In this document: in pieces, positions 1 to 64,000 of the stretch | How positions within the stretch are numbered: position 1 is the first letter of the stretch | Layout of the letters: every line of letters begins with the position of its first letter | Origin: a virus | Lineage: Duplodnaviria > Heunggongvirae > Uroviricota > Caudoviricetes | Reading direction: 5' to 3' (one strand) | Length of the DNA: 64,000 bases | IMG/VR virus record: IMGVR_UViG_3300028361_000018 | Program-made: the position numbers and the translations under genes | The notes under the pieces: model-generated | What the model was told of the DNA's origin: nothing | Database searches by the model: none | What the model saw: the letters and a program-made list of their open reading frames with translations, nothing else

Positions 1-75
1 TCACAATGAACAAGCAGGATAAAGGTTCAGTTAGTAGGGGCATCAAGCCAGGCGACAAAGTGAGTGTGAGATAAT

Positions 76-279
76 ATGAGACTTAACGAACTAGTAGGCG
101 AGTTTTCAATATATCTTACTAACGAAGAAAAGTTCGTGCTAGAATCAATTGACGGAGTAATGCCGCTAAATGGGTTTGAAGAAAGGCAGCAAGTCATTAT
201 AGGAAACCTAATCCGCAAGAGTGTGGTAAGTAAAGTTATGTACAAACAACAACCAATGGTAATGCGCAATGAGTACTGA
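76..279 (+). CDS. hypothetical protein (67 aa)
   Basis: ORF in the prevailing + orientation. No recognisable motifs. Confidence 0.3.
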   Translation: MRLNELVGEFSIYLTNEEKFVLESIDGVMPLNGFEERQQVIIGNLIRKSVVSKVMYKQQPMVMRNEY

Positions 280-694
280 GACACTGGCTAGAGATTTTGA
301 GAACATCATAAACAAAGGACTAGAGACTAGCTTTTTACCAATGGTGCGCGGCAATAGTATACGAATCAAAAACTACGTGATTAGGTCCAACCCAAACAAA
401 GGCTATTTAATTTACGATACTGTAACTAATGTGCAGACAGCAAGAACGCAGTTTAAATCGTCAGCAATTGCAATTGCCAAGACTCTAGCTGCTGGCAAAA
501 ATTCAGTATCTACTATATTGCGTTATGACTGTGAACTTAGTAAGCATCAGAATGACATTATGTTCTACAAAAACATGCTAAACAATACTAGCGACGATTT
601 TGTAAAGCAGGTTAGAAAGGTGCGAGTTGATGTTTCTCTTGAGAAGTCTCGATTGATACGCAAGAAAATAGACAGATTTATATTTAGCTTTTGA
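269..694 (+). CDS. hypothetical protein (141 aa)
   Basis: ORF, + strand, start overlaps the upstream stop. No motif recognised. Confidence 0.4.
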   Translation: MSTETLARDFENIINKGLETSFLPMVRGNSIRIKNYVIRSNPNKGYLIYDTVTNVQTARTQFKSSAIAIAKTLAAGKNSVSTILRYDCELSKHQNDIMFYKNMLNNTSDDFVKQVRKVRVDVSLEKSRLIRKKIDRFIFSF

Positions 695-735
695 TAAATA
701 ATACAAATACATATACTTTCATTTAGGACCCAACA

Positions 736-1485
736 ATGAACATTAGAGAATTCTCAAAACCAAAGACAGCCAAGACTTTAAATGAAAGTCTTGCTAAGAA
801 ATTCGGCGCAAAGATTGATATCGACGCGTTTACTACAGAACAGTTAATGAATGTTCGGAACAAACTGCGCACCAAAGTGTTCAACGTTGAGACTACTGAA
901 AGCTTCAACAGTGTACAAACAGCAGAATTTCAAAAGAACAAATTGTTCTTAGAAGTGTTAAACACTGCTCTTGCTGAGCGTGACGACAACATTTCTGATG
1001 CGCTAGACGAAGCTGTCAAGCAGGTCAATGAAGGTGCAGAAGACACTGCTCAGATCGTAATGGCTTCTAAAGACATGGTTGATCGTGTTACGGGCTGGAT
1101 GGAAGACACGTCTGAAATGGAAACAGAAAGCATGCTGGAACTAGCAGATGCAATTCGTGACGAAATGGGTTCAGAAAAAAGCGAAGCATTTGTTGCATTA
1201 GTTAAACAATCTCTTGAGTCACTTTACACTGCATTGGAGTCAACTCGTACTGCACTAACTCAAGGAGTGAGCATGTTGACCGGCGAAGGTGATCCTGTAG
1301 TACCAATGGGTGATCCGATGGACGATGAAATGGGAGATCCAATGGACGACAGCAGCTCAGAAGACGGAATCGACTCATTAGATGACGAAGACTTTGGTGC
1401 TGCTGACGCCGCTGCCGGCGGTGACGTGCCAATGGGTCGTGAAAAGCGTGAATCAATAGATCGCAATCGCTCAAAAAAAAAGTAA
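736..1485 (+). CDS. acidic hypothetical protein with DPMDDEMGDPMDD repeats
   Basis: 249-aa ORF, very acidic (D/E-rich) C-terminal repeats. The internal minus-strand ORFs at 1202-1474 are low-complexity antisense artefacts. Confidence 0.5.
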   Translation: MNIREFSKPKTAKTLNESLAKKFGAKIDIDAFTTEQLMNVRNKLRTKVFNVETTESFNSVQTAEFQKNKLFLEVLNTALAERDDNISDALDEAVKQVNEGAEDTAQIVMASKDMVDRVTGWMEDTSEMETESMLELADAIRDEMGSEKSEAFVALVKQSLESLYTALESTRTALTQGVSMLTGEGDPVVPMGDPMDDEMGDPMDDSSSEDGIDSLDDEDFGAADAAAGGDVPMGREKRESIDRNRSKKK

Positions 1486-1544
1486 ACGAAGCTATTGATG
1501 CTACCTTTCTTTATAGTACGCTAAGGCAACAACAAGCAGCTGGT

Positions 1545-1799
1545 GTGGCTGCTTTGTCTATGAGCAAGCTAAACAAATACATGCAGAACCAAAGCCAAGG
1601 ACACTTTGATTTTGAAGTGTTCAAAGCAGCATACGACCAAGACGATCGGCTACAAGAAATTGTTACTAACTTTGATGACAAAAAAATTGAGCTGAAACAA
1701 CACGATACGGACGAACTGTCTGTCGGTAGCGATGACATGGGCGACAGTAAAGTAGCAGCCATGGCTAACCGTGCAACCAACCTAGACGACACCCTCTAA
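1545..1799 (+). CDS. hypothetical protein (84 aa)
   Basis: ORF track; acidic C-terminus. Confidence 0.4.
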   Translation: MAALSMSKLNKYMQNQSQGHFDFEVFKAAYDQDDRLQEIVTNFDDKKIELKQHDTDELSVGSDDMGDSKVAAMANRATNLDDTL

Positions 1800-1807
1800 T
1801 ATAGTTA

Positions 1808-1836
1808 TTGACATCCTGTAGAATATATATTATAAT
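1808..1836 (+). promoter_or_regulatory. sigma70-like promoter TTGACA-N17-TATAAT overlapping a 13-bp inverted repeat
   Basis: TTGACA at 1808-1813, TATAAT at 1831-1836. CCTGTAGAATATA / TATATTCTACAGG palindrome spans 1814-1857. Confidence 0.5.
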
Positions 1837-1860
1837 TAAGTATATTCTACAGGAGCAGCA

Positions 1861-2175
1861 ATGACAACTCGTACACCACAAGAAATAGAAACTAGTATTA
1901 AAGAAACAATGGACACCTTCGTAGCTCCGGCAGTGGTCCAACATGGAGGCAACGTTCGGTTTGTAAGCTACAACGATGGCAACGTGGTTCTAGAAATGAG
2001 CGGAGCTTGCAGTGGATGCGCAGGGTCAGCCGCTACTCTACAGTTTGGCATACAAAGCATTCTTACTGAAATGGTTCCCGAAGTTAAAAGCATTCAGGGA
2101 TTCGACGACCCTAATTCAACAGTTGATCCTTATTTTACCGACTTTGACGATGACCCGCAATGGGGCTTTGAATGA
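1861..2175 (+). CDS. NifU/Nfu-like Fe-S cluster scaffold domain protein
   Basis: 104 aa with the GACSGCAGS CxxC motif inside a V..HGG....dG.vvLem.GaC.gC pattern typical of the Nfu C-terminal domain. Confidence 0.55.
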   Translation: MTTRTPQEIETSIKETMDTFVAPAVVQHGGNVRFVSYNDGNVVLEMSGACSGCAGSAATLQFGIQSILTEMVPEVKSIQGFDDPNSTVDPYFTDFDDDPQWGFE

Positions 2176-2855
2176 GTTTAGTAATCACCAAATACAACTA
2201 CACAAAACTAAGCCGCACAGAGTGTAATGGCGCGAGACGCTATCTTACTCCTGACGGCAGTGCAGTAGCCAGTGTAACAACCATTCTAAGTGAGACAGCA
2301 GACAAGAGTCACTTAGTAGCATGGCGCAACAGGGTAGGACACGCTAAAGCAAAAGAGATCACTACAGAAGCCGCCGGTGTAGGCACAAGAATGCACAAGT
2401 ATTTGGAAGATTTTATAGTAACAGGCGAATGGCCCACCCCGGGTAGCAATCCTTATGCAATTAAAGCACACGCTATGGCAACTGTAATCAGAGATCAAGC
2501 ACTGGTTCATATGGATGAAATCTGGGGCACAGAGGTTAGCTTGTACGTACCTAAAATATATGCAGGCACTACTGACCTAGTAGGAAAGTACAAAAAAAAA
2601 CCGTCTATTTGTGATTTCAAGCAATCAAACCGATTAAAGAAGCCTGAGTGGGTCAGTGACTATCGACTTCAAATAGTAGCGTATGCTGACGCTCACAACG
2701 CGGTACACGGCACCGATATACGCGAAGGCCATATATTCATGTGTACAAGAGATTTGGAGTACCAGCAGTTTGACGTGTGGCCTAATGAGTTTGATAACTG
2801 GCGGCACGAGTGGTATGAAAGAGTACATCAGTTCTATTCAATGTCAGGAAGTTGA
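2172..2855 (+). CDS. PD-(D/E)XK-type nuclease-like protein (RecB/lambda-exo family-like)
   Basis: 227 aa. TTDLVGKY ... ICDFKQS resembles the D / D-x-K catalytic motifs of the Cas4/RecB nuclease family. Confidence 0.4.
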   Translation: MSLVITKYNYTKLSRTECNGARRYLTPDGSAVASVTTILSETADKSHLVAWRNRVGHAKAKEITTEAAGVGTRMHKYLEDFIVTGEWPTPGSNPYAIKAHAMATVIRDQALVHMDEIWGTEVSLYVPKIYAGTTDLVGKYKKKPSICDFKQSNRLKKPEWVSDYRLQIVAYADAHNAVHGTDIREGHIFMCTRDLEYQQFDVWPNEFDNWRHEWYERVHQFYSMSGS

Positions 2856-2856
2856 T

Positions 2857-3147
2857 ATGAAACTGGAAACTAAGAAAAAGTACTACACTAAACTATATAA
2901 GTGGGCATACAAAAAGTATAGAGACACACACCTTAGTATGTTCCATAATGACATCAAATGCCCAGGATGTAACGAGTGGATGAGCATATCCGGTATCAAT
3001 CACAAACACTCAAGAGTAGAGCCACAGCCCGAATGGAACAGTCATATACATTGCGGACAGTGCGGCACCGACGCCTATTGGAACTTAGAAGCATTTCCGT
3101 TCCCGGCAAGTTGCGATAGCAAAGGCATGCCATTCCCGGATAAATAA
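2857..3147 (+). CDS. small Cys-rich zinc-ribbon protein
   Basis: Internal ATG at 2857 just after the upstream stop. CPGC ... CGQCG cysteine pairs. Confidence 0.4.
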   Translation: MKLETKKKYYTKLYKWAYKKYRDTHLSMFHNDIKCPGCNEWMSISGINHKHSRVEPQPEWNSHIHCGQCGTDAYWNLEAFPFPASCDSKGMPFPDK

Positions 3148-3175
3148 TACTAGCTAACACAGGAGTATCATTTAC

Positions 3176-4792
3176 ATGGCCGTTGTATCAATTTCACGAA
3201 TACAGCTTCGTAGAGGCAGAAAGAACCAAGGAACTGGATTGCCACAACTAGCAAGCGGAGAACTTGGTTGGGCAATAGACTCCCAAGAACTGTATATCGG
3301 CAACGGATCGGTATCAGAAGGAGCTCCCTACATTGGCAATACTCGGCTGCTTAGTGAGTCCGACGATTTGTTTGCTCTTGCAACCGGCTATATCTACGCT
3401 GGGACAGCAGGCAATGTACAGACAGGACTGTCTCCCAGCTTGCCAGTTCAACGGTCATTACAGGAAAGACTGGACGATAGGGTTAGTTTAAGAGCATTTG
3501 GAGCTAGTGGAGATAATACTGATCACTCTGTTTTACTACAGCAAGCAATTGATCAGCTATATCTAAACACCAACTCTGGTTCAAACATTGCTGCCAGAGT
3601 AGAATTAATAATTGAACCTGGTGAGTACACACTGCTAACCACAGTAAAGGTGCCTCCATATGTTACCCTACGCGGCGCAGGGTCAAAAAAGACTATATTT
3701 AACACAGGTGATAACATTGCTTTTGAAACCGTAAACAGTAGCAGCACAGTTGGAAACTATGACATCGAACCAACTAGCGGGACAAATCAATCTAGAGACA
3801 TTTCGTTCAAAGGACTTACTATTAACACACAAGGAGCACCTGCTCTTAAACTTATAAGTTGTAAGGACAGCATGTTTGACGACTTGGTTCTTCGTGGTAC
3901 TTGGGAGTTTGAAGACTCCGACTTAGAGACCCCTAATGAAAGTAATACTGCTATAGAGTTAAGCATGCCTAATGGGCTAGCTCCTACTAGCAACAACCAG
4001 TTCAGTAGAGTTGAAATCTATAACTACGTATACGCTGCAATAGGAGATGACGATATTAGTGATAATACATTTGACAACTGTATCTTTGATAACCTGCAGA
4101 GCGGAGTGATGTTTGGTGAAGCCGTTCAGATTACTGGACCTCAGAACAACTGTGTAAGAAACAGCAGCTTTGGCAAAGAACACGGCATTGTTGAATCCGG
4201 CTTTAAGGCACTGTCTGGATCAGGTAATCTGAGCGAGTCCAACAAGTACTACAATGTAGGCAATAATCAAGGTAGTTCAGAATTTAATGTATACCCGATT
4301 GTAGAGTTTTCAAAAAATGCCGGAACTAGTCACAATGATTGGTTCCTTCGTTCAACAGAATTAGGATATAGCCAAGACTTTATTACTAATGTTCCCTACA
4401 CTACTGAAATAGAAGGATCGCAAATTACGCAGTTAAACACCTCACATACGTTGAATGTGGGACAATCAGGGGAACCCCTAAGACTATTCAAGCTTCCGGC
4501 TGCATCTAACAAGAGGGGATATGTAATTGACTATTTCTATCGCAGCTCGTTTATAAACGCAGCAAGAAGCGGAGCTATAACCATAATAGTCGACCCTGTA
4601 AACGATAACGTTAGCTTTAGCGACGAATATGACTATGCTGGTGATCCTACGTATAGCGATAACATCGAGCTTAATGCAATACTTTTTGATGAGAATAGTG
4701 ACGGAGAAGTTGACACTGTGGTTATTAGTATGTTGAACTCTACTATTGATGACGATGCTGAATTTACTTACACAGTAAGGTACAAAACGTAA
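3176..4792 (+). CDS. pectate-lyase-fold (right-handed beta-helix) protein; tailspike/depolymerase-like
   Basis: 538 aa. LRAFGASGDNTDHSVLLQQAIDQL matches the FGAKGDGvTDDTaAiQaAid signature of pectate-lyase-3 / tailspike proteins. Asn/Ser/Gly-rich beta-helix-like body. Confidence 0.5.
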   Translation: MAVVSISRIQLRRGRKNQGTGLPQLASGELGWAIDSQELYIGNGSVSEGAPYIGNTRLLSESDDLFALATGYIYAGTAGNVQTGLSPSLPVQRSLQERLDDRVSLRAFGASGDNTDHSVLLQQAIDQLYLNTNSGSNIAARVELIIEPGEYTLLTTVKVPPYVTLRGAGSKKTIFNTGDNIAFETVNSSSTVGNYDIEPTSGTNQSRDISFKGLTINTQGAPALKLISCKDSMFDDLVLRGTWEFEDSDLETPNESNTAIELSMPNGLAPTSNNQFSRVEIYNYVYAAIGDDDISDNTFDNCIFDNLQSGVMFGEAVQITGPQNNCVRNSSFGKEHGIVESGFKALSGSGNLSESNKYYNVGNNQGSSEFNVYPIVEFSKNAGTSHNDWFLRSTELGYSQDFITNVPYTTEIEGSQITQLNTSHTLNVGQSGEPLRLFKLPAASNKRGYVIDYFYRSSFINAARSGAITIIVDPVNDNVSFSDEYDYAGDPTYSDNIELNAILFDENSDGEVDTVVISMLNSTIDDDAEFTYTVRYKT

Positions 4793-4798
4793 ACAACT

Positions 4799-5224
4799 AT
4801 GTTCAATAAAAAGTACGCCGACCGCCTGGTCTATTGGAGTGGTTTTCGCACCTCTCTAGAAACTTCCGCAACTCCTGTTGAGGATACTATTGCCTTATTT
4901 AACGCAGCGCCTATACGGTTATATGCCGCTGATCCATACGACTCTAGCACGTGGCCTGATCCTTGGGAATTGATACATGAAAATAGTTTCTGTCCTTTTG
5001 TAAGGATTTTAGCAATTTGCTATACTTTGCAATTAACTGCTCGTTTTTCGAACAGCAATTTTGAGATACATATTATAAAGGATCGATCTTTATCAACAAC
5101 TGAATATCTGTTGTATGTCGATGATCTAATACTAGGAACATCGCAAGGAAAGTGTGTAATTAAAGATAAACTACCCGAAACTGCATACTCTGAATACACA
5201 CATGTGATGCCACTGCTTCACTAA
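4799..5224 (+). CDS. hypothetical protein (141 aa)
   Basis: ORF track; no motif. Confidence 0.35.
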   Translation: MFNKKYADRLVYWSGFRTSLETSATPVEDTIALFNAAPIRLYAADPYDSSTWPDPWELIHENSFCPFVRILAICYTLQLTARFSNSNFEIHIIKDRSLSTTEYLLYVDDLILGTSQGKCVIKDKLPETAYSEYTHVMPLLH

Positions 5225-5303
5225 ATATCATACTAACAACACACTAGATCCACAACCCATAAAGGGTGCCTGGCCTATAAAAATATTAATACACGAGGAA
5301 ACA

Positions 5304-7556
5304 ATGATAGAAACAATTATTAAACGCAACGGAGATAAGCAACCATTTTCACCTACTAAGGTAAATCAGTGGGGTGAGTGGGCTGCAAAAACTCTAGGAA
5401 CCAGAGTTGATTGGTCAAGTGTGGTGTTATACACAGTAAACACTCTTCCAAAAGAATGTAAATCACAGGTTCTACAGGAACGTTTAATCAAAACGTGTCT
5501 TGAGTACAACGCCTGGTCCTATAATCGCATGGCCGGACGACTGTACGCGGCTCTACTTTACAAAAACGTATTTAATGACGTTATTCCAAGTATAGTTGAA
5601 TTACATAAAAAACTAAAAGCACTCGGCATGATGGAATACCTGAACTATAGTGATCAGGAATATGCACACGTTGAAAAGTTAATTGACCACAGTAAAGACC
5701 TAAAAGCAACACACTTTGAACTTAAACAGATTCGTGAAAAGTATTCTTTAATGAATAGAGTTACTGGTGAAGAATATGAGACACAACAGTTTGTGTATAT
5801 GCGTATGGCTATGGCTTTGTCAGAAGACCAGCCAAAAGAACGCCGTATGGATGATGTAGCAGCATTTTACGAACTTCTATCTAACAAAGAGATCAACGCT
5901 CCTACTCCCAACTATGTGAATCTTGGAACACCACTAAGAGGATTCGCATCTTGTTGTTTATATACAGTTGATGACAGTGCCAAGTCTATCGGCGTTGGTG
6001 ATCATATCGCATACACAATGACATACATGAGTGCAGGTATCGGCGCCCACCATCAAATCCGCTCACTTGGCGATCCAATTCGAGGCGGTGCTATTAAACA
6101 CCAAGGCAAACTTCCGTATTATAGACAGTTAGTCGGTGCTATTAAAGCAAACTTACAAAATGGTAGAGGTGGCGCTGCAACAACATACTATTCCATGTTT
6201 GACCCAGAAGTAAATGTTATATCTCAATTAAAGAATCCAATGTCAACAGAAGACAAAAAGATTCGTGGCATGGATTACAATGCAGGAACAAACAAATTCT
6301 ATGCTAGAAAAGTAGCTAAGAAAGAAGATGTATTTTTGTTTAATAGCTTTACTGCACCAGACCTGTACGCAGCATTCTATGGTAAAGACGAAGAGACGTT
6401 TGCTACTTTATATGCAAAGTATGAAGCTGATGATAGTTTCAAGAAAACCTATGTTAACGCTAGAAAAGCCCTGCTAGTGTCATTAAACGAAGCTTATGAA
6501 ACGGGCCGGTCCTACTTGCATTGGCCCGACGAAATGAACAGACATACTCCGTTCCATGACACTATTTTTAGTTCAAACTTGTGTGCGGAAATATCCTTGC
6601 CCACACAGGGATATGAAAGCATGGCCGACCTGTATTCTACAGAGGATCATGGCCGGGGCGAGATTGCACTGTGTAGTTTGGCCGGTATTGTAGTTGGAAA
6701 TATTAAAGATGACGAGCACTACAAAAAAGCGTGTTATTACTCGTTGCTGATGATCGATAAATGCATTCATAGAACTCACTACGAACTACCACACTTGTCT
6801 GTTACTGCTAAGAGTAGATTAAATGCTGGGGTTGGTATTATTGGACTAGCTCACCATATGGCCAAGAAAGACCTGCGCTACAGCAGCAGCGAAGGCAAGA
6901 AAGAGATTCACGACCTCTCAGAAAAGCACATGTACTACATGATTAAAGCAAGCTTGCAATTGGCAAAAGAACTAGGTAATGCGCCATGGATACACAAAAC
7001 AAAGTGGCCGGCAGGTTGGTTGCCTATTGATACATACAATAAAAATGTCGATGCAATTGTTGGGACTGAATTAAACTATGACTGGGAAGCGCTGCGACAG
7101 GAAGTTATTCTCAACGGCGGCATTCGTAACTCTGCCCTAGTTTCGATGATGCCCTCGGAATCTAGCTCGAAGGCATCCGGAACCACAAATGGATTATATC
7201 CTATACGTGATCTTGCTTTGCTAAAATCCGACGACAACATTATTATAAACTGGTGTGCGCCAGATGGCGAAAAGCTGGCGAAAAAGTATGAAATTGTTTG
7301 GGACGTACCAACTAAAGATTTAATTGACTGCTACGCTATTGTGCAAAAGTTTACTGACCAAGGAATTAGTGCTGATTTATATAAAAAACTTGTTGGTGAT
7401 GCATCTATTGGTTCAACAGAAATGTTGAGTGATTATTTCTATATGACAAAAATGGGTTTAAAGACTCGCTATTATGTGAATAGCAAAACAAGTGACGGAA
7501 TAGAACTGGACACAGGCGACGACGCTTGTGGTCCTGACGGCGGATGTATACTTTAA
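5304..7556 (+). CDS. nrdA: ribonucleoside-diphosphate reductase alpha subunit (class Ia)
   Basis: 750 aa. N-terminal ATP-cone (IKRNGDKQPF), NLCAEISLP active-site loop, C-terminal Cys pair (CGPDGGC) and GLK..YY motifs typical of NrdA. Confidence 0.9.
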   Translation: MIETIIKRNGDKQPFSPTKVNQWGEWAAKTLGTRVDWSSVVLYTVNTLPKECKSQVLQERLIKTCLEYNAWSYNRMAGRLYAALLYKNVFNDVIPSIVELHKKLKALGMMEYLNYSDQEYAHVEKLIDHSKDLKATHFELKQIREKYSLMNRVTGEEYETQQFVYMRMAMALSEDQPKERRMDDVAAFYELLSNKEINAPTPNYVNLGTPLRGFASCCLYTVDDSAKSIGVGDHIAYTMTYMSAGIGAHHQIRSLGDPIRGGAIKHQGKLPYYRQLVGAIKANLQNGRGGAATTYYSMFDPEVNVISQLKNPMSTEDKKIRGMDYNAGTNKFYARKVAKKEDVFLFNSFTAPDLYAAFYGKDEETFATLYAKYEADDSFKKTYVNARKALLVSLNEAYETGRSYLHWPDEMNRHTPFHDTIFSSNLCAEISLPTQGYESMADLYSTEDHGRGEIALCSLAGIVVGNIKDDEHYKKACYYSLLMIDKCIHRTHYELPHLSVTAKSRLNAGVGIIGLAHHMAKKDLRYSSSEGKKEIHDLSEKHMYYMIKASLQLAKELGNAPWIHKTKWPAGWLPIDTYNKNVDAIVGTELNYDWEALRQEVILNGGIRNSALVSMMPSESSSKASGTTNGLYPIRDLALLKSDDNIIINWCAPDGEKLAKKYEIVWDVPTKDLIDCYAIVQKFTDQGISADLYKKLVGDASIGSTEMLSDYFYMTKMGLKTRYYVNSKTSDGIELDTGDDACGPDGGCIL

Positions 7557-7570
7557 CTAAGAGAGAATAA

Positions 7571-8626
7571 ATGACAATTGATAAAAACGTTTTTAACACA
7601 GAAAAAACAGACTACGAAAAGCCTAAGCTGTTGCTTGGAGAACAGGAATCTGGTTTGTTTGATATCTTAAATACAATCCCAAATAATGCACATTATCTTA
7701 ATAGGTATATTAGATTTATCTATTATTGTGTTAATTACAACAAATATAATGTTAAGTATGAATTGCATCATATATGCCCAAAATCAAAAAATATGTTTCC
7801 TGAATATACCAATTTAAAAATAAACCCTTGGAATGGTGCAGAATTGAGTCTTAGGCAGCATTTTATAGCCCACCATATATTATGGAAAACGTATGGTGGG
7901 GATATGACAATAGCCTTCAAAGGGATGAACAATTTTGGGAGATATGAAAATAGATTAAATTCCAAATCATACCAATCTCTCGTTGTGCAGGGCAGGCGAA
8001 CACAATCTAAAAAGATGAAAATTTATTATGAGAATAATCCGTGGAGAATAGAGGAAATTAGAATTTCTCGAACAGCAGAGAATAACCCACTATTCGGGAA
8101 ACCTATATCAGAAGCTCACAAACAAAAGCTATTGGATGGTGGAAATTTATGGAGAGCAAATCCAGAGAATGTTATAAAATTTAAAATAGAAGCTAGAAAG
8201 CGTTGTAGTATACCAACCAATTGTCCTTTTTATGGAAAAAAGCATTCTGATGAAACTAGAAAACTTCAAAGCGAAAATCATTCAGGAGTTAATAATCCGT
8301 TTTACGGAAAAAGCCATTCAGAGGAAACAAAAAATCTAATAAGTGAAAAGGCCAAAGGTGAAGGGAATGGGATGTTTGGAAAGATGGGGGCTGAAAATCC
8401 GAATTATGGACAGAAGCGATCTAAAGAGTACAAAGATAACATAACAGGAAGCAAAAATCCTAGAGCAAAGTCAGTCGAAATAAATAACACACTATATGGT
8501 TGTATAAAAGATGCTGCTAAAAGGTTAAATTTATGCTATTCTTCGCTTTCCCAAAATTTAAAATACAATGACACAAGAAGACTAGAAAAAATGGGAATAT
8601 ATCAGTTTAAATTATTTACTAACTAA
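7571..8626 (+). CDS. HNH homing endonuclease with NUMOD-like repeats (MobE-like, inserted between nrdA and nrdB)
   Basis: YELHHICPKSKN...N...L...HF.AHH HNH core, then repeated NPLFGK.ISE.HK / NPFYGK.HSEETK motifs. Intergenic position matches T4 mobE. Confidence 0.7.
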   Translation: MTIDKNVFNTEKTDYEKPKLLLGEQESGLFDILNTIPNNAHYLNRYIRFIYYCVNYNKYNVKYELHHICPKSKNMFPEYTNLKINPWNGAELSLRQHFIAHHILWKTYGGDMTIAFKGMNNFGRYENRLNSKSYQSLVVQGRRTQSKKMKIYYENNPWRIEEIRISRTAENNPLFGKPISEAHKQKLLDGGNLWRANPENVIKFKIEARKRCSIPTNCPFYGKKHSDETRKLQSENHSGVNNPFYGKSHSEETKNLISEKAKGEGNGMFGKMGAENPNYGQKRSKEYKDNITGSKNPRAKSVEINNTLYGCIKDAAKRLNLCYSSLSQNLKYNDTRRLEKMGIYQFKLFTN

Positions 8627-8638
8627 GGAAAAGAAAGC

Positions 8639-9748
8639 ATGAAAGATACTATAAAAGATACTATATTTAACACGAAAAAGACGGATTACAATAATGTTTC
8701 CCTTCTAATGGGGGATCAACCAAATGGATTGTTTGATACTGTTAATAAAAAATTTCCTGAAATATGGGAGTTGTACAAAGTTTGTAAATCTCTTGACTGG
8801 GATGAAAATGAGTTCGACTACAGTTCATGCAACGTAGAATTTAAAACATGCTCAAAATCAACTTATGAGATGATGATTAAGACTCTGGCATGGCAATGGG
8901 AAGCGGATAGTGTAGCGTGTCGTTCAATCGCTCCTGTTATGGCTCCATTTATTACATCATCCGAATTATGGGCTGCAATCCAAAGAATTAGCGACCAAGA
9001 AGTTTTGCACTCTGCAACCTATTCTGAAATTGTTCGCAGCAGCTTTGATGATCCATCAGAGATCATAGCCGAAGTGTTGAAAGTAGAAGAGGCTATGGCT
9101 CGCATGACTTCTGTTTCCAGAGTGTTTAGTGAAGCGTACAAAGCTTCACACATGTATGCTCTGGGTATGATTGAGAACAATCAAGATACCTATAACAAGG
9201 CTTTCATGGTGTTTGTGGCACTGTTATGTCTTGAGCGCATTCAGTTTGCATCTAGTTTTGCTGTGACGTTTGCTATTTGCGACACTGGCATGTTTGGGCC
9301 TATTGGGAAAGCTGTTCAAAAGATTGCACAGGACGAACTAGAAGTTCATGCTGAATTTGACAAGCGTGTTATCACAGCAGAACTAAAAACCGAGCGTGGA
9401 CAAATTGCCATGGAGCAATGCGCTGATCAGATCAAAGATTTGGTTGATGAGGTTGTGAATGGTGAACTGGACTGGACTGAGTATTTGTTCTCAGAAGGGC
9501 GAGAACTGGTAGGATTGAATAAATCACTTCTATCTCAATGGGCACTTTTTTGTTCAAAGCCAGTGTACAGGTTCTTGAAAGTTAAAAGCGAGCATACACT
9601 GCCAAAGTCAAATCCGTTAAAGTTTATGGAAAATTGGCTTGACATTTCTAAAACGCAGGCATCTCCACAAGAGCAGGACAATGGTCAGTATAAAGTGAGC
9701 ATCATGCGTAGAGATGACGAAAACGAAGACTTCGACATTGGATTCTAA
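8639..9748 (+). CDS. nrdB: ribonucleoside-diphosphate reductase beta subunit
   Basis: 369 aa, ferritin-like R2 pattern (E..H iron ligands, FSEG-like region, acidic C-terminal tail). Adjacent to nrdA. Confidence 0.85.
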   Translation: MKDTIKDTIFNTKKTDYNNVSLLMGDQPNGLFDTVNKKFPEIWELYKVCKSLDWDENEFDYSSCNVEFKTCSKSTYEMMIKTLAWQWEADSVACRSIAPVMAPFITSSELWAAIQRISDQEVLHSATYSEIVRSSFDDPSEIIAEVLKVEEAMARMTSVSRVFSEAYKASHMYALGMIENNQDTYNKAFMVFVALLCLERIQFASSFAVTFAICDTGMFGPIGKAVQKIAQDELEVHAEFDKRVITAELKTERGQIAMEQCADQIKDLVDEVVNGELDWTEYLFSEGRELVGLNKSLLSQWALFCSKPVYRFLKVKSEHTLPKSNPLKFMENWLDISKTQASPQEQDNGQYKVSIMRRDDENEDFDIGF

Positions 9749-9788
9749 AGTATACGGTCATAAATAATAGAAACATACAGGATCTATT

Positions 9789-11207
9789 ATGAGATATCAA
9801 GAGTTTAAGCTAAACGAAGGCTACAAAGAAGTACAACAGAAGTTCAGTCAAGAGGCAGATCCTACTGAAGTGGCGAGTGCCTTTGATGTGTTTAAAAAAC
9901 TAGTCAGTGCTAATCGCATCTCAGGCAATGAACGCAATATTGATTGGTGGGGTAAACAGGGGTGGCCTGCATTTATTGAATATGTGACCGCCATTGACGA
10001 AAGACCTAGCGAAGCAGAACAAAAATCTCGCACTAAAAAAGGCAATAGCTACGTACTAGAAGAAACTGCCGAGTGGCTGATTGTGGTGCCTCTGGACAAA
10101 GACGCCAGTTGCTTTCACGGCAAGAGAAGCGATTGGTGCACAACTAAGCCAACACAAGCATATTTTGAACAATACTTTCGTGACGATGGTATTACACTAA
10201 TCTACTTCTTCCGTCAGTCAGATGGAGCAATGTGGTCCATGGCTGTTTATCCAGAAGGCGATGTAGATTATTTTGATCAGCAAAATGAACAGCTTGATGA
10301 TGAGGAGTTCCTCGAGCAAACAAGACTAAGCTACAACAAATACATTAGAATGGTCGGCGGTGAAACTGATGTTGGACAAAAAGCCACTGCTAGTCGAGAC
10401 AGCATGAATGCTGATTTGAAGACTCTACAAGACTACATTGAAAAATTAGAACAAATGGCTACCCCTAGACGAAGCGCAAAGGTAGAAACATTGCTGCTAA
10501 AAATTAAACACCAGAAGTTATTAGGAGAGTATTTTGAGTTATTACACGACGCTACCGGTCCAGTAGAAGTAGACCAACAATTACAAACGCTAGTTGCTAC
10601 CACCGCACGCTCTGCTATTAACTTTTTAAAGGGAGTTACTTCAAAGACAATTCGGATACTTCAAAAGCAAGAAACCAACGTTCGGAAGAAGATCCTAAAT
10701 ATACAATACCCCTCTAAAGAAGCGGTATCATATATCGCAACTGTAGGAGAGCTAGCAGCGTCGTATGCAATTAACGTAATAGAAGGTCCTTGGCCGCCTG
10801 GCGAAGCTGCTATTGCCCAAGATACCACTTCATCAATTCGTTATGCAAAGGATGCTATGCAAGGTCTGTGGCCGCCGGGCGAAGCTGCTATTCTTACAGA
10901 CTCAGAAACAGCTCTAGAATATGCTCGCGACATAATAAAAGACCGATGGCCCGAGGCCGAAGAGGTTATAGCTAAAGACTACCGTAGCGCATATAGATAT
11001 GCCAATGAAGTGCTAGAAGGCCCATTTCCTGCCGGAGAAGCTGCTATTGCTAGTAATGGATATTATGCATACAGATATGCAATTGATGTACTAAAAAAGA
11101 GATGGCCTGAGGGCGAAGAGGCTATGAAAAATTTCTGGGACGATACGCTGTGGAAACAGTACGTGAAGTTCGTTAATGGTGAAGATGTAGAACCTTATAA
11201 AATATAG
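9789..11207 (+). CDS. paralogous repeat-family protein 1 (conserved N-domain + 5 x 26-aa WPxGEAAIA repeats)
   Basis: 472 aa. N-terminus MRYQEFKLNEGYKEVQQKFSQEADPTEVASAFDVFKKL...DKDASCFHGKRSDWCTTKPT is near-identical to the ORFs at 23529, 25292, 27067 and 28404. C-terminal WPPGEAAIA..Y.YA..V..G repeats. Confidence 0.65.
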   Translation: MRYQEFKLNEGYKEVQQKFSQEADPTEVASAFDVFKKLVSANRISGNERNIDWWGKQGWPAFIEYVTAIDERPSEAEQKSRTKKGNSYVLEETAEWLIVVPLDKDASCFHGKRSDWCTTKPTQAYFEQYFRDDGITLIYFFRQSDGAMWSMAVYPEGDVDYFDQQNEQLDDEEFLEQTRLSYNKYIRMVGGETDVGQKATASRDSMNADLKTLQDYIEKLEQMATPRRSAKVETLLLKIKHQKLLGEYFELLHDATGPVEVDQQLQTLVATTARSAINFLKGVTSKTIRILQKQETNVRKKILNIQYPSKEAVSYIATVGELAASYAINVIEGPWPPGEAAIAQDTTSSIRYAKDAMQGLWPPGEAAILTDSETALEYARDIIKDRWPEAEEVIAKDYRSAYRYANEVLEGPFPAGEAAIASNGYYAYRYAIDVLKKRWPEGEEAMKNFWDDTLWKQYVKFVNGEDVEPYKI

Positions 11208-11289
11208 TCTGACTAAAAGATTCATAATTGTAACGTTTGCAATTAACGATAGATATATAATACAAACAACCAAACAAAGAGGCGAAGAC

Positions 11290-11529
11290 ATGAGTAAAGC
11301 AATTGTATGGAGTAAAGAAGGATGTTCGTTTTGCGAGAGAGCAATTACACTGCTGGCCGGAAAAGGTATTGAATACGAACTTCGCACAATCGGTGAAGGC
11401 TGGACCCGAGCGCAGCTACTAGAGTCAGTTCCTAGCGCAACAACAGTTCCTCAGATTTTCTTAGAAGGTGAATTCATCGGTGGGTTTACAGAACTAGCAA
11501 ACCATTTCAACAAAAGGAAGCAAGCATAA
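11290..11529 (+). CDS. glutaredoxin (NrdC-like redoxin)
   Basis: 79 aa, CSFC CxxC active site near the N-terminus, TVPQIF..G..IGG glutaredoxin fold signature. Next to the RNR genes. Confidence 0.75.
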   Translation: MSKAIVWSKEGCSFCERAITLLAGKGIEYELRTIGEGWTRAQLLESVPSATTVPQIFLEGEFIGGFTELANHFNKRKQA

Positions 11530-11816
11530 TGTTAATAGACGTACCCTATAAGCATGGCGATGTTGTTAGTATTAAACTATCGTCTGGTGAGGAGATGATC
11601 GGAAGGCTTGTTGAAGAAAAGAGTGACAAGGTTATTATCGAAAAACCAAGAATGATTACCATGATGGAACAAGGCCTAGGACTAGGACCATTTATGTTTA
11701 GTGTAGGAGTAGATCAAAAGGCTACGATCAGCATGAATTCCGTGACGTGTATTGCCAAGACTCATGTGGACTTCTCCAAGCAGTACACAGAAGGTACCAC
11801 AGGGATTAAACTATAA
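11529..11816 (+). CDS. hypothetical protein (95 aa)
   Basis: ORF track; start overlaps the upstream stop. Confidence 0.4.
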   Translation: MLIDVPYKHGDVVSIKLSSGEEMIGRLVEEKSDKVIIEKPRMITMMEQGLGLGPFMFSVGVDQKATISMNSVTCIAKTHVDFSKQYTEGTTGIKL

Positions 11817-12593
11817 ATGACAACCGCAACAGCACCTCTAATAAATGTTAAAACTCTAGTAGATAACCAAGTTGCAAGTACTTCGGGGCTCACTGATGAC
11901 CTTATACTAGTGGCTGCCGATAGCTGTGGACTATTAGGTACTGCTCAGTCAGCAGTTGACGAAATTGCTGCTGGCGCTGCGAATGCGGCCGATGCCGCAA
12001 TTAATAAAACTATAGAATCAGTTGGTAATATATCTAAAAAAGTTAATGACTTTGCTGAAGGAGCTGTCTCGGCGGCTCGAGCAAAATTAGACAGCGCTGT
12101 TGCTGCTATAAACACTAAGATACAACAATTGTTTGATGCTGTTCAGGGTGACCCAGAAAAACAAAGTATATTAGACAAATTTTTAGCAAAAGTAGCGTCT
12201 GTGACAGCGGCTATAGGTTCAGCCTTTGCAGCAGTGTCTGCTTTTGCAAAAGACGCATATGATAAAGTTAGTGCCTTTGTTAGTGACATCATCACTACTG
12301 TCCTGGAAATTGCAAATGACGCACGTATCATGGCGTGTGGCGGCGCAAACGCTGCTCTAAGCGCAATAGGTAGTGGACTCGGCGGAGCATTTAACAGTAT
12401 GGCAGAATCACTTTCTGACGATAAGAGCCCACAAGACATAATCAAAGAAAGAAATAGTGGAGCAGTTAAAGCCAAATCAGATGCTGTAAAAGCAAGTGCT
12501 GATGCTACTAACATTCAAGCTGATAACATCTCAGCGGGTGTAGACACAGTAGATGCTAATTTGGATCAACTACAAGCGATAGCAGCAGAATGA
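11817..12593 (+). CDS. Ala-rich hypothetical (possible structural protein)
   Basis: 258 aa, extremely Ala/Ser/Val-rich low complexity. The 12143-12514 minus ORF is an antisense artefact. Immediately upstream of a PAAR gene. Confidence 0.45.
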   Translation: MTTATAPLINVKTLVDNQVASTSGLTDDLILVAADSCGLLGTAQSAVDEIAAGAANAADAAINKTIESVGNISKKVNDFAEGAVSAARAKLDSAVAAINTKIQQLFDAVQGDPEKQSILDKFLAKVASVTAAIGSAFAAVSAFAKDAYDKVSAFVSDIITTVLEIANDARIMACGGANAALSAIGSGLGGAFNSMAESLSDDKSPQDIIKERNSGAVKAKSDAVKASADATNIQADNISAGVDTVDANLDQLQAIAAE

Positions 12594-12901
12594 GCAGAGG
12601 ACTGGCTAGATTTGGAGATCGTACATTTGGTACCTGCAAACATCCTAGTCACAATAAACCAATAGAGATAGCAGGAACTATAATAACAGGTTCTCCATCT
12701 GTTACAGTTGACAAGATGGCCAGCGCCAGAATAGGTGATATGGTAATAACTGACTGCGGACATCTCGATCAGATTATCTCAGGCAGTGCTAGTGTGCTGG
12801 CCGGCAACATTGGAGTTGCTAGAGTTGGCGACAAAACAGGCGGACGAGGAATATACAACGCTGTTATAATTACTGGCTCTCCAGCTTCGACTACCTCATA
12901 G
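12590..12901 (+). CDS. PAAR-repeat spike tip protein (gp5.4-like)
   Basis: 103 aa with repeated G..T.G.P.V...G...ARIGD / ARVGD motifs and conserved Cys/His. This matches the PAAR domain. Confidence 0.65.
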   Translation: MSRGLARFGDRTFGTCKHPSHNKPIEIAGTIITGSPSVTVDKMASARIGDMVITDCGHLDQIISGSASVLAGNIGVARVGDKTGGRGIYNAVIITGSPASTTS

Positions 12902-12906
12902 CGTGA

Positions 12907-12935
12907 TTGACAATCCACGTTAGCGAGCATATAAT
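12907..12935 (+). promoter_or_regulatory. sigma70-like promoter TTGACA-N17-TATAAT
   Basis: TTGACA 12907-12912, TATAAT 12930-12935. Confidence 0.45.
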
Positions 12936-12963
12936 ATAGATTAACGCGGCAAAAGAGGTAGTT

Positions 12964-13551
12964 ATGAAAAAAATATTGACAGATGTAGACGGCGTGTGTC
13001 TCTGGTGGGAACCAGCATTTCATCACTGGATGGCACGACGAGAACAGCATCCGTTGGACCGACAAGACACATACAATGTACACGAAATGTATCCAAGTAT
13101 GAGTCAACAAGAAGCTGTACGTACTATGAGAGAATTCTGCAACAGTAGCTGGATAGGCTTCTTAGACCCTCTAAGAGACGCTAAGACAGGCATTGCAGCA
13201 TTAGTAGCTCAAGGGTACACCTTTGACGTCATCACTAGTTTGAGTACCGACCCATGTACCACGCAACTGCGCACAATGAACCTAAACAACCACTTTGGTA
13301 TTGAAGCGTTTGACAAATATACGTATTTGCCACAGGGCGCTAGTAAAGAAAAAGCACTGGCACAGTATGCAGGCACAGGCTACTACTGGTTGGAAGACAA
13401 AATCGAAAACGCTGAAGCAGGCCTTGAATTTGGTCTGCAACCAATACTAATCGATCATCCATATAACCGATGGTACAGCCATCCTAAGATCTTTCGAGTA
13501 ACTACTTGGGCTCAAGTGGTTGACATTATCCTAAATGATAAAAAACTGTAA
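12964..13551 (+). CDS. HAD-superfamily hydrolase-like (possible 5'-nucleotidase)
   Basis: 195 aa with N-terminal ILTDVDGV (HAD motif I DxDG[TV]). Confidence 0.45.
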   Translation: MKKILTDVDGVCLWWEPAFHHWMARREQHPLDRQDTYNVHEMYPSMSQQEAVRTMREFCNSSWIGFLDPLRDAKTGIAALVAQGYTFDVITSLSTDPCTTQLRTMNLNNHFGIEAFDKYTYLPQGASKEKALAQYAGTGYYWLEDKIENAEAGLEFGLQPILIDHPYNRWYSHPKIFRVTTWAQVVDIILNDKKL

Positions 13552-13572
13552 ATACAGGAAGAGGATATAACT

Positions 13573-13893
13573 ATGGCAATAACAGTAGCAACACAAAAAT
13601 ACTTTGAAGAGATTTCTAAAAAGACACAGGAATATCACAATGCTTTTGTAACTGGCAAAAAGTATGTAATAGAAAACGAAATTACACAAATACGCAGCGC
13701 TACTAATTGTGTATTAATGAGTATACTTTGGTGCGCAGCTAACCGCGGCGACACACTGGATGAGCAAGATGTGTGTTTGTTCTTAAACGTTAGTGCAACC
13801 GATGTAAAGAAGGGTGATGTTGCAATCAAGCTGATGCCCGAAATGAAAGAATGGACACTTGAAGAAATTCTTAGCTATGTGAAAGAAGCATAA
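13573..13893 (+). CDS. hypothetical protein (106 aa)
   Basis: ORF track. Confidence 0.4.
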   Translation: MAITVATQKYFEEISKKTQEYHNAFVTGKKYVIENEITQIRSATNCVLMSILWCAANRGDTLDEQDVCLFLNVSATDVKKGDVAIKLMPEMKEWTLEEILSYVKEA

Positions 13894-13898
13894 GCTAG

Positions 13899-13927
13899 TT
13901 GACAAAGTGATAGATTGATAGTATTAT
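13899..13927 (+). promoter_or_regulatory. sigma70-like promoter TTGACA-N17-TATTAT
   Basis: TTGACA 13899-13904, TATTAT 13922-13927. Confidence 0.4.
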
Positions 13928-13983
13928 GTATATGTGAGATAAGAAATAATCATTCGCAATAGATTAAACAAAGAGAAAATAAC

Positions 13984-14340
13984 ATGAACACAGGCCAAGT
14001 ATATTTTTATTACTATAAACAAAAGTTAGCCGACTGTGTATTCGACTATAAACAAAAGTTAGCCGACTATGTATTCGAACAACAGCGACGCAATAACATC
14101 AAGGAACACGGATACTGCCCGCTACATCTTGTGACCAAGTACAATGTGGCTATTGAAGATGCTGGTCGATATCGTTGGCTACGTGACAGCGGGCACCTTG
14201 ATGCGTTTTGGAGCGTTGATGGTACAGAAGTCCGCTGTGATAACATCGACGTCGAGATTGAAGACGCAATGGCCGAACACGCATTGCATAATATGATGGC
14301 AGACTTAGAAAAAGAAGAGCATGCTCATGACAAAGAGTGA
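13984..14340 (+). CDS. hypothetical protein with internal duplicated YKQKLADxVF segment
   Basis: 118 aa. DNA-level tandem duplication (ctataaacaaaagttagccgact) near the 5' end. Confidence 0.4.
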   Translation: MNTGQVYFYYYKQKLADCVFDYKQKLADYVFEQQRRNNIKEHGYCPLHLVTKYNVAIEDAGRYRWLRDSGHLDAFWSVDGTEVRCDNIDVEIEDAMAEHALHNMMADLEKEEHAHDKE

Positions 14341-14682
14341 ATGCACACTGTAAGAATAAATAGTAATAATGGTAGTAAACTAGCTTAGGAAAACACGGGA
14401 ACACGCCGGGGCAGTACCGGCCAGCTCCACCATAAGCGCACTGCTAGTGTCTGCATACACTGCTAGCGTGCTTTTGATGGGGCTGTACTAGATTCGACTT
14501 TCGGAGCTATTACTAATGTTGGCTACTCGGTAGATGACGGCCGTAAACGCATAAAACTAGGAAATGACAAAACATCATTTACCACAGAACTAACAGTAGA
14601 AGGTCTTTTCGAAGATCAACTGCTAGCTGCCTAAACCGTAGCAAGTTCGGGGATATCGCTATCCTGCAACAGAAAAGTGATA

Positions 14683-14706
14683 AGAGCGCTTCGGCGCTCT
14701 TTTTTA
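14683..14706 (+). terminator. intrinsic terminator
   Basis: AGAGCGC-TTCG-GCGCTCT perfect 7-bp GC-rich hairpin followed by TTTTT. Lies at the 3' end of a 430-bp ORF-free region. Confidence 0.7.
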
Positions 14707-14717
14707 CGGATATTCAG

Positions 14718-14746
14718 TTGACAGACCTTTTAATTATTGTTATAAT
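14718..14746 (+). promoter_or_regulatory. sigma70-like promoter TTGACA-N17-TATAAT
   Basis: TTGACA 14718-14723, TATAAT 14741-14746, directly after the terminator. Confidence 0.5.
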
Positions 14747-14776
14747 TTATGCTTAATGTAATTAGAGGCAAAGATT

Positions 14777-15193
14777 ATGACTATGCACCTTGTTAGAGGA
14801 ATGAGTTCAACTAGAACTGCTAAGCCTAAAGAAGCAACCATCACTATAGCAAAACGCAAAGAGCTCGGAGACCAGCTTGCTGTGTACAATCGTCAGCTTA
14901 GACAACAGGGACGACATGACGAGCGACTTACGTTTGACCAGTATTATAACTACGTACACGGTAGAGGCAAGGTTAAGTTAGCGCAGCCTGTGAAGCGCAA
15001 GACAGTACCAAGGTACCGTCGAGAGACACAGCATATACCCAGCTTAGACAAAGACCCAGGAATTGCGCCCAAGAAAGAATCTATAATGTATTCGGGCTCC
15101 TTGGTCAAGGGGATCTCCGTTCTACACAAGAGCAACGCTGTTCCCGTGATCAGTGACGAAGAAATAAACGACATTGCACGGATGAGACGCTAG
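14777..15193 (+). CDS. basic hypothetical protein (138 aa)
   Basis: ORF track; Arg/Lys-rich. Confidence 0.4.
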   Translation: MTMHLVRGMSSTRTAKPKEATITIAKRKELGDQLAVYNRQLRQQGRHDERLTFDQYYNYVHGRGKVKLAQPVKRKTVPRYRRETQHIPSLDKDPGIAPKKESIMYSGSLVKGISVLHKSNAVPVISDEEINDIARMRR

Positions 15194-15194
15194 T

Positions 15195-15464
15195 ATGATT
15201 ATTTCAAATATTCGTAATGTAGAAGTCATACAGTCTAAGAAATATCACTCGCTACATTCAGTAGTAGCTGAGGTAGACGTTACTACCACTACAGGATATT
15301 GGTTATGGAAGAAGACGGAGACTGTAACACGACAGGTTTTTAAAGATGAACTATCAGCTTCTTGGGTATGGACAGACACTGGCGAATGGACTCCTAGCCG
15401 AGATGTCGAACAACTTCATGCAGCGCACGAAGCCCAAGCAAAGATCAAGGAGATGCGTCGATGA
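15195..15464 (+). CDS. hypothetical protein (89 aa)
   Basis: ORF track. Confidence 0.35.
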   Translation: MIISNIRNVEVIQSKKYHSLHSVVAEVDVTTTTGYWLWKKTETVTRQVFKDELSASWVWTDTGEWTPSRDVEQLHAAHEAQAKIKEMRR

Positions 15465-15973
15465 AATATATTATTGCTATACTGCTGGTCTGTACTGCAA
15501 CTTTTGCAGACTCACGCACACTGATGAGCAGTCCTATTATTGGCAATACCATAATGGCCAATAACCCAGCCGAAGAGTGCTTGGCGTTAAACGTATACTA
15601 CGAAGCTAGAGGCCAATCAGTTATAGGAGCAATGGCAGTTGCAGAGGTCACAATGAATAGAGTCAAAAGTAAAAAGTTTAGGAACCATGTATGTCAAGTA
15701 GTATACCGAGCTTGGGCATTTTCGTGGACAAGTGATCGTTCTTTGCACCGAGTCACTCCAAACCTAGACAGCGTAGTAGATGCTCGTGCCTGGACAAGAT
15801 CCTTGCTGATAGCAAGAAGGTACATAGATGGTGTCAACTCAAATATCACACGCGGTGCTTTGTTCTTCCACGCCCGCTATGTTTCCCCTTACTGGGCAAA
15901 ATGTTTTACTCAAACAATAGTCATCGATGATCATATATTTTACAAAAATAATTTGCAGCGTAGGTCGTGCTAG
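15461..15973 (+). CDS. secreted cell-wall hydrolase (SleB / Hydrolase_2 family)
   Basis: 170 aa. Signal peptide MKYIIAILLVCTATFA. ECLALNVYYEARGQS...AVAEVTMNRV...HVCQVVY...AFSW...YWA matches the SleB-type hydrolase signature. Confidence 0.7.
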   Translation: MKYIIAILLVCTATFADSRTLMSSPIIGNTIMANNPAEECLALNVYYEARGQSVIGAMAVAEVTMNRVKSKKFRNHVCQVVYRAWAFSWTSDRSLHRVTPNLDSVVDARAWTRSLLIARRYIDGVNSNITRGALFFHARYVSPYWAKCFTQTIVIDDHIFYKNNLQRRSC

Positions 15974-16040
15974 CGAGAATAATCACTTTGTGCTACACCA
16001 AAATAGCAATAGCGATAACTAAATGTAAGAGGCAATAGAG

Positions 16041-16439
16041 TTGAACAAGATTCACATAGTTACATATCCTGATAGACTGCACAATGACAGTTACGAAATA
16101 CTCCTAGTTTACCCTAGTCAAAAAGTGTTAGCAGATTTGCAAAACACCGTTCTAGCGCATTACGAAAATAATGCAAACATCTATATATATGACAAAGGAG
16201 TATATGTAAAGGAAGAAATAAATTGGGTGTTAACCACATTAAAATGCGTTGATGTCTGCATTGCAGATATTGATAACACATTACCATTCTTTAAAGACAT
16301 GATGTCTTATATAGTTGCAAAAGATAAAACTTACTGGTTGACTAACGCTGAGGAATCAGTATATAATCATATCAGTAAAAATAGAATATACAACTTAGAG
16401 TTTTTATTACACACCGGAGAAATGAATGAAAAGACATAA
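16041..16439 (+). CDS. hypothetical protein (132 aa)
   Basis: ORF track. Confidence 0.4.
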
Positions 16440-16686
16440 CAAAGCAAGTCAAGAATCACTGATTATCAAGGGGATCAGTGTCGAAGTCCGAAACGGCGAT
16501 GTAAATTTTGCATTACGCAAATTTAAACGTAAAGTGCAAGAAGCTGGACTTTTGCAAGAACTGCGTGATCGCGAGTTCTATACCAAACCTAGTGAAAAAC
16601 GTAAGCGGGCTAAAGCTGCTGCCCGTTCTCGCTGGCTCAAGAAAGAAACCAAGATAGACGAAAACACCAGCCAAGGTAATAGCTAA
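16426..16686 (+). CDS. rpsU: 30S ribosomal protein bS21 homolog
   Basis: 86 aa. [48 protein letters not shown] aligns with E. coli S21 ([47 protein letters not shown]). Confidence 0.8.
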
Positions 16687-16695
16687 GGAAAAACA

Positions 16696-16989
16696 ATGAT
16701 TAACCCAGTACAAGATAGAGTTATTATTAAGCCGTCTAAGCTAGAAGAAAAAACTGCCAGCGGATTAGTTATTGCTGGATCAGTTGATAAAAAAAACGAA
16801 CTCGAACAAGGACAAGTAATAGCGGTCGGCCCAGGGAAAACTACTAGCGGAGGTCAGCTAATTGAGCCGCTAGTAGAAGTGGGTGAGATTGTTGCTTACC
16901 AAAAAGGCACAGGAATAAAGACTAAGATTGATAACGTAGAGTATTTGGTACTTGATGAGCACCAAATACTAGCGGTTATCTTGGAGTAA
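16696..16989 (+). CDS. groS: co-chaperonin GroES
   Basis: 97 aa. MINPVQDRVIIKP...EKTASGLVI.....K.....G.V.AVG.G mobile-loop pattern. Confidence 0.85.
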   Translation: MINPVQDRVIIKPSKLEEKTASGLVIAGSVDKKNELEQGQVIAVGPGKTTSGGQLIEPLVEVGEIVAYQKGTGIKTKIDNVEYLVLDEHQILAVILE

Positions 16990-17070
16990 AGTACAACTAT
17001 ATTTGATAAATAAATGTGGATGCCGCAAGGGTCCACAACAAAGTATCTTGCTTAATAAAGGAGAAATAAT

Positions 17071-17517
17071 ATGACAAGACTACATACCTTAGATTTACCT
17101 TCACTACACAGAGCTTCAATCGGTTTCGACAGACTATTTAATGAGCTAGATCGTTCATTCACTAATAGTCAGTCTCAGGGATATCCTCCATACAACATCT
17201 TGCAGATTAACGAAGACGAATTTATGATCAGTCTTGCAGTTGCCGGGTTCACTATGGATAATTTAGATATCACTAAGGACCGCAATGTGCTAACGATCGA
17301 AGGGGCAATGCCCAAACTTAGCGACGAAAAAACACCAAATTATATACACAAAGGTATTGCAGAGCGTAACTTCCGTAGAGAATTTCGTTTAGCAGAACAC
17401 GTAGATATAGTAGGTGCTAGTCTTGAATTAGGAATGCTCAATGTACACTTACATAGAGATGTTCCAGCAGAGCTACAACCAAGAAAGATTTCAATAACCG
17501 GTCCTGCTAACAAATAG
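17071..17517 (+). CDS. small heat-shock protein (Hsp20/IbpA family)
   Basis: 148 aa. YPPYNI...EDEFMISLAVAGF...L.I......L.IEG alpha-crystallin domain pattern. Confidence 0.8.
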   Translation: MTRLHTLDLPSLHRASIGFDRLFNELDRSFTNSQSQGYPPYNILQINEDEFMISLAVAGFTMDNLDITKDRNVLTIEGAMPKLSDEKTPNYIHKGIAERNFRREFRLAEHVDIVGASLELGMLNVHLHRDVPAELQPRKISITGPANK

Positions 17518-17526
17518 CAGTAAACT

Positions 17527-17555
17527 AGTAGGGGCAGTTAAACTGCCCCTACTAC
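17527..17555 (+). terminator. hairpin terminator-like element after the hsp20 gene
   Basis: TAGTAGGGGCAG-TTAAA-CTGCCCCTACTA 12-bp stem. No strong U-tract, so lower confidence. Confidence 0.4.
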
Positions 17556-17571
17556 TTATAGGAGGAACTTA

Positions 17572-17880
17572 ATGTCCACAAATGCGCAACCAGTCACTGA
17601 CGAAAAGGTTAAGATTAAAAAGAAAACGCCTAACAAGTATAAGGTAATCTTACTAAACGATGATAGTACTCCGATAGATTGGGTTATAGGAATCTTAAAA
17701 GAAATATTTCGTCACACTACGCCTACTGCCGAAGCGTTGACTATGGAAGTGCATAATCAAGGATCAGCCGTAGTAGGAACCTATACTTTTGAAATTGCCG
17801 AAACAAAGATTGCTGAAACAATTAACATTAGCCGAGATAACGGCTTTCCGTTAGTAGCTAAAATAGAAGAGGACAAATGA
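17572..17880 (+). CDS. clpS: ATP-dependent Clp protease adaptor ClpS
   Basis: 102 aa. KYKVILLNDDSTPIDWVIGILKEIF.....A..L...VH..G.AVVG.Y matches the ClpS core. Confidence 0.75.
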   Translation: MSTNAQPVTDEKVKIKKKTPNKYKVILLNDDSTPIDWVIGILKEIFRHTTPTAEALTMEVHNQGSAVVGTYTFEIAETKIAETINISRDNGFPLVAKIEEDK

Positions 17881-18422
17881 ATAATTTAAAAGAATTAACA
17901 TCAGAGCAACACAGAAATGCTGAGAGACAAGCGTTTGTGAAAGAGATGTTCTCTGGAACGATATCTAATGAGCGTTACGCGAAGTTCTTGTTTAATCAGC
18001 ATCCGATATACAACTTATTAGAAACACTTGCTAACATCCATGGGTTGTTTGACGATATGCCGGAGTTGCGCAGAGCTCCAAAAATTCATGAAGACTATCA
18101 GGACTTGATGAAGGGAACTGAAGAACCACCTGTGCTGTTACCGGTCGTAAAAGAATACATGGATTACTTAATGTCTATCTCCGAAGATGCAGATAGACTA
18201 ATGGCGCATGTATACGTCAGGCACATGGGTGACTTATTCGGCGGACAGATGATTTCTAAAAAAGTTCCTGGCCTTGGCAAGATGTACCAGTTTGATCGAG
18301 ATAAGGACGAACTAAAGACCTTAATAAGAGAACGAGTAAACGATAGTATGGCCGACGAGGCAAAGGTATGCTTCGATTTTGCTACTAAGCTGTTCCAACA
18401 GATGAATGAGGCAAAAAAGTGA
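17877..18422 (+). CDS. heme oxygenase-like protein
   Basis: 181 aa. N-terminal L.E.T...H...E...FVK..F.G......Y...L...Y..Y..LE resembles the HO1 proximal helix. Shorter than canonical HO. Upstream of a bilin-reductase gene. Confidence 0.5.
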   Translation: MNNLKELTSEQHRNAERQAFVKEMFSGTISNERYAKFLFNQHPIYNLLETLANIHGLFDDMPELRRAPKIHEDYQDLMKGTEEPPVLLPVVKEYMDYLMSISEDADRLMAHVYVRHMGDLFGGQMISKKVPGLGKMYQFDRDKDELKTLIRERVNDSMADEAKVCFDFATKLFQQMNEAKK

Positions 18423-19111
18423 GCGAAATTTGGACGCAGCTAATTAAATGTAAAGATAACTTTATTTCTGCGTTCGACGAGGTTGCTACAGAAATAGAGG
18501 AGCCAGGGTTGTCTGCGTTTAATCAACCAGAAAATGGGTGGATTAATCGAGTCTGGACCAATGACTACATACGAAGAGCACACATCGACGTAGTAGATGC
18601 TCGCGATGCTAAAGGAATCTGGATGATGCACGTCTGCATCTTTCCGCAACTGCACAATGATGCTCCTATCTTTGGATTCGACGTAATTGCCGGCAAGAAT
18701 AAGATTACTGGGGCATTTCACGATTTCTCTAAAAGTGTTAATTTAGATCATCCTATGATACAGCAATATTTCGACAGTGTTGAAGACTTTGTTCCCAAGA
18801 AGCAACGAGAACTACCGGAATGGGCCACTAACATCTTTACTGACAAAATGTTAGCTGCAAGCAATGTAAAGCAAGAAGAAAGTGCAGACATTATTAGTAT
18901 TGTAGAAGACAATTTAAGATTGTACCTTAACAGAATCACGCAGTACAATCACATGTGTGATACTAACGAATGTCTTAAAGCGCAAAACTATTACTGCACC
19001 AACCAGCAAAAAAACCCACACACTCCCGCAGTAATGAAAAGTTTAGGACTTCCTCCCGAAGAAGTAGATATGTTCTGTAAAGATATGTTGTTTCCTAAAG
19101 TTCAGCAATAG
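18419..19111 (+). CDS. ferredoxin-dependent bilin reductase (PebS/PcyA family)
   Basis: 230 aa. IRRAHIDVVDARD...IWMMHVCIFPQLHNDAPIFGFDVIAG matches the conserved FDBR core (h.h.v.fP....aPifG.D). Confidence 0.6.
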   Translation: MSEIWTQLIKCKDNFISAFDEVATEIEEPGLSAFNQPENGWINRVWTNDYIRRAHIDVVDARDAKGIWMMHVCIFPQLHNDAPIFGFDVIAGKNKITGAFHDFSKSVNLDHPMIQQYFDSVEDFVPKKQRELPEWATNIFTDKMLAASNVKQEESADIISIVEDNLRLYLNRITQYNHMCDTNECLKAQNYYCTNQQKNPHTPAVMKSLGLPPEEVDMFCKDMLFPKVQQ

Positions 19112-19228
19112 TTAAAAGCTATTAGTCTTGCATTGTGTATATAAAAATTAATTAAAAAAAATATCTTGCTCTAGTACTGAATCGACGCTATACTAGCGTT
19201 AACGCATAAAAGAAAAAGTGCGTAAATT

Positions 19229-19444
19229 TTGAACCAACAGGAAACACTAATGTCCGATATAACTACCTACAAAGTTAGTGACATCTTTGAAGACGATAAA
19301 AATGATCCCAACAATGTGTTAATGAATATTCCGCCTGAGGTATCACAGCGAATGGGCTGGATTGAAGGTGACGTTCTAAAAGTAAGCGTCGAAGAAGGAC
19401 GTATTGTATTAACCAAAATCGAAGACCAACCTAAAGAGAGCTAA
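19229..19444 (+). CDS. hypothetical protein (71 aa)
   Basis: ORF track. A candidate TTGCTC-N17-TATACT promoter lies upstream. Confidence 0.35.
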   Translation: MNQQETLMSDITTYKVSDIFEDDKNDPNNVLMNIPPEVSQRMGWIEGDVLKVSVEEGRIVLTKIEDQPKES

Positions 19445-19445
19445 A

Positions 19446-19823
19446 ATGCAAAACTGGAAAGCACCCGCACAACAGGCAGTAGACTACTGGAGCACTCAAG
19501 CCACCGACGTACCTAGTATAGTCAACGGGTTTAACGGAACTTGGGCTATTAGTGATTACAAGTTAATACCATCTTCACTAATGGATTTTGTATCAGAAAT
19601 GTTCTTTAGTTCTACTAAGCTTTCACGTGTTCCTATGAGTGACATTAACAAAGTACTAAATGACGCGTGGGACGGTCCTGGATCTATGCCCAAAATTATC
19701 AACCTTACCTATCAAAGTCGTCGAGCTCGACAGCTGGGACGCCTTAACGACGATGATGCGGAACTAACAGGAAACGATGCTTCTTCGATCGCACATGATC
19801 TTATAATGCCAGTTAAGGACTAA
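19446..19823 (+). CDS. hypothetical protein (125 aa)
   Basis: ORF track. Confidence 0.4.
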   Translation: MQNWKAPAQQAVDYWSTQATDVPSIVNGFNGTWAISDYKLIPSSLMDFVSEMFFSSTKLSRVPMSDINKVLNDAWDGPGSMPKIINLTYQSRRARQLGRLNDDDAELTGNDASSIAHDLIMPVKD

Positions 19824-19826
19824 TTA

Positions 19827-20291
19827 ATGTTGGTCATTGTGATAGGTGGTACTGCGTCACAAAAGCAGCGAGTTACTAGCATGGTTGAGTTCTGTGCTCG
19901 GCAACTAGTACCGAGGTTAACGTCTTTAGAAGTTATTGTAAAACTTATATCAATACCAACGGAAGCGCACGGCTATTGTATGGCTTACACTGACAGTCCT
20001 AGATTAGATCGTCCTCGAGACTTCATAATTGAAGTAGACCGAAGAAACAACCTGCGCCTGGTACTAGAAACTGTTGCCCACGAGATGATACATGTAAAAC
20101 AATACGCCCGAGGAGAATTATACTACAGTCCAATTAAACGCAAGTACAGATGGTGTGGAAAATGGATAAACTATAGAATAAGCTATTGGCAACAACCCTG
20201 GGAAAAAGAAGCTTTCAAAAAAGAGAAAGTATTATTGAGCAGCTGGCTTAAAAAAGAAGGGTTGCAAAACAGAAAGTGGGCTATAGAATAA
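19827..20291 (+). CDS. hypothetical protein with HExxH motif (possible zincin-like metallopeptidase)
   Basis: 154 aa with VAHEMIHVKQY. Confidence 0.4.
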   Translation: MLVIVIGGTASQKQRVTSMVEFCARQLVPRLTSLEVIVKLISIPTEAHGYCMAYTDSPRLDRPRDFIIEVDRRNNLRLVLETVAHEMIHVKQYARGELYYSPIKRKYRWCGKWINYRISYWQQPWEKEAFKKEKVLLSSWLKKEGLQNRKWAIE

Positions 20292-20311
20292 TCTAAAAAT
20301 AGGTACAAGGT

Positions 20312-20464
20312 ATGTCTAAACGCGATAAGAGTAAAGCAAAGTTGTTTAGGGCATGGAAACAACACTTGTCAACTAGTCGATTATCACAGACTGCACAAGT
20401 AAAACGGGCCAAAGAATTTACTAGAAAAGGAATGGAAGTTCCTAGCAACATAATTTATTCTTAA
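20312..20464 (+). CDS. small basic hypothetical ORF (50 aa)
   Basis: ATG..TAA ORF in a 180-bp gap, below the 60-aa track cutoff. Weak RBS. Confidence 0.25.
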   Translation: MSKRDKSKAKLFRAWKQHLSTSRLSQTAQVKRAKEFTRKGMEVPSNIIYS

Positions 20465-20475
20465 GGATTGACACT

Positions 20476-20694
20476 ATGACTAAAGAGAAAACTACTGTTA
20501 CTGATAGCTTAGAAGACGATGATTGGGCGTTGATTATTAATTCAAAAGGAGACCTTAAAGGTGTTTATATTCCCCACGAAGCAGATGAGAAAGATGTGCC
20601 TGAGGCTATTGTAGAGATATTAGAACAATATTATAATATCGACTTCTACGACAATGATGATAATACAGATGAACATCCAAAGACAGTACACTAA
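20476..20694 (+). CDS. acidic hypothetical protein (72 aa)
   Basis: ORF track. Confidence 0.35.
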   Translation: MTKEKTTVTDSLEDDDWALIINSKGDLKGVYIPHEADEKDVPEAIVEILEQYYNIDFYDNDDNTDEHPKTVH

Positions 20695-20954
20695 TGAAAG
20701 ATGATACTAAATCACAGTTAGCTCAACTAACAAAAGAAGAAGCTGTCTTTGCTGATAATATTGACTGGACTATGCTCGGAATGACAAAAGAGCAAGCCAT
20801 CGATCTAATGGCAGACAAGGTTATACATCAGCTTACTAGTATTAACGAAGACGATAGAGCAATTGTTGCAATGGCAACCTTGTGTAAGCTGCTAGTAGAG
20901 AATCTAGCATTCCAAGCTATGCTTGAAAACAAAACTAATTCAACGGAGAAGTGA
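20694..20954 (+). CDS. hypothetical protein (86 aa)
   Basis: ORF track. Confidence 0.35.
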   Translation: MKDDTKSQLAQLTKEEAVFADNIDWTMLGMTKEQAIDLMADKVIHQLTSINEDDRAIVAMATLCKLLVENLAFQAMLENKTNSTEK

Positions 20955-21581
20955 ATGAGTAATCTAGTACCTTTCGTAGTGGAAAGAACAAGCAACGGAG
21001 AAAGGGCCCAAGACATTTTCTCGAGATTGTTGCAGGATCGTATTATTATGATCAACGGTGGAATACATACAGAAATGGCGCACTCGATCGTTGCCCAATT
21101 ATTGTTTTTGGAAGCAGACAACCCCGACAAAGAAATCAGTGTTTACATTAATAGCGGTGGTGGAGAAGTAACTGCTGGACTGGCAATTTACGACACTATG
21201 CAATTTATTAAGAGTGACGTGCGCACTATTGTAATGGGACAGGCCTGTAGCATGGGCAGCTTTTTAGCACAAGCAGGCACAGCAGGCAAGCGAGTAGTAC
21301 TACCGGAATCACGTACAATGATACACCGCGTTAGTTCAGGTACACCGGGTACCAAAGGCAGTATCCACGTACAAGAGCTTGAGTTCGAAGACGCTCGACG
21401 TCACTATGAAGAATCTCGTAAGGTCAATAAGCGCCTTACGGAGCTGTATGTTAAACACAACAGCAAAGAAAAAACTTACGATGAACTTTACGAGTTAATG
21501 AAGTTTGATACTTTCTACAATGCACAGGAAGCAGTTGATGCAGGCCTTGCTGACAAAGTAGTGGAGCGCAAAGATGCTTAA
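20955..21581 (+). CDS. clpP: ATP-dependent Clp protease proteolytic subunit
   Basis: 208 aa. RIIMINGGI...[32 protein letters not shown]...V.T...G.A.SMGS (active Ser) ... H catalytic triad pattern. Confidence 0.85.
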
Positions 21582-21777
21582 TCGCGCGCCAACGCTTTAT
21601 ACACTAACTGATATTGTAGAAGCAGCAGTTGACCCAGAAGTTCTAAGTGAGCACTCAAGTGGACAATGGGTGCCGGCTAGGCGACTAGGTATGTACGGGC
21701 TGCGGAATAGGCTCAAGCTAGCACTTATGGTATTTACTGGAAAAGCCGACGTAGTAATTTGGCCAGGAGAGCAGTGA
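21574..21777 (+). CDS. hypothetical protein (67 aa)
   Basis: ORF track. Confidence 0.3.
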
Positions 21778-21810
21778 GCTCTTAACAAGACCCAGCTCTA
21801 GGAGTAATAC

Positions 21811-22296
21811 ATGATCAATATTGAAGTTACCGAAAAAAGCATAAAAGAATTAGTCAACAACAAGGAAGTTAATGTTATTGTTCACGGGTGTAACTGTTTC
21901 CACAAGATGATTGGTCCTGTATCCGATAGTCTCAGACAGCTAACTGACAATAATATATTAGTTGTAGATGTTGACGGCTCTGACTACGGCGACATTAATA
22001 AGTTAGGAACATGGACTAGCGGCGGCTATGAGTTTGCTGGTCACGCAGTAGACATAGTTAATCTCTACTGCTCGTATACCTACCCGGCTGCCGGATGCGA
22101 TGCTATACACTGGGCAAGTGTAAACGATGCTTTGGTTGAGATTATTTCAAAGGTCGAAAGCGGTCATGTAATGGGAATTGAACACATTGGCTTTAACTCA
22201 CTAGACAAAACTGAATTTATGAGTGTACTTGATGACATTGCAGACCGATACGACAACGAACTACCAGATGTTAACATAGTAGTGTTTGAAAAATGA
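21811..22296 (+). CDS. macro-domain-like protein (paralog of the 34889 ORF)
   Basis: 161 aa. VNVIVHGCNCFHKM matches IIVHGCSCQNRM of the 34889 ORF and the hCxxxCxMG.GIA N-terminal motif of TARG1/Poa1p-type macro domains. Confidence 0.4.
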   Translation: MINIEVTEKSIKELVNNKEVNVIVHGCNCFHKMIGPVSDSLRQLTDNNILVVDVDGSDYGDINKLGTWTSGGYEFAGHAVDIVNLYCSYTYPAAGCDAIHWASVNDALVEIISKVESGHVMGIEHIGFNSLDKTEFMSVLDDIADRYDNELPDVNIVVFEK

Positions 22297-22508
22297 CAGA
22301 AAAACTTAAACTGTGCGTATGTGGCAAAGACAACAATACTGAACTAGACAGAATAGACAGTGTGTATCCGTTAAACAGAGAACGCACTGAGTGGAATGTA
22401 TGCTGTCAAATACATAACTGTGGGTGTGGCAGGACAGTATACGGCAGCAGCGCCGACCAAGCAATTAGTCGATGGAACAGCGGCGTTACTGACGAATACA
22501 TAAGTTAA
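22293..22508 (+). CDS. Cys-rich hypothetical protein (71 aa)
   Basis: ORF track. CVCGK...CCQIHNCGCG. Confidence 0.3.
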   Translation: MTEKLKLCVCGKDNNTELDRIDSVYPLNRERTEWNVCCQIHNCGCGRTVYGSSADQAISRWNSGVTDEYIS

Positions 22509-22521
22509 CAGGACAACACAA

Positions 22522-22833
22522 ATGAAAACACCAAGCGAACTAGAAGCTGCTAACCTAGCATTAACTGTGGCACTAAACGAGGCTATCATAGAATATCAAG
22601 ATACCTTAATATACAAGAGTGAGTATCTCACTGAGAAACATGGTGACTGGGAGACCGTTGCTGAGCTAAAGAAGATACTAGAAGTACACCGAACAAAAGG
22701 TGCAGACATACTCAAAGAGATCCAGGCGCAGACTATCGAAGACCTAAGGTTTCCGGCAGATTTGCGTAAAATGTGGAGTGGAACGGAGATAAAAGAATGG
22801 CTCAAAGACCAAGCACACAACAAGAGGACGTAA
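22522..22833 (+). CDS. hypothetical protein (103 aa)
   Basis: ORF track. Confidence 0.35.
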   Translation: MKTPSELEAANLALTVALNEAIIEYQDTLIYKSEYLTEKHGDWETVAELKKILEVHRTKGADILKEIQAQTIEDLRFPADLRKMWSGTEIKEWLKDQAHNKRT

Positions 22834-23147
22834 TCCGCAATAAGCTAGTGGAGTTTGCTGAAGAGATGCTGCCTCTAGATGCTGAATTTGCGCAAGTGCT
22901 ACGCGACAACCTATGGGACTTGTATATGTTGTCTACACTTACAGAAATTAGTCGAGACATTCCTGACTACATTTATAAAGAGGATATAATCACATTACAA
23001 GATTGGAAGTTATTACAAGAATCAAATGACTTTACCTTCGACGACGGCGATGCATGCTACGGAACAGAAAGTCGAGTTTCTGATATCTGTGCTTTTATCT
23101 CCGATCCTCCAAACTGGGCAACTCACGTGATACTTTTCGGAAAATAA
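22797..23147 (+). CDS. hypothetical protein
   Basis: ORF 22773-23147 in the track. Likely start is the ATG at 22797, preceded by GGAG. Confidence 0.35.
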   Translation: MAQRPSTQQEDVIRNKLVEFAEEMLPLDAEFAQVLRDNLWDLYMLSTLTEISRDIPDYIYKEDIITLQDWKLLQESNDFTFDDGDACYGTESRVSDICAFISDPPNWATHVILFGK

Positions 23148-23150
23148 TAG

Positions 23151-23179
23151 TTGACAATGCCCTACTATGGCCGTACACT
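23151..23179 (+). promoter_or_regulatory. sigma70-like promoter TTGACA-N17-TACACT
   Basis: TTGACA 23151-23156, TACACT 23174-23179. Confidence 0.4.
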
Positions 23180-23528
23180 GTAGATAACATAAACTAACTT
23201 ACGAGCATAAAATATGGTATTTAACCCAGCAATGTTAGGCTCACTGAGCAACAGTGAACTGGCTATCGAGGCCCAGCGTACAGAGAACCTTGATGCTAAC
23301 ACAGTAGCAGAACTAGTCAAGTGATTCGTTGAGATGCTAGATAACGGTACTATACAAGAACACTACGACGAAGATACTCGCGAAGGTCGAAGGAACCACG
23401 ACGAAGACGAAAACGACGACCTGCGTGAAGCAATTCGAGAAGCAATATCTGTGCTATAGGGGGTGTAACACGCCCCCTAGAGATGCACGACTTTTCTATA
23501 TAAATAATAGAACCAGACAGGATCTATT

Positions 23529-25265
23529 ATGAGATATACCGAGTTTAAGTTAAACGAGGGCTTTAAAGAAGTACAACAAAAATTTAGCCAAGAGGCAGAT
23601 CCTACAGAAGTAGCATCTGCCTTCGACGTGTTCAAAAAGCTAGTAAATGCAAATCGTATATCTGGTCAAGAACGCAATATTGATTGGTGGGGCAAACAGG
23701 GGTGGTCTGCATTTGCTGAGTACGTGACAGCCATAGACGAGAGGCCCAGTTCTTCAGAACAAGACAAGCGCACAAAGAAAGGCGAAAGTCACGTATTAGA
23801 AGATTCTAGTCAGTGGTTGATTGTAGTGCCACTAGACAAAGATGCCAGTTGTTTCCATGGTAAGAAAAGCGATTGGTGTACAACCAAACCCACTCGATCA
23901 CATTTCGAACAATACTTTCGTGACAGTAGTATTACGCTAATTTATTTCTTCCGTCAGTTAGATGGAGCCATGTGGGCCATGGCTGTTAGCCCAAATAAAA
24001 GATCAGAATACTTTGATCAACAAGATGAATCGTTGTCGTCTGCTCAATTTAATAAGCAAACAGGCCTAAACAGCAACAAGTACATCGAAATGGTTGGTGG
24101 CAAGACAGAAGTTGGTCAAAAAGCCACTGCTAGTCGAGACGTGATGAAAGCTGACTTGAAGACTCTTCAAGGTTACATTGGAAAGCTGAGACGGATGGGG
24201 AGCCCGCGACGAAGTGCAAAAATTGAAACACTGATGCTGGTTGTTAAAGATCCGACGTCAATAGAAGAATATTTCTATATACTGCATGAAGTCGACGGGC
24301 CGGTAGAAGTAGATCAGCAAGTACAAACTTTAGTTGCTAACTCTGCTGAAGATGCTATCAAATATCTACAAAATGTTAGTGTAAAGACAGTTAAAGTACT
24401 AGAAAGAAACCTACCTCCTAATCAATCAATGAGCAATATGCTACACCCTACTGAACAAGCACTTGCTTATATAGCTAGTAAAGGAGCATTGGCTGCTGCG
24501 TATGCACGTCGAATAATAAAAGGTCCGTGGCCCGAAGCCGAAGCTGCTATTGCGGAAGACGGCCTAGGAGCAGCAATTTATGCACTGGATGTCATTAACA
24601 AAGACAAAGAACAACCAGTTAGGTGGCCACCAGGTGAGGCAGCTATTGCACAAAGCCCTAGAGGATCATTAATATACGCACGTGATGTACTTAACAAGCC
24701 ATGGCCGCCAGGTGAAGCTGCTATTGCAAAAGATGCCGAAACATCTCTAGAATATGCTCGCGAGATAATTAAAGGCAAGTGGCCAGCAGGTGAGGAGACT
24801 ATTGCACAAGACCCTTCTACATCCAGTAGGTATGCTATTGAAGTGCTTAATCAAGGAAAAAATAAAAAAGAAAGATGGCTTCCTGGTGAAGATGCTATTG
24901 CTACTGAATCATTTGCGGCTTATCAGTACGCAAGAATGGTAATAAGAGGACGTTGGAAACCCGGTGAAGATGCTATTGCGCTGGATGGGTACAACGCTGC
25001 AATGTATGCTACTGAAATATTAGAACGTGAGTGGCCAGCAGCCGAATCTGTTATTTCTCAGGACGCTTACGGTGCATTAGTATACGCTCGCGGAATAATC
25101 GAAGGAGAATGGCCCGAAGGAGAAGCTGCTATGGCAACTTTATCTGATGCAGCATACGAGTATGCCATAGACGTACTAGAAGATCAATTCCTAGAAGGTG
25201 AAGATGCAATACGTGCCGACACGTTCTTATGGCCGAAGTATAAACGACGGTTTGGCATCGGTTAA
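23529..25265 (+). CDS. paralogous repeat-family protein 2 (N-domain + ~10 x 26-aa repeats)
   Basis: 578 aa. Same N-domain as the 9789 ORF. C-terminal half is tandem WP(P/E)GEAAIA..D...AY.YAR..I.G units. Ends ...YKRRFGIG like the 27067 ORF. Confidence 0.65.
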   Translation: MRYTEFKLNEGFKEVQQKFSQEADPTEVASAFDVFKKLVNANRISGQERNIDWWGKQGWSAFAEYVTAIDERPSSSEQDKRTKKGESHVLEDSSQWLIVVPLDKDASCFHGKKSDWCTTKPTRSHFEQYFRDSSITLIYFFRQLDGAMWAMAVSPNKRSEYFDQQDESLSSAQFNKQTGLNSNKYIEMVGGKTEVGQKATASRDVMKADLKTLQGYIGKLRRMGSPRRSAKIETLMLVVKDPTSIEEYFYILHEVDGPVEVDQQVQTLVANSAEDAIKYLQNVSVKTVKVLERNLPPNQSMSNMLHPTEQALAYIASKGALAAAYARRIIKGPWPEAEAAIAEDGLGAAIYALDVINKDKEQPVRWPPGEAAIAQSPRGSLIYARDVLNKPWPPGEAAIAKDAETSLEYAREIIKGKWPAGEETIAQDPSTSSRYAIEVLNQGKNKKERWLPGEDAIATESFAAYQYARMVIRGRWKPGEDAIALDGYNAAMYATEILEREWPAAESVISQDAYGALVYARGIIEGEWPEGEAAMATLSDAAYEYAIDVLEDQFLEGEDAIRADTFLWPKYKRRFGIG

Positions 25266-25291
25266 TAGGAATACAAAAATAAAGGACCATT

Positions 25292-27055
25292 ATGAGATAT
25301 CAAGAGTTTAAGCTAAACGAGGGATACAAGGAAGTACAACAGAAGTTCAGTCAAGAAGCAGATCCTACTGAAGTAGCAAGTGCTTTTGACGTGTTCAAAA
25401 AACTAGTAAGTGCTAATCGCATCAAAGGCAACGAACGCAATATTGATTGGTGGGGCAAACAGGGGTGGCCTGCGTTTATTGAATACGTGACCGCCATTGA
25501 TGAACGACCTAGCGAGGCCGAACAAAAAGCTCGAAAAGGCAAAGGTGAAAGTCATGTACTAGAAGAAACTGCCGAGTGGTTTATTGTCGTCCCACTGGAC
25601 AAGGACGCCAGTTGCTTTCACGGTAAAAAAAGCGATTGGTGCACAACTAAGCCAACACAAGGCCATTTCGAATCTTACTTTCGCGACTATGACGTTACAC
25701 TGATCTACTTCTTTCGTCAGTCAGATGGAGCCATGTGGGCTATGGCAGTTTATCCCAATAAAAAAGCAGAGTATTTTGATCAGCAGGATGATTCGCTTGA
25801 TGATGAAGAATTCGAGAAGCAAACAGGTCTGGATCCCAACAAATACACCGAGCTAGTTGGCGGTAAAACTGATGTTGGACAAAAGGCCACTATTAATCGA
25901 GACATCATGAAGACCGACTTTAACACCTTAACAGGTTACATTAAAAAATTAGAACAAATGAGTAACCCACGCCGAAGTGCAAAGATTGAAACCTTACTGT
26001 TGAAAGTTAAAGACTCTAGACTAATAAAAGATTATTTAAGGACACTATATAATTATAGCGGACCAGTGGAGGTAGATCAACAACTACAAAGTCTAGTTGC
26101 TGGCGGTGATGGGGCGGTTGGTATTAGATTTTTGAACAATGTTAGTGTAAAGACAGTTAAAATACTAGGAAGGCAAGAAGATCTCAGGCATATGATGAAA
26201 AACTTGCGGCACCCTTCTAAAGAAGCGATGGAATACATTACCGACACAGGTAGACTAGCAGTCGCATACGCAAGATATGTGATCGAGGGTCAGTGGCCTC
26301 TAGGCGAAGCTGCTATTGCCGCAGATGCACAATCAGCGTTCAGCTATGCTAGAGAAGTAATCAACGACGGTGGTGGGCCTTGGGACGAGAAAGTTAGGTG
26401 GCCGCCCGGCGAAGCTGCTATTGCCACAAATGCAGAAGCAGCCTATATGTATGCTGACCAGATAATTAAAGGCCCCTGGCCCCCGGGAGAAGCTGCTATT
26501 GTTACCGATACACAATCAGCCTATAGATATGCCAGCGCAGTAATCAACAGAAGTACCTTTGGCAACGATCGTGTTAGGTGGCCGCCTGGTGAAGCTGCTA
26601 TTGCACAAGACGCATATACTTCTATTGACTACGCAAGAAATGTCGTAAGAGGCAGATGGCCACAAGGTGAGGCTGCTATTGCCTCAGATGCAGATACGGC
26701 CTATAAGTATGCTCGCGAGATAATTAAAGGAAGGTTTCCAGAAGGAGAAGCTGCTATTGCCCAAGATGCCGAAACAGCTTATAAATATGCTGACCTGATA
26801 ATTAAAGGAAGGTTTCCAGAAGGTGAAGCTGCTATTCTTACAGACGCATATACTTCTATTGACTACGCAAGAAATGTCATAAGAGGCAGATGGCCACAAG
26901 GTGAGGCTGTTATTGCCGCAGAGGCTGCAACTGCGTATGCCTATGCAAAGGATGTGATAAAAGGCAAATGGCCTCCAGGTGAAGCTGCTATTGATAAAGA
27001 TTATGATTTTAGAAGGGCGTATTCAAGCTTTTTAAATCCGATTCGTAACAATTAA
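25292..27055 (+). CDS. paralogous repeat-family protein 3 (N-domain + ~10 x 26-aa repeats)
   Basis: 587 aa. Repeats are nearly perfect, e.g. RWPQGEAAIASDADTAYKYAREIIKG / RFPEGEAAIAQDAETAYKYADLIIKG. 78-bp periodicity is visible in the DNA (gaagctgctattgc recurs). Confidence 0.65.
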   Translation: MRYQEFKLNEGYKEVQQKFSQEADPTEVASAFDVFKKLVSANRIKGNERNIDWWGKQGWPAFIEYVTAIDERPSEAEQKARKGKGESHVLEETAEWFIVVPLDKDASCFHGKKSDWCTTKPTQGHFESYFRDYDVTLIYFFRQSDGAMWAMAVYPNKKAEYFDQQDDSLDDEEFEKQTGLDPNKYTELVGGKTDVGQKATINRDIMKTDFNTLTGYIKKLEQMSNPRRSAKIETLLLKVKDSRLIKDYLRTLYNYSGPVEVDQQLQSLVAGGDGAVGIRFLNNVSVKTVKILGRQEDLRHMMKNLRHPSKEAMEYITDTGRLAVAYARYVIEGQWPLGEAAIAADAQSAFSYAREVINDGGGPWDEKVRWPPGEAAIATNAEAAYMYADQIIKGPWPPGEAAIVTDTQSAYRYASAVINRSTFGNDRVRWPPGEAAIAQDAYTSIDYARNVVRGRWPQGEAAIASDADTAYKYAREIIKGRFPEGEAAIAQDAETAYKYADLIIKGRFPEGEAAILTDAYTSIDYARNVIRGRWPQGEAVIAAEAATAYAYAKDVIKGKWPPGEAAIDKDYDFRRAYSSFLNPIRNN

Positions 27056-27066
27056 CAGGATCTATT

Positions 27067-28377
27067 ATGAGATATAACGAATTTAAACTAAACGAGGGCT
27101 TCAAGGAAGTACAACTGAAGTTTAGTCAGGAAGCAGATCCTACTGAGGTAGCGTCTGCTTTCGACGTGTTCAAAAAGTTGGTCAGTGACAATCGCATCTC
27201 AGGCCAAGAACGAAATATTGATTGGTGGGGCAAACAGGGGTGGTCCGCATTTAGTGAGTACGTGACTGCAATTGATGAAAGACCTAGTTCTTCTGAACAA
27301 AAGATGCGAAAAAACAAAGGCACGAGTCACGTAATAGAGGAATCTGCTGACTGGTTCATTGTAGTGCCACTAGACAAAGACGCCAGTTGTTTCTACGGCA
27401 AAAAAAGTAGCTGGTGTACCACCAAGCCAACGCAAGCACACTTCGAATCGTACTTCCGTGGCAAAGCTATTACACTGATCTATTTCTTCCGTCAGTCAGA
27501 TGGCGCCATGTGGGCTATGGCTGTTGCTCCAAATAAAGGAGCAGAATACTTTAATCAAAAAGACCAATCGCTTGATGTAATTGAATTCAACAAGCAGACA
27601 GGTCTAGACAGCAACAAGTACATTGAGATGGTAGGCGGTAAAACAGAGATAGGTAAAAAAACTGCTGCTAGTCGTAAAGAAATGCGAGCTAGTTTAAAAA
27701 ATCTAAAGGACTTTCTTAAAAAATTAGAACAAATGGATGCTCCGCAACGAAGTGCAAAAATAGAAACAATGATGTTACAGGTTAAGGATCCAAGATTAAT
27801 AGAAGAATATTTTAAAATATTACACAAGCAAAGTGGGCCAGTGGAAATAGATCAACAACTGCAAACTCTTGTTGCTAATATTTCTACTGATGCTGTTAGA
27901 TATTTACAAGACGTTAGTATAAAGACAGTTAAAATAATGGAAAGAAATGCTACGCCTGGTGAAGTAATAAATAATGTCCGAAATCCTACTAAACAAGTAC
28001 TTGCTTATATAGCTAGTAGAGGAGCATTGGCTGTTGCTTATGCTGCTATAGTAATAAAGGGTAGATGGCCTCTGGGCGAAGTTGTAATTGCACAAGATGG
28101 TTATTATGCAGCGTTATACGCCCGAGATATATTAAAACGCGAGTGGCCCGAAGCCGAATCTGCTATTGCCAACAATAGCTCCGGTTCATTTATGTATGCA
28201 CATGCAGTACTCAACAAAGCATGGCCTCCTGGAGAAGCTGCAATTGCCACGCACACTAATTACTCTTTTCGATATGCTACAGAAGTACTAGAAGATCGAT
28301 TTTTAAAAGGAGAGAATGCAATACGTAAAGCACAATCGGCGTGGAATGCATACAAAAAACGGTTTGGCATCGGTTAA
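27067..28377 (+). CDS. paralogous repeat-family protein 4 (N-domain + ~5 repeats)
   Basis: 436 aa. Same N-domain. C-terminus ...AYKKRFGIG. Confidence 0.65.
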   Translation: MRYNEFKLNEGFKEVQLKFSQEADPTEVASAFDVFKKLVSDNRISGQERNIDWWGKQGWSAFSEYVTAIDERPSSSEQKMRKNKGTSHVIEESADWFIVVPLDKDASCFYGKKSSWCTTKPTQAHFESYFRGKAITLIYFFRQSDGAMWAMAVAPNKGAEYFNQKDQSLDVIEFNKQTGLDSNKYIEMVGGKTEIGKKTAASRKEMRASLKNLKDFLKKLEQMDAPQRSAKIETMMLQVKDPRLIEEYFKILHKQSGPVEIDQQLQTLVANISTDAVRYLQDVSIKTVKIMERNATPGEVINNVRNPTKQVLAYIASRGALAVAYAAIVIKGRWPLGEVVIAQDGYYAALYARDILKREWPEAESAIANNSSGSFMYAHAVLNKAWPPGEAAIATHTNYSFRYATEVLEDRFLKGENAIRKAQSAWNAYKKRFGIG

Positions 28378-28403
28378 TAGGCATACAAAAATAAAGGACC
28401 AGT

Positions 28404-29594
28404 ATGAGATATAACGAGTTTAAATTAACCGAAGGTTACAAGGAAGTACAACAGAAGTTTAGCCAGGAGGCGGATCCTACAGAGGTAGCAAGTGCTTTTG
28501 ATATCTTCAAAAAATTAGTAAGTGCCAATCGCATCTCAGGTCAAGAAAGAAATATTGATTGGTGGGGCAAACAGGGATGGTCTGCATTTACTGAATACGT
28601 AACAGCCATTGACGAACGCCCTAGCTCTTCAGAACAAAAAGCTCGCACTAAAAAAGGAAATAGCTACGTATTAGAAGAAACTGACGAGTGGCTAATTGTA
28701 GTACCATTGGACAAGGACGCCAGTTGCTTTCACGGCAAGAACAGTGATTGGTGCACAACCAAACCCACTCAAAACCATTTTGAACAATACTTTCGTGACT
28801 TCAGCGTTACATTAATCTATTTCTTTCGTCAGTCAGATGGTGCTATGTGGGCCATGACAGTTAGTACAAAGAAAGGGCCAGAGTATTTTGACCAGCAAGA
28901 TACATCATTATCTATGGAAGAATTCAATCAACAAACAGGACTAGACAGCAACAAGTACGCCGAACTAGTCGGAGGAGAAACTGAGGTTGGCCAACAAGCC
29001 ACTGCTAGTCGAGACGTAATGAAAGCCGACTTAGAGAATCTAAAAAGTCTTATTGAAAAATTAGTACAAATGGATGCTCCGCGGCGCAGTGCAAAAATTG
29101 AAACAATGCTGTTGAGGGTTAAGGACGCAAAGTCAATAAAAAGATATTTAATAATACTATATCAAGCCAACGGTCTAGTCGAATTAGATCAACAACTACA
29201 AACTCTAGTTGCTACAAATGTAACGGGATCTATTAAATATTTGAAAGGTGTCACTGCAAAGACAATTAAACAACTAGAACAAAATAATGAAGACGAAGAT
29301 GAAGATGAAGATGGACCCAACTACGAAATATTCGGGGATTTACAAGACCTTACCAAAGAAGCGCTTGCTTATATAGCTAGCAAAAGCTATTTGTCCCTTG
29401 CGTATGCACTTCACGTAGTCGACGGTACGTGGCCACCGGGCGAGGCAGCTATTGCAAAAGATCCAGACATATCTTTAGAATACGCACAGAATGTAATTGG
29501 CGGAAGATTCCCTGCAGGTGAAGCTGCTATGACTAGTGACGAAAATATTAAGCGGTTGTATAAACTTACAATACTTAATCATGAAACAAGTTAA
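28404..29594 (+). CDS. paralogous repeat-family protein 5 (N-domain + 2-3 repeats, EDEDEDED linker)
   Basis: 396 aa. Same N-domain (DKDASCFHGKNSDWCTTKPT). Fewer repeats. Confidence 0.65.
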   Translation: MRYNEFKLTEGYKEVQQKFSQEADPTEVASAFDIFKKLVSANRISGQERNIDWWGKQGWSAFTEYVTAIDERPSSSEQKARTKKGNSYVLEETDEWLIVVPLDKDASCFHGKNSDWCTTKPTQNHFEQYFRDFSVTLIYFFRQSDGAMWAMTVSTKKGPEYFDQQDTSLSMEEFNQQTGLDSNKYAELVGGETEVGQQATASRDVMKADLENLKSLIEKLVQMDAPRRSAKIETMLLRVKDAKSIKRYLIILYQANGLVELDQQLQTLVATNVTGSIKYLKGVTAKTIKQLEQNNEDEDEDEDGPNYEIFGDLQDLTKEALAYIASKSYLSLAYALHVVDGTWPPGEAAIAKDPDISLEYAQNVIGGRFPAGEAAMTSDENIKRLYKLTILNHETS

Positions 29595-29630
29595 CCAGTT
29601 GAATATTCGCAACATAAAAAGACATTCCTC

Positions 29631-29659
29631 TTGACATCTAGGTCCGTTGACTACATAAT
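29631..29659 (+). promoter_or_regulatory. sigma70-like promoter TTGACA-N17-CATAAT
   Basis: TTGACA 29631-29636, CATAAT 29654-29659. Confidence 0.4.
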
Positions 29660-29687
29660 GTGTAATTACAAAACTAAAGAGCAGTTT

Positions 29688-29900
29688 ATGCACACTAACG
29701 TAGAAGTTATTTCCTATAGAATCCCCGAAGACGAGTATGACGAAAACAACAATATTGTTGAGAGGGCTGGCAGCGTGGTTGTTAGCCACGGAGTAGACCA
29801 TTCTACTGGCCGCATTGTTATACTGCCCGACGAACCGTTTCTTCCATTCGTAAAAGAGCACTGCGAATATTACCGCGGCGCTTACTTTCTAAAAGAGTAA
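29688..29900 (+). CDS. hypothetical protein (70 aa)
   Basis: Track ORF 29631-29900 begins at a non-ATG codon inside the promoter. The first ATG with an AAGAG RBS downstream of the promoter is at 29688. Confidence 0.3.
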   Translation: MHTNVEVISYRIPEDEYDENNNIVERAGSVVVSHGVDHSTGRIVILPDEPFLPFVKEHCEYYRGAYFLKE

Positions 29901-29906
29901 ACTAAT

Positions 29907-30248
29907 ATGAAAACACCAACAGATGAGTTAACAGGCACTCAGTTAGATGTTGCATTTTGTTCGGCACTTAATATTGACGTTAGGTACTCTTCTATGCAGG
30001 GAGTGATACAGGAAGGGCCGGCGGACGAATGGCATCCTTTTCGACCGTCGGTTGACATAACCAAGTTATGGCGTTATATTACTAGTCGTAGGGTAGAACT
30101 ATCACCAACAGCAGACGGCATGTGGCAGTCGCAATGCTGGCAGCCCTACGGGATTAGTACAGGACACACGCCAGAAATAGCAGCTTGTCGCGCAATAGTA
30201 AATTCAGTTTACGGCGACGAGTGGGGAACACGAATTTTTCCACAGTGA
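29907..30248 (+). CDS. hypothetical protein (113 aa)
   Basis: ORF track. Confidence 0.35.
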   Translation: MKTPTDELTGTQLDVAFCSALNIDVRYSSMQGVIQEGPADEWHPFRPSVDITKLWRYITSRRVELSPTADGMWQSQCWQPYGISTGHTPEIAACRAIVNSVYGDEWGTRIFPQ

Positions 30249-30255
30249 GAACAAT

Positions 30256-30465
30256 ATGGAATTCTTTTTAATGATGTTTGCTTTGATAGCAGGCTATATG
30301 CTCGGGTTTTCAAGCGGGCACCACAAGGGCACAATCGATGCGCACTCAGAAGTGGCAAGAGAGTGCCACAAGCTAGGAAAATTTTACGTGGGCAAAGAAG
30401 TTTTCACTTGCTCTGAGATTAACAAATGCGTCCCCAAGAGGAGAAACAATGAACAAGCTATGTGA
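30256..30465 (+). CDS. small membrane protein (69 aa)
   Basis: Hydrophobic N-terminus MEFFLMMFALIAGYMLGF. Confidence 0.35.
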   Translation: MEFFLMMFALIAGYMLGFSSGHHKGTIDAHSEVARECHKLGKFYVGKEVFTCSEINKCVPKRRNNEQAM

Positions 30466-31465
30466 AATGGTACACGGCAGTCACCTATACGGTTTAAACA
30501 CCGAGAACAGTGATATGGACTACAAAGGTGTGTTCTTGCCCACGTTGGACGAAATGGTCACAATGACAGCCAGCCACGAAATCCGACACAGTACAGGCGA
30601 TGCACACCAAAAAAACTCAAGTGAAGACGTAGACACTGTATTCTTTAGTCTACAAAAATTTATCAAAATGGCTTGTGACGGAGACACGGTGGCGATAGAC
30701 ATGATTCACTGTGACAATGCCCATCTTATCTCAAGCAGCCCTGTATGGGAGGCAATTGTAGCAAATCGTCACTTGTTCTACACCAAGAACATGAAGGCGT
30801 TTTTAGGCTACTGTCGCAAGCAAGCGTCAAAGTACGGTGTAAAAGGTTCAAGGCTCAAGTCCATGGAAGATGTGTTAACAGTGCTACACAGCGCATTACT
30901 TGTTAACCCCGAAGCCAGAATGGACGAGTCTACCAGCACAGAAACACAGTTGCTTGCTGTCGAAGCAGCTCACCCAGGAAAGGTCACTATTAAGGACGGG
31001 TTCTATAAAGGCAGTAGATTCGTTAACAAGAAAATTGTAGAAGTGTGTGACGCCAAGTATGACTTTACTACTAAAATATCATATGTTGTGGACTCACTAC
31101 AGAAAAAATATGACGCATACGGTCATCGTGCGCAATTGGCCAAAAACAACGAAAATATTGACTGGAAGGCCATTTCTCATAGTTTGCGGGCAGGGTACCA
31201 GTTACTAGAAATCTACGAAACTGGCGATCTAAAATACCCGTTAAAGTATCGTGAGTTCGTTCTTGCTGTCAAGCAAGGTAAATTAGACTTTACTGCTACT
31301 GTGCAACCTGCGTTAGAGGACGTAATTGCAAAAGTTGAACGGCTGGCAGCCATTGTGGTACTACCTGAAACTGTCAATCGCAAGTACTGGGAACAGTTTA
31401 TTGTAAACGTTTACGACGGATTCTATGACTACACTGAGCATAAAGAATCGTTAACTGCAAAATAG
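30449..31465 (+). CDS. Pol-beta-superfamily nucleotidyltransferase (isotype unknown; CCA-adding-enzyme-like or CD-NTase-like)
   Basis: 338 aa. N-terminal VHGSHLYGLNTENSDMDYKGVF is the [G]GS-x9-DxD minimal nucleotidyltransferase signature (compare GGAVRD...D.D of CCA enzymes), followed by a ~250-aa helical region. Confidence 0.5.
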   Translation: MNKLCEMVHGSHLYGLNTENSDMDYKGVFLPTLDEMVTMTASHEIRHSTGDAHQKNSSEDVDTVFFSLQKFIKMACDGDTVAIDMIHCDNAHLISSSPVWEAIVANRHLFYTKNMKAFLGYCRKQASKYGVKGSRLKSMEDVLTVLHSALLVNPEARMDESTSTETQLLAVEAAHPGKVTIKDGFYKGSRFVNKKIVEVCDAKYDFTTKISYVVDSLQKKYDAYGHRAQLAKNNENIDWKAISHSLRAGYQLLEIYETGDLKYPLKYREFVLAVKQGKLDFTATVQPALEDVIAKVERLAAIVVLPETVNRKYWEQFIVNVYDGFYDYTEHKESLTAK

Positions 31466-31567
31466 TGGTTGACGCTAAGCTAAAAGGCTGTAAAGTAGTA
31501 CTTGTTGTAGCAAGAAGCTACTTTTAAAAACTTAAACTTAAACTAAAATGAACCCAAAGGTAATACA

Positions 31568-32458
31568 ATGAAAAAGACAATGCTGAAACTATTTGCCGTA
31601 ATGGCAGTTACACTTGCAATGGTTGGCTGCGGCCAAGTTGTAGAGGTAGGGCCTGCTCAAGTTGCAAAGGTTATGTCTCAATCGGGATATAAAGCAAATA
31701 TTATTCCAACTTCCAAGTTCCGACTTGATATGTGTTATGCATATTGTGACAAGCTAGTTGTACTTGATGCCAGTGACCGCAGCTTTAAAGAAAGCATGGA
31801 CCTGTTTATGCCGCAAGACAAGCTGTTAATGACGTTCGAGATCCGGGCAACTATGTCACTTGCGTCTAAAGACTTTGAGCAGGTGTTTAATAAAGTACAG
31901 CCGGCACCAATGGGCGATAGCGAGCGTATGTATATGATTCCGCTAGAAAAAGTATATATGACCTACGCTCGAGATATCATCCGAGCCGAGGCACGGGAGT
32001 TCCTATCACAGTACACTATTGCAGAAATTGCAAGCTCACGTGAGGCCATTAACGCACAGCTATCAGAACGCCTATCTAAGAGCATCGCAGAACGAACTCC
32101 GTTTATGGTGCGATATATTGGCATTGCAGACCTTGCATACCCAACAATTATTGTGAAAGCGCAAGAAAATGCGGCAGAGCGTCGTGAGATGATTAACCAA
32201 GAAGCTGCACAGCTTGAAATCAGCAAGGTACAACTTGATCGTAAGCTACAGGAACAGACCATGCAGCGAAAAATCGACGTTGAAAAAGCTGAGGCCGAAG
32301 CACAAGTCAACAAGATCATGGGCGAGTCAATGACACCAGAGTACAAGGTGTACAAAAGCTTCCAAGTAATGGAATCAATGGCTAGCTCCAGTAACAAGGT
32401 GTTTATGCCAGCAGAGATGCTTAGCACAGTAGCAGGACAAATGCAACTAGGCAAGTAA
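31568..32458 (+). CDS. SPFH/Band-7 (HflK/C-like) domain lipoprotein
   Basis: 296 aa. Lipobox MKKTMLKLFAVMAVTLAMVGC. C-terminal coiled-coil EAE/AQ-rich region typical of SPFH proteins. Confidence 0.55.
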   Translation: MKKTMLKLFAVMAVTLAMVGCGQVVEVGPAQVAKVMSQSGYKANIIPTSKFRLDMCYAYCDKLVVLDASDRSFKESMDLFMPQDKLLMTFEIRATMSLASKDFEQVFNKVQPAPMGDSERMYMIPLEKVYMTYARDIIRAEAREFLSQYTIAEIASSREAINAQLSERLSKSIAERTPFMVRYIGIADLAYPTIIVKAQENAAERREMINQEAAQLEISKVQLDRKLQEQTMQRKIDVEKAEAEAQVNKIMGESMTPEYKVYKSFQVMESMASSSNKVFMPAEMLSTVAGQMQLGK

Positions 32459-32466
32459 ACTTAACT

Positions 32467-32489
32467 GCTAGGGGACTTGCTCCCCTAGC
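32467..32489 (+). terminator. hairpin terminator-like element
   Basis: GCTAGGGGA-CTTG-CTCCCCTAGC perfect 9-bp stem directly after the stop of the SPFH gene, followed by a T-containing tract. Confidence 0.5.
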
Positions 32490-32516
32490 ATACTCTTTGT
32501 TAATAAGGATTATAAA

Positions 32517-32885
32517 ATGGAATACGTAATTGCCTTCGCGCAAACATTTGTGCCTAAAATGTTGTTTGGTTTATTTGCTTGGGTTGCAATCAGCGCAGTA
32601 ATGAAGCAGTTTAAAGAGTTTAAGGGTAAGCCAGTCTACAAAAACAATAGCTGGTACCTTGGTGTTTTTTTGCTAATAGCACTTGTAATGACTGCGTCCA
32701 GTACTAGTATTTCGTACAAGCACCAGACGTTTGATGCAGACCAGGAAAGCTATCAAATCGAACTAATCAAGCAGCAAGAACAAGAACGCACTGACCTAGT
32801 TATTGAAGATCGAACACGCAAAGATTACACAGTAACGGATGAAGAATGGAAAGATAACTCCAGCTACACCAAGGGCGTAAAATGA
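32517..32885 (+). CDS. membrane protein (122 aa, two predicted TM helices)
   Basis: Hydrophobic segments [10 protein letters not shown] and [13 protein letters not shown]. Confidence 0.4.
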
Positions 32886-33172
32886 ACAAGCACCAGGGTT
32901 TTACACTAATCGAGTTAATGATTGTTGTTGCTATTATTCTTATCTTAGCAGCAATTGCTATTCCGGCTTATCAAGAGCATAACAACCCCACGACATCAGA
33001 ACAAAAGTACACACAATGTATCAACGGTGTTAAGTTTACAACAGCTAACACTCCTACACAAATTATCGGTGAAGACGGGCGCGGAATTAGTTGCAATAGT
33101 AACTCAGCTACTAGTAACCCAGCGCCCAGTGACACCTATAACAACACCTTCGAAAACACCTGGAATAATTAA
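32882..33172 (+). CDS. type IV pilin-like (prepilin N-terminus) protein
   Basis: 96 aa. [33 protein letters not shown] is a textbook class-III signal peptide / N-methylation motif (G|[13 protein letters not shown]). Confidence 0.7.
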
Positions 33173-33178
33173 TACAAG

Positions 33179-33207
33179 TTGACAGGGTTGACAATCTGTC
33201 ATACACT
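33179..33207 (+). promoter_or_regulatory. sigma70-like promoter with tandem TTGACA boxes (TTGACAGGGTTGACA ... TACACT)
   Basis: TTGACA at 33179 and 33188. TACACT 33202-33207. TGACAGGGTTGACAATCTGTCA forms a hairpin. Confidence 0.45.
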
Positions 33208-33240
33208 CTATACACACTAACAACACAACAAGAGATCAAT

Positions 33241-33771
33241 ATGCATGCTTCACTAAATATCAATTCATATATTGGTGACGGCTTTCAAAAAGTCTGCTCA
33301 GTAACTTCTGACAATTCTGTAGACAATAAATGGTTTTATACTGATATTAATCCAGACCTAATGTTTGCAGATCACAGATCATGGATCTATTTTATTGTAG
33401 TTGATGAAGAAGTTTGGAAGGTAGGCGAAACAGGAAACCCGTTAGGCATTCGTGCAAAGAACCCAGAAGCAACACAACCGTTAACCGGAACACGCGGACG
33501 GCTGGGTCGTTACCGATCCGGCGACTATCGTGTAGGAACATACGGAGACACTGACTGGGACATTCGAGTACGATTAAACGATGTAATAGCAGATGGCAGT
33601 AACGTAGAATTTTGGGCAAGACAGTGCCCCATTGATAAAGTAGAAGTCACAGTAGGAGGCAAACCTTTCACTGTGGGCACAGCGTATCATAAAGAACTTG
33701 AAATGGCGCACTTGGATTATATCTTTAACAGCGTCGACGAGCTTCCTACGCTCAACAAGTTTAGAAAATAG
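33241..33771 (+). CDS. hypothetical protein (176 aa)
   Basis: ORF track. Confidence 0.4.
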   Translation: MHASLNINSYIGDGFQKVCSVTSDNSVDNKWFYTDINPDLMFADHRSWIYFIVVDEEVWKVGETGNPLGIRAKNPEATQPLTGTRGRLGRYRSGDYRVGTYGDTDWDIRVRLNDVIADGSNVEFWARQCPIDKVEVTVGGKPFTVGTAYHKELEMAHLDYIFNSVDELPTLNKFRK

Positions 33772-33781
33772 ACAAAACAAG

Positions 33782-33810
33782 TTGACAAGGACGTCAACTG
33801 AGCTTATACT
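33782..33810 (+). promoter_or_regulatory. sigma70-like promoter TTGACA-N17-TATACT (near-identical copy at 39478)
   Basis: GTTGACAAGGACGTCAACTGAGCTTATACTGTA. The -35 box is embedded in a GTTGAC/GTCAAC hairpin. Confidence 0.5.
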
Positions 33811-33842
33811 GTATACACACTAAATTAAAAAGGTAAGTTACA

Positions 33843-34001
33843 ATGGATACTGAAGGACTAGGCAAAGGCATTAGCAACATTGCTATCTGGGGAGCAGTGG
33901 CAGCAGTAGCATACTTCACCCAAGGTACCGGATGGGTCGTTGGCTTTGCATTCTTTGCAGCTTGCTGTACCTACGAAATGTACAACAAAGAAGGCAAATA
34001 G
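33843..34001 (+). CDS. small hydrophobic protein (52 aa)
   Basis: ATG 33843..TAG 34001, below the track cutoff. Gly/Ala-rich TM-like sequence. Sits directly downstream of the promoter. Confidence 0.3.
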   Translation: MDTEGLGKGISNIAIWGAVAAVAYFTQGTGWVVGFAFFAACCTYEMYNKEGK

Positions 34002-34002
34002 T

Positions 34003-34887
34003 ATGACAATCACAGTGACATCATATACTAACGGCAAACACAACGTTCCATACGAATCGTTTACGTTTAGTGGCGGTGAAGAGCACATTCGATTTAGTGG
34101 TCCTAGGCGACACGCAGCGTGGGATGTGCATATTACTGCTATCCTTACCAGCTCAGCTGAGATTATCAAATTGGCTATGGTCACTGACGCAATCCGTAGA
34201 CACGCAGACAATGTAAAGATCACACTAAAAATGCCTTACATTCCCTACGCTCGTCAAGACCGTGTATGCGTCGAAGGAGAAGCGCTCGGCATTCGTGTGT
34301 TCTGTGATATAATCAACGCTATGCAATTCGATCGCGTACACGTACTAATGCCTCACAGTGAAGTTGCTCCAGCATTGCTTAACAACTGTGACGAAAACCT
34401 GTATACTTCAAACTGGAATCTTTTTATTCCAGACTCTATTCCAAGAGATTTGAAAAATGATCTCATTATTGTATCGCCAGATGCAGGCGCAATGAAACGA
34501 ACGCTTGGGTTTGCCCAAATGCTTAATACTACAAAACACCATCGCCTGCCGCAAGTGGACGTTGTAATGGCAGATAAGGTGCGTGATGTGGTCACAGGAC
34601 AGATCACTAGCACAGCAGTACACGCAGGTCCAGAGCTTGTAGGCAAAGTTTGCCTCATTTACGATGACATCTGCGACGGTGGATTTACGTTTATTAAGCT
34701 GGCAGAAGCACTACGCGAAAAGGGTGCTAGTAAAGTAATCCTAGCTGTGCCGCACGGTATCTTCAGCAAAGGATTTACTGAAATTGCTAAAGTTATTGAT
34801 CAAGTGATTACAACCAATATTTTTAAAGATAACATTCCAGAACACACCAGCATTCCTGTTAGTGTGTTCGACATTACAAGGGCGTAA
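34003..34887 (+). CDS. prs: ribose-phosphate pyrophosphokinase (PRPP synthetase)-like
   Basis: Track ORF 33940-34887. Likely start ATG 34003. MPYIPYARQDR..., IVSPDAGAMKR, CLIYDDICDGGFT parallel the Prs motifs (YARQDR; DxGG PRPP-binding loop). Confidence 0.65.
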   Translation: MTITVTSYTNGKHNVPYESFTFSGGEEHIRFSGPRRHAAWDVHITAILTSSAEIIKLAMVTDAIRRHADNVKITLKMPYIPYARQDRVCVEGEALGIRVFCDIINAMQFDRVHVLMPHSEVAPALLNNCDENLYTSNWNLFIPDSIPRDLKNDLIIVSPDAGAMKRTLGFAQMLNTTKHHRLPQVDVVMADKVRDVVTGQITSTAVHAGPELVGKVCLIYDDICDGGFTFIKLAEALREKGASKVILAVPHGIFSKGFTEIAKVIDQVITTNIFKDNIPEHTSIPVSVFDITRA

Positions 34888-34888
34888 T

Positions 34889-35419
34889 ATGAAATACGTA
34901 GACGGCAATTTGTTAGACATAGCAGAGCAAGGCAAATTCGATATTATTGTACACGGTTGTAGCTGCCAGAATAGAATGGAAAGTGGTATTGCTAAACAAA
35001 TTCGTGATCGCTACCCGAAAGCATATATGGCAGATCAGCTAACACAGAAAGGCGACAGCGACAAACTAGGGTGCTTCACGCAAGCAAACATTGACGGTAC
35101 CTCTATGTTTCCACCCGAAAAGGGAAGTCGTGGCTTATATCAATACCGATACTCGTTTACGCTACTCAATGCATACACACAGGATCACTACGGCTACGAC
35201 CACTCAATATATGTTAACTACGAAGCTGTATCACAAGTGTTTAAGCAGATTAAACTGTTGTACGATATGAATCCAATGGCTCCTGTGCGAATTGGCATTC
35301 CAATGATAGGAAGCGGAGCAGCAAACGGAGACTGGACCACAATAGAAAGCATTATTGCTAGTATGAACTTTAGTGATCTTACAGTAGTATGTTTTAACGG
35401 AGACAGCGATGATACCTGA
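34889..35419 (+). CDS. macro-domain protein (TARG1/Poa1p-like ADP-ribose processing enzyme)
   Basis: Track ORF 34862-35419. ATG at 34889. IIVHGCSCQNRMESGIAKQIRDRYP and IGIPMIGSGAANGDW parallel TARG1 (AHCISEDCRMGAGIA ... PRIGCGLDRL). Confidence 0.5.
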   Translation: MKYVDGNLLDIAEQGKFDIIVHGCSCQNRMESGIAKQIRDRYPKAYMADQLTQKGDSDKLGCFTQANIDGTSMFPPEKGSRGLYQYRYSFTLLNAYTQDHYGYDHSIYVNYEAVSQVFKQIKLLYDMNPMAPVRIGIPMIGSGAANGDWTTIESIIASMNFSDLTVVCFNGDSDDT

Positions 35420-35759
35420 GAGTTTAAGAGACTATAAATCAAATCGAACACTAATCGACGAGATGGACTCTGCTGAAACTGAGATTGATAAGCTTCGTTT
35501 AAAGATCAAAGTAAATCAGGGCAAGCTAAAGTACAAGTGTCCTGAATGTAAAAAGTTCTCAACACTGCGCGATACTGATGCTATACAAAAAAATTACTAC
35601 GTAGAACCACACGGATGCACTGGAGGAGACTATTGGGATCGAGACGGAATTATGTGGAATTGTCCTAAATGCAATCAGAAGCAGAGTCTAAAATACGAAG
35701 AACTCACTAGCTGGCAGTCAATGTCACATCACTTTAAATCAATTACAGACGAAAAATAA
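35409..35759 (+). CDS. zinc-ribbon protein (116 aa)
   Basis: CPECKK ... CPKCNQ cysteine pairs. Confidence 0.4.
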   Translation: MIPESLRDYKSNRTLIDEMDSAETEIDKLRLKIKVNQGKLKYKCPECKKFSTLRDTDAIQKNYYVEPHGCTGGDYWDRDGIMWNCPKCNQKQSLKYEELTSWQSMSHHFKSITDEK

Positions 35760-35772
35760 CTAGGAGAAACAT

Positions 35773-36624
35773 ATGAGATTAGACGCCCTTTCAGCAATCG
35801 ACTTTTACAAAGCAGATCACAGACGCCAGTACCCAGAAGGTACTGAGCTAGTCTACAGCAACTTTACACCACGCAGTATGCGCCTGTACAAAGGCAACGC
35901 TACTGAGACTGTAGTGTTCGGACTACAGGGATTCTGCAAATGGTTCCTCATTGATATGTGGAACGAAACTTTCTTCAACAAGCCAAAGGCAGAAGTTGTA
36001 GCCAAGTATCAAAGAAGACTTGACTCTAGCTTAGGTGACGGCGCTGTGCCAATGGATCACGTCGAAGCATTACACGACTTGGGCTATTTGCCTTTAGAGA
36101 TTAAAGGTCTGCCAGAAGGCGTAAGTGTGCCGGAAAAAGTAGCTGTTCTTACAGTCAAGAATACAGTACCAGAGTTTTACTGGCTGGTTAACTACATTGA
36201 AAGCGTGATGAGCTCAGAGCTGTGGAAGCCAAGCGTAGTTGCTACGCTCGCAAAAGAGTATCGCGAAATACTTACAAAGTATGCTAATCTAACTGGCGCA
36301 TCACTCGATGGCGTTCCTATTCAGTGTCACGACTTTAGCTTCCGGGGAATGAGTGGACTACACGATTCCGCAAGCTCAGGGGCCGGGCACTTGCTGTCCT
36401 TTGTGGGCACAGACGGTGTTCCATCAATTGACTATTTAGAAGAGTACTACAACGCAGATCCAGCTAAAGAAATGATTGGGTGTAGCATTCCTGCAACCGA
36501 ACATTCGGTCATGAGCTGTAACGTAGGAAACTTATCTAAGTTAATCGGCGAGCAGCTGGAAGAAAATCCCAACCTAAGTCTCGAAGACGCGCACCGACGT
36601 GTTCTTCAGATAGCCAAGGGTTAG
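35773..36624 (+). CDS. nadV: nicotinamide phosphoribosyltransferase (NAMPT/NadV), N-terminal fragment
   Basis: 283 aa. DFYKADHRRQYP, SFRGMS, GHLLSFVGTDGV...IPATEHSVMS align with the N-terminal ~330 residues of NAMPT (FKGTDTV...VPAAEHST). The ORF then runs into unrelated sequence and overlaps the antisense HNH gene. Confidence 0.75.
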   Translation: MRLDALSAIDFYKADHRRQYPEGTELVYSNFTPRSMRLYKGNATETVVFGLQGFCKWFLIDMWNETFFNKPKAEVVAKYQRRLDSSLGDGAVPMDHVEALHDLGYLPLEIKGLPEGVSVPEKVAVLTVKNTVPEFYWLVNYIESVMSSELWKPSVVATLAKEYREILTKYANLTGASLDGVPIQCHDFSFRGMSGLHDSASSGAGHLLSFVGTDGVPSIDYLEEYYNADPAKEMIGCSIPATEHSVMSCNVGNLSKLIGEQLEENPNLSLEDAHRRVLQIAKG

Positions 36625-37261
36625 TTAACATTTGCTTAGTAACAATCCTGTCAGGATTTGAGCAAAAGTTGCGCACTGTTCCGGCGGTATAAGGAGTGCT
36701 TCGGGCTGCTTGCGGAGCAGACCCGAAAGTTCCTTTAGGGGTTACATAGTGCCCCTTAAAGTTAGCATTCCTTTCAGGATGCGCAAGTTTTGTATTTCTT
36801 ATCTTGTCGACAACGTCAGGTGTTCTTGGTATGTTATATAAGTGAGATTCTTTACCACCTTTATGAGGGTTGTTAGTTTTAATAAGTTGTCTAATAATAT
36901 TAATGTGCTCAGGCGATAGTGTTTTTCCAGAATGTAAGTTAGAATTAGCAATAGCAAATTGCTCTTTAGCAGTCTGAAATGTTCGAGAAGTAATTTTGTA
37001 GTATCGTTGAACATCACCGTTAAGTTGATTGTTCATTGCCCAGAAAGCAAATTTTAGTTTATCAGATTCTGGATATATCTTACAAAGCATCCTGTGACAT
37101 ATAAAATGTACACGAGCAGACAAGTATACTAAATTAGTAGAACAGTTGGTTCCGCCGATCGACTTAGGAACAATATGGTGCCTTTCAGAATAAACGTCTT
37201 TTGGCTTGACACGTTGCCCAAACTGTGCTATTATAGCGTTATAAGTTTTTATGTAATTCAT
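36536..37261 (-). CDS. HNH homing endonuclease inserted in the NAMPT gene (antisense orientation)
   Basis: 241 aa, - strand. ERHHIVPKSIGGTNCSTNLVYLSARVHFICH is an HNH core shared with the 7571 and 49150 ORFs. Lies exactly in the gap between the two NAMPT fragments. Confidence 0.7.
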   Translation of the reverse strand: MNYIKTYNAIIAQFGQRVKPKDVYSERHHIVPKSIGGTNCSTNLVYLSARVHFICHRMLCKIYPESDKLKFAFWAMNNQLNGDVQRYYKITSRTFQTAKEQFAIANSNLHSGKTLSPEHINIIRQLIKTNNPHKGGKESHLYNIPRTPDVVDKIRNTKLAHPERNANFKGHYVTPKGTFGSAPQAARSTPYTAGTVRNFCSNPDRIVTKQMLTNPWLSEEHVGARLRDLGWDFLPAARRLT

Positions 37262-37306
37262 TATTTTACACTCCGTTATGTGTATTTATACAAAAAAGGA
37301 AATTTT

Positions 37307-38116
37307 ATGTCGTATACCGAAAAAGAAATCATGAACTACTGCGAGCAGGAACTGTTTCGGCACTTGGTCGAAGACCTGTATCCAACAGGGCTTGTATCTA
37401 TTGTTAGTGACACGTGGGACTTTTGGACTGTGGTTACTGAGTATATTCCTGCGCTCAAAGACGTTATTATGGCTCGCCAACCAAACGCCATTGGCCTTAA
37501 CAAGGTAGTGTTGCGTCCAGACAGCGGAGACCCTGTAAAGATCATCACAGGCTACACTGAAGACGAATATTACATCGAAGAAGACGGTGAGCTCATTAGC
37601 TACAAGGACGGTATCACACTGTCTCCTGCAGAAGTCAAAGGCGCTATCGAATGCCTGTGGGACACTTTTGGTGGTACGCTAACCGACTGTGGTTATAGAG
37701 AATTAGACGAGCATATTGGCTTAATCTATGGCGATAGCATTACGCTAGAACGCGCACACGCAATTCTACGCAGACTGGCAGACAAAGGCTTTGCTAGCAG
37801 CAACGTTGTTCTTGGAGTGGGGTCATACACTTACCAGCACAACACACGCGACAGCATGGGGTTTGCAATGAAGGCAACCTATGGTGAGGTCAACGGAGTA
37901 GGACGTGAAATCTTTAAAGACCCAGCAACAGACAGCGGCACAAAGAAGAGTGCTAAAGGTTTGTTACGTGTTGATCTAGTAGACGGAGAATACGTAATGC
38001 AAGACCAAGTAACGTGGGCTGAAGAAGCAGGCGGTGAGCTAAAGACTGTGTTTAAGGACAGCAAGCTCTACAACCAAACCAGCTTGGGTGAGATCAGGCA
38101 GCGTATACAGGGTTAA
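37307..38116 (+). CDS. nadV: nicotinamide phosphoribosyltransferase (NAMPT/NadV), C-terminal fragment
   Basis: Track ORF 37175-38116. ATG 37307 with AAGGA RBS. TEKEIMNYCEQ...VSIVSDTWD...LRPDSGDP...KGLLRV align with NAMPT residues ~330-490 (HEKDAFEH...VSVVSDSYD...IRPDSGNP...KGRL). Confidence 0.75.
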   Translation: MSYTEKEIMNYCEQELFRHLVEDLYPTGLVSIVSDTWDFWTVVTEYIPALKDVIMARQPNAIGLNKVVLRPDSGDPVKIITGYTEDEYYIEEDGELISYKDGITLSPAEVKGAIECLWDTFGGTLTDCGYRELDEHIGLIYGDSITLERAHAILRRLADKGFASSNVVLGVGSYTYQHNTRDSMGFAMKATYGEVNGVGREIFKDPATDSGTKKSAKGLLRVDLVDGEYVMQDQVTWAEEAGGELKTVFKDSKLYNQTSLGEIRQRIQG

Positions 38117-38126
38117 TCTTAGAGGT

Positions 38127-38155
38127 TGACAATCAGCGTGTTGTAGTATATACTT
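38127..38155 (+). promoter_or_regulatory. sigma70-like promoter whose -10 lies in the loop of a terminator hairpin
   Basis: TTGACA 38127-38132, TATACT ~38149-38154, nested within the 38135-38184 hairpin. Confidence 0.45.
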
Positions 38156-38184
38156 AGAGTATAATACACAACACGCTTTTTTTT
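38135..38184 (+). terminator. intrinsic terminator (10-bp stem + T8)
   Basis: AGCGTGTTGT ... ACAACACGCT perfect inverted repeat followed by TTTTTTTT (38177-38184). Confidence 0.6.
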
Positions 38185-38195
38185 AGGAGAATAAA

Positions 38196-38528
38196 ATGAT
38201 CACAGCAGGCGATGTTTACAATCGGATGATTAAGGCAGGTGAAGTAGACAATACTGCGCTAGACGGATTTCTAGAGCAAATTATTATTCCTCGATTTGAG
38301 AAAGCGCAAAAAAATAAGATTAAACTAACAACTGCGGTGTTTATCATTAACCCACTGTTTGCTGGCAAAGTTCCTGCCGAGATTGTCGATTTGTTTAATA
38401 GTCGCGGGTTTAGAATGGAATTCGAATGCGAGGACAGGCCTTGCGGAAACTCTTACTACGAACTAGAGATTCCGCCCCAAGGCGAAGATAGTTGCGGATT
38501 CGGCAAGGAGCATGACTGGAACAAATAA
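38196..38528 (+). CDS. hypothetical protein (110 aa)
   Basis: ORF track. Confidence 0.4.
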   Translation: MITAGDVYNRMIKAGEVDNTALDGFLEQIIIPRFEKAQKNKIKLTTAVFIINPLFAGKVPAEIVDLFNSRGFRMEFECEDRPCGNSYYELEIPPQGEDSCGFGKEHDWNK

Positions 38529-38998
38529 TGAAATACTATGCCGGAATCGGCTCTCGGGTAACTCCTGATAATATACAGACCGACATGACCAACATTGCTA
38601 GTATATTAGCAGACAACGGGTATATATTGCGCAGTGGAGGAGCACTTGGCGCAGATCGTGCGTTTGAAAACGGAGCCAAAAACCGAGCAGAAATATTTCT
38701 TCCTCGGGCAGATTCGCCTGCATGGACACTAGTGTTTACTCAACATTTTCATCCTAATCCTAGTGCGTTGTCAGATAAGGCGTGGATGTTGATGAACCGC
38801 AATGCAATGCAGATACTAGGACGAGACGGTGACACTCCCGTTGACTTTATAATTTGCTGGACTAGAGACGGAAAAGCAAGTGGTGGGACAGGGCAAGCTC
38901 TGCGCATTGCTGCTGATTTTGGAATTACTGTATATAATATGTTTAACAACGACCATGTTAGTGAACTTGCTAACAAACTAACAAATATTAAGGAATAA
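38528..38998 (+). CDS. hypothetical protein (156 aa)
   Basis: ORF track. Confidence 0.4.
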   Translation: MKYYAGIGSRVTPDNIQTDMTNIASILADNGYILRSGGALGADRAFENGAKNRAEIFLPRADSPAWTLVFTQHFHPNPSALSDKAWMLMNRNAMQILGRDGDTPVDFIICWTRDGKASGGTGQALRIAADFGITVYNMFNNDHVSELANKLTNIKE

Positions 38999-39001
38999 AA
39001 T

Positions 39002-39481
39002 ATGAACGTTAAATTTGTAAGTCGAGGAGATGCCAAAAAGTACATCAGCAAAAATCACTTCGCTGACGCCGATTGCGACTTAGTTAGTATTTCAGATACC
39101 CATAAAGAAGCTGAACAGATGAAGGAGTTGTGGCTAGCTAATAAAAAACACGCGAACGCCGCTGTGTTTCTTCGGTTTGCAGATATGGACGACAGTAGCA
39201 GCGGATTTGATTCTAAAAAAGCCGAAACTATCTGCAACTTCTTAGAGCAATCCTTTAGGAAGAAAAAAGACGTGATAGTACATTGCTTTGCTGGAATTTC
39301 ACGAAGTGGTGCTGTTGCTAAGTTTGCTAACGAGTATTACGGACTAAATGACGTATACTTAGACACTTACGCAGGACATAACTTGTGGGTGTTCTACACT
39401 TTGTTAGAGCAAGCAGGAGTACCCACCCAACGACAATATTACGGTGATCTAGAGAAGCGCCTCGGAAAAGAAAACAGTTGA
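39002..39481 (+). CDS. dual-specificity / protein-tyrosine phosphatase-like
   Basis: 159 aa with VIVHCFAGISRSGAV = HCx5R(S/T) P-loop of Cys-based phosphatases. Confidence 0.7.
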   Translation: MNVKFVSRGDAKKYISKNHFADADCDLVSISDTHKEAEQMKELWLANKKHANAAVFLRFADMDDSSSGFDSKKAETICNFLEQSFRKKKDVIVHCFAGISRSGAVAKFANEYYGLNDVYLDTYAGHNLWVFYTLLEQAGVPTQRQYYGDLEKRLGKENS

Positions 39482-39506
39482 CAAGGACATCAACTGACTT
39501 TACACT
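39478..39506 (+). promoter_or_regulatory. sigma70-like promoter TTGACA-N17-TACACT (copy of the 33782 promoter)
   Basis: GTTGACAAGGACATCAACTGACTTTACACTGTA. About 50 bp of similarity to 33781-33830. Confidence 0.5.
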
Positions 39507-39546
39507 GTACTTACACTAAATTAACTTATTAAAAAGAGTACTTAAT

Positions 39547-39735
39547 ATGCCTATCGAAGCAATGTTCGCAATTACTGCTGTAATATTTACTGGCGTAGGT
39601 TGGTGGTTTGGTATGCAATCATCAACTGAAGAAACAGTCGGTCATACAATCGATTCACTAATCGAACGCGGGTATCTTAAGACTCGTGTTAAAGACGACG
39701 GCAACACTGAAATCCTCAAACACGATGAAAAATAA
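39547..39735 (+). CDS. small membrane protein (62 aa)
   Basis: Hydrophobic MPIEAMFAITAVIFTGVGWWFG. Confidence 0.35.
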   Translation: MPIEAMFAITAVIFTGVGWWFGMQSSTEETVGHTIDSLIERGYLKTRVKDDGNTEILKHDEK

Positions 39736-40003
39736 GAATTGGGGACTCGCCCAATACTACGTCGTGCCTATGTTAGAGGCAGACCAAGTACTTGTCGTTC
39801 CAGTAACTGATTACAAAAAACCCGGTGAAACTCCAGTAGCAGCACTAGGAAACGAGATACACGCCTGGTGCGCAGACGCTAACATCGAAGCAGATCTGTT
39901 AGGTGCTCATATGCTCGATAACGACACAACTATGCAACTGGTTTGGAAAGTACCTAGTGAAAAGCACAGACTTCTATTTTCACTAAAGTGGGGTGCAGAG
40001 TGA
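39725..40003 (+). CDS. hypothetical protein
   Basis: Track ORF 39686-40003. ATG at 39725 (MKNKNWG...) overlaps the upstream stop. Confidence 0.35.
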   Translation: MKNKNWGLAQYYVVPMLEADQVLVVPVTDYKKPGETPVAALGNEIHAWCADANIEADLLGAHMLDNDTTMQLVWKVPSEKHRLLFSLKWGAE

Positions 40004-40338
40004 GCATACTTAGCAATGTCAAAACAGCATATCAAGATATGAAAACTGCACGGCTGTTTAAGAAGCATAACGTATCTACATGGTCCGAATACAACCTAAA
40101 GTTTGATCGTGACTACAATAAACGAGCAAATACCATAAGAACATTGTTTCACGGTTATCCGTTTATTGCAGAGATAGACGATGTCAGTGCGTTATTAACT
40201 AATACATGTGATAACTGGGAAGCGGGATCCTGCATCTCAGAGGATGGTTATCTACAGAATGCAGAGGCAAAGCTAGAGCAACGATCGCCCACACTATCCG
40301 TTTTGAACATCTATATAACGACGGAACCAAACTTGTAG
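39988..40338 (+). CDS. hypothetical protein (116 aa)
   Basis: ORF track. Confidence 0.35.
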   Translation: MGCRVSILSNVKTAYQDMKTARLFKKHNVSTWSEYNLKFDRDYNKRANTIRTLFHGYPFIAEIDDVSALLTNTCDNWEAGSCISEDGYLQNAEAKLEQRSPTLSVLNIYITTEPNL

Positions 40339-40420
40339 ATTGGGACATAAACACATTTGGAGAAGGTAGTGCCTTTATAGCCTTTCAGGACGAGCGTGAC
40401 TACCTGATATTTTTGTTAAA

Positions 40421-40801
40421 GTGGGATACAGCGTGAATAAACAAGAACTAGTTTTTTGTAAAAAATATCAAGCAAAAGTAAACATCACCAATCAACGCAT
40501 ATACCGGCACACTACCGAATCTAGGTATATACCCGACGGATACCCTGGCGATGTTATGTCAACAACTGTTAATATCGTACAGATCGAAATGCCAGAAGAT
40601 AGATATCGGGCGATGATGGAAAAAGAGCGTATGCTTGAGCAAATGTTCAAGCAACACAGCACAGCAAATAAACACCCTATAGACTATTTTTGGGATACTT
40701 TTCTTAACGAGTTAATTACACGTGAACAAGTGCCAGCAGTTAAGATAGCATACGACAAATACAAAAACTTGCTAGAATTAGTACGAGGAAACTATGACTA
40801 A
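40421..40801 (+). CDS. hypothetical protein (126 aa)
   Basis: ORF track. Confidence 0.35.
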   Translation: MGYSVNKQELVFCKKYQAKVNITNQRIYRHTTESRYIPDGYPGDVMSTTVNIVQIEMPEDRYRAMMEKERMLEQMFKQHSTANKHPIDYFWDTFLNELITREQVPAVKIAYDKYKNLLELVRGNYD

Positions 40802-41075
40802 AGCCATTAGTCTGTCACAACACGAATGGAATATTCTTAGAGCAAAGTTAGAAGAAGAAAACCCTCGTAGCGTGTTTATGATACGCAGTAAGATGAAACG
40901 AGTTCTAGGATTTGTCCCCCGAAAACATCGAATAATTGAGAATCAGAAAGATAAACACGGTAACGACATTACTAGAGCATACTACAGCGTCAGGCTAGAC
41001 TTTTACAGTGAGAAAAAATACACTTGGTTCTTGCTTAAATATTCAGATTTCATTAACGAGCTAGAAAATGTCTGA
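40794..41075 (+). CDS. hypothetical protein (93 aa)
   Basis: ORF track; overlapping start/stop with neighbours (operon-like packing). Confidence 0.35.
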   Translation: MTKAISLSQHEWNILRAKLEEENPRSVFMIRSKMKRVLGFVPRKHRIIENQKDKHGNDITRAYYSVRLDFYSEKKYTWFLLKYSDFINELENV

Positions 41076-41448
41076 TTTAGAATTAATGAGCCACTTTGGT
41101 ATAGTGAACGCAGTTAAGTGGCACCTGCTCAAGGGCAGTTGTGTAATAGCAGCCTGGCCAGAGTGGAGCGAAGTTACTGTAGACCACAATGACCTAGCGT
41201 GGGTAGACTACGGTGGCGCTGTAACACTTACAAGAGACACCGACGATCCGAATTGGCACTATCGGCCGTTTTTAGATAAGAACGTTGGCAAGTTTGGAAA
41301 GGACTGGATGTGGAAGGTACACCCCGGCACAAAAGAAGCCGCAGAACTAGGCACATATGATGTAGATCACGCAGTACTAGAGATTAGGCTACACAAACGC
41401 AAGGCAAAGTGGGCATCTATTCTACAACTAAAATGGAGTAGTAAATGA
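41068..41448 (+). CDS. hypothetical protein (126 aa)
   Basis: ORF track. Confidence 0.35.
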   Translation: MSDLELMSHFGIVNAVKWHLLKGSCVIAAWPEWSEVTVDHNDLAWVDYGGAVTLTRDTDDPNWHYRPFLDKNVGKFGKDWMWKVHPGTKEAAELGTYDVDHAVLEIRLHKRKAKWASILQLKWSSK

Positions 41449-41771
41449 AAGCAAAGTTATATAAGTTTCTAACCATGTTCGACTGCGAAGGTTTTGAGTG
41501 TCTCATTGACATTACTCGTCGAGAAAAGGACTGGTTAATAACCACGCTAAAGGGCGAAGAGTACAAAGACGATCTTAACTTTAATTCTATGATGATGCGA
41601 GCGCGATACAACCCGCAGCGCAGGCCAGAAATTTGGATTTTTACTAGCACCGTAGATGACGCAACTCTACAAGAGATCAAGGACGAACAGCCACAGGCAC
41701 TAGTTGATCTAATTCGAGAGAACGGACATTGTTTGTGGGAAAATACTCCAATCAAACAGGTTATATCATGA
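41445..41771 (+). CDS. hypothetical protein (108 aa)
   Basis: ORF track. Confidence 0.35.
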   Translation: MKAKLYKFLTMFDCEGFECLIDITRREKDWLITTLKGEEYKDDLNFNSMMMRARYNPQRRPEIWIFTSTVDDATLQEIKDEQPQALVDLIRENGHCLWENTPIKQVIS

Positions 41772-42100
41772 AACGTTCATCATATTGGAATCCTACATTT
41801 AGTCAGAAGTTAGCACAGAGTGCTAATGCAAGGAATACCCGTCAACTGAAGAGGTCAGGCTACAGTCTTTATCGTTTATATAAATCAGTAATAGAAGAAC
41901 TGCCAATGCCCCCATATTACTACAAACTTGGCCTTGGCAGTATGTACGGTACAGTCACATTACTAGACGAAGTAAGATGGCTAAAACCCAAGCACGTCAC
42001 TCTAATTAGGATGAAAGGCACTACTGTTACTCCGTTGCTGAGGAGTAGAGTGGACCGTGAAGAAAAAGTAGGTTATATTTTAGACATCGAATCCTATTGA
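41768..42100 (+). CDS. hypothetical protein
   Basis: Track ORF 41729-42100. ATG at 41768 overlaps the upstream stop (ATGA). Confidence 0.35.
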   Translation: MKRSSYWNPTFSQKLAQSANARNTRQLKRSGYSLYRLYKSVIEELPMPPYYYKLGLGSMYGTVTLLDEVRWLKPKHVTLIRMKGTTVTPLLRSRVDREEKVGYILDIESY

Positions 42101-42154
42101 CACTCTGCAACTCTGAGCGTATAATTTAATAACACTAACGAAAAGAGTCACAAT

Positions 42155-42580
42155 ATGAACATCAAACACGCCCCGATTTTTAATATCAAAAAACTTGAAG
42201 AAATTTACAGTAAAAAAGATGGCGTTTTGGTTAAGTACGTGTGTACGAGCGAACTTGTAAACAGAGATGTTCCTATGGACATTTTCTATCGTGAGACTCC
42301 GCACCCAGAGTTTGGGAACAAATACTTTGCTATTTTTCTTAAGCCGGGCACCGACACAATTATGATCACTGATGCTGACAAGATCGAAGATTTAGAATTT
42401 GGCATGATTGATGTAGACGGTGAGTGGATCTACTCTCGTTACAACCACGAAAATATTATGCACACAGACAGTGCTGGCAATCATAAACACATTGATGGTG
42501 GTCGGCAATATGCTCGTGGTTGGGGTTATGAGTTCTTTGAAGTTAAAGACGGTGAATTTATATCAAAGGAGATACCATGA
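42155..42580 (+). CDS. hypothetical protein (141 aa)
   Basis: ORF track. Confidence 0.35.
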   Translation: MNIKHAPIFNIKKLEEIYSKKDGVLVKYVCTSELVNRDVPMDIFYRETPHPEFGNKYFAIFLKPGTDTIMITDADKIEDLEFGMIDVDGEWIYSRYNHENIMHTDSAGNHKHIDGGRQYARGWGYEFFEVKDGEFISKEIP

Positions 42581-42798
42581 GCAACAGCAAAAATCATAGT
42601 TTAAAATTTGAAAAAGCACTTGAAAACAACGACTACGGACTAATTATCGGCGAAGAAGGAGAGCTTAAAGGAATTTGGGTTCCAGATCATTTGTATGACG
42701 ATCCAGTACCCGAAGCACTTGCGCAACTTTGCATGATGAACTACGGAATTAATCCTAACGGACAAACACCTATGGTTATATCAACAAACCTACATTAA
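42577..42798 (+). CDS. hypothetical protein (73 aa)
   Basis: ORF track. Confidence 0.3.
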   Translation: MSNSKNHSLKFEKALENNDYGLIIGEEGELKGIWVPDHLYDDPVPEALAQLCMMNYGINPNGQTPMVISTNLH

Positions 42799-42807
42799 GG
42801 ATCAGAA

Positions 42808-43194
42808 ATGAAAATTGGACTTAGCCTAAGCCTGTGTGTGCTTGATATCTTCTTGAAAAAGGTTGACAAATCTGATGTCATAGTGATTGTGAGTCGCACT
42901 GATTTTGACCCAGAGAACGACGAGCAATGGAAATCTATCTGGCAGGGATACGCTAATCAGGGAAGCTACCTCGGTATCTGGGGGTTTCACTCAGCTTACG
43001 AAGTAGAGTTTCGTCAAATTATATTAAACCTACACAAAACTGGCAAGCTGCATCAACCAAGGCAGTACGGTGCACATCCTCCAAGGATAATGTACCATTG
43101 GTTAGAGACCCTTGCCCCTGAAGAAGATGTTGAAAAGAATCCTGCTGTTAAAAAGGCGTGGGAGAATTATAAAATACTTGCGGGGCTAAGCTAA
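42808..43194 (+). CDS. hypothetical protein (128 aa)
   Basis: ORF track. Confidence 0.35.
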   Translation: MKIGLSLSLCVLDIFLKKVDKSDVIVIVSRTDFDPENDEQWKSIWQGYANQGSYLGIWGFHSAYEVEFRQIILNLHKTGKLHQPRQYGAHPPRIMYHWLETLAPEEDVEKNPAVKKAWENYKILAGLS

Positions 43195-43496
43195 TGGAAA
43201 ACAACGAAGATCTCAATCAAGCACTGCGGGGCATTGCACAGGGGATGGCAGAGGCAACAGCTAAACACCAAAAAGAAGTTGATCAATGGTGGGACGCACT
43301 GTCGCAGGAAGACCGCGAACGTGCGTTTTATGCCGTCTCACAACGCATACACACCGCCGATCTCAAGGAGCAACGCAGCTTTCGCGGGTCAATATACGGT
43401 GTGTTTGGATTTGGTCCAGATATGTATGGGCGAGCAATGGACTGTGGATACTTAGATATACACAATGCAATTGTAAATGGCAATGACTATGATTGA
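43194..43496 (+). CDS. hypothetical protein (100 aa)
   Basis: ORF track. The overlapping ORFs at 43234 and 43286 in other frames are rejected. Confidence 0.35.
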   Translation: MENNEDLNQALRGIAQGMAEATAKHQKEVDQWWDALSQEDRERAFYAVSQRIHTADLKEQRSFRGSIYGVFGFGPDMYGRAMDCGYLDIHNAIVNGNDYD

Positions 43497-43809
43497 TAAC
43501 ACTCTAACACATCGCGGATTTGCACACTCCAGTTTCGAAGACAGATACGGTGCAAGGTGTAGCATTCAAAAAAGCAGCTTGGCATTCGAGGATTGTATCT
43601 GGTTTGGCGTGAATGACGCAGATCCTAAGATTATGTGTAATAACGCTGCACGCAACGGAGTGCCAGCTCAAAACAACTGTGGTTGGCAACCTTATAAAAT
43701 TCCAGAAGACGTATTGCTCACTACTCGTATGCACCTTACACAAGAACAAGTAAAACAAATTATTCCTGTCCTTCAGCACTTTGTAGACACAGGCGAACTT
43801 CCGGTCTAA
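43477..43809 (+). CDS. hypothetical protein (110 aa)
   Basis: ORF track. Confidence 0.35.
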   Translation: MAMTMIDNTLTHRGFAHSSFEDRYGARCSIQKSSLAFEDCIWFGVNDADPKIMCNNAARNGVPAQNNCGWQPYKIPEDVLLTTRMHLTQEQVKQIIPVLQHFVDTGELPV

Positions 43810-44384
43810 CTATCAGTTAGCTTCCTAAGCAGAGTATAAAGGTTTGCACGCCGAATATAATTGTGCTATGTAATGTTGCCGCTTGCGCGATCGATGCATT
43901 AGAACTGGCTGTCTGCTGTCAGACTATCAACACTAACCCTCACGGGCTGCTGATTAGAGTAATGTCTAGTTTGTTGTTAGAATAAAAATTCCAATAGCGT
44001 TTAAGTCCTATGAAATGTAATCGTCACCTGAAAGCATTCTTAAAAATCGTAGCGGCAGGGTTAGGTACAGAGCCCAAGGACTAGCTATATAAGCCCGCTG
44101 ACATTCGTGCGCGAGAACAACTCACATGAAACCTTTGTCATCTTATTAGCGTAAGGTGACTCATGGCTCTGCAATCTACATGAATCATCTACTAACTAAT
44201 AATAATTATTCACTTTAGTATAATCTATATAAAGTATTTAAACTAACAACAATTATTCATTCTAATAAAACACGAGATGCGTTAGCAACGAGTACGTTGA
44301 CTTAGTCAACGGTATACTATTATAAAGTCTATAAGTACATAGAGCGTTTGGTGATGCTCTGACTCACTCATCAGGATTAAAATT

Positions 44385-44726
44385 ATGAATTATGACAAAT
44401 ATAAATTAGTTAGAGATAAAATTCCTGCTTTAGTAAAATCTGATAGATTATCTAATAGCGAACCACTTCGACCCTGTGAACGTGTACTAGACAAAAGTGC
44501 ATATTTGATGCTGCTTAATCGTAAACTTAAAGAAGAAGTTGCTGAACTGGACGAAGCGCTAGGGCACGGAAATCAGGATGCTATAGAAAATGAACTAGCA
44601 GATGTACACGAAGTTCTAGTTGCAATTAGTGATGCTTATAGGTGCAGAGATGTTGTGGACCTGGCTAGCGAAAAAGCTCACAAGCTGGGTGGTTTCTACC
44701 AAGGACATATATTAAAAATAGGTTGA
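44385..44726 (+). CDS. MazG-like nucleotide pyrophosphohydrolase domain protein
   Basis: 113 aa. KLVRDKIP N-terminus and LKEEVAELDEA ... ELADV acidic helices resemble MazG / HisE-type NTP pyrophosphatases. Confidence 0.5.
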   Translation: MNYDKYKLVRDKIPALVKSDRLSNSEPLRPCERVLDKSAYLMLLNRKLKEEVAELDEALGHGNQDAIENELADVHEVLVAISDAYRCRDVVDLASEKAHKLGGFYQGHILKIG

Positions 44727-44751
44727 CACTTGCAGGGTACGAAACTATACT
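44723..44751 (+). promoter_or_regulatory. sigma70-like promoter TTGACA-N17-TATACT
   Basis: TTGACA 44723-44728, TATACT 44746-44751. Confidence 0.45.
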
Positions 44752-44783
44752 AGTTAAAACTTAAACACTTAAGGTAGTTGTAA

Positions 44784-45131
44784 ATGAAAGCTCAGACGCC
44801 AGCAAAAGGTATTTCGGAATCAAGCAGTTGGGATAACGGAAAGATTTATCATATCGAGTGTGACTGCACTTGTGAAGATCATGCTGTTGATACTTGGATA
44901 GAGGCTGATGCAGAGCCTGACTTTGGAGTCAACGTGACTTTCTATGTTAAAACATGGACTCCTTACAGCTTGAGCGCAGACGGCATGTGGCAGCGTATTA
45001 AAAAAGCTTATAATATCCTAGTCAAAGGGGTTGACACCCAGGAACACGGTATACTGCTAAAAGAACAAGCTGCTCTAAATTGGGTAGCTGCTGTACAAAA
45101 CGCAATTGCGGATTTTCAAGACTTAGAATAA
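44784..45131 (+). CDS. hypothetical protein (115 aa)
   Basis: ORF track. Confidence 0.35.
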   Translation: MKAQTPAKGISESSSWDNGKIYHIECDCTCEDHAVDTWIEADAEPDFGVNVTFYVKTWTPYSLSADGMWQRIKKAYNILVKGVDTQEHGILLKEQAALNWVAAVQNAIADFQDLE

Positions 45132-45158
45132 AACAACTAGCTACGAACAGGTGAAAAT

Positions 45159-45344
45159 ATGCATTGGTTACATACAATCGGCGGCACAGCATTATACCTC
45201 AACAACACTCTTATTGGGTGGGTGACCTCAACGCTGAATGGACAATACTTCTACGGCCTTGTAGTACAATCTACTCGGCAAAAACAAACTGCTGACACCA
45301 AGCACGATGCTATGTTACGCTTGCTAAACTCAGTTGGAGACTAG
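45159..45344 (+). CDS. hypothetical protein (61 aa)
   Basis: ORF track. Confidence 0.3.
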   Translation: MHWLHTIGGTALYLNNTLIGWVTSTLNGQYFYGLVVQSTRQKQTADTKHDAMLRLLNSVGD

Positions 45345-45584
45345 ATGCGAAATCATGACATGGTATGGGACGTAATGCCAGACGAACCTATGATGGTAGG
45401 CATATGGCTTACTAAAGCAGCACGTGATGCTAATGAGGCACCAGCAATGCGTATGTTTGTAGGAGAAATTATAGAGAACGCAGGCAGAAAAGGAGTAATG
45501 CAGCACGTTAAAGAGTGCGATCGTAGTCCGTGGTTACGTAGTTGGAAAGAAGACTATCACAAAACATTTGACGCATTAAAATAA
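45345..45584 (+). CDS. hypothetical protein (79 aa)
   Basis: ORF track. Confidence 0.3.
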   Translation: MRNHDMVWDVMPDEPMMVGIWLTKAARDANEAPAMRMFVGEIIENAGRKGVMQHVKECDRSPWLRSWKEDYHKTFDALK

Positions 45585-45768
45585 GGAAACCGCATGCAGC
45601 ACAACTACACAAAGGCTATTGTAAAGTTTGATAACGGCAACGGTGCTCTGTTGTGTAATGGCTGCTCAATTATTATAGCACGTGGATTTGAACATCAAGA
45701 CCGAGAACACTATTGTACAATGTGCATGAGTGGAAACTGCAAAACTAAATTTAAAAAAGGTAAGTAGC

Positions 45769-46413
45769 ATGAAGTTTATAACAGGCAAGTACAAAACATT
45801 TTGGGGTCCATACCAAATTGCAGGACTGCTCAAGTACGTGGGTGTTAAAGAAGACACTTACGACAAAGTAGGCGAGTGGCTAGGTGAAACCTGGGTTGAT
45901 ACTCTAGCACAGTGGTACTACAAGCATCATGGTGATCAGAAAGTTCAAGTTAAAATCTCACCTTGGGATACTTGGAGCATGGATCACACGCTAGGACATA
46001 TCGTGCTGCCCATGCTGCGCCAGCTAAAAACTACCAAGCACGGAGCACCTTATGTAGAGCCAGAGGACGTGCCCCTGCACCTTCGTCCCACAGTTGAAGC
46101 TGGTTTAGATGGCAGCACTGACGATACGCATTTTGAACGTTGGGATTGGGTGTTGGATGAAATGATCTTTGCGTTTGAAAGTATCTACAACGAGTGGGAA
46201 TCTGAGTTTACTAGTGGTGTGCATCACATGCTGGATATTCCTATCAACTTTGCCGGAGACATCGTGGACGAAAAAGACGCTGATCTGTTTCGTTGGGAAG
46301 AAGGCCCCAACAACACCTACAAGATAGACTTTGAAGGAATGAAGGTATACGGTGCTAGGGTCCAAAACGGATTTAGGCTTTTTGGAACCTATTTTACTTC
46401 ACTTTGGGATTAG
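45769..46413 (+). CDS. hypothetical protein
   Basis: Track ORF 45730-46413. ATG at 45769 (MKFITGKYK...). Confidence 0.35.
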   Translation: MKFITGKYKTFWGPYQIAGLLKYVGVKEDTYDKVGEWLGETWVDTLAQWYYKHHGDQKVQVKISPWDTWSMDHTLGHIVLPMLRQLKTTKHGAPYVEPEDVPLHLRPTVEAGLDGSTDDTHFERWDWVLDEMIFAFESIYNEWESEFTSGVHHMLDIPINFAGDIVDEKDADLFRWEEGPNNTYKIDFEGMKVYGARVQNGFRLFGTYFTSLWD

Positions 46414-46417
46414 TAAA

Positions 46418-47179
46418 ATGGCTCTACTTTGTGAGATTAACCGAGTGTCAGACATTGATCGAGCTCCAGCACAGGATAGGATGCAGGACATATTCTCGCT
46501 GGACTGGATCAGTCTTGACGAGGAATTATTGACTTTGTATTACGATAAGGATCCATTAGCAGAATATATTAACTTAAGAGAGTTAGGGCATGTTACGCCC
46601 AACATATTTCAAACTATTGTCAACACCCCCGACGGCCCGTATATAGCTGCTGATGCTTTTAAACGAGTTAGCGAAAAACACTATGCTGTTGCACAAGCAG
46701 TGCGCAACCATTTCAAAAATAAATTTATGTTAATTAGGCTGCATGCCAAGCTGCTTACTCAATTTCAAGTTGACGTAGAAAAAATGTTAGAGCAGCCATT
46801 AGTAATACACAGCAGCAACGTGGCAGCATTCTGCAAACTTTATGACTTCTATCTAGAGGACAAAGCAAGTGAAGAGATTTTTAAGAAAGCCAAACCCCTT
46901 CCGCAAAGGCTTGAATTCTATAATCCACAAGGTGAAATAACATTTATCGGGTCTGTGGATAGAAAAGCTAAAGATTCTGTGTATACTACCTACTATTGGC
47001 TCAGTGTTGACCAGTACCTAATCTCAAAAAAAGTGAAACAATCAGAGCAGGCAGTATGGCAGTACATATCCAAAAAAGGAAAAATAAAGATTAAGGGAGA
47101 CCTACTAACTGGAATAACTGCGGGTCACGATTTTAAACTAGCGAAAATAATTGGAGAACACTATGAAATATACGACTGA
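46418..47179 (+). CDS. hypothetical protein
   Basis: Track ORF 46352-47179. ATG at 46418 (MALLCEIN...). Confidence 0.35.
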   Translation: MALLCEINRVSDIDRAPAQDRMQDIFSLDWISLDEELLTLYYDKDPLAEYINLRELGHVTPNIFQTIVNTPDGPYIAADAFKRVSEKHYAVAQAVRNHFKNKFMLIRLHAKLLTQFQVDVEKMLEQPLVIHSSNVAAFCKLYDFYLEDKASEEIFKKAKPLPQRLEFYNPQGEITFIGSVDRKAKDSVYTTYYWLSVDQYLISKKVKQSEQAVWQYISKKGKIKIKGDLLTGITAGHDFKLAKIIGEHYEIYD

Positions 47180-47474
47180 AGAAACCAATCTACAGGATAA
47201 CCCGGCTGTGTCAAAAGAAGTCCCTACACATGCTGCATTGGTTGATCAATTAGAACAGACCGTATTGGTAGTTACATTTGACAAGAAGGACGGCGCAGAG
47301 AGAGTTATGACCTGTACCAAGAGTCTTGCTGTGATACCAACAGAAAATCACCCTGGCAACACTAAGGCTGCCAAGGAAGGACTAATCAACGTGTGGGACA
47401 CCACAGCACAAGGATGGCGCAGTTTTTACTATAATCGCGTAAAAGTAGTATCATTAGAAAATAGACAAAATTAA
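47163..47474 (+). CDS. hypothetical protein
   Basis: Track ORF 47151-47474. ATG at 47163. Confidence 0.35.
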   Translation: MKYTTEETNLQDNPAVSKEVPTHAALVDQLEQTVLVVTFDKKDGAERVMTCTKSLAVIPTENHPGNTKAAKEGLINVWDTTAQGWRSFYYNRVKVVSLENRQN

Positions 47475-47743
47475 ACCATTAGCAGGTTAAAAAGTCTGCA
47501 AAGAGATAAATAAACGTATAACAAAGGAACTAACGCTTTTAATGAAACTTACTACACTGCTGTCATCACTAACAACTACTTGGAATAATTCGAGTAATAG
47601 TGTTATGGTGGGTTTGGTGTAGAGCGAAAGAACAGTTCGACACTTTACAAGCCCACTGCACACGCACTGGGCTTTTTTTGTGTAAGAAATTTGTAGCATT
47701 ACTAGTATTGAAAATAACAACTATCAATTCTGAGCTGATAAAT

Positions 47744-48451
47744 ATGAAATGTGTACACTGTGGAAAGAAATTTAAAGATGATAGCAAAGAGTCTGCTCAT
47801 GCTAGACTATGTAAAATGAACTTGGACAAACATAGTGATCCGCTGAGCAAGCATCATACTCCGTCGGGGTTTTCTGACCGCGTGGCCTTTCGCTTAACCA
47901 GGCTGTTGCGGTTTTTTGCAGACCTATTTTTTGCCAAACGCTATGGCCATCGTGCGGTAGTATTGGAAACCGTAGCCGCAGTACCGGGAATGGTCGGAGG
48001 AATGCTGGGGCACATGCGCTCCCTCCGTCGGATGGAGGACAATCGGGAATGGATTCACACGCTGCTGGAAGAGGCTGAAAACGAGCGCATGCACCTGATG
48101 ACGTTTGTGCAAATTGCTCAGCCCAGCTTTCTGGAACGGGTGTTGATTTTGTTGGCGCAGGGAATTTTCTTCACCAGCTTTCTGTTTCTCTATGTTGTTT
48201 CGGGCCGCACCGCACATCGGCTAGTGGGTTATTTTGAAGAAGAGGCGGTTTACAGCTATAGCGAATACCTGGCTGAGGTGGACAGCGGCCGTTTGGAAAA
48301 CGTGGCCGCGCCGCAGATTGCAATTGACTATTGGAAATTGCCCGTCGATGCGACTTTGCGCGATGTCATTATAGTGGTCAGAATGGACGAAGTGGGTCAT
48401 CGAGACACCAATCACCGCTTTGCAGATAGTTTAATTAATTTTAAAAAGTAG
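47744..48451 (+). CDS. plastoquinol terminal oxidase / alternative oxidase (PTOX)
   Basis: Track ORF 47600-48451. ATG at 47744. LETVAAVPGMV, NERMHLM, FEEEAV.SY..Y, DE..HRD are the diiron AOX/PTOX ligand motifs. Region is visibly more GC-rich than its surroundings. Confidence 0.85.
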   Translation: MKCVHCGKKFKDDSKESAHARLCKMNLDKHSDPLSKHHTPSGFSDRVAFRLTRLLRFFADLFFAKRYGHRAVVLETVAAVPGMVGGMLGHMRSLRRMEDNREWIHTLLEEAENERMHLMTFVQIAQPSFLERVLILLAQGIFFTSFLFLYVVSGRTAHRLVGYFEEEAVYSYSEYLAEVDSGRLENVAAPQIAIDYWKLPVDATLRDVIIVVRMDEVGHRDTNHRFADSLINFKK

Positions 48452-48480
48452 TTGACAGGCAAGTGCACAGGCCATATACT
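48452..48480 (+). promoter_or_regulatory. sigma70-like promoter TTGACA-N17-TATACT driving the tRNA cluster
   Basis: TTGACA 48452-48457, TATACT 48475-48480. Followed by a conserved 45-nt leader that is also found at 58368. Confidence 0.5.
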
Positions 48481-48547
48481 TAGTGCATAGGTTAGCAAAA
48501 CAGCTAACACGCTCTTTAACAATAGAAAGTAAAAACAAAAGTTTATC

Positions 48548-48633
48548 GGAAGGTGCCGCTAATTGGATGGCAACTGGATTTGAACTCCAGGGTATTTGCA
48601 AAACAGGTAGGGGTTCGATTCCTCCACCTTCCT
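48548..48633 (+). tRNA. tRNA-Ser (anticodon UGA), type II
   Basis: Acceptor GGAAGGT/ACCTTCC. Anticodon arm CTGGA-TTTGAAC-TCCAG. Long variable arm. T-arm GGGG-TTCGATT-CCTC. CCA not encoded (ends TCA). Confidence 0.65.
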
Positions 48634-48844
48634 CAAACTTTAAAGTAAAACACACTAAGACGTGGATGTCACTCCAGACGTGGGGAAGACAGGTTCGAGA
48701 CCTGTAATGGTAAATCCTGGTTTCGAAACCAGGTAGTGTGTTTTACTTTAAAGTTTATAGTAAAGCATACTAAGGCATGACAGACACTTTTAACGTGTTT
48801 GACTAGGTCCTACACCCAATAGTATGCTTTACTATAAAGTTTAT

Positions 48845-48935
48845 AGTAGATTGGCTGAGTGATCTAAGGCGTTCCGCTGCTAACGGAAAAGTTCACATTG
48901 TGGGCTCGAAGGTTTGAATCCTTCATCTACTGCCA
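48845..48935 (+). tRNA. tRNA-Ser (anticodon GCU), type II
   Basis: Acceptor AGTAGAT/ATCTACT + G + CCA. Anticodon arm TTCCG-CTGCTAA-CGGAA. Long variable arm. T-arm GAAGG-TTTGAAT-CCTTC. Confidence 0.7.
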
Positions 48936-49149
48936 TTTAGGAGGACAACCCCCGGGCTCTCCGCTATTTTAATGTAAATCAAGGAAATATAATGTATCCA
49001 TATCCAGGATTTTACGTAATGAGAACGAACTGCGGAAAGTGATGTCTAGGACAATAATAGACCGTGGAGCAGCAGAAAGTTGGAAAAGTTTTTGTGAAGA
49101 CTCAGAATCCAAACAAGAGTTTTTTATTGTAGAAATAAAGTAAAAGTTT

Positions 49150-49917
49150 ATGCCTCAGGTACAGGGTACGGATTGGTCTCCAAAACCAGTAAGCGGGGTT
49201 CGCAAAATGATAAATAGTCGTATGAACTATAACAAACATTATGCGACATTGATTGAACGAGCAAAAACACGAGTATTTGACGGTTACACTGAGAAACATC
49301 ATATTGTTCCTAGATGCTTAGGCGGCACAGATGACAGAGAGAATATAGTAGCATTAACTCCTGAAGAGCACTATGTAGCACATCAGTTACTAGTTAAGAT
49401 GCACCCAAAGGAACATAAGTTGGTATACGCTGCTAATATGATGACTGTTAGTAGTAGAAAGAATTTGCGTAGTAATAAACAGTACGGATGGATAAAGAAA
49501 CGTTACATTAGCGAGTGTAGAAAACGAAAAGGAAGTGAAAACTCGTCGTACGGGAAGCCCTGGTATTATAATCCTGAGACTTTAGAAAACGGGAAGTTTC
49601 TTAAAGAAAATGTTCCAATAGGCTGGATTAAAGGGAGAAAATCAACACAGAAGCATTGTACTGGTTGTCTGGTTAAAATTACTTCACAGCATGCAAAATA
49701 TTGTCAAGGATGCCTTACTAAATTACAGCTAAGTCGTGTAACAAAAAACGAATTAGAATTTTTGAAAAGAAAAGACAAGTTTATTAGCCTAATAGAAGAA
49801 GGTTATGCCTTCTCGACAGCACTCGACAAAATGGGATATGGCAATTCATATTCGTTAAAGTCCGGGGTAGGCAAGTGGGCTAAAGAAGTTTTATATGCGT
49901 CGGGTACTGGGTACTGA
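49150..49917 (+). CDS. HNH homing endonuclease
   Basis: 255 aa. TEKHHIVPRCLGGTDDRENIVALTPEEHYVAHQLL HNH core. Flanked by ~30-bp imperfect direct repeats (49160-49192 and 49900-49932). Confidence 0.65.
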   Translation: MPQVQGTDWSPKPVSGVRKMINSRMNYNKHYATLIERAKTRVFDGYTEKHHIVPRCLGGTDDRENIVALTPEEHYVAHQLLVKMHPKEHKLVYAANMMTVSSRKNLRSNKQYGWIKKRYISECRKRKGSENSSYGKPWYYNPETLENGKFLKENVPIGWIKGRKSTQKHCTGCLVKITSQHAKYCQGCLTKLQLSRVTKNELEFLKRKDKFISLIEEGYAFSTALDKMGYGNSYSLKSGVGKWAKEVLYASGTGY

Positions 49918-49983
49918 TTGGTCTCCAAAACCGATCTTGTGAGGATCGTAACCTCGTCGACGCGCCAATTTAGAGGAAGTGTT

Positions 49984-50157
49984 ATGATAGCGTGTGTATG
50001 CAGAAACATTAAAGACAGCAGCTACGACACGCTAGAGGCTCTTAAACTGCGTATTATGCAGGATGACGCTGTATGCGGTAAGTGTCAAGTTTATTATAAA
50101 CGAACAGAAAGAGCAGTAAATAGTACAGCCAACTACGGGGTGTCTAGATTAGGCTAG
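49984..50157 (+). CDS. small Cys-containing hypothetical (57 aa)
   Basis: Track ORF 49918-50157. ATG at 49984. Confidence 0.3.
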   Translation: MIACVCRNIKDSSYDTLEALKLRIMQDDAVCGKCQVYYKRTERAVNSTANYGVSRLG

Positions 50158-50227
50158 CATAGTGAGGACCTAGTCCAATAACTGAGCAGGGCGGTGCTGC
50201 TACACTCCACATATTGTAAATGAGGAG

Positions 50228-50256
50228 TTGACAGATAGTAAATACATTGCTATTGT
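50228..50256 (+). promoter_or_regulatory. sigma70-like promoter TTGACA-N17-TATTGT
   Basis: TTGACA 50228-50233, TATTGT 50251-50256. Confidence 0.4.
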
Positions 50257-50282
50257 AGTTAAACATTAAAGTAAAGAGGATA

Positions 50283-50750
50283 ATGAACATGAAGGTCAAA
50301 CTGTTAGCAGGCGTACTTGCAATTGCTCTATCTGCTCCTTTAGTTGCAGGACAGCGAGTTAACGCACAAGTAGTTCATCACTACCGAGATGTAGCAGTAC
50401 AGACACCTCATGTGAGCCAGCAGTGTGGTGTCGAACAGGTTCCGGTCTACGGTACAGTTCGACAGCAGGGCAGCACATCAGACACTCTGATAGGTGCAGT
50501 AATAGGTGCAGCAGTAGGAAGGCAGTTTGGCGGAGGAAGTGGACGTGATGCAGCCACTGCGGCAGGTGCATTGATTGGTGGCGCTAGAGGACACTCAGGT
50601 TCTACCTCCACAGTAGTAGTAGGCTATAGACAGGAGCAACGTTGTTTTAACAGTACCACGTACTCTACGTCGTATCAGCAGCAATATGATTACAGTATTG
50701 TGAAATTTGTTGAGAACGGACGAGAAGTAACTTTACAGTATCAGAAATAA
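50283..50750 (+). CDS. secreted glycine-zipper protein (17-kDa-antigen/Slp-like)
   Basis: 155 aa. Signal peptide MNMKVKLLAGVLAIALSAPLVAG. GAVIGAAVGRQFGGGSGRDAATAAGALIGGARG glycine-zipper segment. Confidence 0.45.
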   Translation: MNMKVKLLAGVLAIALSAPLVAGQRVNAQVVHHYRDVAVQTPHVSQQCGVEQVPVYGTVRQQGSTSDTLIGAVIGAAVGRQFGGGSGRDAATAAGALIGGARGHSGSTSTVVVGYRQEQRCFNSTTYSTSYQQQYDYSIVKFVENGREVTLQYQK

Positions 50751-50816
50751 GGGATTGACAAACACAACACAGATGTTATTATAGTTATACATTAAAGCAA
50801 GATAAGTGTTATTTGC

Positions 50817-50889
50817 TCCTAAGTAGCTCAGTTGGTAGAGCGTCGGTCTGTTAAACCGAATGTCGCTGGATCGTGCCCGGCCTTAGGAG
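50817..50889 (+). tRNA. tRNA-Asn (anticodon GUU)
   Basis: Acceptor TCCTAAG/CTTAGGA, discriminator G (as in E. coli tRNA-Asn, which starts UCCUCUG). D-arm GCTC-AGTTGGTA-GAGC. Anticodon arm TCGGT-CTGTTAA-ACCGA. CCA not encoded. Confidence 0.7.
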
Positions 50890-50912
50890 CAAATAACATT
50901 TTTAGAATTTAT

Positions 50913-50995
50913 TCCTCGGTAGACAAAATGGTAAAGTCGCCGGACTGTTAATCCGGTTCCGCAAGGAGCTGTAGGTTCGAAGCCTACCCGGGGAG
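50913..50995 (+). tRNA. type II tRNA with apparent anticodon GUU (Tyr-like body; isotype uncertain)
   Basis: Acceptor TCCTCGG/CCGGGGA. Anticodon arm CCGGA-CTGTTAA-TCCGG. 14-nt variable arm TTCCGCAAGGAGCT. T-arm GTAGG-TTCGAAG-CCTAC. The loop differs from E. coli tRNA-Tyr (CUGUAAA) by one base. Confidence 0.5.
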
Positions 50996-51030
50996 CATTT
51001 GAGTCTTAACTTAGTGTTAAGACTCGAACT

Positions 51031-51684
51031 TTGTATAAATACAGTATGAACTATACTATATACAAAGTTACAAATAAGATGAACGGCAAGATCTATATCG
51101 GATCTCATAAGACCCCTAATCTTAATGACGGCTATATGGGCTCAGGTAAGTATTTGAAGCGAGCATTAGAAAAACACGGAATTGATAATTTTGTGAAAGA
51201 AATATTGTTTATTTTTGATACTCCTGAGCTAATGTACGCAAAAGAAGCAGAATTAGTAAATGAAGAATTTTTGACAGAAGCTAACACTTATAATTTAAAA
51301 GTAGGTGGATTTGGTGGATGGGACTATGTTAACAAAAACAATTCTTCGCATTCAAAAGAACATATGAATAAAATGTGTAAAGCTAGAATATCAAAGTATC
51401 CAAACGGTACTTTTTACGGCAGAAGTCATACAGAAGAGACCAACAAACGCATTAGCACTTCCTTAGCAGCATTGGCCCTTAGAACTTTTTTAGGAAAAAA
51501 ACATACTGACGCAACTAAACAACTAATTAGTGAAAAGGCTAAAATTCATAGTAAAGGAAAACGAAATTCGCAGTTTGGTACGATGTGGATTACAAACGAA
51601 GTAGAATCAAAGAAGATTAAGAAGACTGAACTTATACCAGAAGGGTACAGAAGAGGCCGAGTAGTAAACAAGACGTTACAGTAA
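51031..51684 (+). CDS. GIY-YIG homing endonuclease (Seg/I-TevI-like)
   Basis: 217 aa. YTIYKVTNKMNGKIYIGSHKT...YMGSG...NLKVGGFGG GIY-YIG core with a C-terminal NUMOD-like basic region. Paralogous to the 54414 and 55360 ORFs. Confidence 0.7.
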   Translation: MYKYSMNYTIYKVTNKMNGKIYIGSHKTPNLNDGYMGSGKYLKRALEKHGIDNFVKEILFIFDTPELMYAKEAELVNEEFLTEANTYNLKVGGFGGWDYVNKNNSSHSKEHMNKMCKARISKYPNGTFYGRSHTEETNKRISTSLAALALRTFLGKKHTDATKQLISEKAKIHSKGKRNSQFGTMWITNEVESKKIKKTELIPEGYRRGRVVNKTLQ

Positions 51685-51893
51685 AACATTTAGGACATAG
51701 GTTCACAACAGACGTAGAGGAACAAGTTTGAGTCCTATAATGGTAGATCCTGGTCCGTCCTCGGTCGCCAGCACGTTCCACCAATTTATGCAGGGTAAGT
51801 CCAGTGCTTTCTGGTATGAATCCATAAGAGGTGTTAGGGGTTATCCACAGCATCCACCAGGGGTTAGAATCCCCAACCCTGCTCCATTTTTAT

Positions 51894-51969
51894 TGCCTCG
51901 TAGCTCAATTGGCAGAGCGCCTGACTTTGACTCAGGAGGTTGTAGGATCATACCCTACCGGGGCTGCCA
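51894..51969 (+). tRNA. tRNA-Gln (anticodon UUG)
   Basis: Acceptor TGCCTCG/CGGGGCT with U1 (as in E. coli tRNA-Gln) and discriminator G + CCA. Anticodon arm CCTGA-CTTTGAC-TCAGG. T-arm GTAGG-ATCATAC-CCTAC. Confidence 0.65.
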
Positions 51970-51978
51970 AACAAACAG

Positions 51979-52006
51979 TTGACAAAACTGTAAAAGACTG
52001 TATACT
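51979..52006 (+). promoter_or_regulatory. sigma70-like promoter TTGACA-N16-TATACT
   Basis: TTGACA 51979-51984, TATACT 52001-52006. Confidence 0.4.
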
Positions 52007-52037
52007 GTGTATAACAGTTAGATAAAAGGTAAGCGGT

Positions 52038-52490
52038 ATGATAGTACAAGTTCCAGGACATCGCTCCTACAAGTGGTTTTTAAAAGAAGAGAACAACAGT
52101 TGTGCTATGATAAACTTTGCTTACACTACCAACTTTCCGTTGGTTACACAAGTAATTGATCGAGAGTACGAAGAACGAGTTAGGACTAGAGGAAACAATG
52201 CATCGTATCATTGGCCTGAGGTCATACGCACGTTGCCAAAACCTAACAATTCAGTACCTGCGTTTGAAAGTTCGCCGCACGTTTGGCACTTTAAGGACAC
52301 TGAAACTGATATAGAATTTTTATTGCTTAGTGACGGACTTCGCAAGAATCATTACAAAGGCTCAAAGATTGAAGTAATGTGCGACACACACAGGCATCAT
52401 AAACAGGACGCAATGTTAGCAGCAGCGTACAGCAGATTGTTAGAATTTGTTGAACAGTGCCATAACAATGCGCAACAGAATAACTCCTAG
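52038..52490 (+). CDS. hypothetical protein (150 aa)
   Basis: ORF track. Confidence 0.4.
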   Translation: MIVQVPGHRSYKWFLKEENNSCAMINFAYTTNFPLVTQVIDREYEERVRTRGNNASYHWPEVIRTLPKPNNSVPAFESSPHVWHFKDTETDIEFLLLSDGLRKNHYKGSKIEVMCDTHRHHKQDAMLAAAYSRLLEFVEQCHNNAQQNNS

Positions 52491-52533
52491 TCGATTAGTG
52501 GCTAAATCACTTGGCTTATTTTTAAAACTATAC

Positions 52534-52609
52534 GCTCTTATCGTCTAAAGGTTAGGACACTGGACTTTCACTCCAGTAATGTTGGGTTCGAGTCCCACTA
52601 AGAGCACCA
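52534..52609 (+). tRNA. tRNA-Glu (anticodon UUC)
   Basis: Acceptor GCTCTTA/TAAGAGC + A + CCA. Anticodon arm CTGGA-CTTTCAC-TCCAG. T-arm TTGGG-TTCGAGT-CCCAC. Confidence 0.7.
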
Positions 52610-52611
52610 AC

Positions 52612-53469
52612 TTAATCGTATAGAACTTTATAGTCGGTAACAAAATAGAAATCAGTAACATAATCAAATACAAATTTTAGATCCTTTTTATACAGTATAT
52701 CAATAGGTTCCGACACTGACTGTAATTTTAAGTCAACAACATGGGTGTAATAACCTTTGATCTCAACAAGACGCCCGTTGACACGAAAATCTGGATAATA
52801 CTTTCTGTGCTTACCGTTGTAATAATATTTCCAAGATTCTTTATTACGTTCAATGCAGATTTGGTGATCAACACAAAAAATATAGTAACACAGTTCGTAT
52901 GTAGATGCTAAATAAAAACCTTTATAATATCCACCTTTACTATTTCCGGATCCTTTACGTTCGCCACCAGAATACGGTATAAAGCAGCTAAATGAACAGT
53001 ATTTTTTACTTTCTTCACAAGGATAGGCATAAAATTTATTTTGGCAAGTTTCAGAAGAGCAAGTTTTATACGTTCCTTTACGTTGAAAAGTCGGCCTATT
53101 AGTAACAAATCCGGAAGGATTATTTTTAGCATACAACGAAAGTTTCTTCTTGGTGCTCTCCTTTACTTTCCGTTTAGTATTTGTAAATGTCGTTGAACAA
53201 GATTTTGAACAAAAAGTGCTGTGCCGTTTTTCAAATGGAAGAGCTAGGGTGCACGACTTACAAAACTTATCAGCTGTTTCCTTAAACTGATTAATTGTGT
53301 TTTGTTTTAGTTTACTTGAAATTTGTGGAGCCACAAATTTCATTCGCTGCTGATGTGCAACTCTTTGAGCAGCATCATGAGAAAGTCGATGATGTCCAGC
53401 TATGCCTTTGGCGGATAACTGTTTGCCGCATATGATACAAGAACATATAGGTGATTTATAAATATGCAA
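52612..53469 (-). CDS. Cys-rich putative endonuclease (PD-(D/E)XK-like core; possible homing endonuclease)
   Basis: 285 aa, the only convincing minus-strand gene in the tRNA island. N-terminal CxxC...HH zinc-finger-like segments. C-terminal YYPDFRVNGRLVEIKG resembles a PD...E.K nuclease motif. Confidence 0.45.
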   Translation of the reverse strand: MHIYKSPICSCIICGKQLSAKGIAGHHRLSHDAAQRVAHQQRMKFVAPQISSKLKQNTINQFKETADKFCKSCTLALPFEKRHSTFCSKSCSTTFTNTKRKVKESTKKKLSLYAKNNPSGFVTNRPTFQRKGTYKTCSSETCQNKFYAYPCEESKKYCSFSCFIPYSGGERKGSGNSKGGYYKGFYLASTYELCYYIFCVDHQICIERNKESWKYYYNGKHRKYYPDFRVNGRLVEIKGYYTHVVDLKLQSVSEPIDILYKKDLKFVFDYVTDFYFVTDYKVLYD

Positions 53470-53574
53470 GTTAGTAACTCCGTTTTTATCTAATAGTGCG
53501 GTTAATTCACAATGTATTTATGTAAAGTCACCCAAGAGCAAGGGGATCGATACCCCTCTAGGAGACCATTTTAT

Positions 53575-53650
53575 AGTACCATAGTATAGCGGCTCTGTAC
53601 ACTCGGCTGATAACCGAGAGGTCCTGGATCGACACCAGGTGGTACTACCA
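53575..53650 (+). tRNA. tRNA-Ile (anticodon GAU)
   Basis: Acceptor AGTACCA/TGGTACT + A + CCA. Anticodon arm CTCGG-CTGATAA-CCGAG. T-arm CCTGG-ATCGACA-CCAGG. Confidence 0.7.
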
Positions 53651-53747
53651 AGCAATGGGGTGTTAGCTAACGACCAATGCGCTCGGTATAATTTCAGAGC
53701 CGAGAACGGGTAACTACGCAGTCCCGTACATTCCACCAAACAAGTAG

Positions 53748-53775
53748 TTGACACAGCGCTTATTGATGCTATACT
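53748..53775 (+). promoter_or_regulatory. sigma70-like promoter TTGACA-N16-TATACT
   Basis: TTGACA 53748-53753, TATACT 53770-53775. Confidence 0.4.
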
Positions 53776-53818
53776 TTGTACATAGTAAACAAACACACGT
53801 TAATAAAGAGTAAGAAAC

Positions 53819-54097
53819 ATGGTACGCTTACCAGAACAGTATATCGCAACCAAGCATAGAGGCTACTTTTTCAACACTGAGAACGAGACACTGTACTCGA
53901 TCAAGATAGACGGCATACTAAAGCCTATGAAGTTGCTACGGCCTAATCATTTTAACTACATGAAAGAACCGTTCTTTCGTATTAGTGTCAAAGGAATACG
54001 AAAGTGTTATCCGTTAACAAGTTTGAAAGAGTTAGCAGAGAAAGAAAAAGCGAATCCCAGGATTGATGTTATTCCTGAGATGGCAACAACATTTTAA
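53819..54097 (+). CDS. hypothetical protein (92 aa)
   Basis: ORF track. Confidence 0.35.
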   Translation: MVRLPEQYIATKHRGYFFNTENETLYSIKIDGILKPMKLLRPNHFNYMKEPFFRISVKGIRKCYPLTSLKELAEKEKANPRIDVIPEMATTF

Positions 54098-54289
54098 AGT
54101 TTAATGCGCCTGTATACCCTCGGTCTACGAAATCGTTGAAAGGTTAGCAGGATACAGGTAGGTTCGAATCTCGCCATTTTAAATGGCAGATCAGCACCCT
54201 TTTAAGGTGAAGACAGGGTATCGATACCCCTATGTGATACCAAACATAACGCAGACGATAAGTTGTAAGCCGTGTGAATAAAGATTTAT

Positions 54290-54365
54290 CTCTCTGTAGT
54301 GTAGTCTAGTAACACCCTACGTTTGAGACGTAGAATCTGGGGTTCAAAATCTCACAGAGAGACCA
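54290..54365 (+). tRNA. type I tRNA with apparent anticodon UGA (Ser-reading anticodon on a short-variable-arm body; isotype uncertain)
   Basis: Acceptor CTCTCTG/CAGAGAG + A + CCA. D-arm GTGT-AGTCTAGTA-ACAC. Anticodon arm CTACG-TTTGAGA-CGTAG. T-arm TGGGG-TTCAAAA-TCTCA (two G-U pairs). Confidence 0.5.
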
Positions 54366-54413
54366 GTTTTAGGAATAGTTCAATAAATATCGAACTTGTA
54401 TAAATAGTAGTAT

Positions 54414-55064
54414 ATGCTATACACACTATACAAGATAACGAATATTATTAACAATAAGATATACGTAGGAGTCCATAAGACTCACGATATCAATGATGAC
54501 TATATGGGATCAGGTAAGATCCTAAAGCTATCAATAAAGAAAAATGGAATTGAAAACTTCACTAAAGAAATATTAGAAGTTTACGACAACCCAGAAGATA
54601 TGTTCTCTGCTGAAGCAAAGATAGTTAACGAAGAATTTATTAAAGATAAAGATAACTATAATTTGAAAGAAGGTGGTCAAGGTGGGTTTGATTGGATTAA
54701 CGAAAATGTTGATCGTAGTCTTGTAGACTATAAACCGCATATTGGTTCAAAAGTTTTTGTTGATAAATGGAAAAATGATCCTGTCTTCCGCGCAGCGCAA
54801 CTGTCACGTATGAAGGAGTTCAGTAGACTTGGAGTGGAAGCTCATAAGCTATTATACCCAGAAGGAGTATGGAAAGGGAAATTCCATAATGAAGAATCAA
54901 AAAAGAAAATAGGTAAAGCAAATAGTATTCACCAAACTGGTAAAGGTAATTCTCAGTTTGGTACAAGATGGATTCATAATTTAGAATTAAAGAAATCTAA
55001 AAAAGTTAATAAAGAAGAACCTCTACCTGAAGGATGGTTAGAAGGTAGAAAAATAAAGTTTTAG
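54414..55064 (+). CDS. GIY-YIG homing endonuclease
   Basis: 216 aa. LYTLYKITNIINNKIYVGVHKT...YMGSG...NLKEGGQGG. Paralog of the 51031 ORF. Confidence 0.7.
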   Translation: MLYTLYKITNIINNKIYVGVHKTHDINDDYMGSGKILKLSIKKNGIENFTKEILEVYDNPEDMFSAEAKIVNEEFIKDKDNYNLKEGGQGGFDWINENVDRSLVDYKPHIGSKVFVDKWKNDPVFRAAQLSRMKEFSRLGVEAHKLLYPEGVWKGKFHNEESKKKIGKANSIHQTGKGNSQFGTRWIHNLELKKSKKVNKEEPLPEGWLEGRKIKF

Positions 55065-55125
55065 GGGGATCTGTATGGGACAGACCTTGCAATGCGAGAG
55101 AAAGAGATCGTTACTCTTATCCTCT

Positions 55126-55337
55126 ACCCGAGGAGCAAAACGACATAGTTGATTTGCCCGTGCATTGTGCCAGTGAACTATAATGCGAACTTAGCTCCTA
55201 TCGAGAGCGCCAAATTTATTAGCTTGGCTAGTAACAGAAAGAATGCTTAATCGGGGCTGCGAACCTTTACTCTGCCCGAGGAGCGGAACGACATAGTTCA
55301 TCCGCCCATGCGTTGTGCTAATAACCTATTATGCGGA
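55126..55337. repeat. two ~70-bp imperfect direct repeats
   Basis: CTCTACCCGAGGAGCAAAACGACATAGTTGATTTGCCCGTGCATTGTGCC... (55126-55195) and CTCTGCCCGAGGAGCGGAACGACATAGTTCATCCGCCCATGCGTTGTGCT... (55268-55337). Confidence 0.6.
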
Positions 55338-55359
55338 CATGGTGTGAAGGGTAACACGA

Positions 55360-56016
55360 GTGTCTTCATTGCTAAATAATTGTATGAAACATTATACAGT
55401 ATACAAGACAACAAATATAATTAACAGAAAATATTACATCGGTACACACGTTACTAATAACCCAACTGATTCATATTTAGGTTCAGGAACACGCTTAGCT
55501 AAATCTATCAAAAAGTACGGAAAAGAGAGCTTTTATAAAGAAATTCTGTTCGACTGCACTAGTGAAGAAGAAATGTTTAGAAAAGAAAACGAGCTAGTTA
55601 ATGAAACGGTCTTGAAAGACAAGCAGTGCCTTAACTTAATTGTTGGTGGGAAAGGTGGATTTTCCTACATTAATAAAAGCGGTATAGCTAAATTTAAAGG
55701 AAGGAAACATACGCAAGCGTCTATTAAGAAGATGCTAGCAACAAAAAGAGATAACGGAACTTGGTGTCCAACAGACGAGTGCCGAGAAGAAAGAGCCGAA
55801 GCAAATCGTATAAGAGCAAAAAACCCTGCTAGAAACGCAGCAATATCTAAGACAGTGTCGGGAAGAATAAAAACCGAAGAACATAAAAAAAAGATTGCCG
55901 AAAGTCTGAGAGGCAAGAAACAGAACAGAGTACAATGTCCTTACTGTAAAAGAGTAGGCGGCGAACAAGCATTTAAGCGTTATCATTTCGATAACTGTAA
56001 AAATTTGCGGATCTAG
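55360..56016 (+). CDS. GIY-YIG homing endonuclease
   Basis: 218 aa. YTVYKTTNIINRKYYIGTHVT...YLGSG...NLIVGGKGG. C-terminal basic/Cys region. Its stop overlaps the 5' end of tRNA-Gly. Confidence 0.7.
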   Translation: MSSLLNNCMKHYTVYKTTNIINRKYYIGTHVTNNPTDSYLGSGTRLAKSIKKYGKESFYKEILFDCTSEEEMFRKENELVNETVLKDKQCLNLIVGGKGGFSYINKSGIAKFKGRKHTQASIKKMLATKRDNGTWCPTDECREERAEANRIRAKNPARNAAISKTVSGRIKTEEHKKKIAESLRGKKQNRVQCPYCKRVGGEQAFKRYHFDNCKNLRI

Positions 56017-56082
56017 CTCAATTGGTAGAGCACTGTCCTTCCAAGTCAGATGTTAGGGGTTCAAGTCCCCTGATCCGCTCCA
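56007..56082 (+). tRNA. tRNA-Gly (anticodon UCC)
   Basis: Acceptor GCGGATC/GATCCGC + T + CCA. D-arm GCTC-AATTGGTA-GAGC. Anticodon arm CTGTC-CTTCCAA-GTCAG (one T-T mismatch). T-arm AGGGG-TTCAAGT-CCCCT. Confidence 0.65.
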
Positions 56083-56096
56083 AATAAGAGGTAATT

Positions 56097-56366
56097 ATGA
56101 AGTCAATACCAATGAACGTCAAGCAAGGCGACCGCGTAAAAGCACGATTTAACCCTTACACTGATGAGAATAGTAATGACTGGAGCCCGTCTCTATCAGG
56201 AGATATAGAACAAGTTGAGTACAACGCTAAAAACGAAGTTGTAGCTATTGTAGTTGATTCTTGCAGGTACTCTGCCGAGCATTACCAAAGGTCCGCTGGA
56301 CAACAGAATGAAATTCATTATTTTGATGTTGGTCATGGGTTAGTTTTTGAATTTACAGTAGTATGA
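56097..56366 (+). CDS. hypothetical protein (89 aa)
   Basis: ORF track. Confidence 0.35.
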   Translation: MKSIPMNVKQGDRVKARFNPYTDENSNDWSPSLSGDIEQVEYNAKNEVVAIVVDSCRYSAEHYQRSAGQQNEIHYFDVGHGLVFEFTVV

Positions 56367-56410
56367 GCGGTTCGAATCCCTGTGTCCGCACCAAACAAAA
56401 GGAAAACGTA

Positions 56411-56626
56411 ATGAGCACGATTAAAGATATGGTAATTGACAGAAAGCAAGTTCAGTTTAAGTTTTACCGCAAGGGCGAACTCTTTTACGAAACTGAATGC
56501 GGCTTTATTTTTCCAGTGCCAATCTCCGACACTGGCGACGGACAGTTTAACCGTTCGGATAAGGCAATGATGTTCATGCGTTACATCCGCAAAGAACTAG
56601 CAGTACGAGAACAAGCTGTAAGCTAA
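56411..56626 (+). CDS. hypothetical protein (71 aa)
   Basis: Track ORF 56363-56626. ATG at 56411 with AAGGAAAACG RBS. The upstream in-frame part overlaps a tRNA 3'-fragment-like sequence. Confidence 0.35.
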   Translation: MSTIKDMVIDRKQVQFKFYRKGELFYETECGFIFPVPISDTGDGQFNRSDKAMMFMRYIRKELAVREQAVS

Positions 56627-56671
56627 TACATTACCCTCTGTAGCTCGGTGGATAGAGCTACATAATTATTT

Positions 56672-56746
56672 GGCCCTATGGTGAAATGGATATCATAAGA
56701 GTCTTCGAAACTCCTGTTCCTTGTTCGAATCAAGGTAGGGTCGCCA
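56672..56746 (+). tRNA. tRNA-Arg (anticodon UCG)
   Basis: Acceptor GGCCCTA/TAGGGTC (one G-U) + G + CCA. Anticodon arm AGAGT-CTTCGAA-ACTCC. T-arm CCTTG-TTCGAAT-CAAGG. Confidence 0.55.
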
Positions 56747-56815
56747 ATATTCTTTGTTTGTAGCACTCTACAAATATACAGATAAGTACACGGTTAATCC
56801 AAACTAAGGAACCGT

Positions 56816-57748
56816 ATGAACAATTACCAAAGTAATACCGCTTGGACAACACAACACCAAAATGTGTATGAAACTAACGCAATTAAACTATTACAATTCT
56901 CACAAGGTACAGGCACGCCGGCTGTAATTATTCCACCACAAGCAGGCCATCACAGCAACATAGCAGATTATGCACCTAACCAAAGTTTAGTACAAAGTGC
57001 TGCTAAAAACTACACAGGCAGTGTCTACACAATAGAGTGGAAGAGCTGTACATATACTCGCCGCAACGAAGGCATAGAGGACTTGCTATCACAGCTTAAT
57101 CAATGTGTATCGCACGTCGGCGGAACAGCAACATTAGTAGGGTTGTGTCAAGGCGGCTGGCTAGCCACAATCTACGCAGCATTACATCCAAATCAAGTAT
57201 CGTCTCTAGTAATAGCAGGAGCTCCTATTGATACTAAAGTAGGTAACAGTGTAATACATCGCGCTACGAAGACGCCTTTAGTCTTATATAAAGCTATTGT
57301 AATGATGAGCGGAGGTCTTATGCTAGGCCAAACTATGTTAGCAGCTTGGAAGAGCAGCAATCTAAGTAAACACTATTTTGAACGATATGTCTATCCAGAC
57401 GACGATGCTCGACGCTTTTACAAGTGGTACGATCATACACAGGATCTAGCAGGTAAATGGTACCTATGGGCTGTAGAACAGTTGTTTAAGAAGAACTTAC
57501 TAGGTAAGAACGAACTCACAATAGCCGGTGTCAAAGTGGACCTTACTGTGCTAAACAGCTTAAAAGGTGTACACATTGTTACAGGAGTGCGTGACGACAT
57601 TACGCCAAGTGAACAATCTCTTGCTCTGCAACGCTACACCCGCGCACAAACCTACTTAGTTGACGCAGGGCACATAGGAGTGTTCATGAGCCACCGAGGA
57701 ATATGTGACGTTTGGAATGGCTTGTTCGCTAGGTTGGATGCAGCTTAG
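56816..57748 (+). CDS. alpha/beta-hydrolase-fold protein with GxCxGG box (PHA synthase / depolymerase-like)
   Basis: 310 aa. VGLCQGGWLATIYAALHP nucleophile-elbow with Cys in place of Ser, as in PhaC-type enzymes. Later conserved D and H candidates (GVRDDI, DAGHIGVF). Confidence 0.45.
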   Translation: MNNYQSNTAWTTQHQNVYETNAIKLLQFSQGTGTPAVIIPPQAGHHSNIADYAPNQSLVQSAAKNYTGSVYTIEWKSCTYTRRNEGIEDLLSQLNQCVSHVGGTATLVGLCQGGWLATIYAALHPNQVSSLVIAGAPIDTKVGNSVIHRATKTPLVLYKAIVMMSGGLMLGQTMLAAWKSSNLSKHYFERYVYPDDDARRFYKWYDHTQDLAGKWYLWAVEQLFKKNLLGKNELTIAGVKVDLTVLNSLKGVHIVTGVRDDITPSEQSLALQRYTRAQTYLVDAGHIGVFMSHRGICDVWNGLFARLDAA

Positions 57749-57758
57749 TAAATACTAG

Positions 57759-57787
57759 TTGACAGAATATCTAATCTCTCTTATACT
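57759..57787 (+). promoter_or_regulatory. sigma70-like promoter TTGACA-N17-TATACT
   Basis: TTGACA 57759-57764, TATACT 57782-57787. Confidence 0.45.
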
Positions 57788-57846
57788 GTTAGAACATTAG
57801 AAATACGCAGAGTATCTAAGATTGAAAGCAAAGTTTGGAGAGTAAA

Positions 57847-58335
57847 ATGTTATTTGATGATGTAGTTGGCAAGACTTTTAAGTTCTATGGTGTTCACGAT
57901 ACGTTCTTTAAGATTGGTCAACACATCTTTGAGGCTATAGAGGATGAAGACGACGGATATCGTAGCTACTTAGATTCTGTAGAAACTCGCAAGGACGAAA
58001 AGCTAGTGTTCTTAGGTCGCAGCTTTGCAACTGTAACAGTAGAAGAAAAGTGCAATGGATGCTTTGACGGCTACGTATTGCGAGACACTACAGATGATCA
58101 TATTTGGTTAAAGTTTGGCACTGAAAACACCGACGACTATTATCCGTATTTTGTATTTGAGTATCAAACCAAGCTAGAAGTAGCTGAACGTGTAGAACGC
58201 AAGGCTGCTAGAGAAGATGCCGAGCACACACGAGGCCTAGTCAGTCAACAACTGGCATTAGTGGACCGAGCACTAAAGGGCGGACAATTAGATGTAGCAC
58301 AAGAACTTCTGAACGACTTAGCAAATAAAATGTAA
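57847..58335 (+). CDS. hypothetical protein
   Basis: Track ORF 57835-58335. ATG 57847 preceded by GGAG. Confidence 0.4.
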   Translation: MLFDDVVGKTFKFYGVHDTFFKIGQHIFEAIEDEDDGYRSYLDSVETRKDEKLVFLGRSFATVTVEEKCNGCFDGYVLRDTTDDHIWLKFGTENTDDYYPYFVFEYQTKLEVAERVERKAAREDAEHTRGLVSQQLALVDRALKGGQLDVAQELLNDLANKM

Positions 58336-58342
58336 ACAGTGG

Positions 58343-58371
58343 TTGACAGCAACAACGTTAGACACTATAAT
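58343..58371 (+). promoter_or_regulatory. sigma70-like promoter TTGACA-N17-TATAAT followed by a conserved 45-nt leader
   Basis: TTGACA 58343-58348, TATAAT 58366-58371. The downstream TTAGTACATAGGTTAGCAAAACGTTAACACGTTCTTTAACAATAG matches 48479-48526. Confidence 0.5.
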
Positions 58372-58667
58372 TAGTACATAGGTTAGCAAAACGTTAACAC
58401 GTTCTTTAACAATAGTAACTGGGCAGTATAATGTCCTTAGACTAAGCATAGCAATATGCCAGAATTGGTAAGATACCGTTAGTTAAGTTAGACAACCAAA
58501 CGGTGTACCCATATTAAGAACCTTGTCTAATACACGAAAGCTGAAATGCGCCGGATTGCTTTGACTACGTACTAAAATGTAGTAGCACTAGATGGTAAAA
58601 GTGTAGGTGACTTGGCAGTGGAATAGTAACTGTCTAGCTAATTTTGTAAATAATTAATAGGTGACGT

Positions 58668-58880
58668 ATGTTAGTAGTAGCATTACATGAGTACGGCGAC
58701 TTTGATATGCCAATACTGAATTCAGTTTGGACTTCTTCAGAATTTGACAGCTTAACACAAACAGGGCTTTCATCAGACACCTTTGATTACTCAGATATCA
58801 ACAATGCCATTAAGCAGCTTAGAAAGCTAGGCTTTAAAAATACTAAAATTGCTATTGTCACAGTAGGCGGAGGATTCTAA
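58668..58880 (+). CDS. hypothetical protein (70 aa)
   Basis: ORF track. Confidence 0.35.
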   Translation: MLVVALHEYGDFDMPILNSVWTSSEFDSLTQTGLSSDTFDYSDINNAIKQLRKLGFKNTKIAIVTVGGGF

Positions 58881-58882
58881 CT

Positions 58883-59158
58883 ATGCACACAGAAATTACC
58901 ACATACGCAAGCGAACAAGAAATACTCGAATTAATCAACAGCTACTTTAATCTCGACGAGGATTCGTTGGTTGCTCTCGAAGAACTAGGTAACCAAGACT
59001 GGTGCATAACTGTTGAACCAGCTGACAAATACGACATGGACGCTTTATTAGAGGTCAAAAACGGTAACGCTCAATTTAGTACCAACGCGATGCTAAATCA
59101 GCTTTGCAGCTCAGGGGTACTGTTGTCGGGTAAATACGTTATAGACTGTACTTGGTAA
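58883..59158 (+). CDS. hypothetical protein (91 aa)
   Basis: ORF track. Confidence 0.35.
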   Translation: MHTEITTYASEQEILELINSYFNLDEDSLVALEELGNQDWCITVEPADKYDMDALLEVKNGNAQFSTNAMLNQLCSSGVLLSGKYVIDCTW

Positions 59159-59173
59159 TATTTGGAGAACAAC

Positions 59174-59488
59174 ATGAAAAAACTAATTCAAGCAGCACTA
59201 ATTACAGTAATGTTCGCAGGCTCATCTGCTGCGCTAGCATCAAAAGTAGTAACTGTGCCCACTAAGATGGTGTGTACTGTATACTTAGAAATTGAACAGC
59301 ACCTGCGGGATAAGGGACAATCGCCTATCCTTGAGGGTAATTCCAGCATGGCTGATCGAGCAGGAACTACATCTCTGTTCTACATGGATAATGACGGCAA
59401 TTATACATTGGTAATTCGAAGTGATGTTAACTCCCTTGGCTGTATCATTGACTTTGGAAAAATGTCAAAATACGGCATGGAAAGCTAA
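59174..59488 (+). CDS. secreted hypothetical protein
   Basis: Track ORF 59162-59488. ATG 59174. Signal peptide MKKLIQAALITVMFAGSSAALA. Confidence 0.4.
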   Translation: MKKLIQAALITVMFAGSSAALASKVVTVPTKMVCTVYLEIEQHLRDKGQSPILEGNSSMADRAGTTSLFYMDNDGNYTLVIRSDVNSLGCIIDFGKMSKYGMES

Positions 59489-59511
59489 TCTAAATATACG
59501 AGTAGGTTGTT

Positions 59512-59805
59512 ATGACTGACAAATACACGCTGCCTGTGATGTACGATAAGATTTCGTCTAGAGACAAGCGAGTAGTTCGAGAACAGTATATTAAACAGCA
59601 GGGCGGTGCCTGTATGTTTTGCGAACGACAGCTGACCGAAGAGCCGCCTAAGTCAGTAACTTCTAAGAAAGTAAACTGGAAACTGTTCCCGCCATTCTTC
59701 CTAAAACATCCAATTCACTTACAACACTGTCATGACTCAGGGCTAACAGAAGGTGCAGTACACGCACTCTGCAATGCTGTGATGTGGCAATTTCACGGTC
59801 GCTAA
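59512..59805 (+). CDS. hypothetical protein (97 aa), Cys/His-rich
   Basis: ORF track. CMFCERQ ... HCHDSG ... HALCNAVMWQFHG. Confidence 0.35.
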   Translation: MTDKYTLPVMYDKISSRDKRVVREQYIKQQGGACMFCERQLTEEPPKSVTSKKVNWKLFPPFFLKHPIHLQHCHDSGLTEGAVHALCNAVMWQFHGR

Positions 59806-59829
59806 CCAAACTAACAAGGAGTAAATTTT

Positions 59830-60726
59830 ATGGGATGCTGGAATAAAACATGTTCATTGACAAACCTTCCAATCTACCACGGCGACGCAGTGTACGTCTT
59901 TGCATTAGAGAAGAAGGCAACATACGATCAGTGCTATGCTACAGGGCACTATGCACCGGTTCTGATACCGTTCGAAGGTGTTTATAATGACTACGGCGGA
60001 AGCGATGAGAATAGCGGAGTGGGGCTAACGTATGTGCTAGGCGCAGTTAGGGAAAACTTAATAGAAATGGAAATAGAAGTGGGAGAGAACCAGCGCCACG
60101 ACGTTGCTGTTACTCGCAGCTCTTTTGGAGAGGAACAGTTTTTTGAAAGTGTTCGCGAACAGCGTTTAATTATTGAAAATAAGTTTGGCAAAGAGTCCTA
60201 TATTGACTTTGCAATGATGCGCAAAGACTGCGTGGACGCAATTCTTAATAAGTGGCAAATTGAAGACTGCAAATATAACCATGAGTCTAATGAGGTAAAC
60301 TACTTTAAATACGGTTACAATGACCTTGTTGAGGAAGCAACTGATTACATCCTGGCAATAAAAGACCTTGTTGAAAAGAATGACGAAATAGGATTCATGC
60401 TTATAAACAACATGGCCGAATACCCAGTGTGCAGCAAGCTGGCGAAGACGCTAAACTTTAACGAGCACCGATTTAGTGGAATGTTACGAGGCCAAGGAAT
60501 TGTTCGTGCACTAGTTGAAGCAGGTGAGATCGAACAAGCAGAAGCGTTCATCAAAGAATACCTCAAAGGAGCTATGCTTAACCTATTCTTTGATGAAACG
60601 CGCAAGCAATGGCTACCCGGAGGACACGAAGGTAGCCAAGGACAAGAATACGAGCCTTACGAATTGCTACTACAAGTGACTCAAGAAACTATCAACAAAA
60701 GAAAGACAGAAATGGAAGAATGGTAG
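59830..60726 (+). CDS. hypothetical protein (298 aa)
   Basis: ORF track. Confidence 0.4.
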   Translation: MGCWNKTCSLTNLPIYHGDAVYVFALEKKATYDQCYATGHYAPVLIPFEGVYNDYGGSDENSGVGLTYVLGAVRENLIEMEIEVGENQRHDVAVTRSSFGEEQFFESVREQRLIIENKFGKESYIDFAMMRKDCVDAILNKWQIEDCKYNHESNEVNYFKYGYNDLVEEATDYILAIKDLVEKNDEIGFMLINNMAEYPVCSKLAKTLNFNEHRFSGMLRGQGIVRALVEAGEIEQAEAFIKEYLKGAMLNLFFDETRKQWLPGGHEGSQGQEYEPYELLLQVTQETINKRKTEMEEW

Positions 60727-60754
60727 TTGACAAACACTACAAAGGTGCTATACT
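60726..60754 (+). promoter_or_regulatory. sigma70-like promoter TTGACA-N17-TATACT driving an ORF-free structured region
   Basis: TTGACA 60726-60731, TATACT 60749-60754. Confidence 0.45.
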
Positions 60755-60770
60755 AATAAAGTAAAGATTT

Positions 60771-61428
60771 ACACTGTGCTGGAATAGGTATACAGGGGTG
60801 CGGAATAAGCCAATATGGATAGGCGGTGAAATATTAATAATACACCGTTTTGCGCTCAAGACTTGTATAACTGAGTCAGGCGAGAACTACCCGTTTCATA
60901 ACAGCGCAACGTAATTGAAACATCCGGGTTCGATCCCCGGCAGTGTAAATAAATAATTCGGTCTGCTCATTACAATTAAAATGAGCACACGGTACTCTTA
61001 GCGCAAGCTAAGGGGCGCAGTATAACTAAACAGTAGAGCATACTGTGAAGAATCCTTATTCGGGCGAAGAAGCGACGGCTTCTAGGATCGGAGGTACACA
61101 AGTTGAACGCCAAGTGTTACGTAGTGATCTTTGGTATTGCTTGAACGCCACAGCTGGGACCTGCTAGGCAACCGAACTAGCTACTGCGTTAATGTCCTTT
61201 GCCTACGGGTAGAGGACATCTTAAAGCACTTTGACACAGAGTGCTTTAAGATGTGACAGATGCGTAGACTGATACGCAGTGCTTGAGCTTAGCGGCCAAG
61301 CATGAGACGAGGCGCTGACCCTGGGCAGATTTGAACAAACAGGGGAACCGATATTGGTCGCGAACTGTGTCGGGTTGCTATGCTGGAGATCAGTACCAGT
61401 TGTCACACTACTAATTCACGAGGTTAAT
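60771..61428 (+). ncRNA. large structured non-coding region (tRNA-like 3' module + multiple long hairpins); identity unknown
   Basis: No ORF >61 aa on either strand for ~650 nt, downstream of a promoter. TACACTG (60771) pairs with CAGTGTA just after a canonical T-arm CCGGG-TTCGATC-CCCGG (~60925-60946). Further perfect hairpins include ACATCTTAAAGCACT-TTGACACAG-AGTGCTTTAAGATGT (~61218-61256). Confidence 0.4.
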
Positions 61429-61782
61429 ATGATAACTAATTACTTGTTTCTAAATCGTGAGCTGCTTGATGATGTTTATTCCGCTCATGGGTCAACCCTT
61501 GTTGTTGTACAAAATCGAGGAGATGCTGTAAACTTCTTTAATGAATTGCTGATGTGCCATAAAATGGACACCGAGTCAGCTATGTGCTCTCACTCTGGGT
61601 TGTGGATATCATGCAAGGTCAGCAAGACCACAGTAAGGTCGATACGTGATCAATCATTTCGTTCGTCAATTCGCGGAGCTCAGTTCACACAGGTATTTAC
61701 AGTGGGCAAAATGTACGAAGAAGACAACGAACTAATAGTAGCTAGTCTTCTGTGGCAGCCAAGGCAATCGCCAGAAGAATAG
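61429..61782 (+). CDS. hypothetical protein
   Basis: Track ORF 61354-61782. ATG 61429 after GAGGT RBS. Confidence 0.35.
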   Translation: MITNYLFLNRELLDDVYSAHGSTLVVVQNRGDAVNFFNELLMCHKMDTESAMCSHSGLWISCKVSKTTVRSIRDQSFRSSIRGAQFTQVFTVGKMYEEDNELIVASLLWQPRQSPEE

Positions 61783-61786
61783 AGGT

Positions 61787-61814
61787 TGACACAGACAGTA
61801 AACATAAGTATACT
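61787..61814 (+). promoter_or_regulatory. sigma70-like promoter TTGACA-N16-TATACT
   Basis: TTGACA 61787-61792, TATACT 61809-61814. Confidence 0.4.
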
Positions 61815-61841
61815 GTGTACTGAGATAAGGGAGTAAGACAA

Positions 61842-62030
61842 ATGAGATTTATTGCAAGATCTAAGTCCGACCCAAATATCAGCAACGGCGGAATGGAATA
61901 TGATTCGGAGTCATCTGCACAATTACATGCAGACACAATGAACAAGTTAATTGAACGCTATCCGGATAAGCCATGGAACACAGACTTTTGGAAGACTAAA
62001 CCAGAGGCTTGGGTAGTTTACAAAAAGTAA
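61842..62030 (+). CDS. hypothetical protein (62 aa)
   Basis: ORF track. Confidence 0.35.
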   Translation: MRFIARSKSDPNISNGGMEYDSESSAQLHADTMNKLIERYPDKPWNTDFWKTKPEAWVVYKK

Positions 62031-62033
62031 TAT

Positions 62034-62107
62034 GGCGGGTTGGCCGAGCGACTAGGCAGTGGACTGCAACTCTACGCACACAGGTTTGAATCCTGTACCC
62101 GCTTCCA
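62034..62107 (+). tRNA. tRNA-Cys (anticodon GCA)
   Basis: Acceptor GGCGGGT/ACCCGCT (G1-U72) + T + CCA. Anticodon arm GTGGA-CTGCAAC-TCTAC. T-arm ACAGG-TTTGAAT-CCTGT. Confidence 0.6.
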
Positions 62108-62409
62108 AAATTTAGAATAGAGACGAAAAAAGAAAGAAATGCCGGAAAGCAGGTTCGATTCCTGTGGTGGTCAAGATGGCTGCTGAGTTGGACTCTATAA
62201 AAAATTCCGGAAGTCCTAGGTAATTGTCTCGAGGCTTTTACCTAGGGCGGTACTAATTATGCAGGCGGAGAGCGAACGGCGGTCCTGAGTCTAAACTATG
62301 AGTATACCGGTAAATGCTCGTAGGAATAAGACTTAACAAAGATTATAGATCTTTGTGAATAGGTTAGAATCCTGTCGTCTGCTCCTAATTCAACACAAAA
62401 GGTAATAAA

Positions 62410-62838
62410 ATGAGCGCATTACTAGAATTAATTCGTGCAGATCAAGTTGCTGCACGAAAAGCAAAAGACACATTTGCAGCATCTGCACTAACTACTCTAT
62501 TAGGAGAATCAAGCCCTAGCGGTAATGATACCGTTACAGATGAGCAGGTAGCAAAAGTTGTTCAGAAGTTTCTGAAAAATCTGCACGAGCTGTTAGAGCT
62601 TACTAACGATATAGCCGCACAAAGTGACATCAGAAAGGAGGTAGGTTTGCTGGAAAAATATCAACCTACTCAGCTAACACCAGATCAAATACGCAGTTTT
62701 GTAGCCGCTATTATTGGCGGATGCGGTGATGTACCTGATGCTAAAAAAGTGGGCCTAATGATGGGTGCGCTAAACGCACACTATAAAGGTCAATACGACG
62801 GCAAGGTTGCCAGCGCAATTGTTAAGGAGTTAATTTAA
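62410..62838 (+). CDS. GatB/YqeY-domain protein
   Basis: 142 aa. MSALLELIRADQVAARKAKD ... VVQKFLKNL ... IRSFVAAIIGGCG ... VGLMMGALNAHYKGQYDGKVASAIVKELI matches the YqeY family. Confidence 0.65.
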   Translation: MSALLELIRADQVAARKAKDTFAASALTTLLGESSPSGNDTVTDEQVAKVVQKFLKNLHELLELTNDIAAQSDIRKEVGLLEKYQPTQLTPDQIRSFVAAIIGGCGDVPDAKKVGLMMGALNAHYKGQYDGKVASAIVKELI

Positions 62839-62839
62839 C

Positions 62840-63403
62840 ATGATAAAGTTGGGAGGCAAAAGCTTGAGACAGTTTCTAATAGGCAACCTAGCTGGTTGTA
62901 GTGATGGAAATTGCCTAGTATTCGGCACACGTGCCGGCATGCATACTAATGGTGGATGTAAATGCTTCGTCAACGCTGATCGATCACAGCTGAACATGAT
63001 AGGACAAAAGTTACACGCAGTTATAACACACGACGAGAATCAGCCGCTAGGCAATGATCAATGGAAATTTGCGCTTTTAAAACTAGTGGCTAGATACGAC
63101 ATGGCAGATTGTCTAATGTGGACAGATGAAGAACTTGAGTTTGCGGTACTGTGCAATGACGTATTCTTCTGGGGTGGCGCAGACTGCGAGGAGATACTTG
63201 AAGAAGATCTGCCCCAGTTAGAGCAAGCGTTTATTGACGCAGGCTTCGAAGGCGATACACTGTACTGTGCAAGGAAACGCGAGATGCGTCCACAAGGTGC
63301 ATTGTATGGCCACCTTGACCCTAAACATTGGCACTTGTTTGACGCCGCTGGGCCCGAGCGAGATCCTAAAGAATTTGGAAATACAGCTAAACCCGAAAAA
63401 TAG
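62840..63403 (+). CDS. Cys-rich hypothetical protein (187 aa)
   Basis: ORF track. Confidence 0.4.
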   Translation: MIKLGGKSLRQFLIGNLAGCSDGNCLVFGTRAGMHTNGGCKCFVNADRSQLNMIGQKLHAVITHDENQPLGNDQWKFALLKLVARYDMADCLMWTDEELEFAVLCNDVFFWGGADCEEILEEDLPQLEQAFIDAGFEGDTLYCARKREMRPQGALYGHLDPKHWHLFDAAGPERDPKEFGNTAKPEK

Positions 63404-63478
63404 TTAGCAGTAATATTTGACTTTTTCTATACACAGTGTTATTATTAATAAAATGCAAAACACACAAAGGTAAAGGTT

Positions 63479-63796
63479 ATGAAATACAACTACGATCATA
63501 GAAGTTCACGTCACGAAGACACTCGCAACTATAAACAAGAAGCGCAGGACTTGATAAAAGGACTTAGCAGTAGCCAACTGTATACCCTTTATGAAATTGT
63601 TGTAAACAAACTTAAACATTCAAACTCCGAAACTCGAGACAAAGAGTTGAAAGCTGTGCAAGCAGTTATTGAGAAAGTCTACGGTATTGACCGTGACCGA
63701 CTCCGTAGTATATACCAAGGTTACAAAAGCAGCATGGCAGCTGAAGCAACTCCGGCTAGTGGTTATAACCCACTGCTGAGAAAGAAGAAAGGTTAA
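63479..63796 (+). CDS. hypothetical protein (105 aa)
   Basis: ORF track. Confidence 0.35.
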   Translation: MKYNYDHRSSRHEDTRNYKQEAQDLIKGLSSSQLYTLYEIVVNKLKHSNSETRDKELKAVQAVIEKVYGIDRDRLRSIYQGYKSSMAAEATPASGYNPLLRKKKG

Positions 63797-63827
63797 CTTA
63801 AAAATTCAACCAGCACAAGGACTAGTA

Positions 63828-64000
63828 TGAAAGATTTTGATCAAGACAGCAATACGATTGCAGAGTTCATTAATACAATGACATCTTCAGATATTTTAAA
63901 AGCTTGCGAAATGCTTAATACCTACTGGACTGAGCATTGTGAACATACTGTCTGCTACTTTCATATCTTGTGCTGGACATTTCACAATCACGCTGCCAAA
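63828..64000 (+). CDS. hypothetical protein, 3'-truncated by the window end
   Basis: ATG at 63828 (MKDFDQDSNT...). No stop before the end of the window. Confidence 0.3.

Follow-up and report, generated by a model that had tools for sequence, protein, structure and literature searches.

A diverged family of solenoid repeat proteins as candidate ejected capsid proteins of a large, probably T4-related phage

The analysed window, a 64-kb stretch of phage DNA, carries five paralogous genes that probably encode internal capsid proteins of a large T4-related phage, a reading to which we give a probability of roughly 0.55. The leaders of these proteins resemble the capsid-loading tag of T4, so the proteins are probably delivered into the host together with the DNA. 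From the features described below we infer packaging, cleavage, ejection and target binding, in the following order. The genes would be transcribed late from T4-type (T)ATAAATA promoters, and residues 1-10 (M-R-Y-x-E-F-K-L-x-E) would serve as a capsid targeting sequence that docks each protein on the prohead scaffolding core. A T4-type prohead protease (Peptidase_S77, gp21 type) would then cleave behind (L/I)-x-E, leaving a mature protein that begins at G11, is enclosed in the head alongside the DNA and enters the host on infection. The conserved N-domain would provide a common activity or docking function, while the C-terminal 26-aa two-helix solenoid, with its conserved framework and variable surface positions, would bind a target. 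Rapid change in the number of paralogues and repeats may generate a varied set of binders, perhaps directed against host defence or takeover targets, as with T4 IPI*.

Five diverged paralogues and their N-domain

The five ORFs were all confirmed and lie on the plus strand, four of them as a tandem array at 23529-29594:

23529-25265, +: paralogue 1, 578 aa; leader at 23529-23558 (MRYTEFKLNE), N-domain and helical linker, 9-unit 26-aa repeat solenoid from 24528
25292-27055, +: paralogue 2, 587 aa; leader at 25292-25321, 9 repeat units from 26294
27067-28377, +: paralogue 3, 436 aa; leader at 27067-27096, 4 repeat units from 28066
28404-29594, +: paralogue 4, 396 aa; leader at 28404-28433, 2 repeat units from 29430
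9789-11207, +: paralogue 5, 472 aa; leader at 9789-9818, 5 repeat units from 10791

A shared N-terminal region of about 300 aa was recovered as described in the original prediction, together with its motifs WGKQGW, DKDASCFHGK.SDWCTTKPT and IYFFRQSDGAMWAMAV, but the term "near-identical" overstated the likeness: over codons 1-270, paralogue pairs are 70-78% identical in amino acids and 74-80% in nucleotides. With dS values of 0.7-1.5 and dN/dS ratios of 0.11-0.21 over the same codons, the five paralogues are diverged genes under purifying selection, and this degree of DNA identity and dS rules out assembly duplication, the artefact that might have produced identical copies. Paralogue 4 carries an acidic EDEDEDED insert and is identical to a database protein (P0007). 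Paralogue 5, whose gene lies immediately downstream of nrdB, is identical to another (P0002), and a third protein (P0001) shows 76% identity to paralogue 5 and has one additional repeat unit.

The N-domain belongs to a family of 5089 cluster representatives found in phages only, mostly on large contigs, and absent from 185,579 bacterial or archaeal genomes (GTDB species genomes), prophages included. Two phage orthologous groups, phrog_17056 (E = 5e-35 to 4e-40) and phrog_28193 (E = 1e-28 to 6e-36), match all five proteins directly in the N-domain, and both are annotated "unknown function". Searches against Pfam, NCBIfam and solved folds returned no match for the domain, which agrees with the earlier judgement that it fits no well-characterised family, and a literature search turned up neither work on the family nor any account of a targeting leader in Rak2- or SCTP-2-like phages. 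The description of a multi-copy, length-variable phage family is thus supported. In AlphaFold models, the strongly conserved N-domain holds a small beta-sheet core within an otherwise alpha-helical architecture, and the C-termini across the family are highly variable, with GH19, GYF_2, ankyrin and DUF4116 modules among them.

Eight residues (D52, W54, K56, S107, C108, G111, W116 and C117) are invariant in the largest alignment, and four of these (W54, G111, W116 and C117) in all family alignments made. With this in its favour, it is conceivable, if highly unlikely, that the N-domain is an enzyme, possibly PcfJ-related, that uses the two invariant cysteines and relies on the repeats to recruit its substrate, whether packaged or not. 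The models suggest that C108 and C117 should oppose each other across a beta-hairpin, and Foldseek against viral models gives PcfJ-like proteins at probabilities of 0.90-0.97. The PcfJ link was nevertheless set aside: the corresponding E values are weak (0.02-0.06), HMMER detects no PcfJ (PF14284) match in the family, and hhalign against pCF10 PcfJ yields an unsupportive probability of 0.4.

The N-terminal leader and its protease junction

All five paralogues start with MRY(Q/T/N)EFKL(N/T)E|G(Y/F)KE, in which the first 10 residues form a leader that ends in the T4 prohead-protease motif (L/I)-x-E. In the T4 record, ipII and ipIII start with MKTYQEFIAE|A and ipI with MKTFKEF...ITE|A; the first 10 residues of IPIII are a targeting sequence, and gp21 cleaves after L/I-X-E (PMC9026906). 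The window leader MRYQEFKLNE resembles T4 MKTYQEFIAE, although 10 residues are too few for a statistic by themselves.

The junction is conserved across the whole family, with (L/I)-x-E retained in about 96% of its members. Of 128 members, 124 have leucine or isoleucine three residues before the junction, as do 104 of 109 sequences in an independent set of 50%-identity representatives. The leader is mostly 9-12 residues long (one member begins MRVTEFIAE|GYKEV), and the domain begins at residue 1 in nearly all of the best 150 of the 5089 representatives. In the models, residues 1-10 have a mean pLDDT of 58, against 96 for residues 11-20. Furthermore, the leader motif occurs on 27 ORFs that flank family genes but fall outside the family model, and at none of 5459 internal methionines; the non-family proteins that bear it include a GH19 muramidase, three Amidoligase_2 proteins, a DUF6267 protein and a DUF6321 protein. 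Leader, junction and T4 likeness therefore point to proteins packaged inside the capsid. The conservation of E10-G11-Y12 could instead reflect capping of the first helix of the fold. In T4, an aspartate at position 10 prevents processing. The original prediction had overlooked the 10-residue leader, its (L/I)-x-E junction and the likeness to the T4 targeting sequence.

The parallel with T4 IPI, IPII and IPIII comprises a 10-residue leader with an E-F core and an (L/I)-x-E end, the sharing of that leader by otherwise unrelated proteins of the phage, a link to T4-type head genes and an S77 protease (here in related loci), variable accessory loci and late-type promoter boxes. There are also differences. 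At 400-590 aa, the proteins are far above the T4 internal proteins in size, which counts against packaging; the predicted mature forms would be 5 to 7 times larger than their T4 counterparts and combine a domain of roughly 300 aa with an alpha-solenoid. They are mostly acidic, are encoded in paralogue arrays and share no sequence similarity with the T4 proteins except in the leader. A second parallel is found in the giant phages phiKZ, 201phi2-1 and SPN3US, where a gp21-related protease processes large head-packaged paralogues after glutamate (PMC9026906). These inner-body and ejection families resemble the present one in comprising several large paralogues, packaged in the head there and proposed to be so here; they differ in their S/A-x-E motif and their Chimalliviridae lineage, and no homology to the window proteins was detected.

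Genomic setting, promoter boxes and copy number

Within the window, the five genes are surrounded by same-strand genes for nucleotide metabolism and accessory functions and have no head genes beside them, a setting that counts against packaging. No portal, S77 protease or gp23 genes were found in the 64-kb window and an upstream extension of about 10 kb, and extension beyond the window in both directions reached no head genes. The T4-like nature of the phage is indicated indirectly by the relatives of the family, by the promoter boxes and by an exonuclease whose best matches are Rak2-like jumbo phages. This setting would suit proteins for host takeover or anti-defence that act in the cytoplasm and never enter the capsid, their N-terminal conservation reflecting folding, translation initiation or a recombination cassette. 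A sigma-70-like promoter about 350 nt upstream of paralogue 1 and the lack of head genes near the family gene at most loci are in line with such proteins. We consider this explanation unlikely, since it leaves unaccounted for the identical leader on unrelated proteins and the conserved junction, as well as three observations presented below: late-promoter boxes enriched before leader genes, several relatives within a head module, and a homologue annotated as virion-associated from mass spectrometry.

Two types of upstream sequence were confirmed, as originally noted. The first, acaggatctattATG, precedes the three genes at 23529, 27067 and 9789; the second, ...ggtttggcatcggttaatagg.atacaaaaataaaggacca.tATG, precedes the two at 25292 and 28404. 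The associated upstream features are:

23499-23512, +: T4-type late-promoter-like box TATAAATAATAGAA, 29 nt upstream of the paralogue 1 start codon
9760-9772, +: same box, ATAAATAATAGAA, 29 nt upstream of the paralogue 5 start codon
25266-25291, +: 26-nt junction spacer, with preceding ...RFGIG* codons, before paralogue 2; recurs at 28378-28403
28378-28403, +: second copy of the junction spacer, before paralogue 4

The box is present only for paralogues 1 and 5, which counts against the favoured reading. Near-copies of the paralogue 5 box stand 42 and 36 nt before the genes at 736 and 3176, both of virion-gene appearance; a tail-fibre-like gene and a gene whose product is homologous to a virion structural protein are likewise preceded by near-copies of the box in the window. 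Plain TATAAATA shows no overall enrichment in the window (6 occurrences against 5.4 expected) and is informative only by its placement relative to gene starts. When placement is considered, 26 of 56 leader ORFs have ATAAATA in the 70 nt before their start, compared with 93 of 772 other ORFs (Fisher p = 1.7e-9).

Several relatives of the family gene sit inside a head-gene module. In one related contig (L005), the gene order is Portal_T4 (4e-108), a 70-aa leader ORF, the family gene, a gp67-like acidic protein and Peptidase_S77 (8e-23), followed by a scaffold-like protein and Gp23 (5e-103). L006, L007 and L010 share this head-module order and L017 has a similar one; Peptidase_S77 and gp23-type capsid genes are present in all five. 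In T4 itself, genes 67 and 68 occupy the position held by the family gene in L005. This position, with the portal gene on one side and the gp67-like and protease genes on the other in L005 and L010, also raises the possibility of an accessory role in the prohead core or scaffold, like that of T4 gp67 and gp68. The proteins would then assist in constructing a large capsid or setting its size, and would be lost at maturation by degradation or expulsion rather than work in the host. The strong conservation of the N-domain fits a scaffold, and leader and cleavage motif suit core proteins equally (PMC9026906). A scaffold is nonetheless fairly unlikely in light of the family's variability: copy number differs between near-identical phages, C-termini are highly variable across the family, close relatives differ in repeat number, and the surface positions of the repeats are hypervariable, all of them traits of dispensable, fast-evolving cargo rather than of an assembly scaffold.

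The copy-number difference is seen in a related phage (L051), which has 2 copies at the same site against 4 here, within flanks of 85-99% identical DNA. Paralogues 2 and 4 are absent from L051, and the spacer type preceding them marks the site of the extra copies. The L051 orthologue of paralogue 3 shows 93% DNA identity overall and also aligns with the 5' part of the 25292-27055 gene. The repeated duplication and exchange proposed earlier is therefore real, and a 2-versus-4 difference between near-identical phages denotes a fast-evolving locus, as expected of genes in phage-host conflict.

Additional evidence comes from phage PA5oct, for which a prohead scaffold/protease has been reported. 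Its protein EST35_0205 is a distant family homologue (HMM E = 1e-9, Foldseek E = 1.4e-4) annotated as "structural protein, ESI-MS/MS". The PA5oct virion proteome comprises 93 proteins; because seven of them are classed as virion-unrelated enzymes, it may include contaminants, and EST35_0205 is a very distant member of the family. Presence in a virion, together with variable copy number and length, might also be expected of external proteins involved in host range, adhesion or decoration, and the original prediction had named host range and surface binding as candidate roles. Nothing points there: the window proteins have no fibre-like domains and no signal peptide, and in the models they are alpha-helical apart from the small N-domain sheet, with no fibre, beta-helix or Ig-like domains. 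Moreover, the leader and protease motif are typical of head-internal proteins, and it is portal, protease and capsid genes, not tail genes, to which the relatives are linked. An external location is accordingly very improbable. The anti-defence role that had also been put forward is possible, the argument being one of analogy with the T4 internal protein IPI*.

The repeat array and a possible capsid-loading code

The C-terminal repeat described at the outset proved to be a 26-residue, copy-variable unit with the consensus W-P-x-G-E-A-A-I-A...Y-A. W/F-P-x-G/A-E unit starts number 9, 9, 4, 2 and 5 in paralogues 1-5. Most successive starts are separated by 26 residues; three or four intervals are longer, at 32-35 residues. 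Within the unit, positions 1, 2, 4-9, 15, 18, 19, 22, 23 and 25 are conserved and the others variable, among them the surface positions 10-14, 16, 17, 20, 21 and 24. The AlphaFold model of the repeats is a two-helix solenoid (pLDDT 93.8), in line with the helical-repeat resemblance noted earlier. Recurrence at the DNA level also stood: allowing at most 2 mismatches, the five genes contain 22 plus-strand occurrences of GAAGCTGCTATTGC, where chance would give 0.56. The proposed change of copy number by slippage held only in part. Repeat units are on average just 55% identical in DNA (maximum 85%), and Tandem Repeats Finder reports one 2.3-copy stretch only, at 26660-26836; therefore, simple slippage is plausible only in the 25292-27055 gene. 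That gene contains a recent internal duplication, its units at aa 430 and 508 sharing 85% DNA identity. HTH_35 (PF13693) scored 25.2 bits against paralogue 1 (cut-off 25) and 22-24.5 bits against the other four, with partial profile coverage throughout; this match is likely an artefact of the repeats, the model showing a repeat solenoid and no winged helix.

There was some ground for the resemblance to DUF4116 suggested originally, since PF13475 (DUF4116) follows the same N-domain in 31 of 82 relatives, but it did not extend to the window's own repeats: with a limit as loose as E <= 1, HMMER listed PF13475 for none of the five proteins, and hhalign of repeat-unit profiles gave a probability of 0.2, so that identity with DUF4116 was rejected. 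A relationship is plausible only from the architecture of the relatives, whose 22-aa two-helix repeats follow the same N-domain, and the window repeat has a comparable ...A-x-x-Y-A... helix pattern and solenoid architecture. It differs in its 26-residue period and its W-P-x-G-E turn.

Proteins injected with phage DNA act ahead of any phage gene expression and are therefore a first line against host defences; to our knowledge, they are almost unknown outside T4, P22, T7, N4 and the phiKZ group. Should the leader prove to be a capsid targeting sequence, sequence alone would suffice to list the proteins packaged by uncultured T4-related phages, a family of more than 5000 clusters now without annotation would gain a cellular location, and a natural tag and a modular solenoid scaffold would become available for engineered phage-head cargo. 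More speculatively, M-[RK]-x-x-E-F-(I/L)-x-E might be a general capsid-loading code throughout a large branch of T4-related marine and jumbo phages, most of them uncultured. The solenoid arrays would then form a diversifying library of injected binders that neutralise targets in host defence or takeover, a counterpart to the effector families of repeat proteins in intracellular bacteria. Under such a code, the injected protein set, including the solenoid family with its thousands of clusters, amidoligases and GH19 lysozymes, would be readable from sequence. Near-identical DNA was absent from 50,697 phage records, and tblastn returned Salicola phage SCTP-2 as its only match; in that phage, the non-family genes 47 and 36 carry a local variant of the leader.

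Diverged paralogues with a predicted solenoid

The paralogue family in the window is a real and distinctive feature. All five ORFs are found on the plus strand where the original prediction placed them:

23529-25265, +, paralogue 1, 578 aa
25292-27055, +, paralogue 2, 587 aa
27067-28377, +, paralogue 3, 436 aa
28404-29594, +, paralogue 4, 396 aa
9789-11207, +, paralogue 5, 472 aa, apart from the tandem array of paralogues 1-4

The proteins align without gaps across ~270 residues and carry every motif originally quoted, and the two upstream junction types match their description. Over codons 1-270, pairs are 70-78% identical in protein and 74-80% in DNA, with dS of 0.7-1.5 and dN/dS of 0.11-0.21, the latter answering the proposed check in favor of selected duplicates. 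These values rule out assembly artefacts; the paralogues are old duplicates under selection.

The C-termini of paralogues 1, 2, 3, 4 and 5 contain 9, 9, 4, 2 and 5 W/F-P-x-G/A-E units, respectively, with starts mostly spaced by exactly 26 residues. The framework (W1, P2, G4, E5, A6, A7, I8, A9, A/S15, Y18, A19, V/I22, I/L23, and G25) is conserved, while positions 10-14, 16-17, 20-21, and 24 vary. At the DNA level, GAAGCTGCTATTGC occurs 22 times within the genes at up to two mismatches, against 0.56 expected. Mean DNA identity between units is only 55%, and recent internal duplication is confined to paralogue 2 (units 85% identical in DNA). The W-P-x-G-E repeat is also present in at least 70 metagenomic proteins without the N-domain.

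Paralogue 5 was modeled with AlphaFold from an input of 82 homologues, with very high confidence (pLDDT 93.8, pTM 0.87). The model comprises a helical bundle (residues 12-79), a small beta-sheet core with invariant S107-C108 and W116-C117 (87-162), and a helical linker (171-330). Each 26-aa unit is predicted to form one two-helix hairpin, the hairpins stacking into the solenoid for which the original prediction had proposed modeling. The leader is the sole low-confidence part, with a pLDDT of 58 versus 96 in the next ten residues.

A phage family with varied C-termini

The N-domain profile, run against 1.84 billion representatives, hits 5089 clusters at an E-value cut-off of 1e-3; tightening it to 1e-10 leaves 1085, and to 1e-30, 309. 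Nearly all of the 150 top-ranked representatives have the domain right at their N-terminus, from residue 1. None of the 185,579 species genomes searched, bacterial or archaeal, encodes a member. Among 50,697 phage records, the only direct match is Salicola phage SCTP-2 (440 kb), several of its six copies standing in tandem; the PA5oct group is a distant match. A literature search found no paper describing the family, or the leader outside T4-type phages.

DUF4116 repeats end 31/82 and 19/85 members; other C-termini include the W-P-x-G-E repeat, a GH19 muramidase, four GYF_2 domains, and ankyrin repeats. The suggested likeness to DUF4116 is thus reasonable as an architecture, since relatives carry these repeats, but the window proteins themselves fall outside DUF4116 in a membership test. 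In comparison locus L017 (6889-8568), an N-domain-only ORF stands between two DUF4116-only ORFs, and this separate encoding suggests that the modules can work as separate chains. A link between the family and PcfJ was tested against the pCF10 protein and rejected; in pCF10 (L053 15874-17984), pcfJ directly adjoins a gene whose annotation is Cas9 inhibitor of the AcrIIA9 family.

Leader, promoters and proposed role

Paralogues 1-5 all start MRY(Q/T/N)EFKL(N/T)E and continue with G(Y/F)KE. In the T4 record, ipII and ipIII start MKTYQEFIAE↓A and ipI starts MKTFKEF...ITE↓A (↓, putative cleavage site). In T4 IPIII, residues 1-10 serve as the capsid targeting sequence; cleavage by gp21, the prohead protease, follows L/I-X-E (PMC9026906; PMC3012670). 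Across 128 family members, the N-terminus follows M-[RK]-[YFL]-x-[ED]-[FIL]...[LI]-x-E↓G-Y-K-E. L or I occupies the third residue before the putative cut in 124/128 (104/109 in a second, independent set of 50%-identity representatives), and the leader spans 9-12 residues in 115/128.

The same leader occurs on 27 ORFs outside the family model that adjoin family genes on IMG/VR contigs, and at 0/5459 internal methionines. Pfam matches of ten such ORFs include GH19 muramidase, three Amidoligase_2, DUF6267, and DUF6321. SCTP-2 likewise has its own leader variant common to family and non-family genes. What defines the T4 targeting sequence is that unrelated proteins carry it as a short leader, and the leader described here shares this property. 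The family is best filed as putative internal proteins whose capsid targeting sequence is of the T4 type; in this case the proteins are large, with a predicted solenoid, and are encoded in paralogue arrays.

Several further genes bear such leaders. SCTP-2 gene 47 (L001 5015-6316), inside the paralogue array and unrelated to the family, has the local leader MKVKQITE↓A and a HEMVH motif, which hints at a zinc metalloprotease. In the window, a 249-aa protein (736-1485) matching phrog_14154 ('virion structural protein') starts MNIREFSKPKTAKTLNE↓S; because this resembles the longer T4 IPI-type leader, it may be a further capsid-targeted protein. A 67-aa ORF (76-279) starting MRLNELVGE↓F fits a relaxed motif.

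In several relatives, gene order places the family gene within the head module. In L005 (also L006, L007, and L010), Portal_T4 (4e-108) is followed by a 70-aa leader ORF, the family gene, a gp67-like acidic protein, Peptidase_S77 (8e-23), a coiled-coil scaffold-like protein, and Gp23 (5e-103); in T4, genes 67 and 68 occupy the slot of the family gene. The N-domain-only and DUF4116-only ORFs of L017 lie just after protease, scaffold, and capsid genes. The distant member EST35_0205 of PA5oct starts MKLFEVFTLYE↓D, and its annotation, structural protein, derives from ESI-MS/MS.

The T4 late-promoter consensus is TATAAATA. Upstream of the start codons of paralogues 1 and 5, at 29 nt, lie TATAAATAATAGAA and CATAAATAATAGAA, respectively, and near-copies (ATAAATAATAC.A) precede genes starting at 3176 and 736. 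The box ATAAATAATA(C/G)(A/T)A stands 29-42 nt from the start codon at all four sites:

694-706, box upstream of the 'virion structural protein' PHROG homologue
3140-3152, box upstream of the tail-fibre-like protein
9760-9772, box upstream of paralogue 5
23500-23512, box upstream of paralogue 1

This box is a candidate late promoter of the window phage. ATAAATA occurs 17 times on the plus strand of the window and twice on the minus strand; over all loci, it lies within 70 nt upstream of 26/56 leader ORFs versus 93/772 others (p = 1.7e-9). Dense clusters of leader genes in large phage contigs (L027 890-13243, L026 8497-15893, L019 5078-12268) join the same leader to differing products (Amidoligase_2, GH19, a four-domain GYF_2 fusion, repeat proteins), with an ATAAATA box ~25 nt upstream of many. 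No plus-strand terminator-like site was found inside the four-gene array, which suggests a single transcription unit. A near-consensus sigma-70-type promoter (TTGACA, 17 nt, CATAAT; 11/12 matches) lies at 29631-29659, directly after the paralogue 4 stop.

A cytoplasmic role without packaging would not account for why unrelated proteins share the leader, why the junction is conserved, why promoter boxes are biased toward leader ORFs, or why relatives lie in the head module. The surface or host-range role originally proposed, that of an external adhesin, finds no support.

Copy number also changes. A related phage (L051), with flanks 85-99% identical in DNA, has just two copies where the window has its array: an orthologue of paralogue 1 and one of paralogue 3, the second of which also aligns to the 5' part of paralogue 2. 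The extra copies in the window, paralogues 2 and 4, have a common upstream junction. Paralogue 5 and its closest relative, P0001 (76% identity), differ in repeat number, P0001 having one extra 26-aa unit. Against the main rival, a purely morphogenetic role in the prohead core, stand dispensability, this copy-number change, and the variable C-termini. The best-supported reading is that the paralogues would be expressed late, directed into the capsid, cut by the prohead protease, and ejected into the host, combining a conserved N-domain with a variable solenoid that would bind a target.

Gene content of the window

The window encodes nrdA, nrdB, chaperone and Clp, pigment, and NAD-salvage genes, and the best matches of its exonuclease lie in Rak2-like jumbo phages. 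No head genes lie within it, so that the T4-like nature of its phage is one we infer. An auxiliary cluster (~16400-21600; Pfam assignments made on the identical locus L002) adds ribosomal protein S21, Cpn10, Hsp20, and ClpS to the last three genes listed:

5304-7556, nrdA
7571-8626, free-standing HNH/NUMOD3 homing endonuclease gene, between nrdA and nrdB
8639-9748, nrdB
17877-18422, heme oxygenase
18419-19111, ferredoxin-dependent bilin reductase
20955-21581, ClpP-like protease

The related phage L051 has a shorter ClpP with a GIY-YIG endonuclease ORF beside it. The gene for nicotinamide phosphoribosyltransferase seems to be divided between an N-terminal (35773-36624) and a C-terminal (37175-38116) ORF, with a 241-aa minus-strand ORF (36536-37261) overlapping the gap; insertion of an intron or homing element could account for this, as could a frameshift. 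At 14012-14078, a 33-nt unit is duplicated in tandem, to all appearances perfectly (2.0 copies, 97% matches).

Follow-up and report, generated by a model that had tools for sequence, protein, structure and literature searches.

A phage SPFH/Band-7 lipoprotein operon carrying a truncated type IV mini-pilin, with a possible role in interference with host pili

Three consecutive genes in a 64-kb stretch of phage DNA (hereafter the window) are predicted to encode an SPFH/Band-7 lipoprotein (gene A), a small two-TM membrane protein (gene B) and a strongly truncated type IV prepilin (gene C). We favour, tentatively, a reading of A-B-C as an envelope operon whose mini-pilin would enter the host pilus pathway via the prepilin peptidase PilD, with or inside an SPFH scaffold, and so bring about superinfection exclusion or receptor masking. 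An SPFH lipoprotein, a two-TM protein and a prepilin had been described as consecutive in the initial annotation of this DNA, and all three open reading frames were found on the plus strand at exactly the coordinates given there. What the present analysis would add, as judged from sequence, is that the SPFH and two-TM genes form a conserved pair to which the mini-pilin is an optional addition, that the truncation of the pilin is strong, and that the association recurs with a second SPFH family. The features are as follows.

31469-31496, plus strand: candidate sigma-70-like operon promoter, TTGACG-N16-TAAAGT (promoter scan, 9/12 consensus matches)
31568-32458, plus strand: gene A, predicted SPFH/Band-7 lipoprotein, 296 aa (Pfam Band_7, phrog_200, AF2/Foldseek)
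31568-31630, plus strand: predicted signal peptide and lipobox of A (Cys21 is codon 31628-31630)
32466-32490, plus strand: GC-rich stem-loop between A and B, 10-bp stem (6 GC), -19.9 kcal/mol, z = -3.45
32517-32885, plus strand: gene B, predicted two-TM protein, 122 aa (hydrophobic segments 11-29 and 48-66)
32882-33172, plus strand: gene C, predicted mini-pilin, 96 aa, 90 aa when mature (N_methyl, TIGR02532)
32882-32899, plus strand: leader of C, MNKHQG
32900-32986, plus strand: predicted alpha1-N helix of C
32987-33094, plus strand: Cys46-Cys71 head of C
33095-33169, plus strand: variable Asn/Ser/Thr tail of C
33179-33207, plus strand: promoter of the next transcription unit, TTGACA-N17-TACACT, taken as the 3' boundary of the operon

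The product of gene A is matched by the Pfam Band_7 model (E 1e-9, 39.1 bits against a cut-off of 23.6) and by the PHROG family phrog_200, annotated 'lipoprotein' (E 1.7e-41). The Band_7 alignment pairs residues 37-217 of A with positions 21-173 of the 176 in the profile and takes in the SPFH domain proper, beyond the coiled coil. Sequence searches against the PDB were uninformative, the single A sequence finding prohibitin only (E 0.011) and a 28-sequence A profile finding no match among the PDB sequences, and a fold search was therefore needed. The AF2 model of A (pLDDT 80.4) gave full-length Foldseek matches to prohibitin, stomatin, erlin, HflK/C and QmcA (267-310 columns, probability 1.00, E 1.7e-11 to 1.8e-8), and in its predicted fold SPFH1/2 alpha/beta domains lead into a long CC helix, with a C-terminal helix after it. 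The concern that the SPFH similarity might reflect coiled-coil composition is answered by the domain-level Band_7 match and the full-length fold matches. The N-terminus of A, MKKTMLKLFAVMAVTLAMVG followed directly by Cys21, satisfies the lipobox rule, with A-M-V-G-C21 closing the signal peptide. Cys21, Cys56 and Cys60 are unchanged in 28 homologues, a lipobox is found in the viral loci of A's own SPFH family (fam1), and homologues are named 'predicted small lipoprotein' in their source records. Together with the model, these sequence features identify A as a genuine SPFH/Band-7 protein whose lipobox cysteine is invariant, and as a predicted lipoprotein, as had been proposed. The residue at position +2 after the lipobox cysteine is Gly and not Asp, which under E. 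coli rules would route A to the outer membrane, apart from the inner-membrane pilins. This +2 Gly counts against a reading in which the SPFH protein and the mini-pilin are coupled.

The description of B as a small membrane protein crossing the membrane twice agrees with its two hydrophobic segments. Between them lies a K-rich cytoplasmic loop, and the hydrophilic C-terminal tail of about 55 aa is predicted to be periplasmic. Proteins like B share the motifs MEY[LV]IN, S-x-TYKH, [IV]-x-D-R-x-R-P and [FW]-D-x-x-V-x-Y, and no family match was found for B in Pfam, NCBIfam or PADLOC. As SPFH genes can share an operon with NfeD, an identity of B with NfeD was considered and rejected, no NfeD match being found when eight members of the B family were compared with Pfam at E <= 1. 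B has been filed as a putative analogue of the NfeD-type partner rather than as an NfeD protein. PADLOC models searched against A, B and C at E <= 0.01 gave no match to any of the three.

The product of gene C begins MNKHQG/FTLIE, that is with a short basic leader, Gly(-1), Phe(+1) and Glu(+5). This prepilin N-terminus is recognised above the curated thresholds of both Pfam N_methyl PF07963 (40.4 bits against 21.2) and TIGR02532 (36.3 bits against 16.3). Residues 2-34 align to the PilA chain 9laa (E 1.3e-8), and in the mature protein 24 of the first 27 residues, among them Phe1, Glu5, Pro22 and Tyr24, are identical to the type IVa major-pilin consensus. The Pfam Pilin model PF00114, which bacterial relatives carry, does not match C. 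In the AF2 model, which is of moderate confidence (pLDDT 64), a helix spans residues 9-34 and ends at about residue 34 at the sequence NNP, beyond which only a beta-hairpin (43-54) and a disordered tail (75-96) are predicted; Foldseek with this model gave no meaningful match and no pilin head. The lack of alpha1-C and of a globular head makes C a truncated mini-pilin and not a canonical pilin. On sequence and model C is thus a predicted type IVa prepilin which keeps the full N-terminus and bears a head of about 35 residues, putatively disulfide-bonded, in place of alpha1-C and the globular head. Among 15 members of the mini-pilin family G6, T8, L9, I10, E11, I14, C46, G49, Q60, G66 and C71 are invariant and F7 and G68 nearly so, and a set of 41 members shows no variation at G6, F7, T8, I10 and E11. 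The 64-kb window has no prepilin gene besides C. The window also encodes no PilD-like polytopic protein, which fits a dependence of C on the prepilin peptidase of the host.

Several features suggest that the three genes are transcribed together, in the order promoter, A, hairpin, B, C. A TTGAC[AG]...TA..(A/G)T element is present upstream of the SPFH gene in six related loci (L011, L004, L008, L012, L014 and L015). A hairpin of different sequence occupies the A-B position in L012, L014 and L015, and is accompanied by a T-run in L012 and L014. The A-B hairpin of the window found no family in Rfam and is read as a possible leaky terminator or attenuator. The stop codon of B overlaps the start of C (ATGA), the corresponding overlaps across relatives being ATGA or TAATG, and no promoter was found between B and C. 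Since the positions of promoter and hairpin are kept in relatives despite divergence of their sequences, and since B and C overlap, we consider 31469-33172 to be a single predicted transcription unit behind a host-type sigma-70 promoter. From the type of this promoter the unit would be transcribed early.

At the 3' end, a terminator-like hairpin followed by a strong promoter had been proposed. The hairpin did not survive closer analysis: the sequence at 33178-33204 folds at chance level (z = -0.8, with 40/200 shuffles folding equally well) and has no T-run, and the strong hairpin of the operon lies instead between A and B. The promoter is well founded. TTGACR-N17-TAYACT occurs nine times in exact form in the window, where chance would give 0.07, each time on the plus strand and co-oriented, and the promoter at 33179-33207 belongs to this nine-member phage promoter set; a promoter is kept after the pilin gene in L004, L008, L012 and L014. 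The source genome looks like that of a large lytic phage, with 101/105 open reading frames of the window co-oriented, 12 tRNA genes, genes of nucleotide and NAD metabolism, and no integrase seen in the 64 kb. An Rfam search of a gap in the NAMPT gene gave no match. The GC content is 41% and one relative comes from the sample LV_Brine, observations that give no more than a hint of the host.

The A+B pair is found well beyond this phage. A B-like protein follows the SPFH gene in 22/23 IMG/VR loci and also does so in ACP17, PT11-V22, KVP40 and a Methylotuvimicrobium chromosome, where the 12.9 kb analysed with the locus contained no obvious phage genes. Phage SPFH modules as such occur in hundreds of phage genomes, including those of KVP40-like, Vi01-like and Acinetobacter phages. 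Relatives of the window keep all three genes together at SPFH identities of 98% (L004-L010), 83% (L012/13) and 73% (L014), and the dN/dS values of A (0.03-0.12), B (0.07-0.30) and C (0.09-0.40) indicate purifying selection on all three. From these comparisons A+B appears to be a widespread two-gene module and C an add-on of this lineage.

The family to which C belongs comprises prepilins of 66-110 aa with the motif C-[IV]-x-G-[YF]-K-F...Q-[IV]-L-D-x-x-G-x-G-x-x-C. It contains more than 120 clusters (90% identity) at E < 1e-28 and 445 representatives (50% identity) at E <= 1e-10, all members being encoded on metagenomic contigs no longer than 167 kb, and appears to be a large family of phage mini-pilins that has had no name so far. 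In 11 of the 20 contigs examined an SPFH lipoprotein gene is followed, 0-2 genes further downstream, by the mini-pilin, and such adjacency was seen for 0 of about 105 other pilin-like open reading frames on viral contigs (Fisher's exact p = 9e-11, for 20 contigs that are not phylogenetically independent and may represent perhaps 4-8 lineages). Outside the lineage of the window the SPFH partner belongs to a second family (fam2), for which BLASTP finds no similarity to A (E = 1.3) and hhalign gives a probability of only 33%. The pairing thus recurs with two barely related SPFH families, which argues against simple inheritance of one cassette. A test of the association with the fam1 profile returned the lineage of the query only, the second family having emerged from the neighbours of mini-pilins. 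A small two-TM gene as the constant upstream neighbour of the mini-pilin was considered and rejected, the upstream genes in L261, L263, L265 and L266 being soluble or unrelated. Searches of 50,697 phage records by megablast with the locus and by tblastn with C found nothing, and tblastn with a PAK-type PilA N-terminus found three records only, which are likely bacterial; the low-complexity filter probably hides pilin N-termini, and isolates with mini-pilins could therefore not be listed.

These same data bear on the possibility that the genes are independent neighbours, A+B being self-contained and C an unrelated moron in a variable downstream slot, perhaps active on pili but with no link to SPFH function. 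The pair stands without an adjoining pilin in 22/23 fam1 loci, in 78 of the 80 best fam2 loci, in the isolates KVP40, ACP17, PT11-V22, AB-Navy71, Ab15 and BUCT-ZZ01 and on the bacterial chromosome; the slot 3' of the fam2 SPFH gene is occupied by small genes that vary from phage to phage; and 9/20 mini-pilin contigs have no adjacent SPFH lipoprotein within the DNA available. For two random genes, however, adjacency would be expected in roughly 3% of cases, against the 11/20 found, and it is absent among the other viral pilin-like genes. Further points against independence are the pairing with two barely related SPFH families, the promoterless B-C interval, and the stop/start overlaps of the mini-pilin with the preceding gene in the window, L113, L022, L261 and L262. 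We regard independence as being on the unlikely side, although it is the strongest of the alternatives.

In the favoured reading of A-B-C as an envelope operon, A would form an SPFH scaffold held by its N-terminal lipid anchor on the periplasmic side of the membrane, with B as its conserved two-TM inner-membrane partner. The A-B hairpin probably reduces expression of B and C relative to A, an arrangement that would be suited to a scaffold of many subunits with few clients, and B and C would be translationally coupled. C keeps the leader, Gly-1, Phe+1, Glu+5 and a hydrophobic alpha1-N with the Pro22 kink. The prepilin peptidase of the host, whose pili are presumed, would cleave and methylate C, and the processed protein could then join the assembly pathway of the type IV pilus or of a related pseudopilus. 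Its role there may be that of a decoy, a subunit which caps or weakens the filament, gives it a new surface or jams the platform. The phage receptor would in this way be removed or masked soon after infection, resulting in superinfection exclusion or in progeny being spared adsorption to doomed cells. By analogy with other SPFH proteins, A and B may build a membrane-attached ring or cage, and this could supply a microdomain where the mini-pilin does its work or where host pilins are retained. The weakest step is the physical link from cage to mini-pilin, which only gene linkage suggests.

A bolder version of this reading makes the cage itself part of the attack. The SPFH cage and its TM partner, with the decoy mini-pilin as bait, would corral or sequester host pilins or cap the platform or secretin. 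Together they would make up a hitherto unrecognised phage weapon in two parts, directed at type IV filaments, and within minutes of infection pili would be shut down along with DNA uptake and the entry of phages that depend on pili. We think this quite unlikely; if true, phage SPFH proteins would have a first function and SPFH cages a new class of client.

The nearest folds to A, the client-enclosing SPFH cages HflK/C-FtsH and QmcA-YbbJ, invite an explanation with no pilus target at all, in which the A/B cage stabilises or compartmentalises the envelope and C is a client or adaptor that is processed by PilD and stays out of filaments. Such a membrane-homeostasis module might control a host protease such as FtsH, resist membrane-attacking abortive-infection effectors, or block DNA entry in the manner of T4 Imm and Sp. 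The occurrence of A+B on a bacterial chromosome, the host-type promoter, the predicted facing of all three products towards the periplasm or inner membrane, and a C head that resembles no pilin head are all in keeping with it. The consensus positions of C, however, serve the packing of the filament core, and a protein that was just an anchor would hardly be expected to conserve them across 445 clusters. B has no NfeD similarity and nothing points to FtsH; the modulation of FtsH mentioned in the initial annotation likewise found no support in this analysis. We judge this explanation distinctly improbable.

If C does enter a filament system, that system need not be the pilus. C might instead mimic a pseudopilin of type II secretion or competence, with secretion or DNA uptake being blocked or diverted as a result. 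PilD-type processing is common to all type IV filament systems, and the GspG, GspH and ComGC models match the N-terminus of C with E values of 5e-7 to 1.5e-6. Type IVa pilins nevertheless score best (PpdD 4.8e-12, PilA 1.9e-9, PDB PilA chains 1e-8), and the AIAIPAYQ segment of C is typical of major pilins, which makes a pseudopilin mimic very improbable. A lysis cassette, with the lipoprotein and membrane proteins as spanins or holin, has a superficial likeness to A-B-C in the OM-type lipobox, the small two-TM protein with a charged tail and the type II membrane protein, but was dropped as scarcely credible given the size and fold of A (296 aa and SPFH, against about 60 aa for an o-spanin), the sigma-70-type promoter, the lack of a nearby endolysin and the presence of A+B on a chromosome away from obvious phage genes.

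Among known SPFH systems, A resembles HflK/C-FtsH (7vhq, 7wi3, 9cz2) and QmcA-YbbJ (8z5g) in fold over its full length, the best TM-scores (0.57-0.59) being to HflK/C chains. HflK/C faces the periplasm, as is predicted for A, and the SPFH-NfeD operon of QmcA-YbbJ resembles A-B in including a small membrane protein. A differs from HflK/C and QmcA in having a lipid anchor rather than a TM helix and in a sequence similarity that falls below detection against the PDB, and the A-B pair differs from both systems in that B has no OB-fold or NfeD match and there is no evident protease partner. Small inner-membrane, periplasmic or lipoprotein products of lytic phages that block later phages at the envelope are also known in T4 Imm, T4 Sp and T5 Llp. 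Their targets are DNA injection or FhuA rather than pili, and they are presumably without sequence or fold relationship to A, B or C. Besides being major receptors for phages, type IV pili serve motility, adhesion and DNA uptake, and a phage protein able to disable them is a tool and a drug lead.

Closer to A are other phage proteins of phrog_200, of which A is a member, with 32-55% identity to KVP40.0339, to ACP17, to the 'stomatin-like protein' of Alteromonas PT11-V22 and to the 'Band 7 protein' of XacN1. They share the lipobox and the downstream two-TM partner and differ in that none of the isolates has a pilin gene beside the pair. The function of phage SPFH genes is described as unknown in papers that mention them (PMC13239085, PMC7760394). 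The linkage described here makes this function testable, with piliation, twitching and adsorption of pilus phages as the read-out.

For C the nearest precedent is P-FimU of F10-like Pseudomonas prophages, which is built into the pilus tip and blocks pilus-tip phages (Sztanko et al., Cell Rep 2026; PMC12952977) and which is the only experimentally characterised phage pilin mimic found in the literature. The two are alike in having a phage-encoded prepilin N-terminus, P-FimU using the machinery of the host (PMC12952977). P-FimU is described there as a minor (tip) pilin of full size that carries extra loops and is expressed from temperate prophages, whereas C is of truncated major-pilin type with an unrelated head and lies in an SPFH-linked operon of a virulent phage. 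An assignment of C to the P-FimU type was considered and rejected, GspH/FimU-type models matching the N-terminus only (for GspH residues 4-41, 29.8 bits against a cut-off of 80) and the genome looking lytic and not like a prophage. Of the initial annotation's overall reading the protein identities have held, while altered pili and superinfection exclusion stay conditional, now with P-FimU as an experimental precedent (PMC12952977). The same source lists, on bioinformatic grounds, PilA-like proteins of virulent phages, including a family of truncated PilA proteins of about 60 residues in six Pseudomonas phages, for which its authors propose either incorporation without phage-binding sites or inhibition of assembly (PMC12952977). 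C resembles these in coming from a virulent phage and in keeping the N-terminal helix with most of the head gone. The truncated PilA proteins are described as bare N-terminal fragments, with no SPFH linkage reported (PMC12952977), whereas C has a conserved Cys-Cys head that sets its 445 clusters apart as a separate family. The preferential linkage of mini-pilins to SPFH lipoprotein modules suggests a way for phages to tamper with host pili, and the 445-cluster family of C (50% identity) would be a set of truncated major-pilin mimics in virulent phages that is far larger than the P-FimU precedent.

Three consecutive plus-strand genes, which lie exactly where the initial annotation had placed them, encode an SPFH/Band-7 lipoprotein (A), a small protein with two transmembrane (TM) segments (B) and a truncated type IVa prepilin, or mini-pilin (C). 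The identities and folds of their products are established. The genes form a single transcription unit with a host-type promoter in front, and each of them is under purifying selection.

31469-31496, + strand: sigma-70-like promoter of the A-B-C unit, TTGACG-N16-TAAAGT, 5' of A
31568-32458, + strand: A, 296 aa; N-terminus MKKTMLKLFAVMAVTLAMVG-C, a signal peptide with a terminal lipobox
32466-32490, between A and B: hairpin, 10-bp stem, -19.9 kcal/mol, z = -3.45
32517-32885, + strand: B, 122 aa, two hydrophobic segments
32882-33172, + strand: C, 96 aa, mature form 90 residues
33179-33207, + strand: promoter TTGACA-N17-TACACT of the next transcription unit, where the A-B-C unit ends
23151, 33179, 33782, 38126, 39478, 44723, 48452, 57759 and 61786, + strand: exact copies of TTGACR-N17-TAYACT

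The promoter upstream of A is kept in relatives, and the stop codon of B overlaps the start of C (ATGA in the window and in the related viral contigs L011, L004 and L008; TAATG in L012). The hairpin between A and B is conserved in position and not in sequence, with a different GC-rich stem in L012, L014 and L015, two of which have a T-run. We read it as a leaky terminator or attenuator setting the expression of A above that of B and C, as would be fitting if each client needed many scaffold subunits. The terminator-like hairpin proposed to follow C was misplaced, this stretch folding no better than shuffled sequence (z = -0.8). The strong promoter proposed at the same site is borne out as one of nine exact TTGACR-N17-TAYACT matches in the window, where chance would give 0.07; all nine point in the direction of the genes. 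They represent a set of phage-specific sigma-70-type promoters that map the transcription units of the region. Directly 3' of C, an ORF of 176 aa (33241-33771) is assigned to phrog_1111 'endonuclease', with a weak match to a URI-fold toxin domain; it is missing here in L012, where the PRPP synthetase gene directly follows the pilin gene, and is probably a mobile endonuclease insertion.

A matches Pfam Band_7 (E 1e-9, 39.1 bits, cut-off 23.6) over residues 37-217, that is the SPFH domain itself, and is assigned by PHROGs to phrog_200 'lipoprotein' (1.7e-41), while PDB sequence searches were uninformative. An AlphaFold model (pLDDT 80.4) with SPFH domains, a long helix (193-253) and a C-terminal helix matches prohibitin, stomatin, erlin, HflK/C and QmcA over 267-310 columns (probability 1.00, E 1.7e-11 to 1.8e-8). 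A is therefore a bona fide SPFH protein of full architecture, the similarity amounting to more than coiled-coil composition. A is predicted to carry a lipid anchor in place of a TM helix and to face the periplasm, and the invariance of Cys21 (lipobox), Cys56 and Cys60 among 28 homologues fits a periplasmic, oxidising location. The residue at +2 from the lipobox Cys is Gly, from which A would be sorted to the outer membrane under E. coli rules. Relatives of A in phage isolates number 144 by tblastn and include those of ACP17 (55%), Alteromonas PT11-V22 (54%) and KVP40 (32%), as well as XacN1 and Aeromonas and Pseudomonas phages; a further 330 close relatives come from metagenomes, and one of 62% identity is on a Methylotuvimicrobium chromosome.

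B gave no match to Pfam, NCBIfam, NfeD or PADLOC. A two-TM protein of 117-138 aa is encoded 3' of the SPFH gene in ACP17, PT11-V22, KVP40, a 335-kb jumbo contig and Methylotuvimicrobium. The B-like proteins share the start MEY[LV]IN, a Lys-rich inter-TM loop that the positive-inside rule would place in the cytoplasm, the motif S-x-TYKH following TM2 and a predicted periplasmic tail of ~55 residues with conserved [IV]-x-D-R-x-R-P and [FW]-D-x-x-V-x-Y motifs. At 22 of 23 IMG/VR loci a B-like protein is encoded directly downstream of a gene of the SPFH family of A (family 1), the sequence of the 23rd ending too early to judge. The pairing is obligate, and A+B is a two-gene module conserved among phages and in some bacteria.

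The prepilin N-terminus of C is recognised by both Pfam N_methyl (40.4 bits, cut-off 21.2) and TIGR02532 (36.3 bits, cut-off 16.3), and PHROGs places C with several small pilin-like families including phrog_3433 'pilin'. Within residues 1-27 of the mature form, 24 match the type IVa major-pilin pattern, including Phe1, Glu5, Pro22 and Tyr24. The alpha helix stops at NNP, at about residue 34, and no Pilin domain (PF00114) is found in C by Pfam. In the AlphaFold model (pLDDT 64), for which there was no fold match, residues 9-34 are helical, 43-54 form a beta-hairpin and 75-96 are a disordered tail. Residues C46, G49, F52, Q60, G66, G68 and C71 are kept in six close metagenomic relatives (69-93% identity) and in distant ones, and the Asn/Ser/Thr tail varies by indels. 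The dN/dS of C is 0.09-0.40, and among close relatives its amino-acid sequence has diverged roughly eight times as far as that of A. C is functional and evolves fast; it is not a host fragment in decay.

That relatives would keep the three genes together holds for L004-L011 (SPFH identity 95-98%), L012/13 (83%, pilin of 80 aa) and L014 (73%, pilin of ~88 aa followed by an FG-GAP lipoprotein), and fails at 71% identity in L015/16, where a DUF3307 membrane protein is the third gene in the pilin's place. The lipoprotein of L014 (5784-7319; 511 aa, weak FG-GAP repeats) may be one more surface or periplasmic component added to the operon.

When IMG/VR was scanned with a DNA pattern for the N-termini of type IVa pilins, at least 119 viral loci matched. 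Among the matches listed were 114 complete pilin-like ORFs, ~30 of them shorter than 100 aa, several of these short ORFs carrying the head motif of C, C-[IV]-x-G-[YF]-K-F...Q-[IV]-L-D-x-x-G-x-G-x-x-C; among the same matches the family-1 profile found an SPFH neighbour only in the window phage's own lineage. In L113, L028, L124, L022 and L088 a ~264-aa lipoprotein that is Band_7 by Pfam (E 3e-19 to 5e-15) is encoded 0-2 genes upstream of the mini-pilin. This second phage SPFH family (family 2) has no similarity to A by BLASTP (E = 1.3), an hhalign probability of only 33% and its own preceding gene for a 58-aa two-TM protein. With cases from more pattern scans and six contexts selected with contig size as the sole criterion, an SPFH lipoprotein gene is found 0-2 genes upstream of the mini-pilin on 11 of 20 contigs, against 0 of ~105 other viral pilin-like ORFs among the matches listed, neighbours being scored by the two family profiles, which other SPFH types would escape. 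In addition, a Band_7 gene whose product is TM-anchored stands 2 kb from the mini-pilin of L266. Fisher's exact test gives p = 9e-11 for these phylogenetically related mini-pilin contigs, and p = 5e-5 is obtained with only eight independent lineages, four hits and a background estimated at 3%. The juxtaposition of mini-pilin and SPFH lipoprotein is recurrent.

The converse does not hold. Family 2 occupies at least 536 loci in IMG/VR, with a mini-pilin in only 2 of the best 80, and the slot 3' of its SPFH gene is variable in content. In isolates with family-2-like lipoproteins (Acinetobacter AB-Navy71 and Ab15, Synechococcus BUCT-ZZ01 and Vi01-like phages) the SPFH gene is flanked by small two-TM proteins, with no pilin beside it in the three regions examined. 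From the pilin-less loci and isolates and the variable slot, the core is an SPFH protein with a small TM protein, and the mini-pilin is an optional third part preferring this location. A functional independence of A+B from C would accommodate the optional part more easily than the recurrent adjacency, and is unlikely, if the alternative to be taken most seriously. Other neighbours of mini-pilins include, one gene downstream in L261 (3590-4843), two ClpP-like proteases, one with a weak NfeD1b_N match; a DUF2201 (VWA/metallopeptidase) gene after the mini-pilin in L264 and L265; and a MoxR-like AAA gene before it in L265 (neighbour genes at L264:2310-3503 and L265:1579-2688 and 3583-4788).

A mini-pilin profile built from 41 sequences found, among 1.84 billion proteins, 445 representatives of 50%-identity clusters at E <= 1e-10, compared with 185,945 sequences sharing merely a pilin N-terminus; the top 150 matches are almost all 66-110 aa and end-to-end. 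In a set of 5.8 billion proteins, scores below 1e-28 are reached by more than 120 clusters at 90% identity; among the matches listed none bears a specific name, and none of their contigs exceeds 167 kb. The family looks viral. At least two further short phage prepilin families (L089, L090 and L024; L106 and L054) have other Cys-containing heads, ...C.P[IL]G.D..D..VY.C.DGK[LI]YT and ...DPQTGCQY...TPRLG.DGKQ.C, several members being on jumbo-phage contigs of 107-358 kb.

The window (GC 41.4%) has no nucleotide match among 50,697 phage records, and an SPFH protein identical to A is encoded on a metagenomic contig of 105,894 bp. With 101 of 105 ORFs on the + strand, 12 tRNA genes, nrdA/nrdB, PRPP synthetase and NAMPT, it is the part of a large lytic phage genome that encodes non-structural functions. 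The tRNA genes lie amid small ORFs at 48548-62107 and include two tRNA-Asn(GTT), two tRNA-Ser(TGA) and one tRNA-Ser(GCT). A free-standing homing endonuclease gene (phrog_655, 7571-8626) separates nrdA (5304-7556) from nrdB (8639-9748). NAMPT is in two ORFs (35773-36624 and 37175-38116) with a gap of ~550 bp (36625-37174) that contains a small minus-strand ORF (36799-37014) and no group I/II intron by Rfam; in L012 and L014 it is one ORF of 512-521 aa. In the close relatives L004 (1157-3230), L005 and L006 a minus-strand NUMOD3 homing-endonuclease gene splits the RlaP-type nucleotidyltransferase gene that lies 5' of the SPFH gene; in the window this gene (30449-31465) is uninterrupted. Five paralogues of one family (phrog_17056/28193; 9789-11207, 23529-25265, 25292-27055, 27067-28377 and 28404-29594), four of them in tandem directly 5' of the A-B-C region, have a common ~220-aa N-terminal region (MRYNEFKL.EG[YF]KEVQ.KFSQEADPTEVASAFD) and divergent C-termini.

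The window contains no prepilin gene besides C, and no PilD-like polytopic protein is encoded within it. The host prepilin peptidase, PilD, would process C, which might then be drawn into the assembly pathway of the type IV pilus (or of a related pseudopilus) and serve as a decoy by which the filament is capped, weakened, re-surfaced or jammed; receptor masking or superinfection exclusion would be the outcome. A and B may form a periplasm-facing SPFH ring or cage, the microdomain where C acts. Taken whole, this reading is tentative and falls a little short of probable; the initial annotation, sound in its observations apart from the hairpin, is only partly supported in its interpretation. A module for membrane homeostasis with C merely its client seems distinctly unlikely, and there is only a slim chance that the target of C is a T2SS or competence pseudopilus, its N-terminus following the type IVa major-pilin pattern. 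A lysis cassette is scarcely credible. A-B-C is probably expressed early, to judge from the promoter type.

A pilus decoy would have precedents. Prophage FimU mimics enter the pilus tip and block pilus-tip phages, and virulent phages have PilA-like proteins, including a truncated family of ~60 residues, identified by database search alone, which the authors suggest either are incorporated but offer phages no binding site or inhibit pilus assembly (Sztanko et al., Cell Rep 2026; PMC12952977). The function of phage SPFH genes is given as unknown (PMC13239085; PMC7760394). An HflK/C-like protein of a Pasteurella prophage is present in outer-membrane vesicles and gives TLR1/2 signalling (PMC9872710), and the pilus-dependent Stenotrophomonas phages DLP3 and DLP5 have a 264-aa SPFH protein (PMC7326821), which is anecdotal and carries no weight as evidence. 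We found nothing in the literature that connects phage SPFH genes to pilin genes. Taken singly, A, B and C are of known kinds; as far as we found, there is no earlier description of the recurrent SPFH-lipoprotein/mini-pilin operon or of the head family of the mini-pilins. HflK/C, as is predicted for A, face the periplasm, and B would be a partner analogous to NfeD, without homology to it.

Follow-up and report, generated by a model that had tools for sequence, protein, structure and literature searches.

The operon at 33782–38116 of the viral genome IMGVR_UViG_3300028361_000018 raises two questions: which route to NAD+ its three enzymes serve, and whether the last of them, whose gene lies in two pieces, can still take part. 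The analysis covered 64,000 nucleotides (the window) of a genome that measures at least 106 kb. The genes of the three enzymes stand tightly packed and, judged from their sequences, most likely form a single operon of the early type for NAD+ reconstitution pathway 1 and its associated phosphatase (NARP1-AP; Table 1). The promoter candidate at its head is predicted to drive transcription of the operon; its pattern repeats at 38126–38154, immediately past the last gene, and the region is 88% conserved in a diverged relative, L071. The initial annotation described three contiguous genes and overlooked two small ORFs in the operon. The 52-aa ORF is kept in a close metagenomic relative, L069 (96% aa identity, dN/dS 0.08), and in L074, and is absent from L071. 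The 116-aa zinc-ribbon ORF occupies the same position in L069 (97%, dN/dS 0.15) and L071 (56%); it has just two close clusters among 5.8 billion proteins, along with 397 distant small Zn-ribbon relatives.

Table 1. Features of the operon and of the macro-like gene outside it; positions are counted from the first nucleotide of the window.
Feature	Position	Strand	Remarks
Second, degenerate macro-like paralogue	21811–22296	+	Outside the operon; hhalign to Adpp family
Sigma-70-like promoter candidate	33782–33810	+	Operon head; TTGACA-17-TATACT, 11/12 consensus
Small hydrophobic ORF, 52 aa	33843–34001	+	Operon head; stop 1 nt before Adps start
Adps, PRPS-like ADP-ribose pyrophosphate synthetase	34003–34887	+	Predicted ADPR + ATP -> ADPR-PP + AMP; Pfam, PHROG, motifs
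Adpp, Poa1p-like macro-domain protein	34889–35419	+	Predicted ADP-ribose-1''-phosphate phosphatase; Poa1p best PDB match; phrog_335 at 5e-45
Zinc-ribbon ORF, 116 aa	35409–35759	+	Two CxxC pairs; weak Zn-ribbon Pfam matches; between macro gene and Namat N-half
Namat N-half, 283 aa	35773–36624	+	Native residues 1 to ~243, then cassette-derived tail ending SCNVGNLSKLIGEQLEENPNLSLEDAHRRVLQIAKG and a stop codon
Homing-endonuclease cassette, ~845 nt	36499–37347		Takes the place of about 36 nt (loop CMGGQTGEM) present in the intact allele
HNH homing endonuclease, 241 aa	36536–37261	-	Antisense to operon; phrog_655 at 2e-41; HH...N...H motif intact
Promoter candidate, extended -10	37206–37234	+	TTGACA-17-TGcTATTAT, 11/12 match; about 70 nt upstream of C-half start
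32-nt block identical in L071	37265–37296	-	Reads TATAAATA ... GGAG before HNH start codon
Namat C-half, 269 aa	37307–38116	+	Own RBS (AAGGAA) and ATG; a new head, MSYTEKEIMNYCEQ, precedes the native sequence

The last enzyme of the operon was first read as a single NAMPT gene. The homology is confirmed, but the protein bears a Namat-type motif and is encoded by two ORFs, a split by a selfish homing-endonuclease gene that the initial annotation had missed. The two halves cover phrog_448 positions 15–261 and 263–494, respectively. BLASTN comparison with L069 shows 92% homology that ends at 36503 and restarts at 37348, and the left edge of the cassette is marked by four consecutive synonymous codon changes (36499–36510). 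The cassette appears to have entered the Namat loop just past the catalytic-histidine motif PATEHSVM, where it would have ended the N-half with a 36-aa tail and its stop codon and equipped the C-half with a head of 12–14 aa, preceded by a promoter-like site, an RBS and a start codon. The arrangement matches a gene in pieces, with an endonuclease lying between collinear halves that are complete ORFs and whose tails are absent from intact alleles. The split is seen unchanged (99–100% nt identity) on independent contigs from three samples and is therefore not an assembly artefact. The endonuclease has 73.5% aa identity to the equivalent ORF of L071 (dN/dS about 0.1), and its distant relatives are endonucleases found in Ackermannviridae DNA polymerase genes. 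L071 carries TGtTATAAT at the position equivalent to the internal promoter candidate, which is predicted to serve the C-half. The conserved block upstream of the HNH gene could hold a T4-type late promoter (TATAAATA, at 37283–37290) and an RBS for that gene, a reading that is only a suggestion because the motif is not enriched across the window (6 found, 5.4 expected).

Comparison with the relatives indicates what has become of the divided enzyme. L069 has 92% nucleotide identity to the window, is fully syntenic and encodes an intact Namat of 511 aa, providing the empty-site allele. L071 is far more diverged (58% aa identity for Adps and 64% for Adpp, with synonymous sites saturated) and shares with the window the split, the antisense HNH gene and the extra peptide tails. 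The split is thus conserved under purifying selection: the N-half has a dN/dS of 0.08 against L069 and 0.05 against L071, the N-half core has a pN of 0.11 and a pS of 0.72 against L071, and the C-half has a dN/dS of 0.135 against L069. The unrelated phages L072 and L073 have an HNH_3/NUMOD4 gene on the same strand that divides Namat in the equivalent loop. In a further related locus, L024, an intein-like in-frame insert lies a few codons upstream, between PA and TEHS. A known parallel is the NrdA of Aeromonas phage Aeh1, split by mobE (nrdA-a / mobE / nrdA-b), which is active and requires the tails derived from the element (PMC3045599). Because L071 retains the split, the endonuclease and the tails under strong purifying selection, the split Namat probably still works, as the fragmented NrdA of Aeh1 does. 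It is also conceivable that related cassettes were acquired separately, in which case the split shared with L071 would not go back to a long joint inheritance.

It is unlikely that the insertion instead killed Namat, leaving its halves as a young pseudogene and the pathway broken in this phage. Such a loss would fit the physical interruption of the gene and the intact allele in L069, from which the difference could be recent, and AlphaFold modelled the junction of the concatenated halves with low confidence (pLDDT 48–76 across residues 240–300). Against it, neither ORF is broken and together they keep every catalytic and clamp residue; the C-half is equipped with an RBS, a start and a promoter-like site; and L071 still carries the split, with a constrained N-half core, although synonymous sites have diverged to saturation. 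In L072 and L073, where that loop was split independently, both halves are likewise retained, and the Aeh1 NrdA provides a precedent.

The assignment of the divided enzyme to the Namat type, rather than to Nampt, rests on its motifs and its closest homologues. The sequence GSYTYQHNTRD of the C-half fits the published signature of the Namat selectivity-clamp (adenine-clamp) helix (GSX-phi1-X-phi2-X-phi3-TRD with aromatic X; PMC12774641), although position 7 of the motif (X7) is His rather than Tyr or Phe, as it also is in L013 and L014. A KVP40-like NadV carries GMGGGLLQQLDRD, with GGGLLQQLDRD set against the clamp motif; the Nampt-type GGGLLQ loop (GxGGGLLQ..[TD]RD) is absent from the window Namat. 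Identity is 50–53% to verified Namats and 32% to KVP40-type NadV, and tblastn identities are bimodal, with 33–57% for the Namat group and 25–30% for the NARP2 group. Among PDB entries, 9W5X and 9W5W, both structures of the SPbetaL1 Namat, match best and score two to three times as high as Nampt structures: the N-half scores 283 bits to 9W5X residues 11–252 versus 134 bits to human NAMPT, and the C-half 215 bits to residues 255–487 versus 70–83 bits to Nampt structures. Namats are recognised by a stacking Arg, Lys or Tyr and a core of D13, Y15, F189, R192, D215, the His motif, R306 and D308. The Nampt-like catalytic core is complete in the window and distributed over both halves, with D10, Y12, R37, HDFSFRG, GTD and PATEHSVM kept in the N-half and RPDSGD, IYGDSIT and the clamp motif in the C-half; R37 aligns with the clamp-loop stacking residue R40 of SPbetaL1. 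The start of the gene is 886 nt past Adps in this operon, and each of the 59 related IMG/VR loci likewise has an Adps homologue immediately upstream of its Namat relative, in keeping with the Adps clade, 97% of which has a Namat homologue close to adps (Osterman 2024).

The first enzyme of the operon matches Pfam Pribosyltran_N, Pribosyltran and Pribosyl_synth, as well as phrog_619 at 2e-79, confirming the ORF and family first proposed as a PRPP synthetase (Prs). Synthesis of PRPP is not borne out, as its scores and motifs are those of Adps. The protein shares 34% identity with the verified Adps of ICP1 and Gary and 26% with E. coli Prs. Its scores against NCBIfam TIGR01251 and NF002320 are 127 and 108 bits, respectively, compared with 423 and 533 for E. 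coli Prs and about 99 and 80 (80–100) for the ICP1 and Gary Adps. The cut-offs are 113 bits for TIGR01251, a broad subfamily model, and 297 for NF002320; TIGR01251 is the only model passed, and all seven of the Prs equivalog models listed, along with the other subfamily models, are failed. Published features of the Adps type are a remodelled PP loop (ICP1 C215–S220, DDICDGAASF), the hairpin Lys185 and the loss of alpha11–alpha12 (PMC13586617). In the window protein the PP loop reads DDICDGGFTF (DDMIDTGGTL in E. coli Prs), and DDICDGGxTF is the consensus of Adps genes adjoining Namat in the fetched loci. The catalytic hairpin reads KVRDVVTGQI, with the Lys185 equivalent kept (KRRPRANVSQV in E. 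coli Prs), and the protein stops at an Adps-type C-terminus, E. coli Prs being 25 aa longer with C-terminal helices that are missing here. Equivalents of the ICP1 adenine contacts F18 and R87 are kept, yet they are also present in E. coli Prs, and the equivalent of ICP1 F92 varies within the clade (Cys in the window and in Acinetobacter, Met in FBKp34). Canonical ribose-phosphate pyrophosphokinase was rejected as an identity, with the Prs cut-offs missed and the DTGGT loop and C-terminal regulatory helices differing. From its sequence the protein is thus of the Adps type. The initial annotation had named a Prs-like ORF grouping with other phosphoribosyltransferases rather than Prs as a ground for refuting its scheme, and in effect this outcome was reached.

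The same annotation had seen no NMN adenylyltransferase (NMNAT), and this holds: Pfam or PHROG scans of about 55 ORFs in the 64-kb window found no NMNAT, NadR, PnuC or Nudix protein, and tblastn of the window with NadR, PnuC and NrtR queries found none. The gap is explained if the pathway is NARP1, which makes NAD+ directly. The MazG-like gene reported at 44385 (44385–44726) does match Pfam, though weakly (5e-5). A salvage route resembling NARP2, in which Prs makes PRPP, NAMPT makes NMN, an NMNAT of the host or from a distant part of the phage genome completes NAD+ and the macro protein clears away derivatives of ADP-ribose, is highly improbable. It draws on membership of the PRPS and NAMPT superfamilies, with the broad models TIGR01251 and NF006629 (summed) passed, and on a possible side activity, as Namat keeps some PRPP-dependent NMN synthesis in vitro (PMC12774641). 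The nearest bacterial relatives are also the prs-nadV operons of Acinetobacter. Such operons have classically been interpreted as PRPP/NMN salvage. However, the Acinetobacter genes themselves bear Adps and Namat motifs, the Prs-like protein of the window has the motifs and scores of Adps, its partner has the clamp motif and low identity to NadV, and no NMNAT, NadR or Nudix protein accompanies them in the 64-kb window. The NARP2 of Vibrio phage KVP40 consists of the Nampt NadV and the NMNAT/Nudix protein NatV; there too a Nampt-fold enzyme restores phage NAD+, as proposed here, but an NMNAT is required. With a Namat-type loop and no such partner in the window, NARP2 was rejected as the class of this operon, and the proposed chemistry of PRPP and NMN is unsupported.

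The macro-domain protein fits the direct route to NAD+ by NARP1-AP. Its description as TARG1/Poa1p-like was upheld by phmmer, a family profile and fold comparison: Pfam hmmscan gave no match at E<=0.01, while the family profile reaches yeast Poa1p at 1.5e-7 over the full length (phmmer 2.6e-5). Poa1p and human TARG1/OARD1 are the best matches by sequence, profile and fold at about 20% identity, and the AlphaFold model (pLDDT 83) is closest to Poa1p (Foldseek 6e-9), DarG and TARG1. Poa1p H23, the His of the HxCxC motif, is kept, whereas the equivalents of S30 and F152 are Arg and Ala, as across the phage Adpp family. BLASTP showed homology to Chazly21 gp177, with 158 aa aligned at 27% identity (E 3e-12); gp177 in turn shares 98% identity with Gary's verified Adpp (KNV71_gp137). 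The NARP1-AP paper calls for an HHpred match to PF14519, PF01661 or PF20016 and for a macro-domain protein no more than two genes from the NARP1 genes with Poa1p as its closest homologue of known function. Precomputed PF01661 matches are present in 5 of 51 homologues of the window protein (55–63% identity), and the macro ORF sits between Adps and Namat with Poa1p as its top match. By sequence, then, it is a Poa1p-like relative of the ADP-ribose-1''-phosphate phosphatase Adpp of Vibrio phage Gary, and it is predicted to have the same activity. The homology of the second macro paralogue is likewise sustained, with hhalign to the Adpp family giving a probability of 97% and an E-value of 5e-11 over 100 columns (residues 10–111). 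This paralogue retains HGCNC and DxxKLG but has lost the conserved glycine-rich GIA and GxPxIGxGxxGGDW loops, including the invariant G33, A35 and G136–W149 loop residues.

The closest known system is the NARP1-AP of Gary, with the order Adps, Adpp (KNV71_gp137) and Namat (bioRxiv 10.64898/2026.01.28.702374). The three enzyme families, their order and their placement on a single strand are alike, as are the Namat motif, the Adps PP loop and the Adpp motifs HxCxC, RM..GIA, DxxKLG and GxPxIGxGxAxGDW; identities are 27% (Adpp), 34% (Adps) and 50% (Namat). The window differs from Gary in its extra zinc-ribbon and 52-aa ORFs and in a two-piece Namat with an antisense HNH gene between the pieces. 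The NARP1 of SPbetaL1 (Bacillus), Bas63 (E. coli) and ICP1 (Vibrio) is an Adps-Namat pair with the same catalytic and specificity residues (Osterman 2024; PMC12774641; PMC13586617), but there the operon consists of two genes, lacks a macro phosphatase and keeps Namat whole. In Aeh1 nrdA, as here, the gene of an enzyme is broken up beside sequence coding for the active site by a free-standing endonuclease of the HNH family, and the halves are separate ORFs with insertion-derived C- and N-terminal tails absent from intact homologues. The target in the window is a counter-defence enzyme rather than a ribonucleotide reductase (RNR), and the endonuclease gene, unlike that of Aeh1, runs antisense, its 3' end overlapping 89 nt of the N-half tail. 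Hardly credible is the removal of the intervening sequence at the RNA or protein level, as a group I/II intron or a split intein, to yield a single-chain Namat: phage genes are frequently interrupted by introns and inteins, and L024 has its intein-like insert, but a permissive Rfam scan of 35500–38300 found no intron family, the endonuclease is encoded on the other strand, the N-half closes with a stop codon and the C-half opens with an RBS and ATG, and the tails (36 and 12–14 aa) fall short of the length of split-intein halves and have neither Cys/Ser-1 nor Asn-Cys/Ser/Thr junctions.

In the NARP1-AP reading, NADases of the host defence would cleave NAD+ to nicotinamide and ADP-ribose, and aRES-type defence enzymes would yield ADP-ribose-1''-phosphate instead of ADP-ribose. 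Adpp would strip the 1''-phosphate from the latter product, Adps would move pyrophosphate from ATP onto ADP-ribose to give ADPR-PP, and Namat would join ADPR-PP and nicotinamide directly into NAD+ without an NMN adenylyltransferase. Namat itself would be made as two polypeptides that most likely reassemble non-covalently into the active enzyme. The general idea of the initial annotation, that nicotinamide and ADP-ribose are recycled against NAD-depleting defences, is thus upheld by the match to NARP1-AP. The pathway is already known from the published NARP1-AP, and its version with a fragmented Namat appears to be new. It is likely that this operon is a NARP1-AP that would rebuild NAD+ against NAD-destroying defences, with its Namat split by a homing endonuclease into halves that reassemble.

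Almost every gene in the window is carried on the plus strand, and the ORF set considered here is tightly packed between two consensus-like candidate promoters, each plus-strand ORF of the operon being preceded by a Shine-Dalgarno-like sequence. The two NAMPT-like ORFs cover positions 15-261 (N-half) and 263-494 (C-half) of a 500-position PHROG profile, and are therefore collinear halves of one gene. The initial annotation placed the operon correctly but overlooked that the NAMPT gene is split, and it named neither the endonuclease nor the zinc-ribbon ORF. Among 50,697 phage records, megablast with 33800-38300 identified no close sequenced relative.

Positions of the operon features and of other window features named in the text
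Feature	Position	Strand
Candidate promoter	33782-33810	
52-aa hydrophobic ORF	33843-34001	+
PRPS-like protein, 294 aa	34003-34887	+
Macro-like protein, 176 aa	34889-35419	+
Zinc-ribbon protein, 116 aa	35409-35759	+
NAMPT-like N-half, 283 aa	35773-36624	+
HNH endonuclease, 241 aa (antisense to operon)	36536-37261	−
NAMPT-like C-half, 269 aa	37307-38116	+
Candidate promoter	38126-38154	
Next transcription unit, downstream	38126-39481	
Upstream region	30449-33771	
Second macro-like paralogue	21811-22296	
nrdA	5304-7556	
nrdB	8639-9748	
Further homing-endonuclease-like ORFs	7571-8626, 49150-49917, 51031-51684, 54414-55064, 55360-56016	
phrog_17056 paralogues	9789-11207, 23529-29594	
Cyanophage-type auxiliary metabolic genes	17877-19111, 47600-48451	

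NARP1 and NARP1-AP, both described recently, are pathways by which phages counter host defence. NARP1 consists of two enzymes: the PRPS-like Adps, which forms ADPR-PP from ADPR and ATP, and the Nampt-like Namat, which converts ADPR-PP and nicotinamide to NAD+. NARP1-AP additionally contains Adpp, a Poa1p-like macro phosphatase that turns ADPR-1''-phosphate, the product of aRES defence proteins, into ADPR; one such operon, Adps-Adpp-Namat in Vibrio phage Gary (bioRxiv 10.64898/2026.01.28.702374), has been verified. NARP2 is composed of Nampt and NMNAT. The window proteins were compared with the Gary operon, Adps of ICP1, Prs of E. coli and NadV of the KVP40-like phage PVA8.

The PRPS-like protein shares 34% identity with the Adps proteins of Gary and ICP1 and 26% with E. 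coli Prs. At the places of DDMIDTGGTL, KRRPRANVSQV and HPIFSGN in Prs it has DDICDGGFTF, KVRDVVTGQI and HGIFSKG, respectively, and the C-terminal helices of Prs are missing; these loop, hairpin and C-terminus traits are those of Adps (PMC13586617). The NCBIfam models TIGR01251 and NF002320 give it 127 and 108 bits, compared to 98-100 and 80-81 bits for verified Adps and 423 and 533 bits for E. coli Prs. In motifs and scores the protein thus resembles verified Adps and not Prs, and its initial assignment as a PRPP synthetase is not upheld.

Both NAMPT-like halves match the crystal structures of SPbetaL1 Namat (9W5X, 9W5W), with 283 bits for the N-half and 215 bits for the C-half; human and Xanthomonas Nampt structures give 92-135 and 70-83 bits, respectively. 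The C-half motif GSYTYQHNTRD agrees with the published Namat clamp signature (PMC12774641), at whose place KVP40-like NadV has GMGGGLLQQLDRD. Position 7 of this motif is His, likewise in two other Namat-clade loci, and the catalytic core and clamp-loop Arg are conserved across the halves. Identities from tblastn against phage genomes are bimodal (Namat group 33-57%, NARP2 group 25-30%), and NCBIfam NF006629 does not separate Namat from NadV. Structure scores and clamp motif favour the Namat type over the NMN-producing Nampt/NadV type proposed at first. The earlier observation that no NMN adenylyltransferase is visible was confirmed by a search for NMNAT, NadR, PnuC and Nudix genes, which found none within the 64-kb window; since NARP1 needs no NMNAT, the gap in the pathway first drawn vanishes once the locus is read as NARP1-AP. 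Annotation pipelines to this day label NARP1 and NARP1-AP genes as ribose-phosphate pyrophosphokinase, phosphatase and nicotinamide phosphoribosyltransferase, and labelling of this style led to a pathway in which an enzyme seemed "missing".

For the macro-like protein, Pfam hmmscan, which matched neither paralogue, gave no support to the domain call, but searches of the PDB by sequence, profile and fold did. Phmmer connects the protein with yeast Poa1p, a 32-sequence family profile matches Poa1p over its full length (E 1.5e-7), and the structural model (pLDDT 83) has Poa1p, DarG and TARG1 as best folds. The protein is also homologous to Gary-type Adpp (E 3e-12). The second paralogue is homologous to Adpp along its first 100 residues, but carries other residues at the family-invariant G33 and A35 and in the G136-W149 loop; an equivalent phosphatase function is improbable for it, and a putative binding role is possible. 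The MazG-like gene of the window has no demonstrated link to the NAD+ module. The zinc-ribbon ORF is kept within the phage lineage under purifying selection; its close homologues are confined to this lineage, its distant family is without annotation, and it is no general NARP1 partner.

The origin of the split is indicated by L069, a JGI metagenome contig of 25 kb, which is syntenic with the window at 92% nucleotide identity and encodes Namat as one 511-aa ORF. An IMG/VR scan with the N-half gave 59 loci of at most 66% identity, and the close relatives were drawn from a 5.8-billion-protein collection instead. Homology between the window and L069 ends at 36503 and restarts at 37348, so that approximately 845 nt in the window stand for approximately 36 nt in L069. 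The L069 loop reads ...ATEHSVM-CMGGQTGEM-ELFRHL..., and the putative L069-type target site of the HNH protein contains ACCGAGCACAGCGTAATGTGCATGGGCGGACAAACC. At the left edge of the cassette there are four successive synonymous codon differences inside TEHSVM (Ser is TCG versus AGC), so the incoming DNA carried its own TEHSVM copy; this pattern would be expected from homing with co-conversion, or from a cleavage-immune allele. The cassette carries the antisense HNH ORF and provides the N-half with a stop codon and the tail SCNVGNLSKLIGEQLEENPNLSLEDAHRRVLQIAKG, which the last 89 nt of the HNH ORF overlap, and the C-half with an RBS, an ATG and the head MSYTEKEIMNYCEQ. It also contains a promoter-like site with an extended -10 on the plus strand and a 32-nt block that, ahead of the HNH start, reads TATAAATA...GGAG on the minus strand. 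As a late-promoter signal TATAAATA is a mere suggestion, with six occurrences in the window versus 5.4 expected and thus no enrichment. Lying antisense and possibly expressed late, the HNH gene could also influence how the C-half is expressed.

The main rival to a working two-chain enzyme is that the insertion recently disabled Namat. Six contigs from several samples carry an identical N-half, with the split arrangement in all three that were retrieved. Against L069 the dN/dS values are 0.08 (N-half), 0.135 (C-half), 0.15 (Adps) and 0.14 (Adpp). More telling is that the split is also found in L071, a diverged Logan contig whose Adps, Adpp and zinc-ribbon proteins are only 56-64% identical to their window counterparts. 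L071 has an N-half tail of the same kind and an antisense HNH of 73.5% amino acid identity, and keeps both the HNH/N-half overlap and the C-half head. Between L071 and the window pS is saturated at 0.65-0.82, while pN is 0.11 for the N-half core and 0.16-0.17 for the HNH gene; a dead gene would lose such constraint. In two unrelated phages (L072, L073) a same-strand HNH_3/NUMOD4 endonuclease cuts Namat in the equivalent loop and the halves are intact. A model of the concatenated halves shows a Nampt-like fold (pLDDT 84), with low-confidence helices in the tail and head (pLDDT 48-76). The two-chain Namat is therefore probably functional. No intron family was matched in a permissive Rfam scan, which gave two chance-level sRNA/miRNA matches outside the insert, and the tail and head are too short for a split intein. 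For the N-half tail, a reading as a native lineage-specific loop, suggested by its likeness to the long loop of FBKp34 Namat, was overturned by the L069 comparison, which makes the tail part of the inserted cassette.

The two-chain Namat resembles Aeh1 NrdA, which is split by mobE yet stays active and in which the insertion-derived tails are essential (PMC3045599); here, too, enzyme halves may be held together by tails that came with the endonuclease insertion. An HNH gene lies 3' of PATEHSVM in the window, L071, L072 and L073, and other elements occupy Namat motifs as well. Locus L024 (1269-3971), with an Adpp 60% identical to that of the window, has a Namat ORF of 900 aa into which an intein-like sequence is inserted in frame, exactly at PA|TEHS. 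This sequence begins with Cys, ends with ...GN before Thr and contains two LAGLIDADG-like motifs, and Pfam identified no intein or LAGLIDADG model in it. In L023 (7416-8714) and L051 (7230-8300), 1.1-1.3 kb with an endonuclease-like ORF interrupts the clamp motif at GS/YTYQ; the L023 ORF contains T5orf172/MUG113 and DUF723 domains by Pfam, and the L051 ORF, which has no Pfam match, was judged by eye to be similar. The combined reading, a two-chain Namat held by cassette-derived helical tails and the best-conserved Namat motifs serving as recurrent landing sites of selfish elements, stands at about an even chance. Five more homing-endonuclease-like ORFs (HNH and GIY-YIG/NUMOD3) are present elsewhere in the window, and one of them, an HNH between nrdA and nrdB, shares a PHROG family with the Namat HNH.

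The transcription unit downstream of Namat encodes a 110-aa ORF (dN/dS 1.3 against L069), a DprA/SLOG-like protein (phrog_768, 3e-47) for which a PDB sequence search gave nothing significant, and a DSPc-like phosphatase (PF00782, 5e-8). This trio also lies 3' of Namat in L069, L070, L075 and L076, and in the Pakpunavirus-like loci L050, L052 and L054-L056 a SLOG-like gene comes after Namat-Adpp; a putative functional link of the trio or the SLOG-like gene to ADPR/NAD chemistry is possible. Upstream of the operon lie genes for an RlaP-type nucleotidyltransferase, which is no NMNAT, for an SPFH/Band7 lipoprotein and for a type IV pilin-like protein bearing an N-methylation motif; a 176-aa phrog_1111 "endonuclease" ORF in this region has a promoter-like site to itself. 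Between the pilin-like gene and this ORF, L069 (7066-8289) has a 407-aa subtilisin-like (Peptidase_S8) gene that is absent from the window (~33172-33241), an indel with flanks 89-92% identical. Elsewhere there are five phrog_17056 paralogues (396-587 aa), four in tandem, with a conserved N-terminal region of ~220 residues that is 73-81% alike in DNA to the L069 copies. Auxiliary metabolic genes known from cyanophages encode a heme oxygenase (PF01126, 8e-20), a ferredoxin-dependent bilin reductase (PF05996, 4e-20) and an alternative/plastoquinol-type oxidase (PF01786, 1e-82), which are odd beside Acinetobacter/Marinomonas Namat relatives and the type IV pilin-like gene.

Two reference loci contain related pathways. 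The best INPHARED match to the Namat N-half, L003 (4099-7316, "Acinetobacter phage MD-2021a"), is in fact a contig of a bacterial chromosome, on which ABC transporter, AraC and further host genes lie. It encodes prs-nadV and a Nudix-wHTH (NrtR-like) gene, and because both enzymes carry Adps and Namat motifs, the prs-nadV operons classically known from Acinetobacter may represent bacterial NARP1. Klebsiella phage FBKp34 (L002, 1012-7047) encodes NARP1, in which Namat is intact and separated from Adps by an HNH_3/NUMOD4 endonuclease, and, divergently, a PnuC-like transporter and NadR-like enzyme (NARP3-type), and thus has two adjoining NAD+ restoring pathways.

The NARP1-AP pathway is already known; the operon described here, from an uncultured phage, adds a new and rather divergent member. 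The split follows the known principle of genes in pieces produced by free-standing homing endonucleases; in the searched literature neither homing endonucleases nor inteins are mentioned in connection with Namat, and as far as it shows, there is no earlier description of the fragmented Namat, of its empty-site allele or of its conservation. Searches demanding a full-length Namat will undercount NARP1. The intact L069 allele and the fragmented window allele form a natural matched pair that can test the tolerance of an anti-defence enzyme to fragmentation, and its possible reassembly through tails of mobile-element origin. The NARP1-AP reading predicts phage resistance to SIR2, TIR, DSR and aRES-type NAD+ depletion, and if Namat is indeed a landing site, homing with co-conversion during co-infection would help to spread counter-defence alleles among phages.
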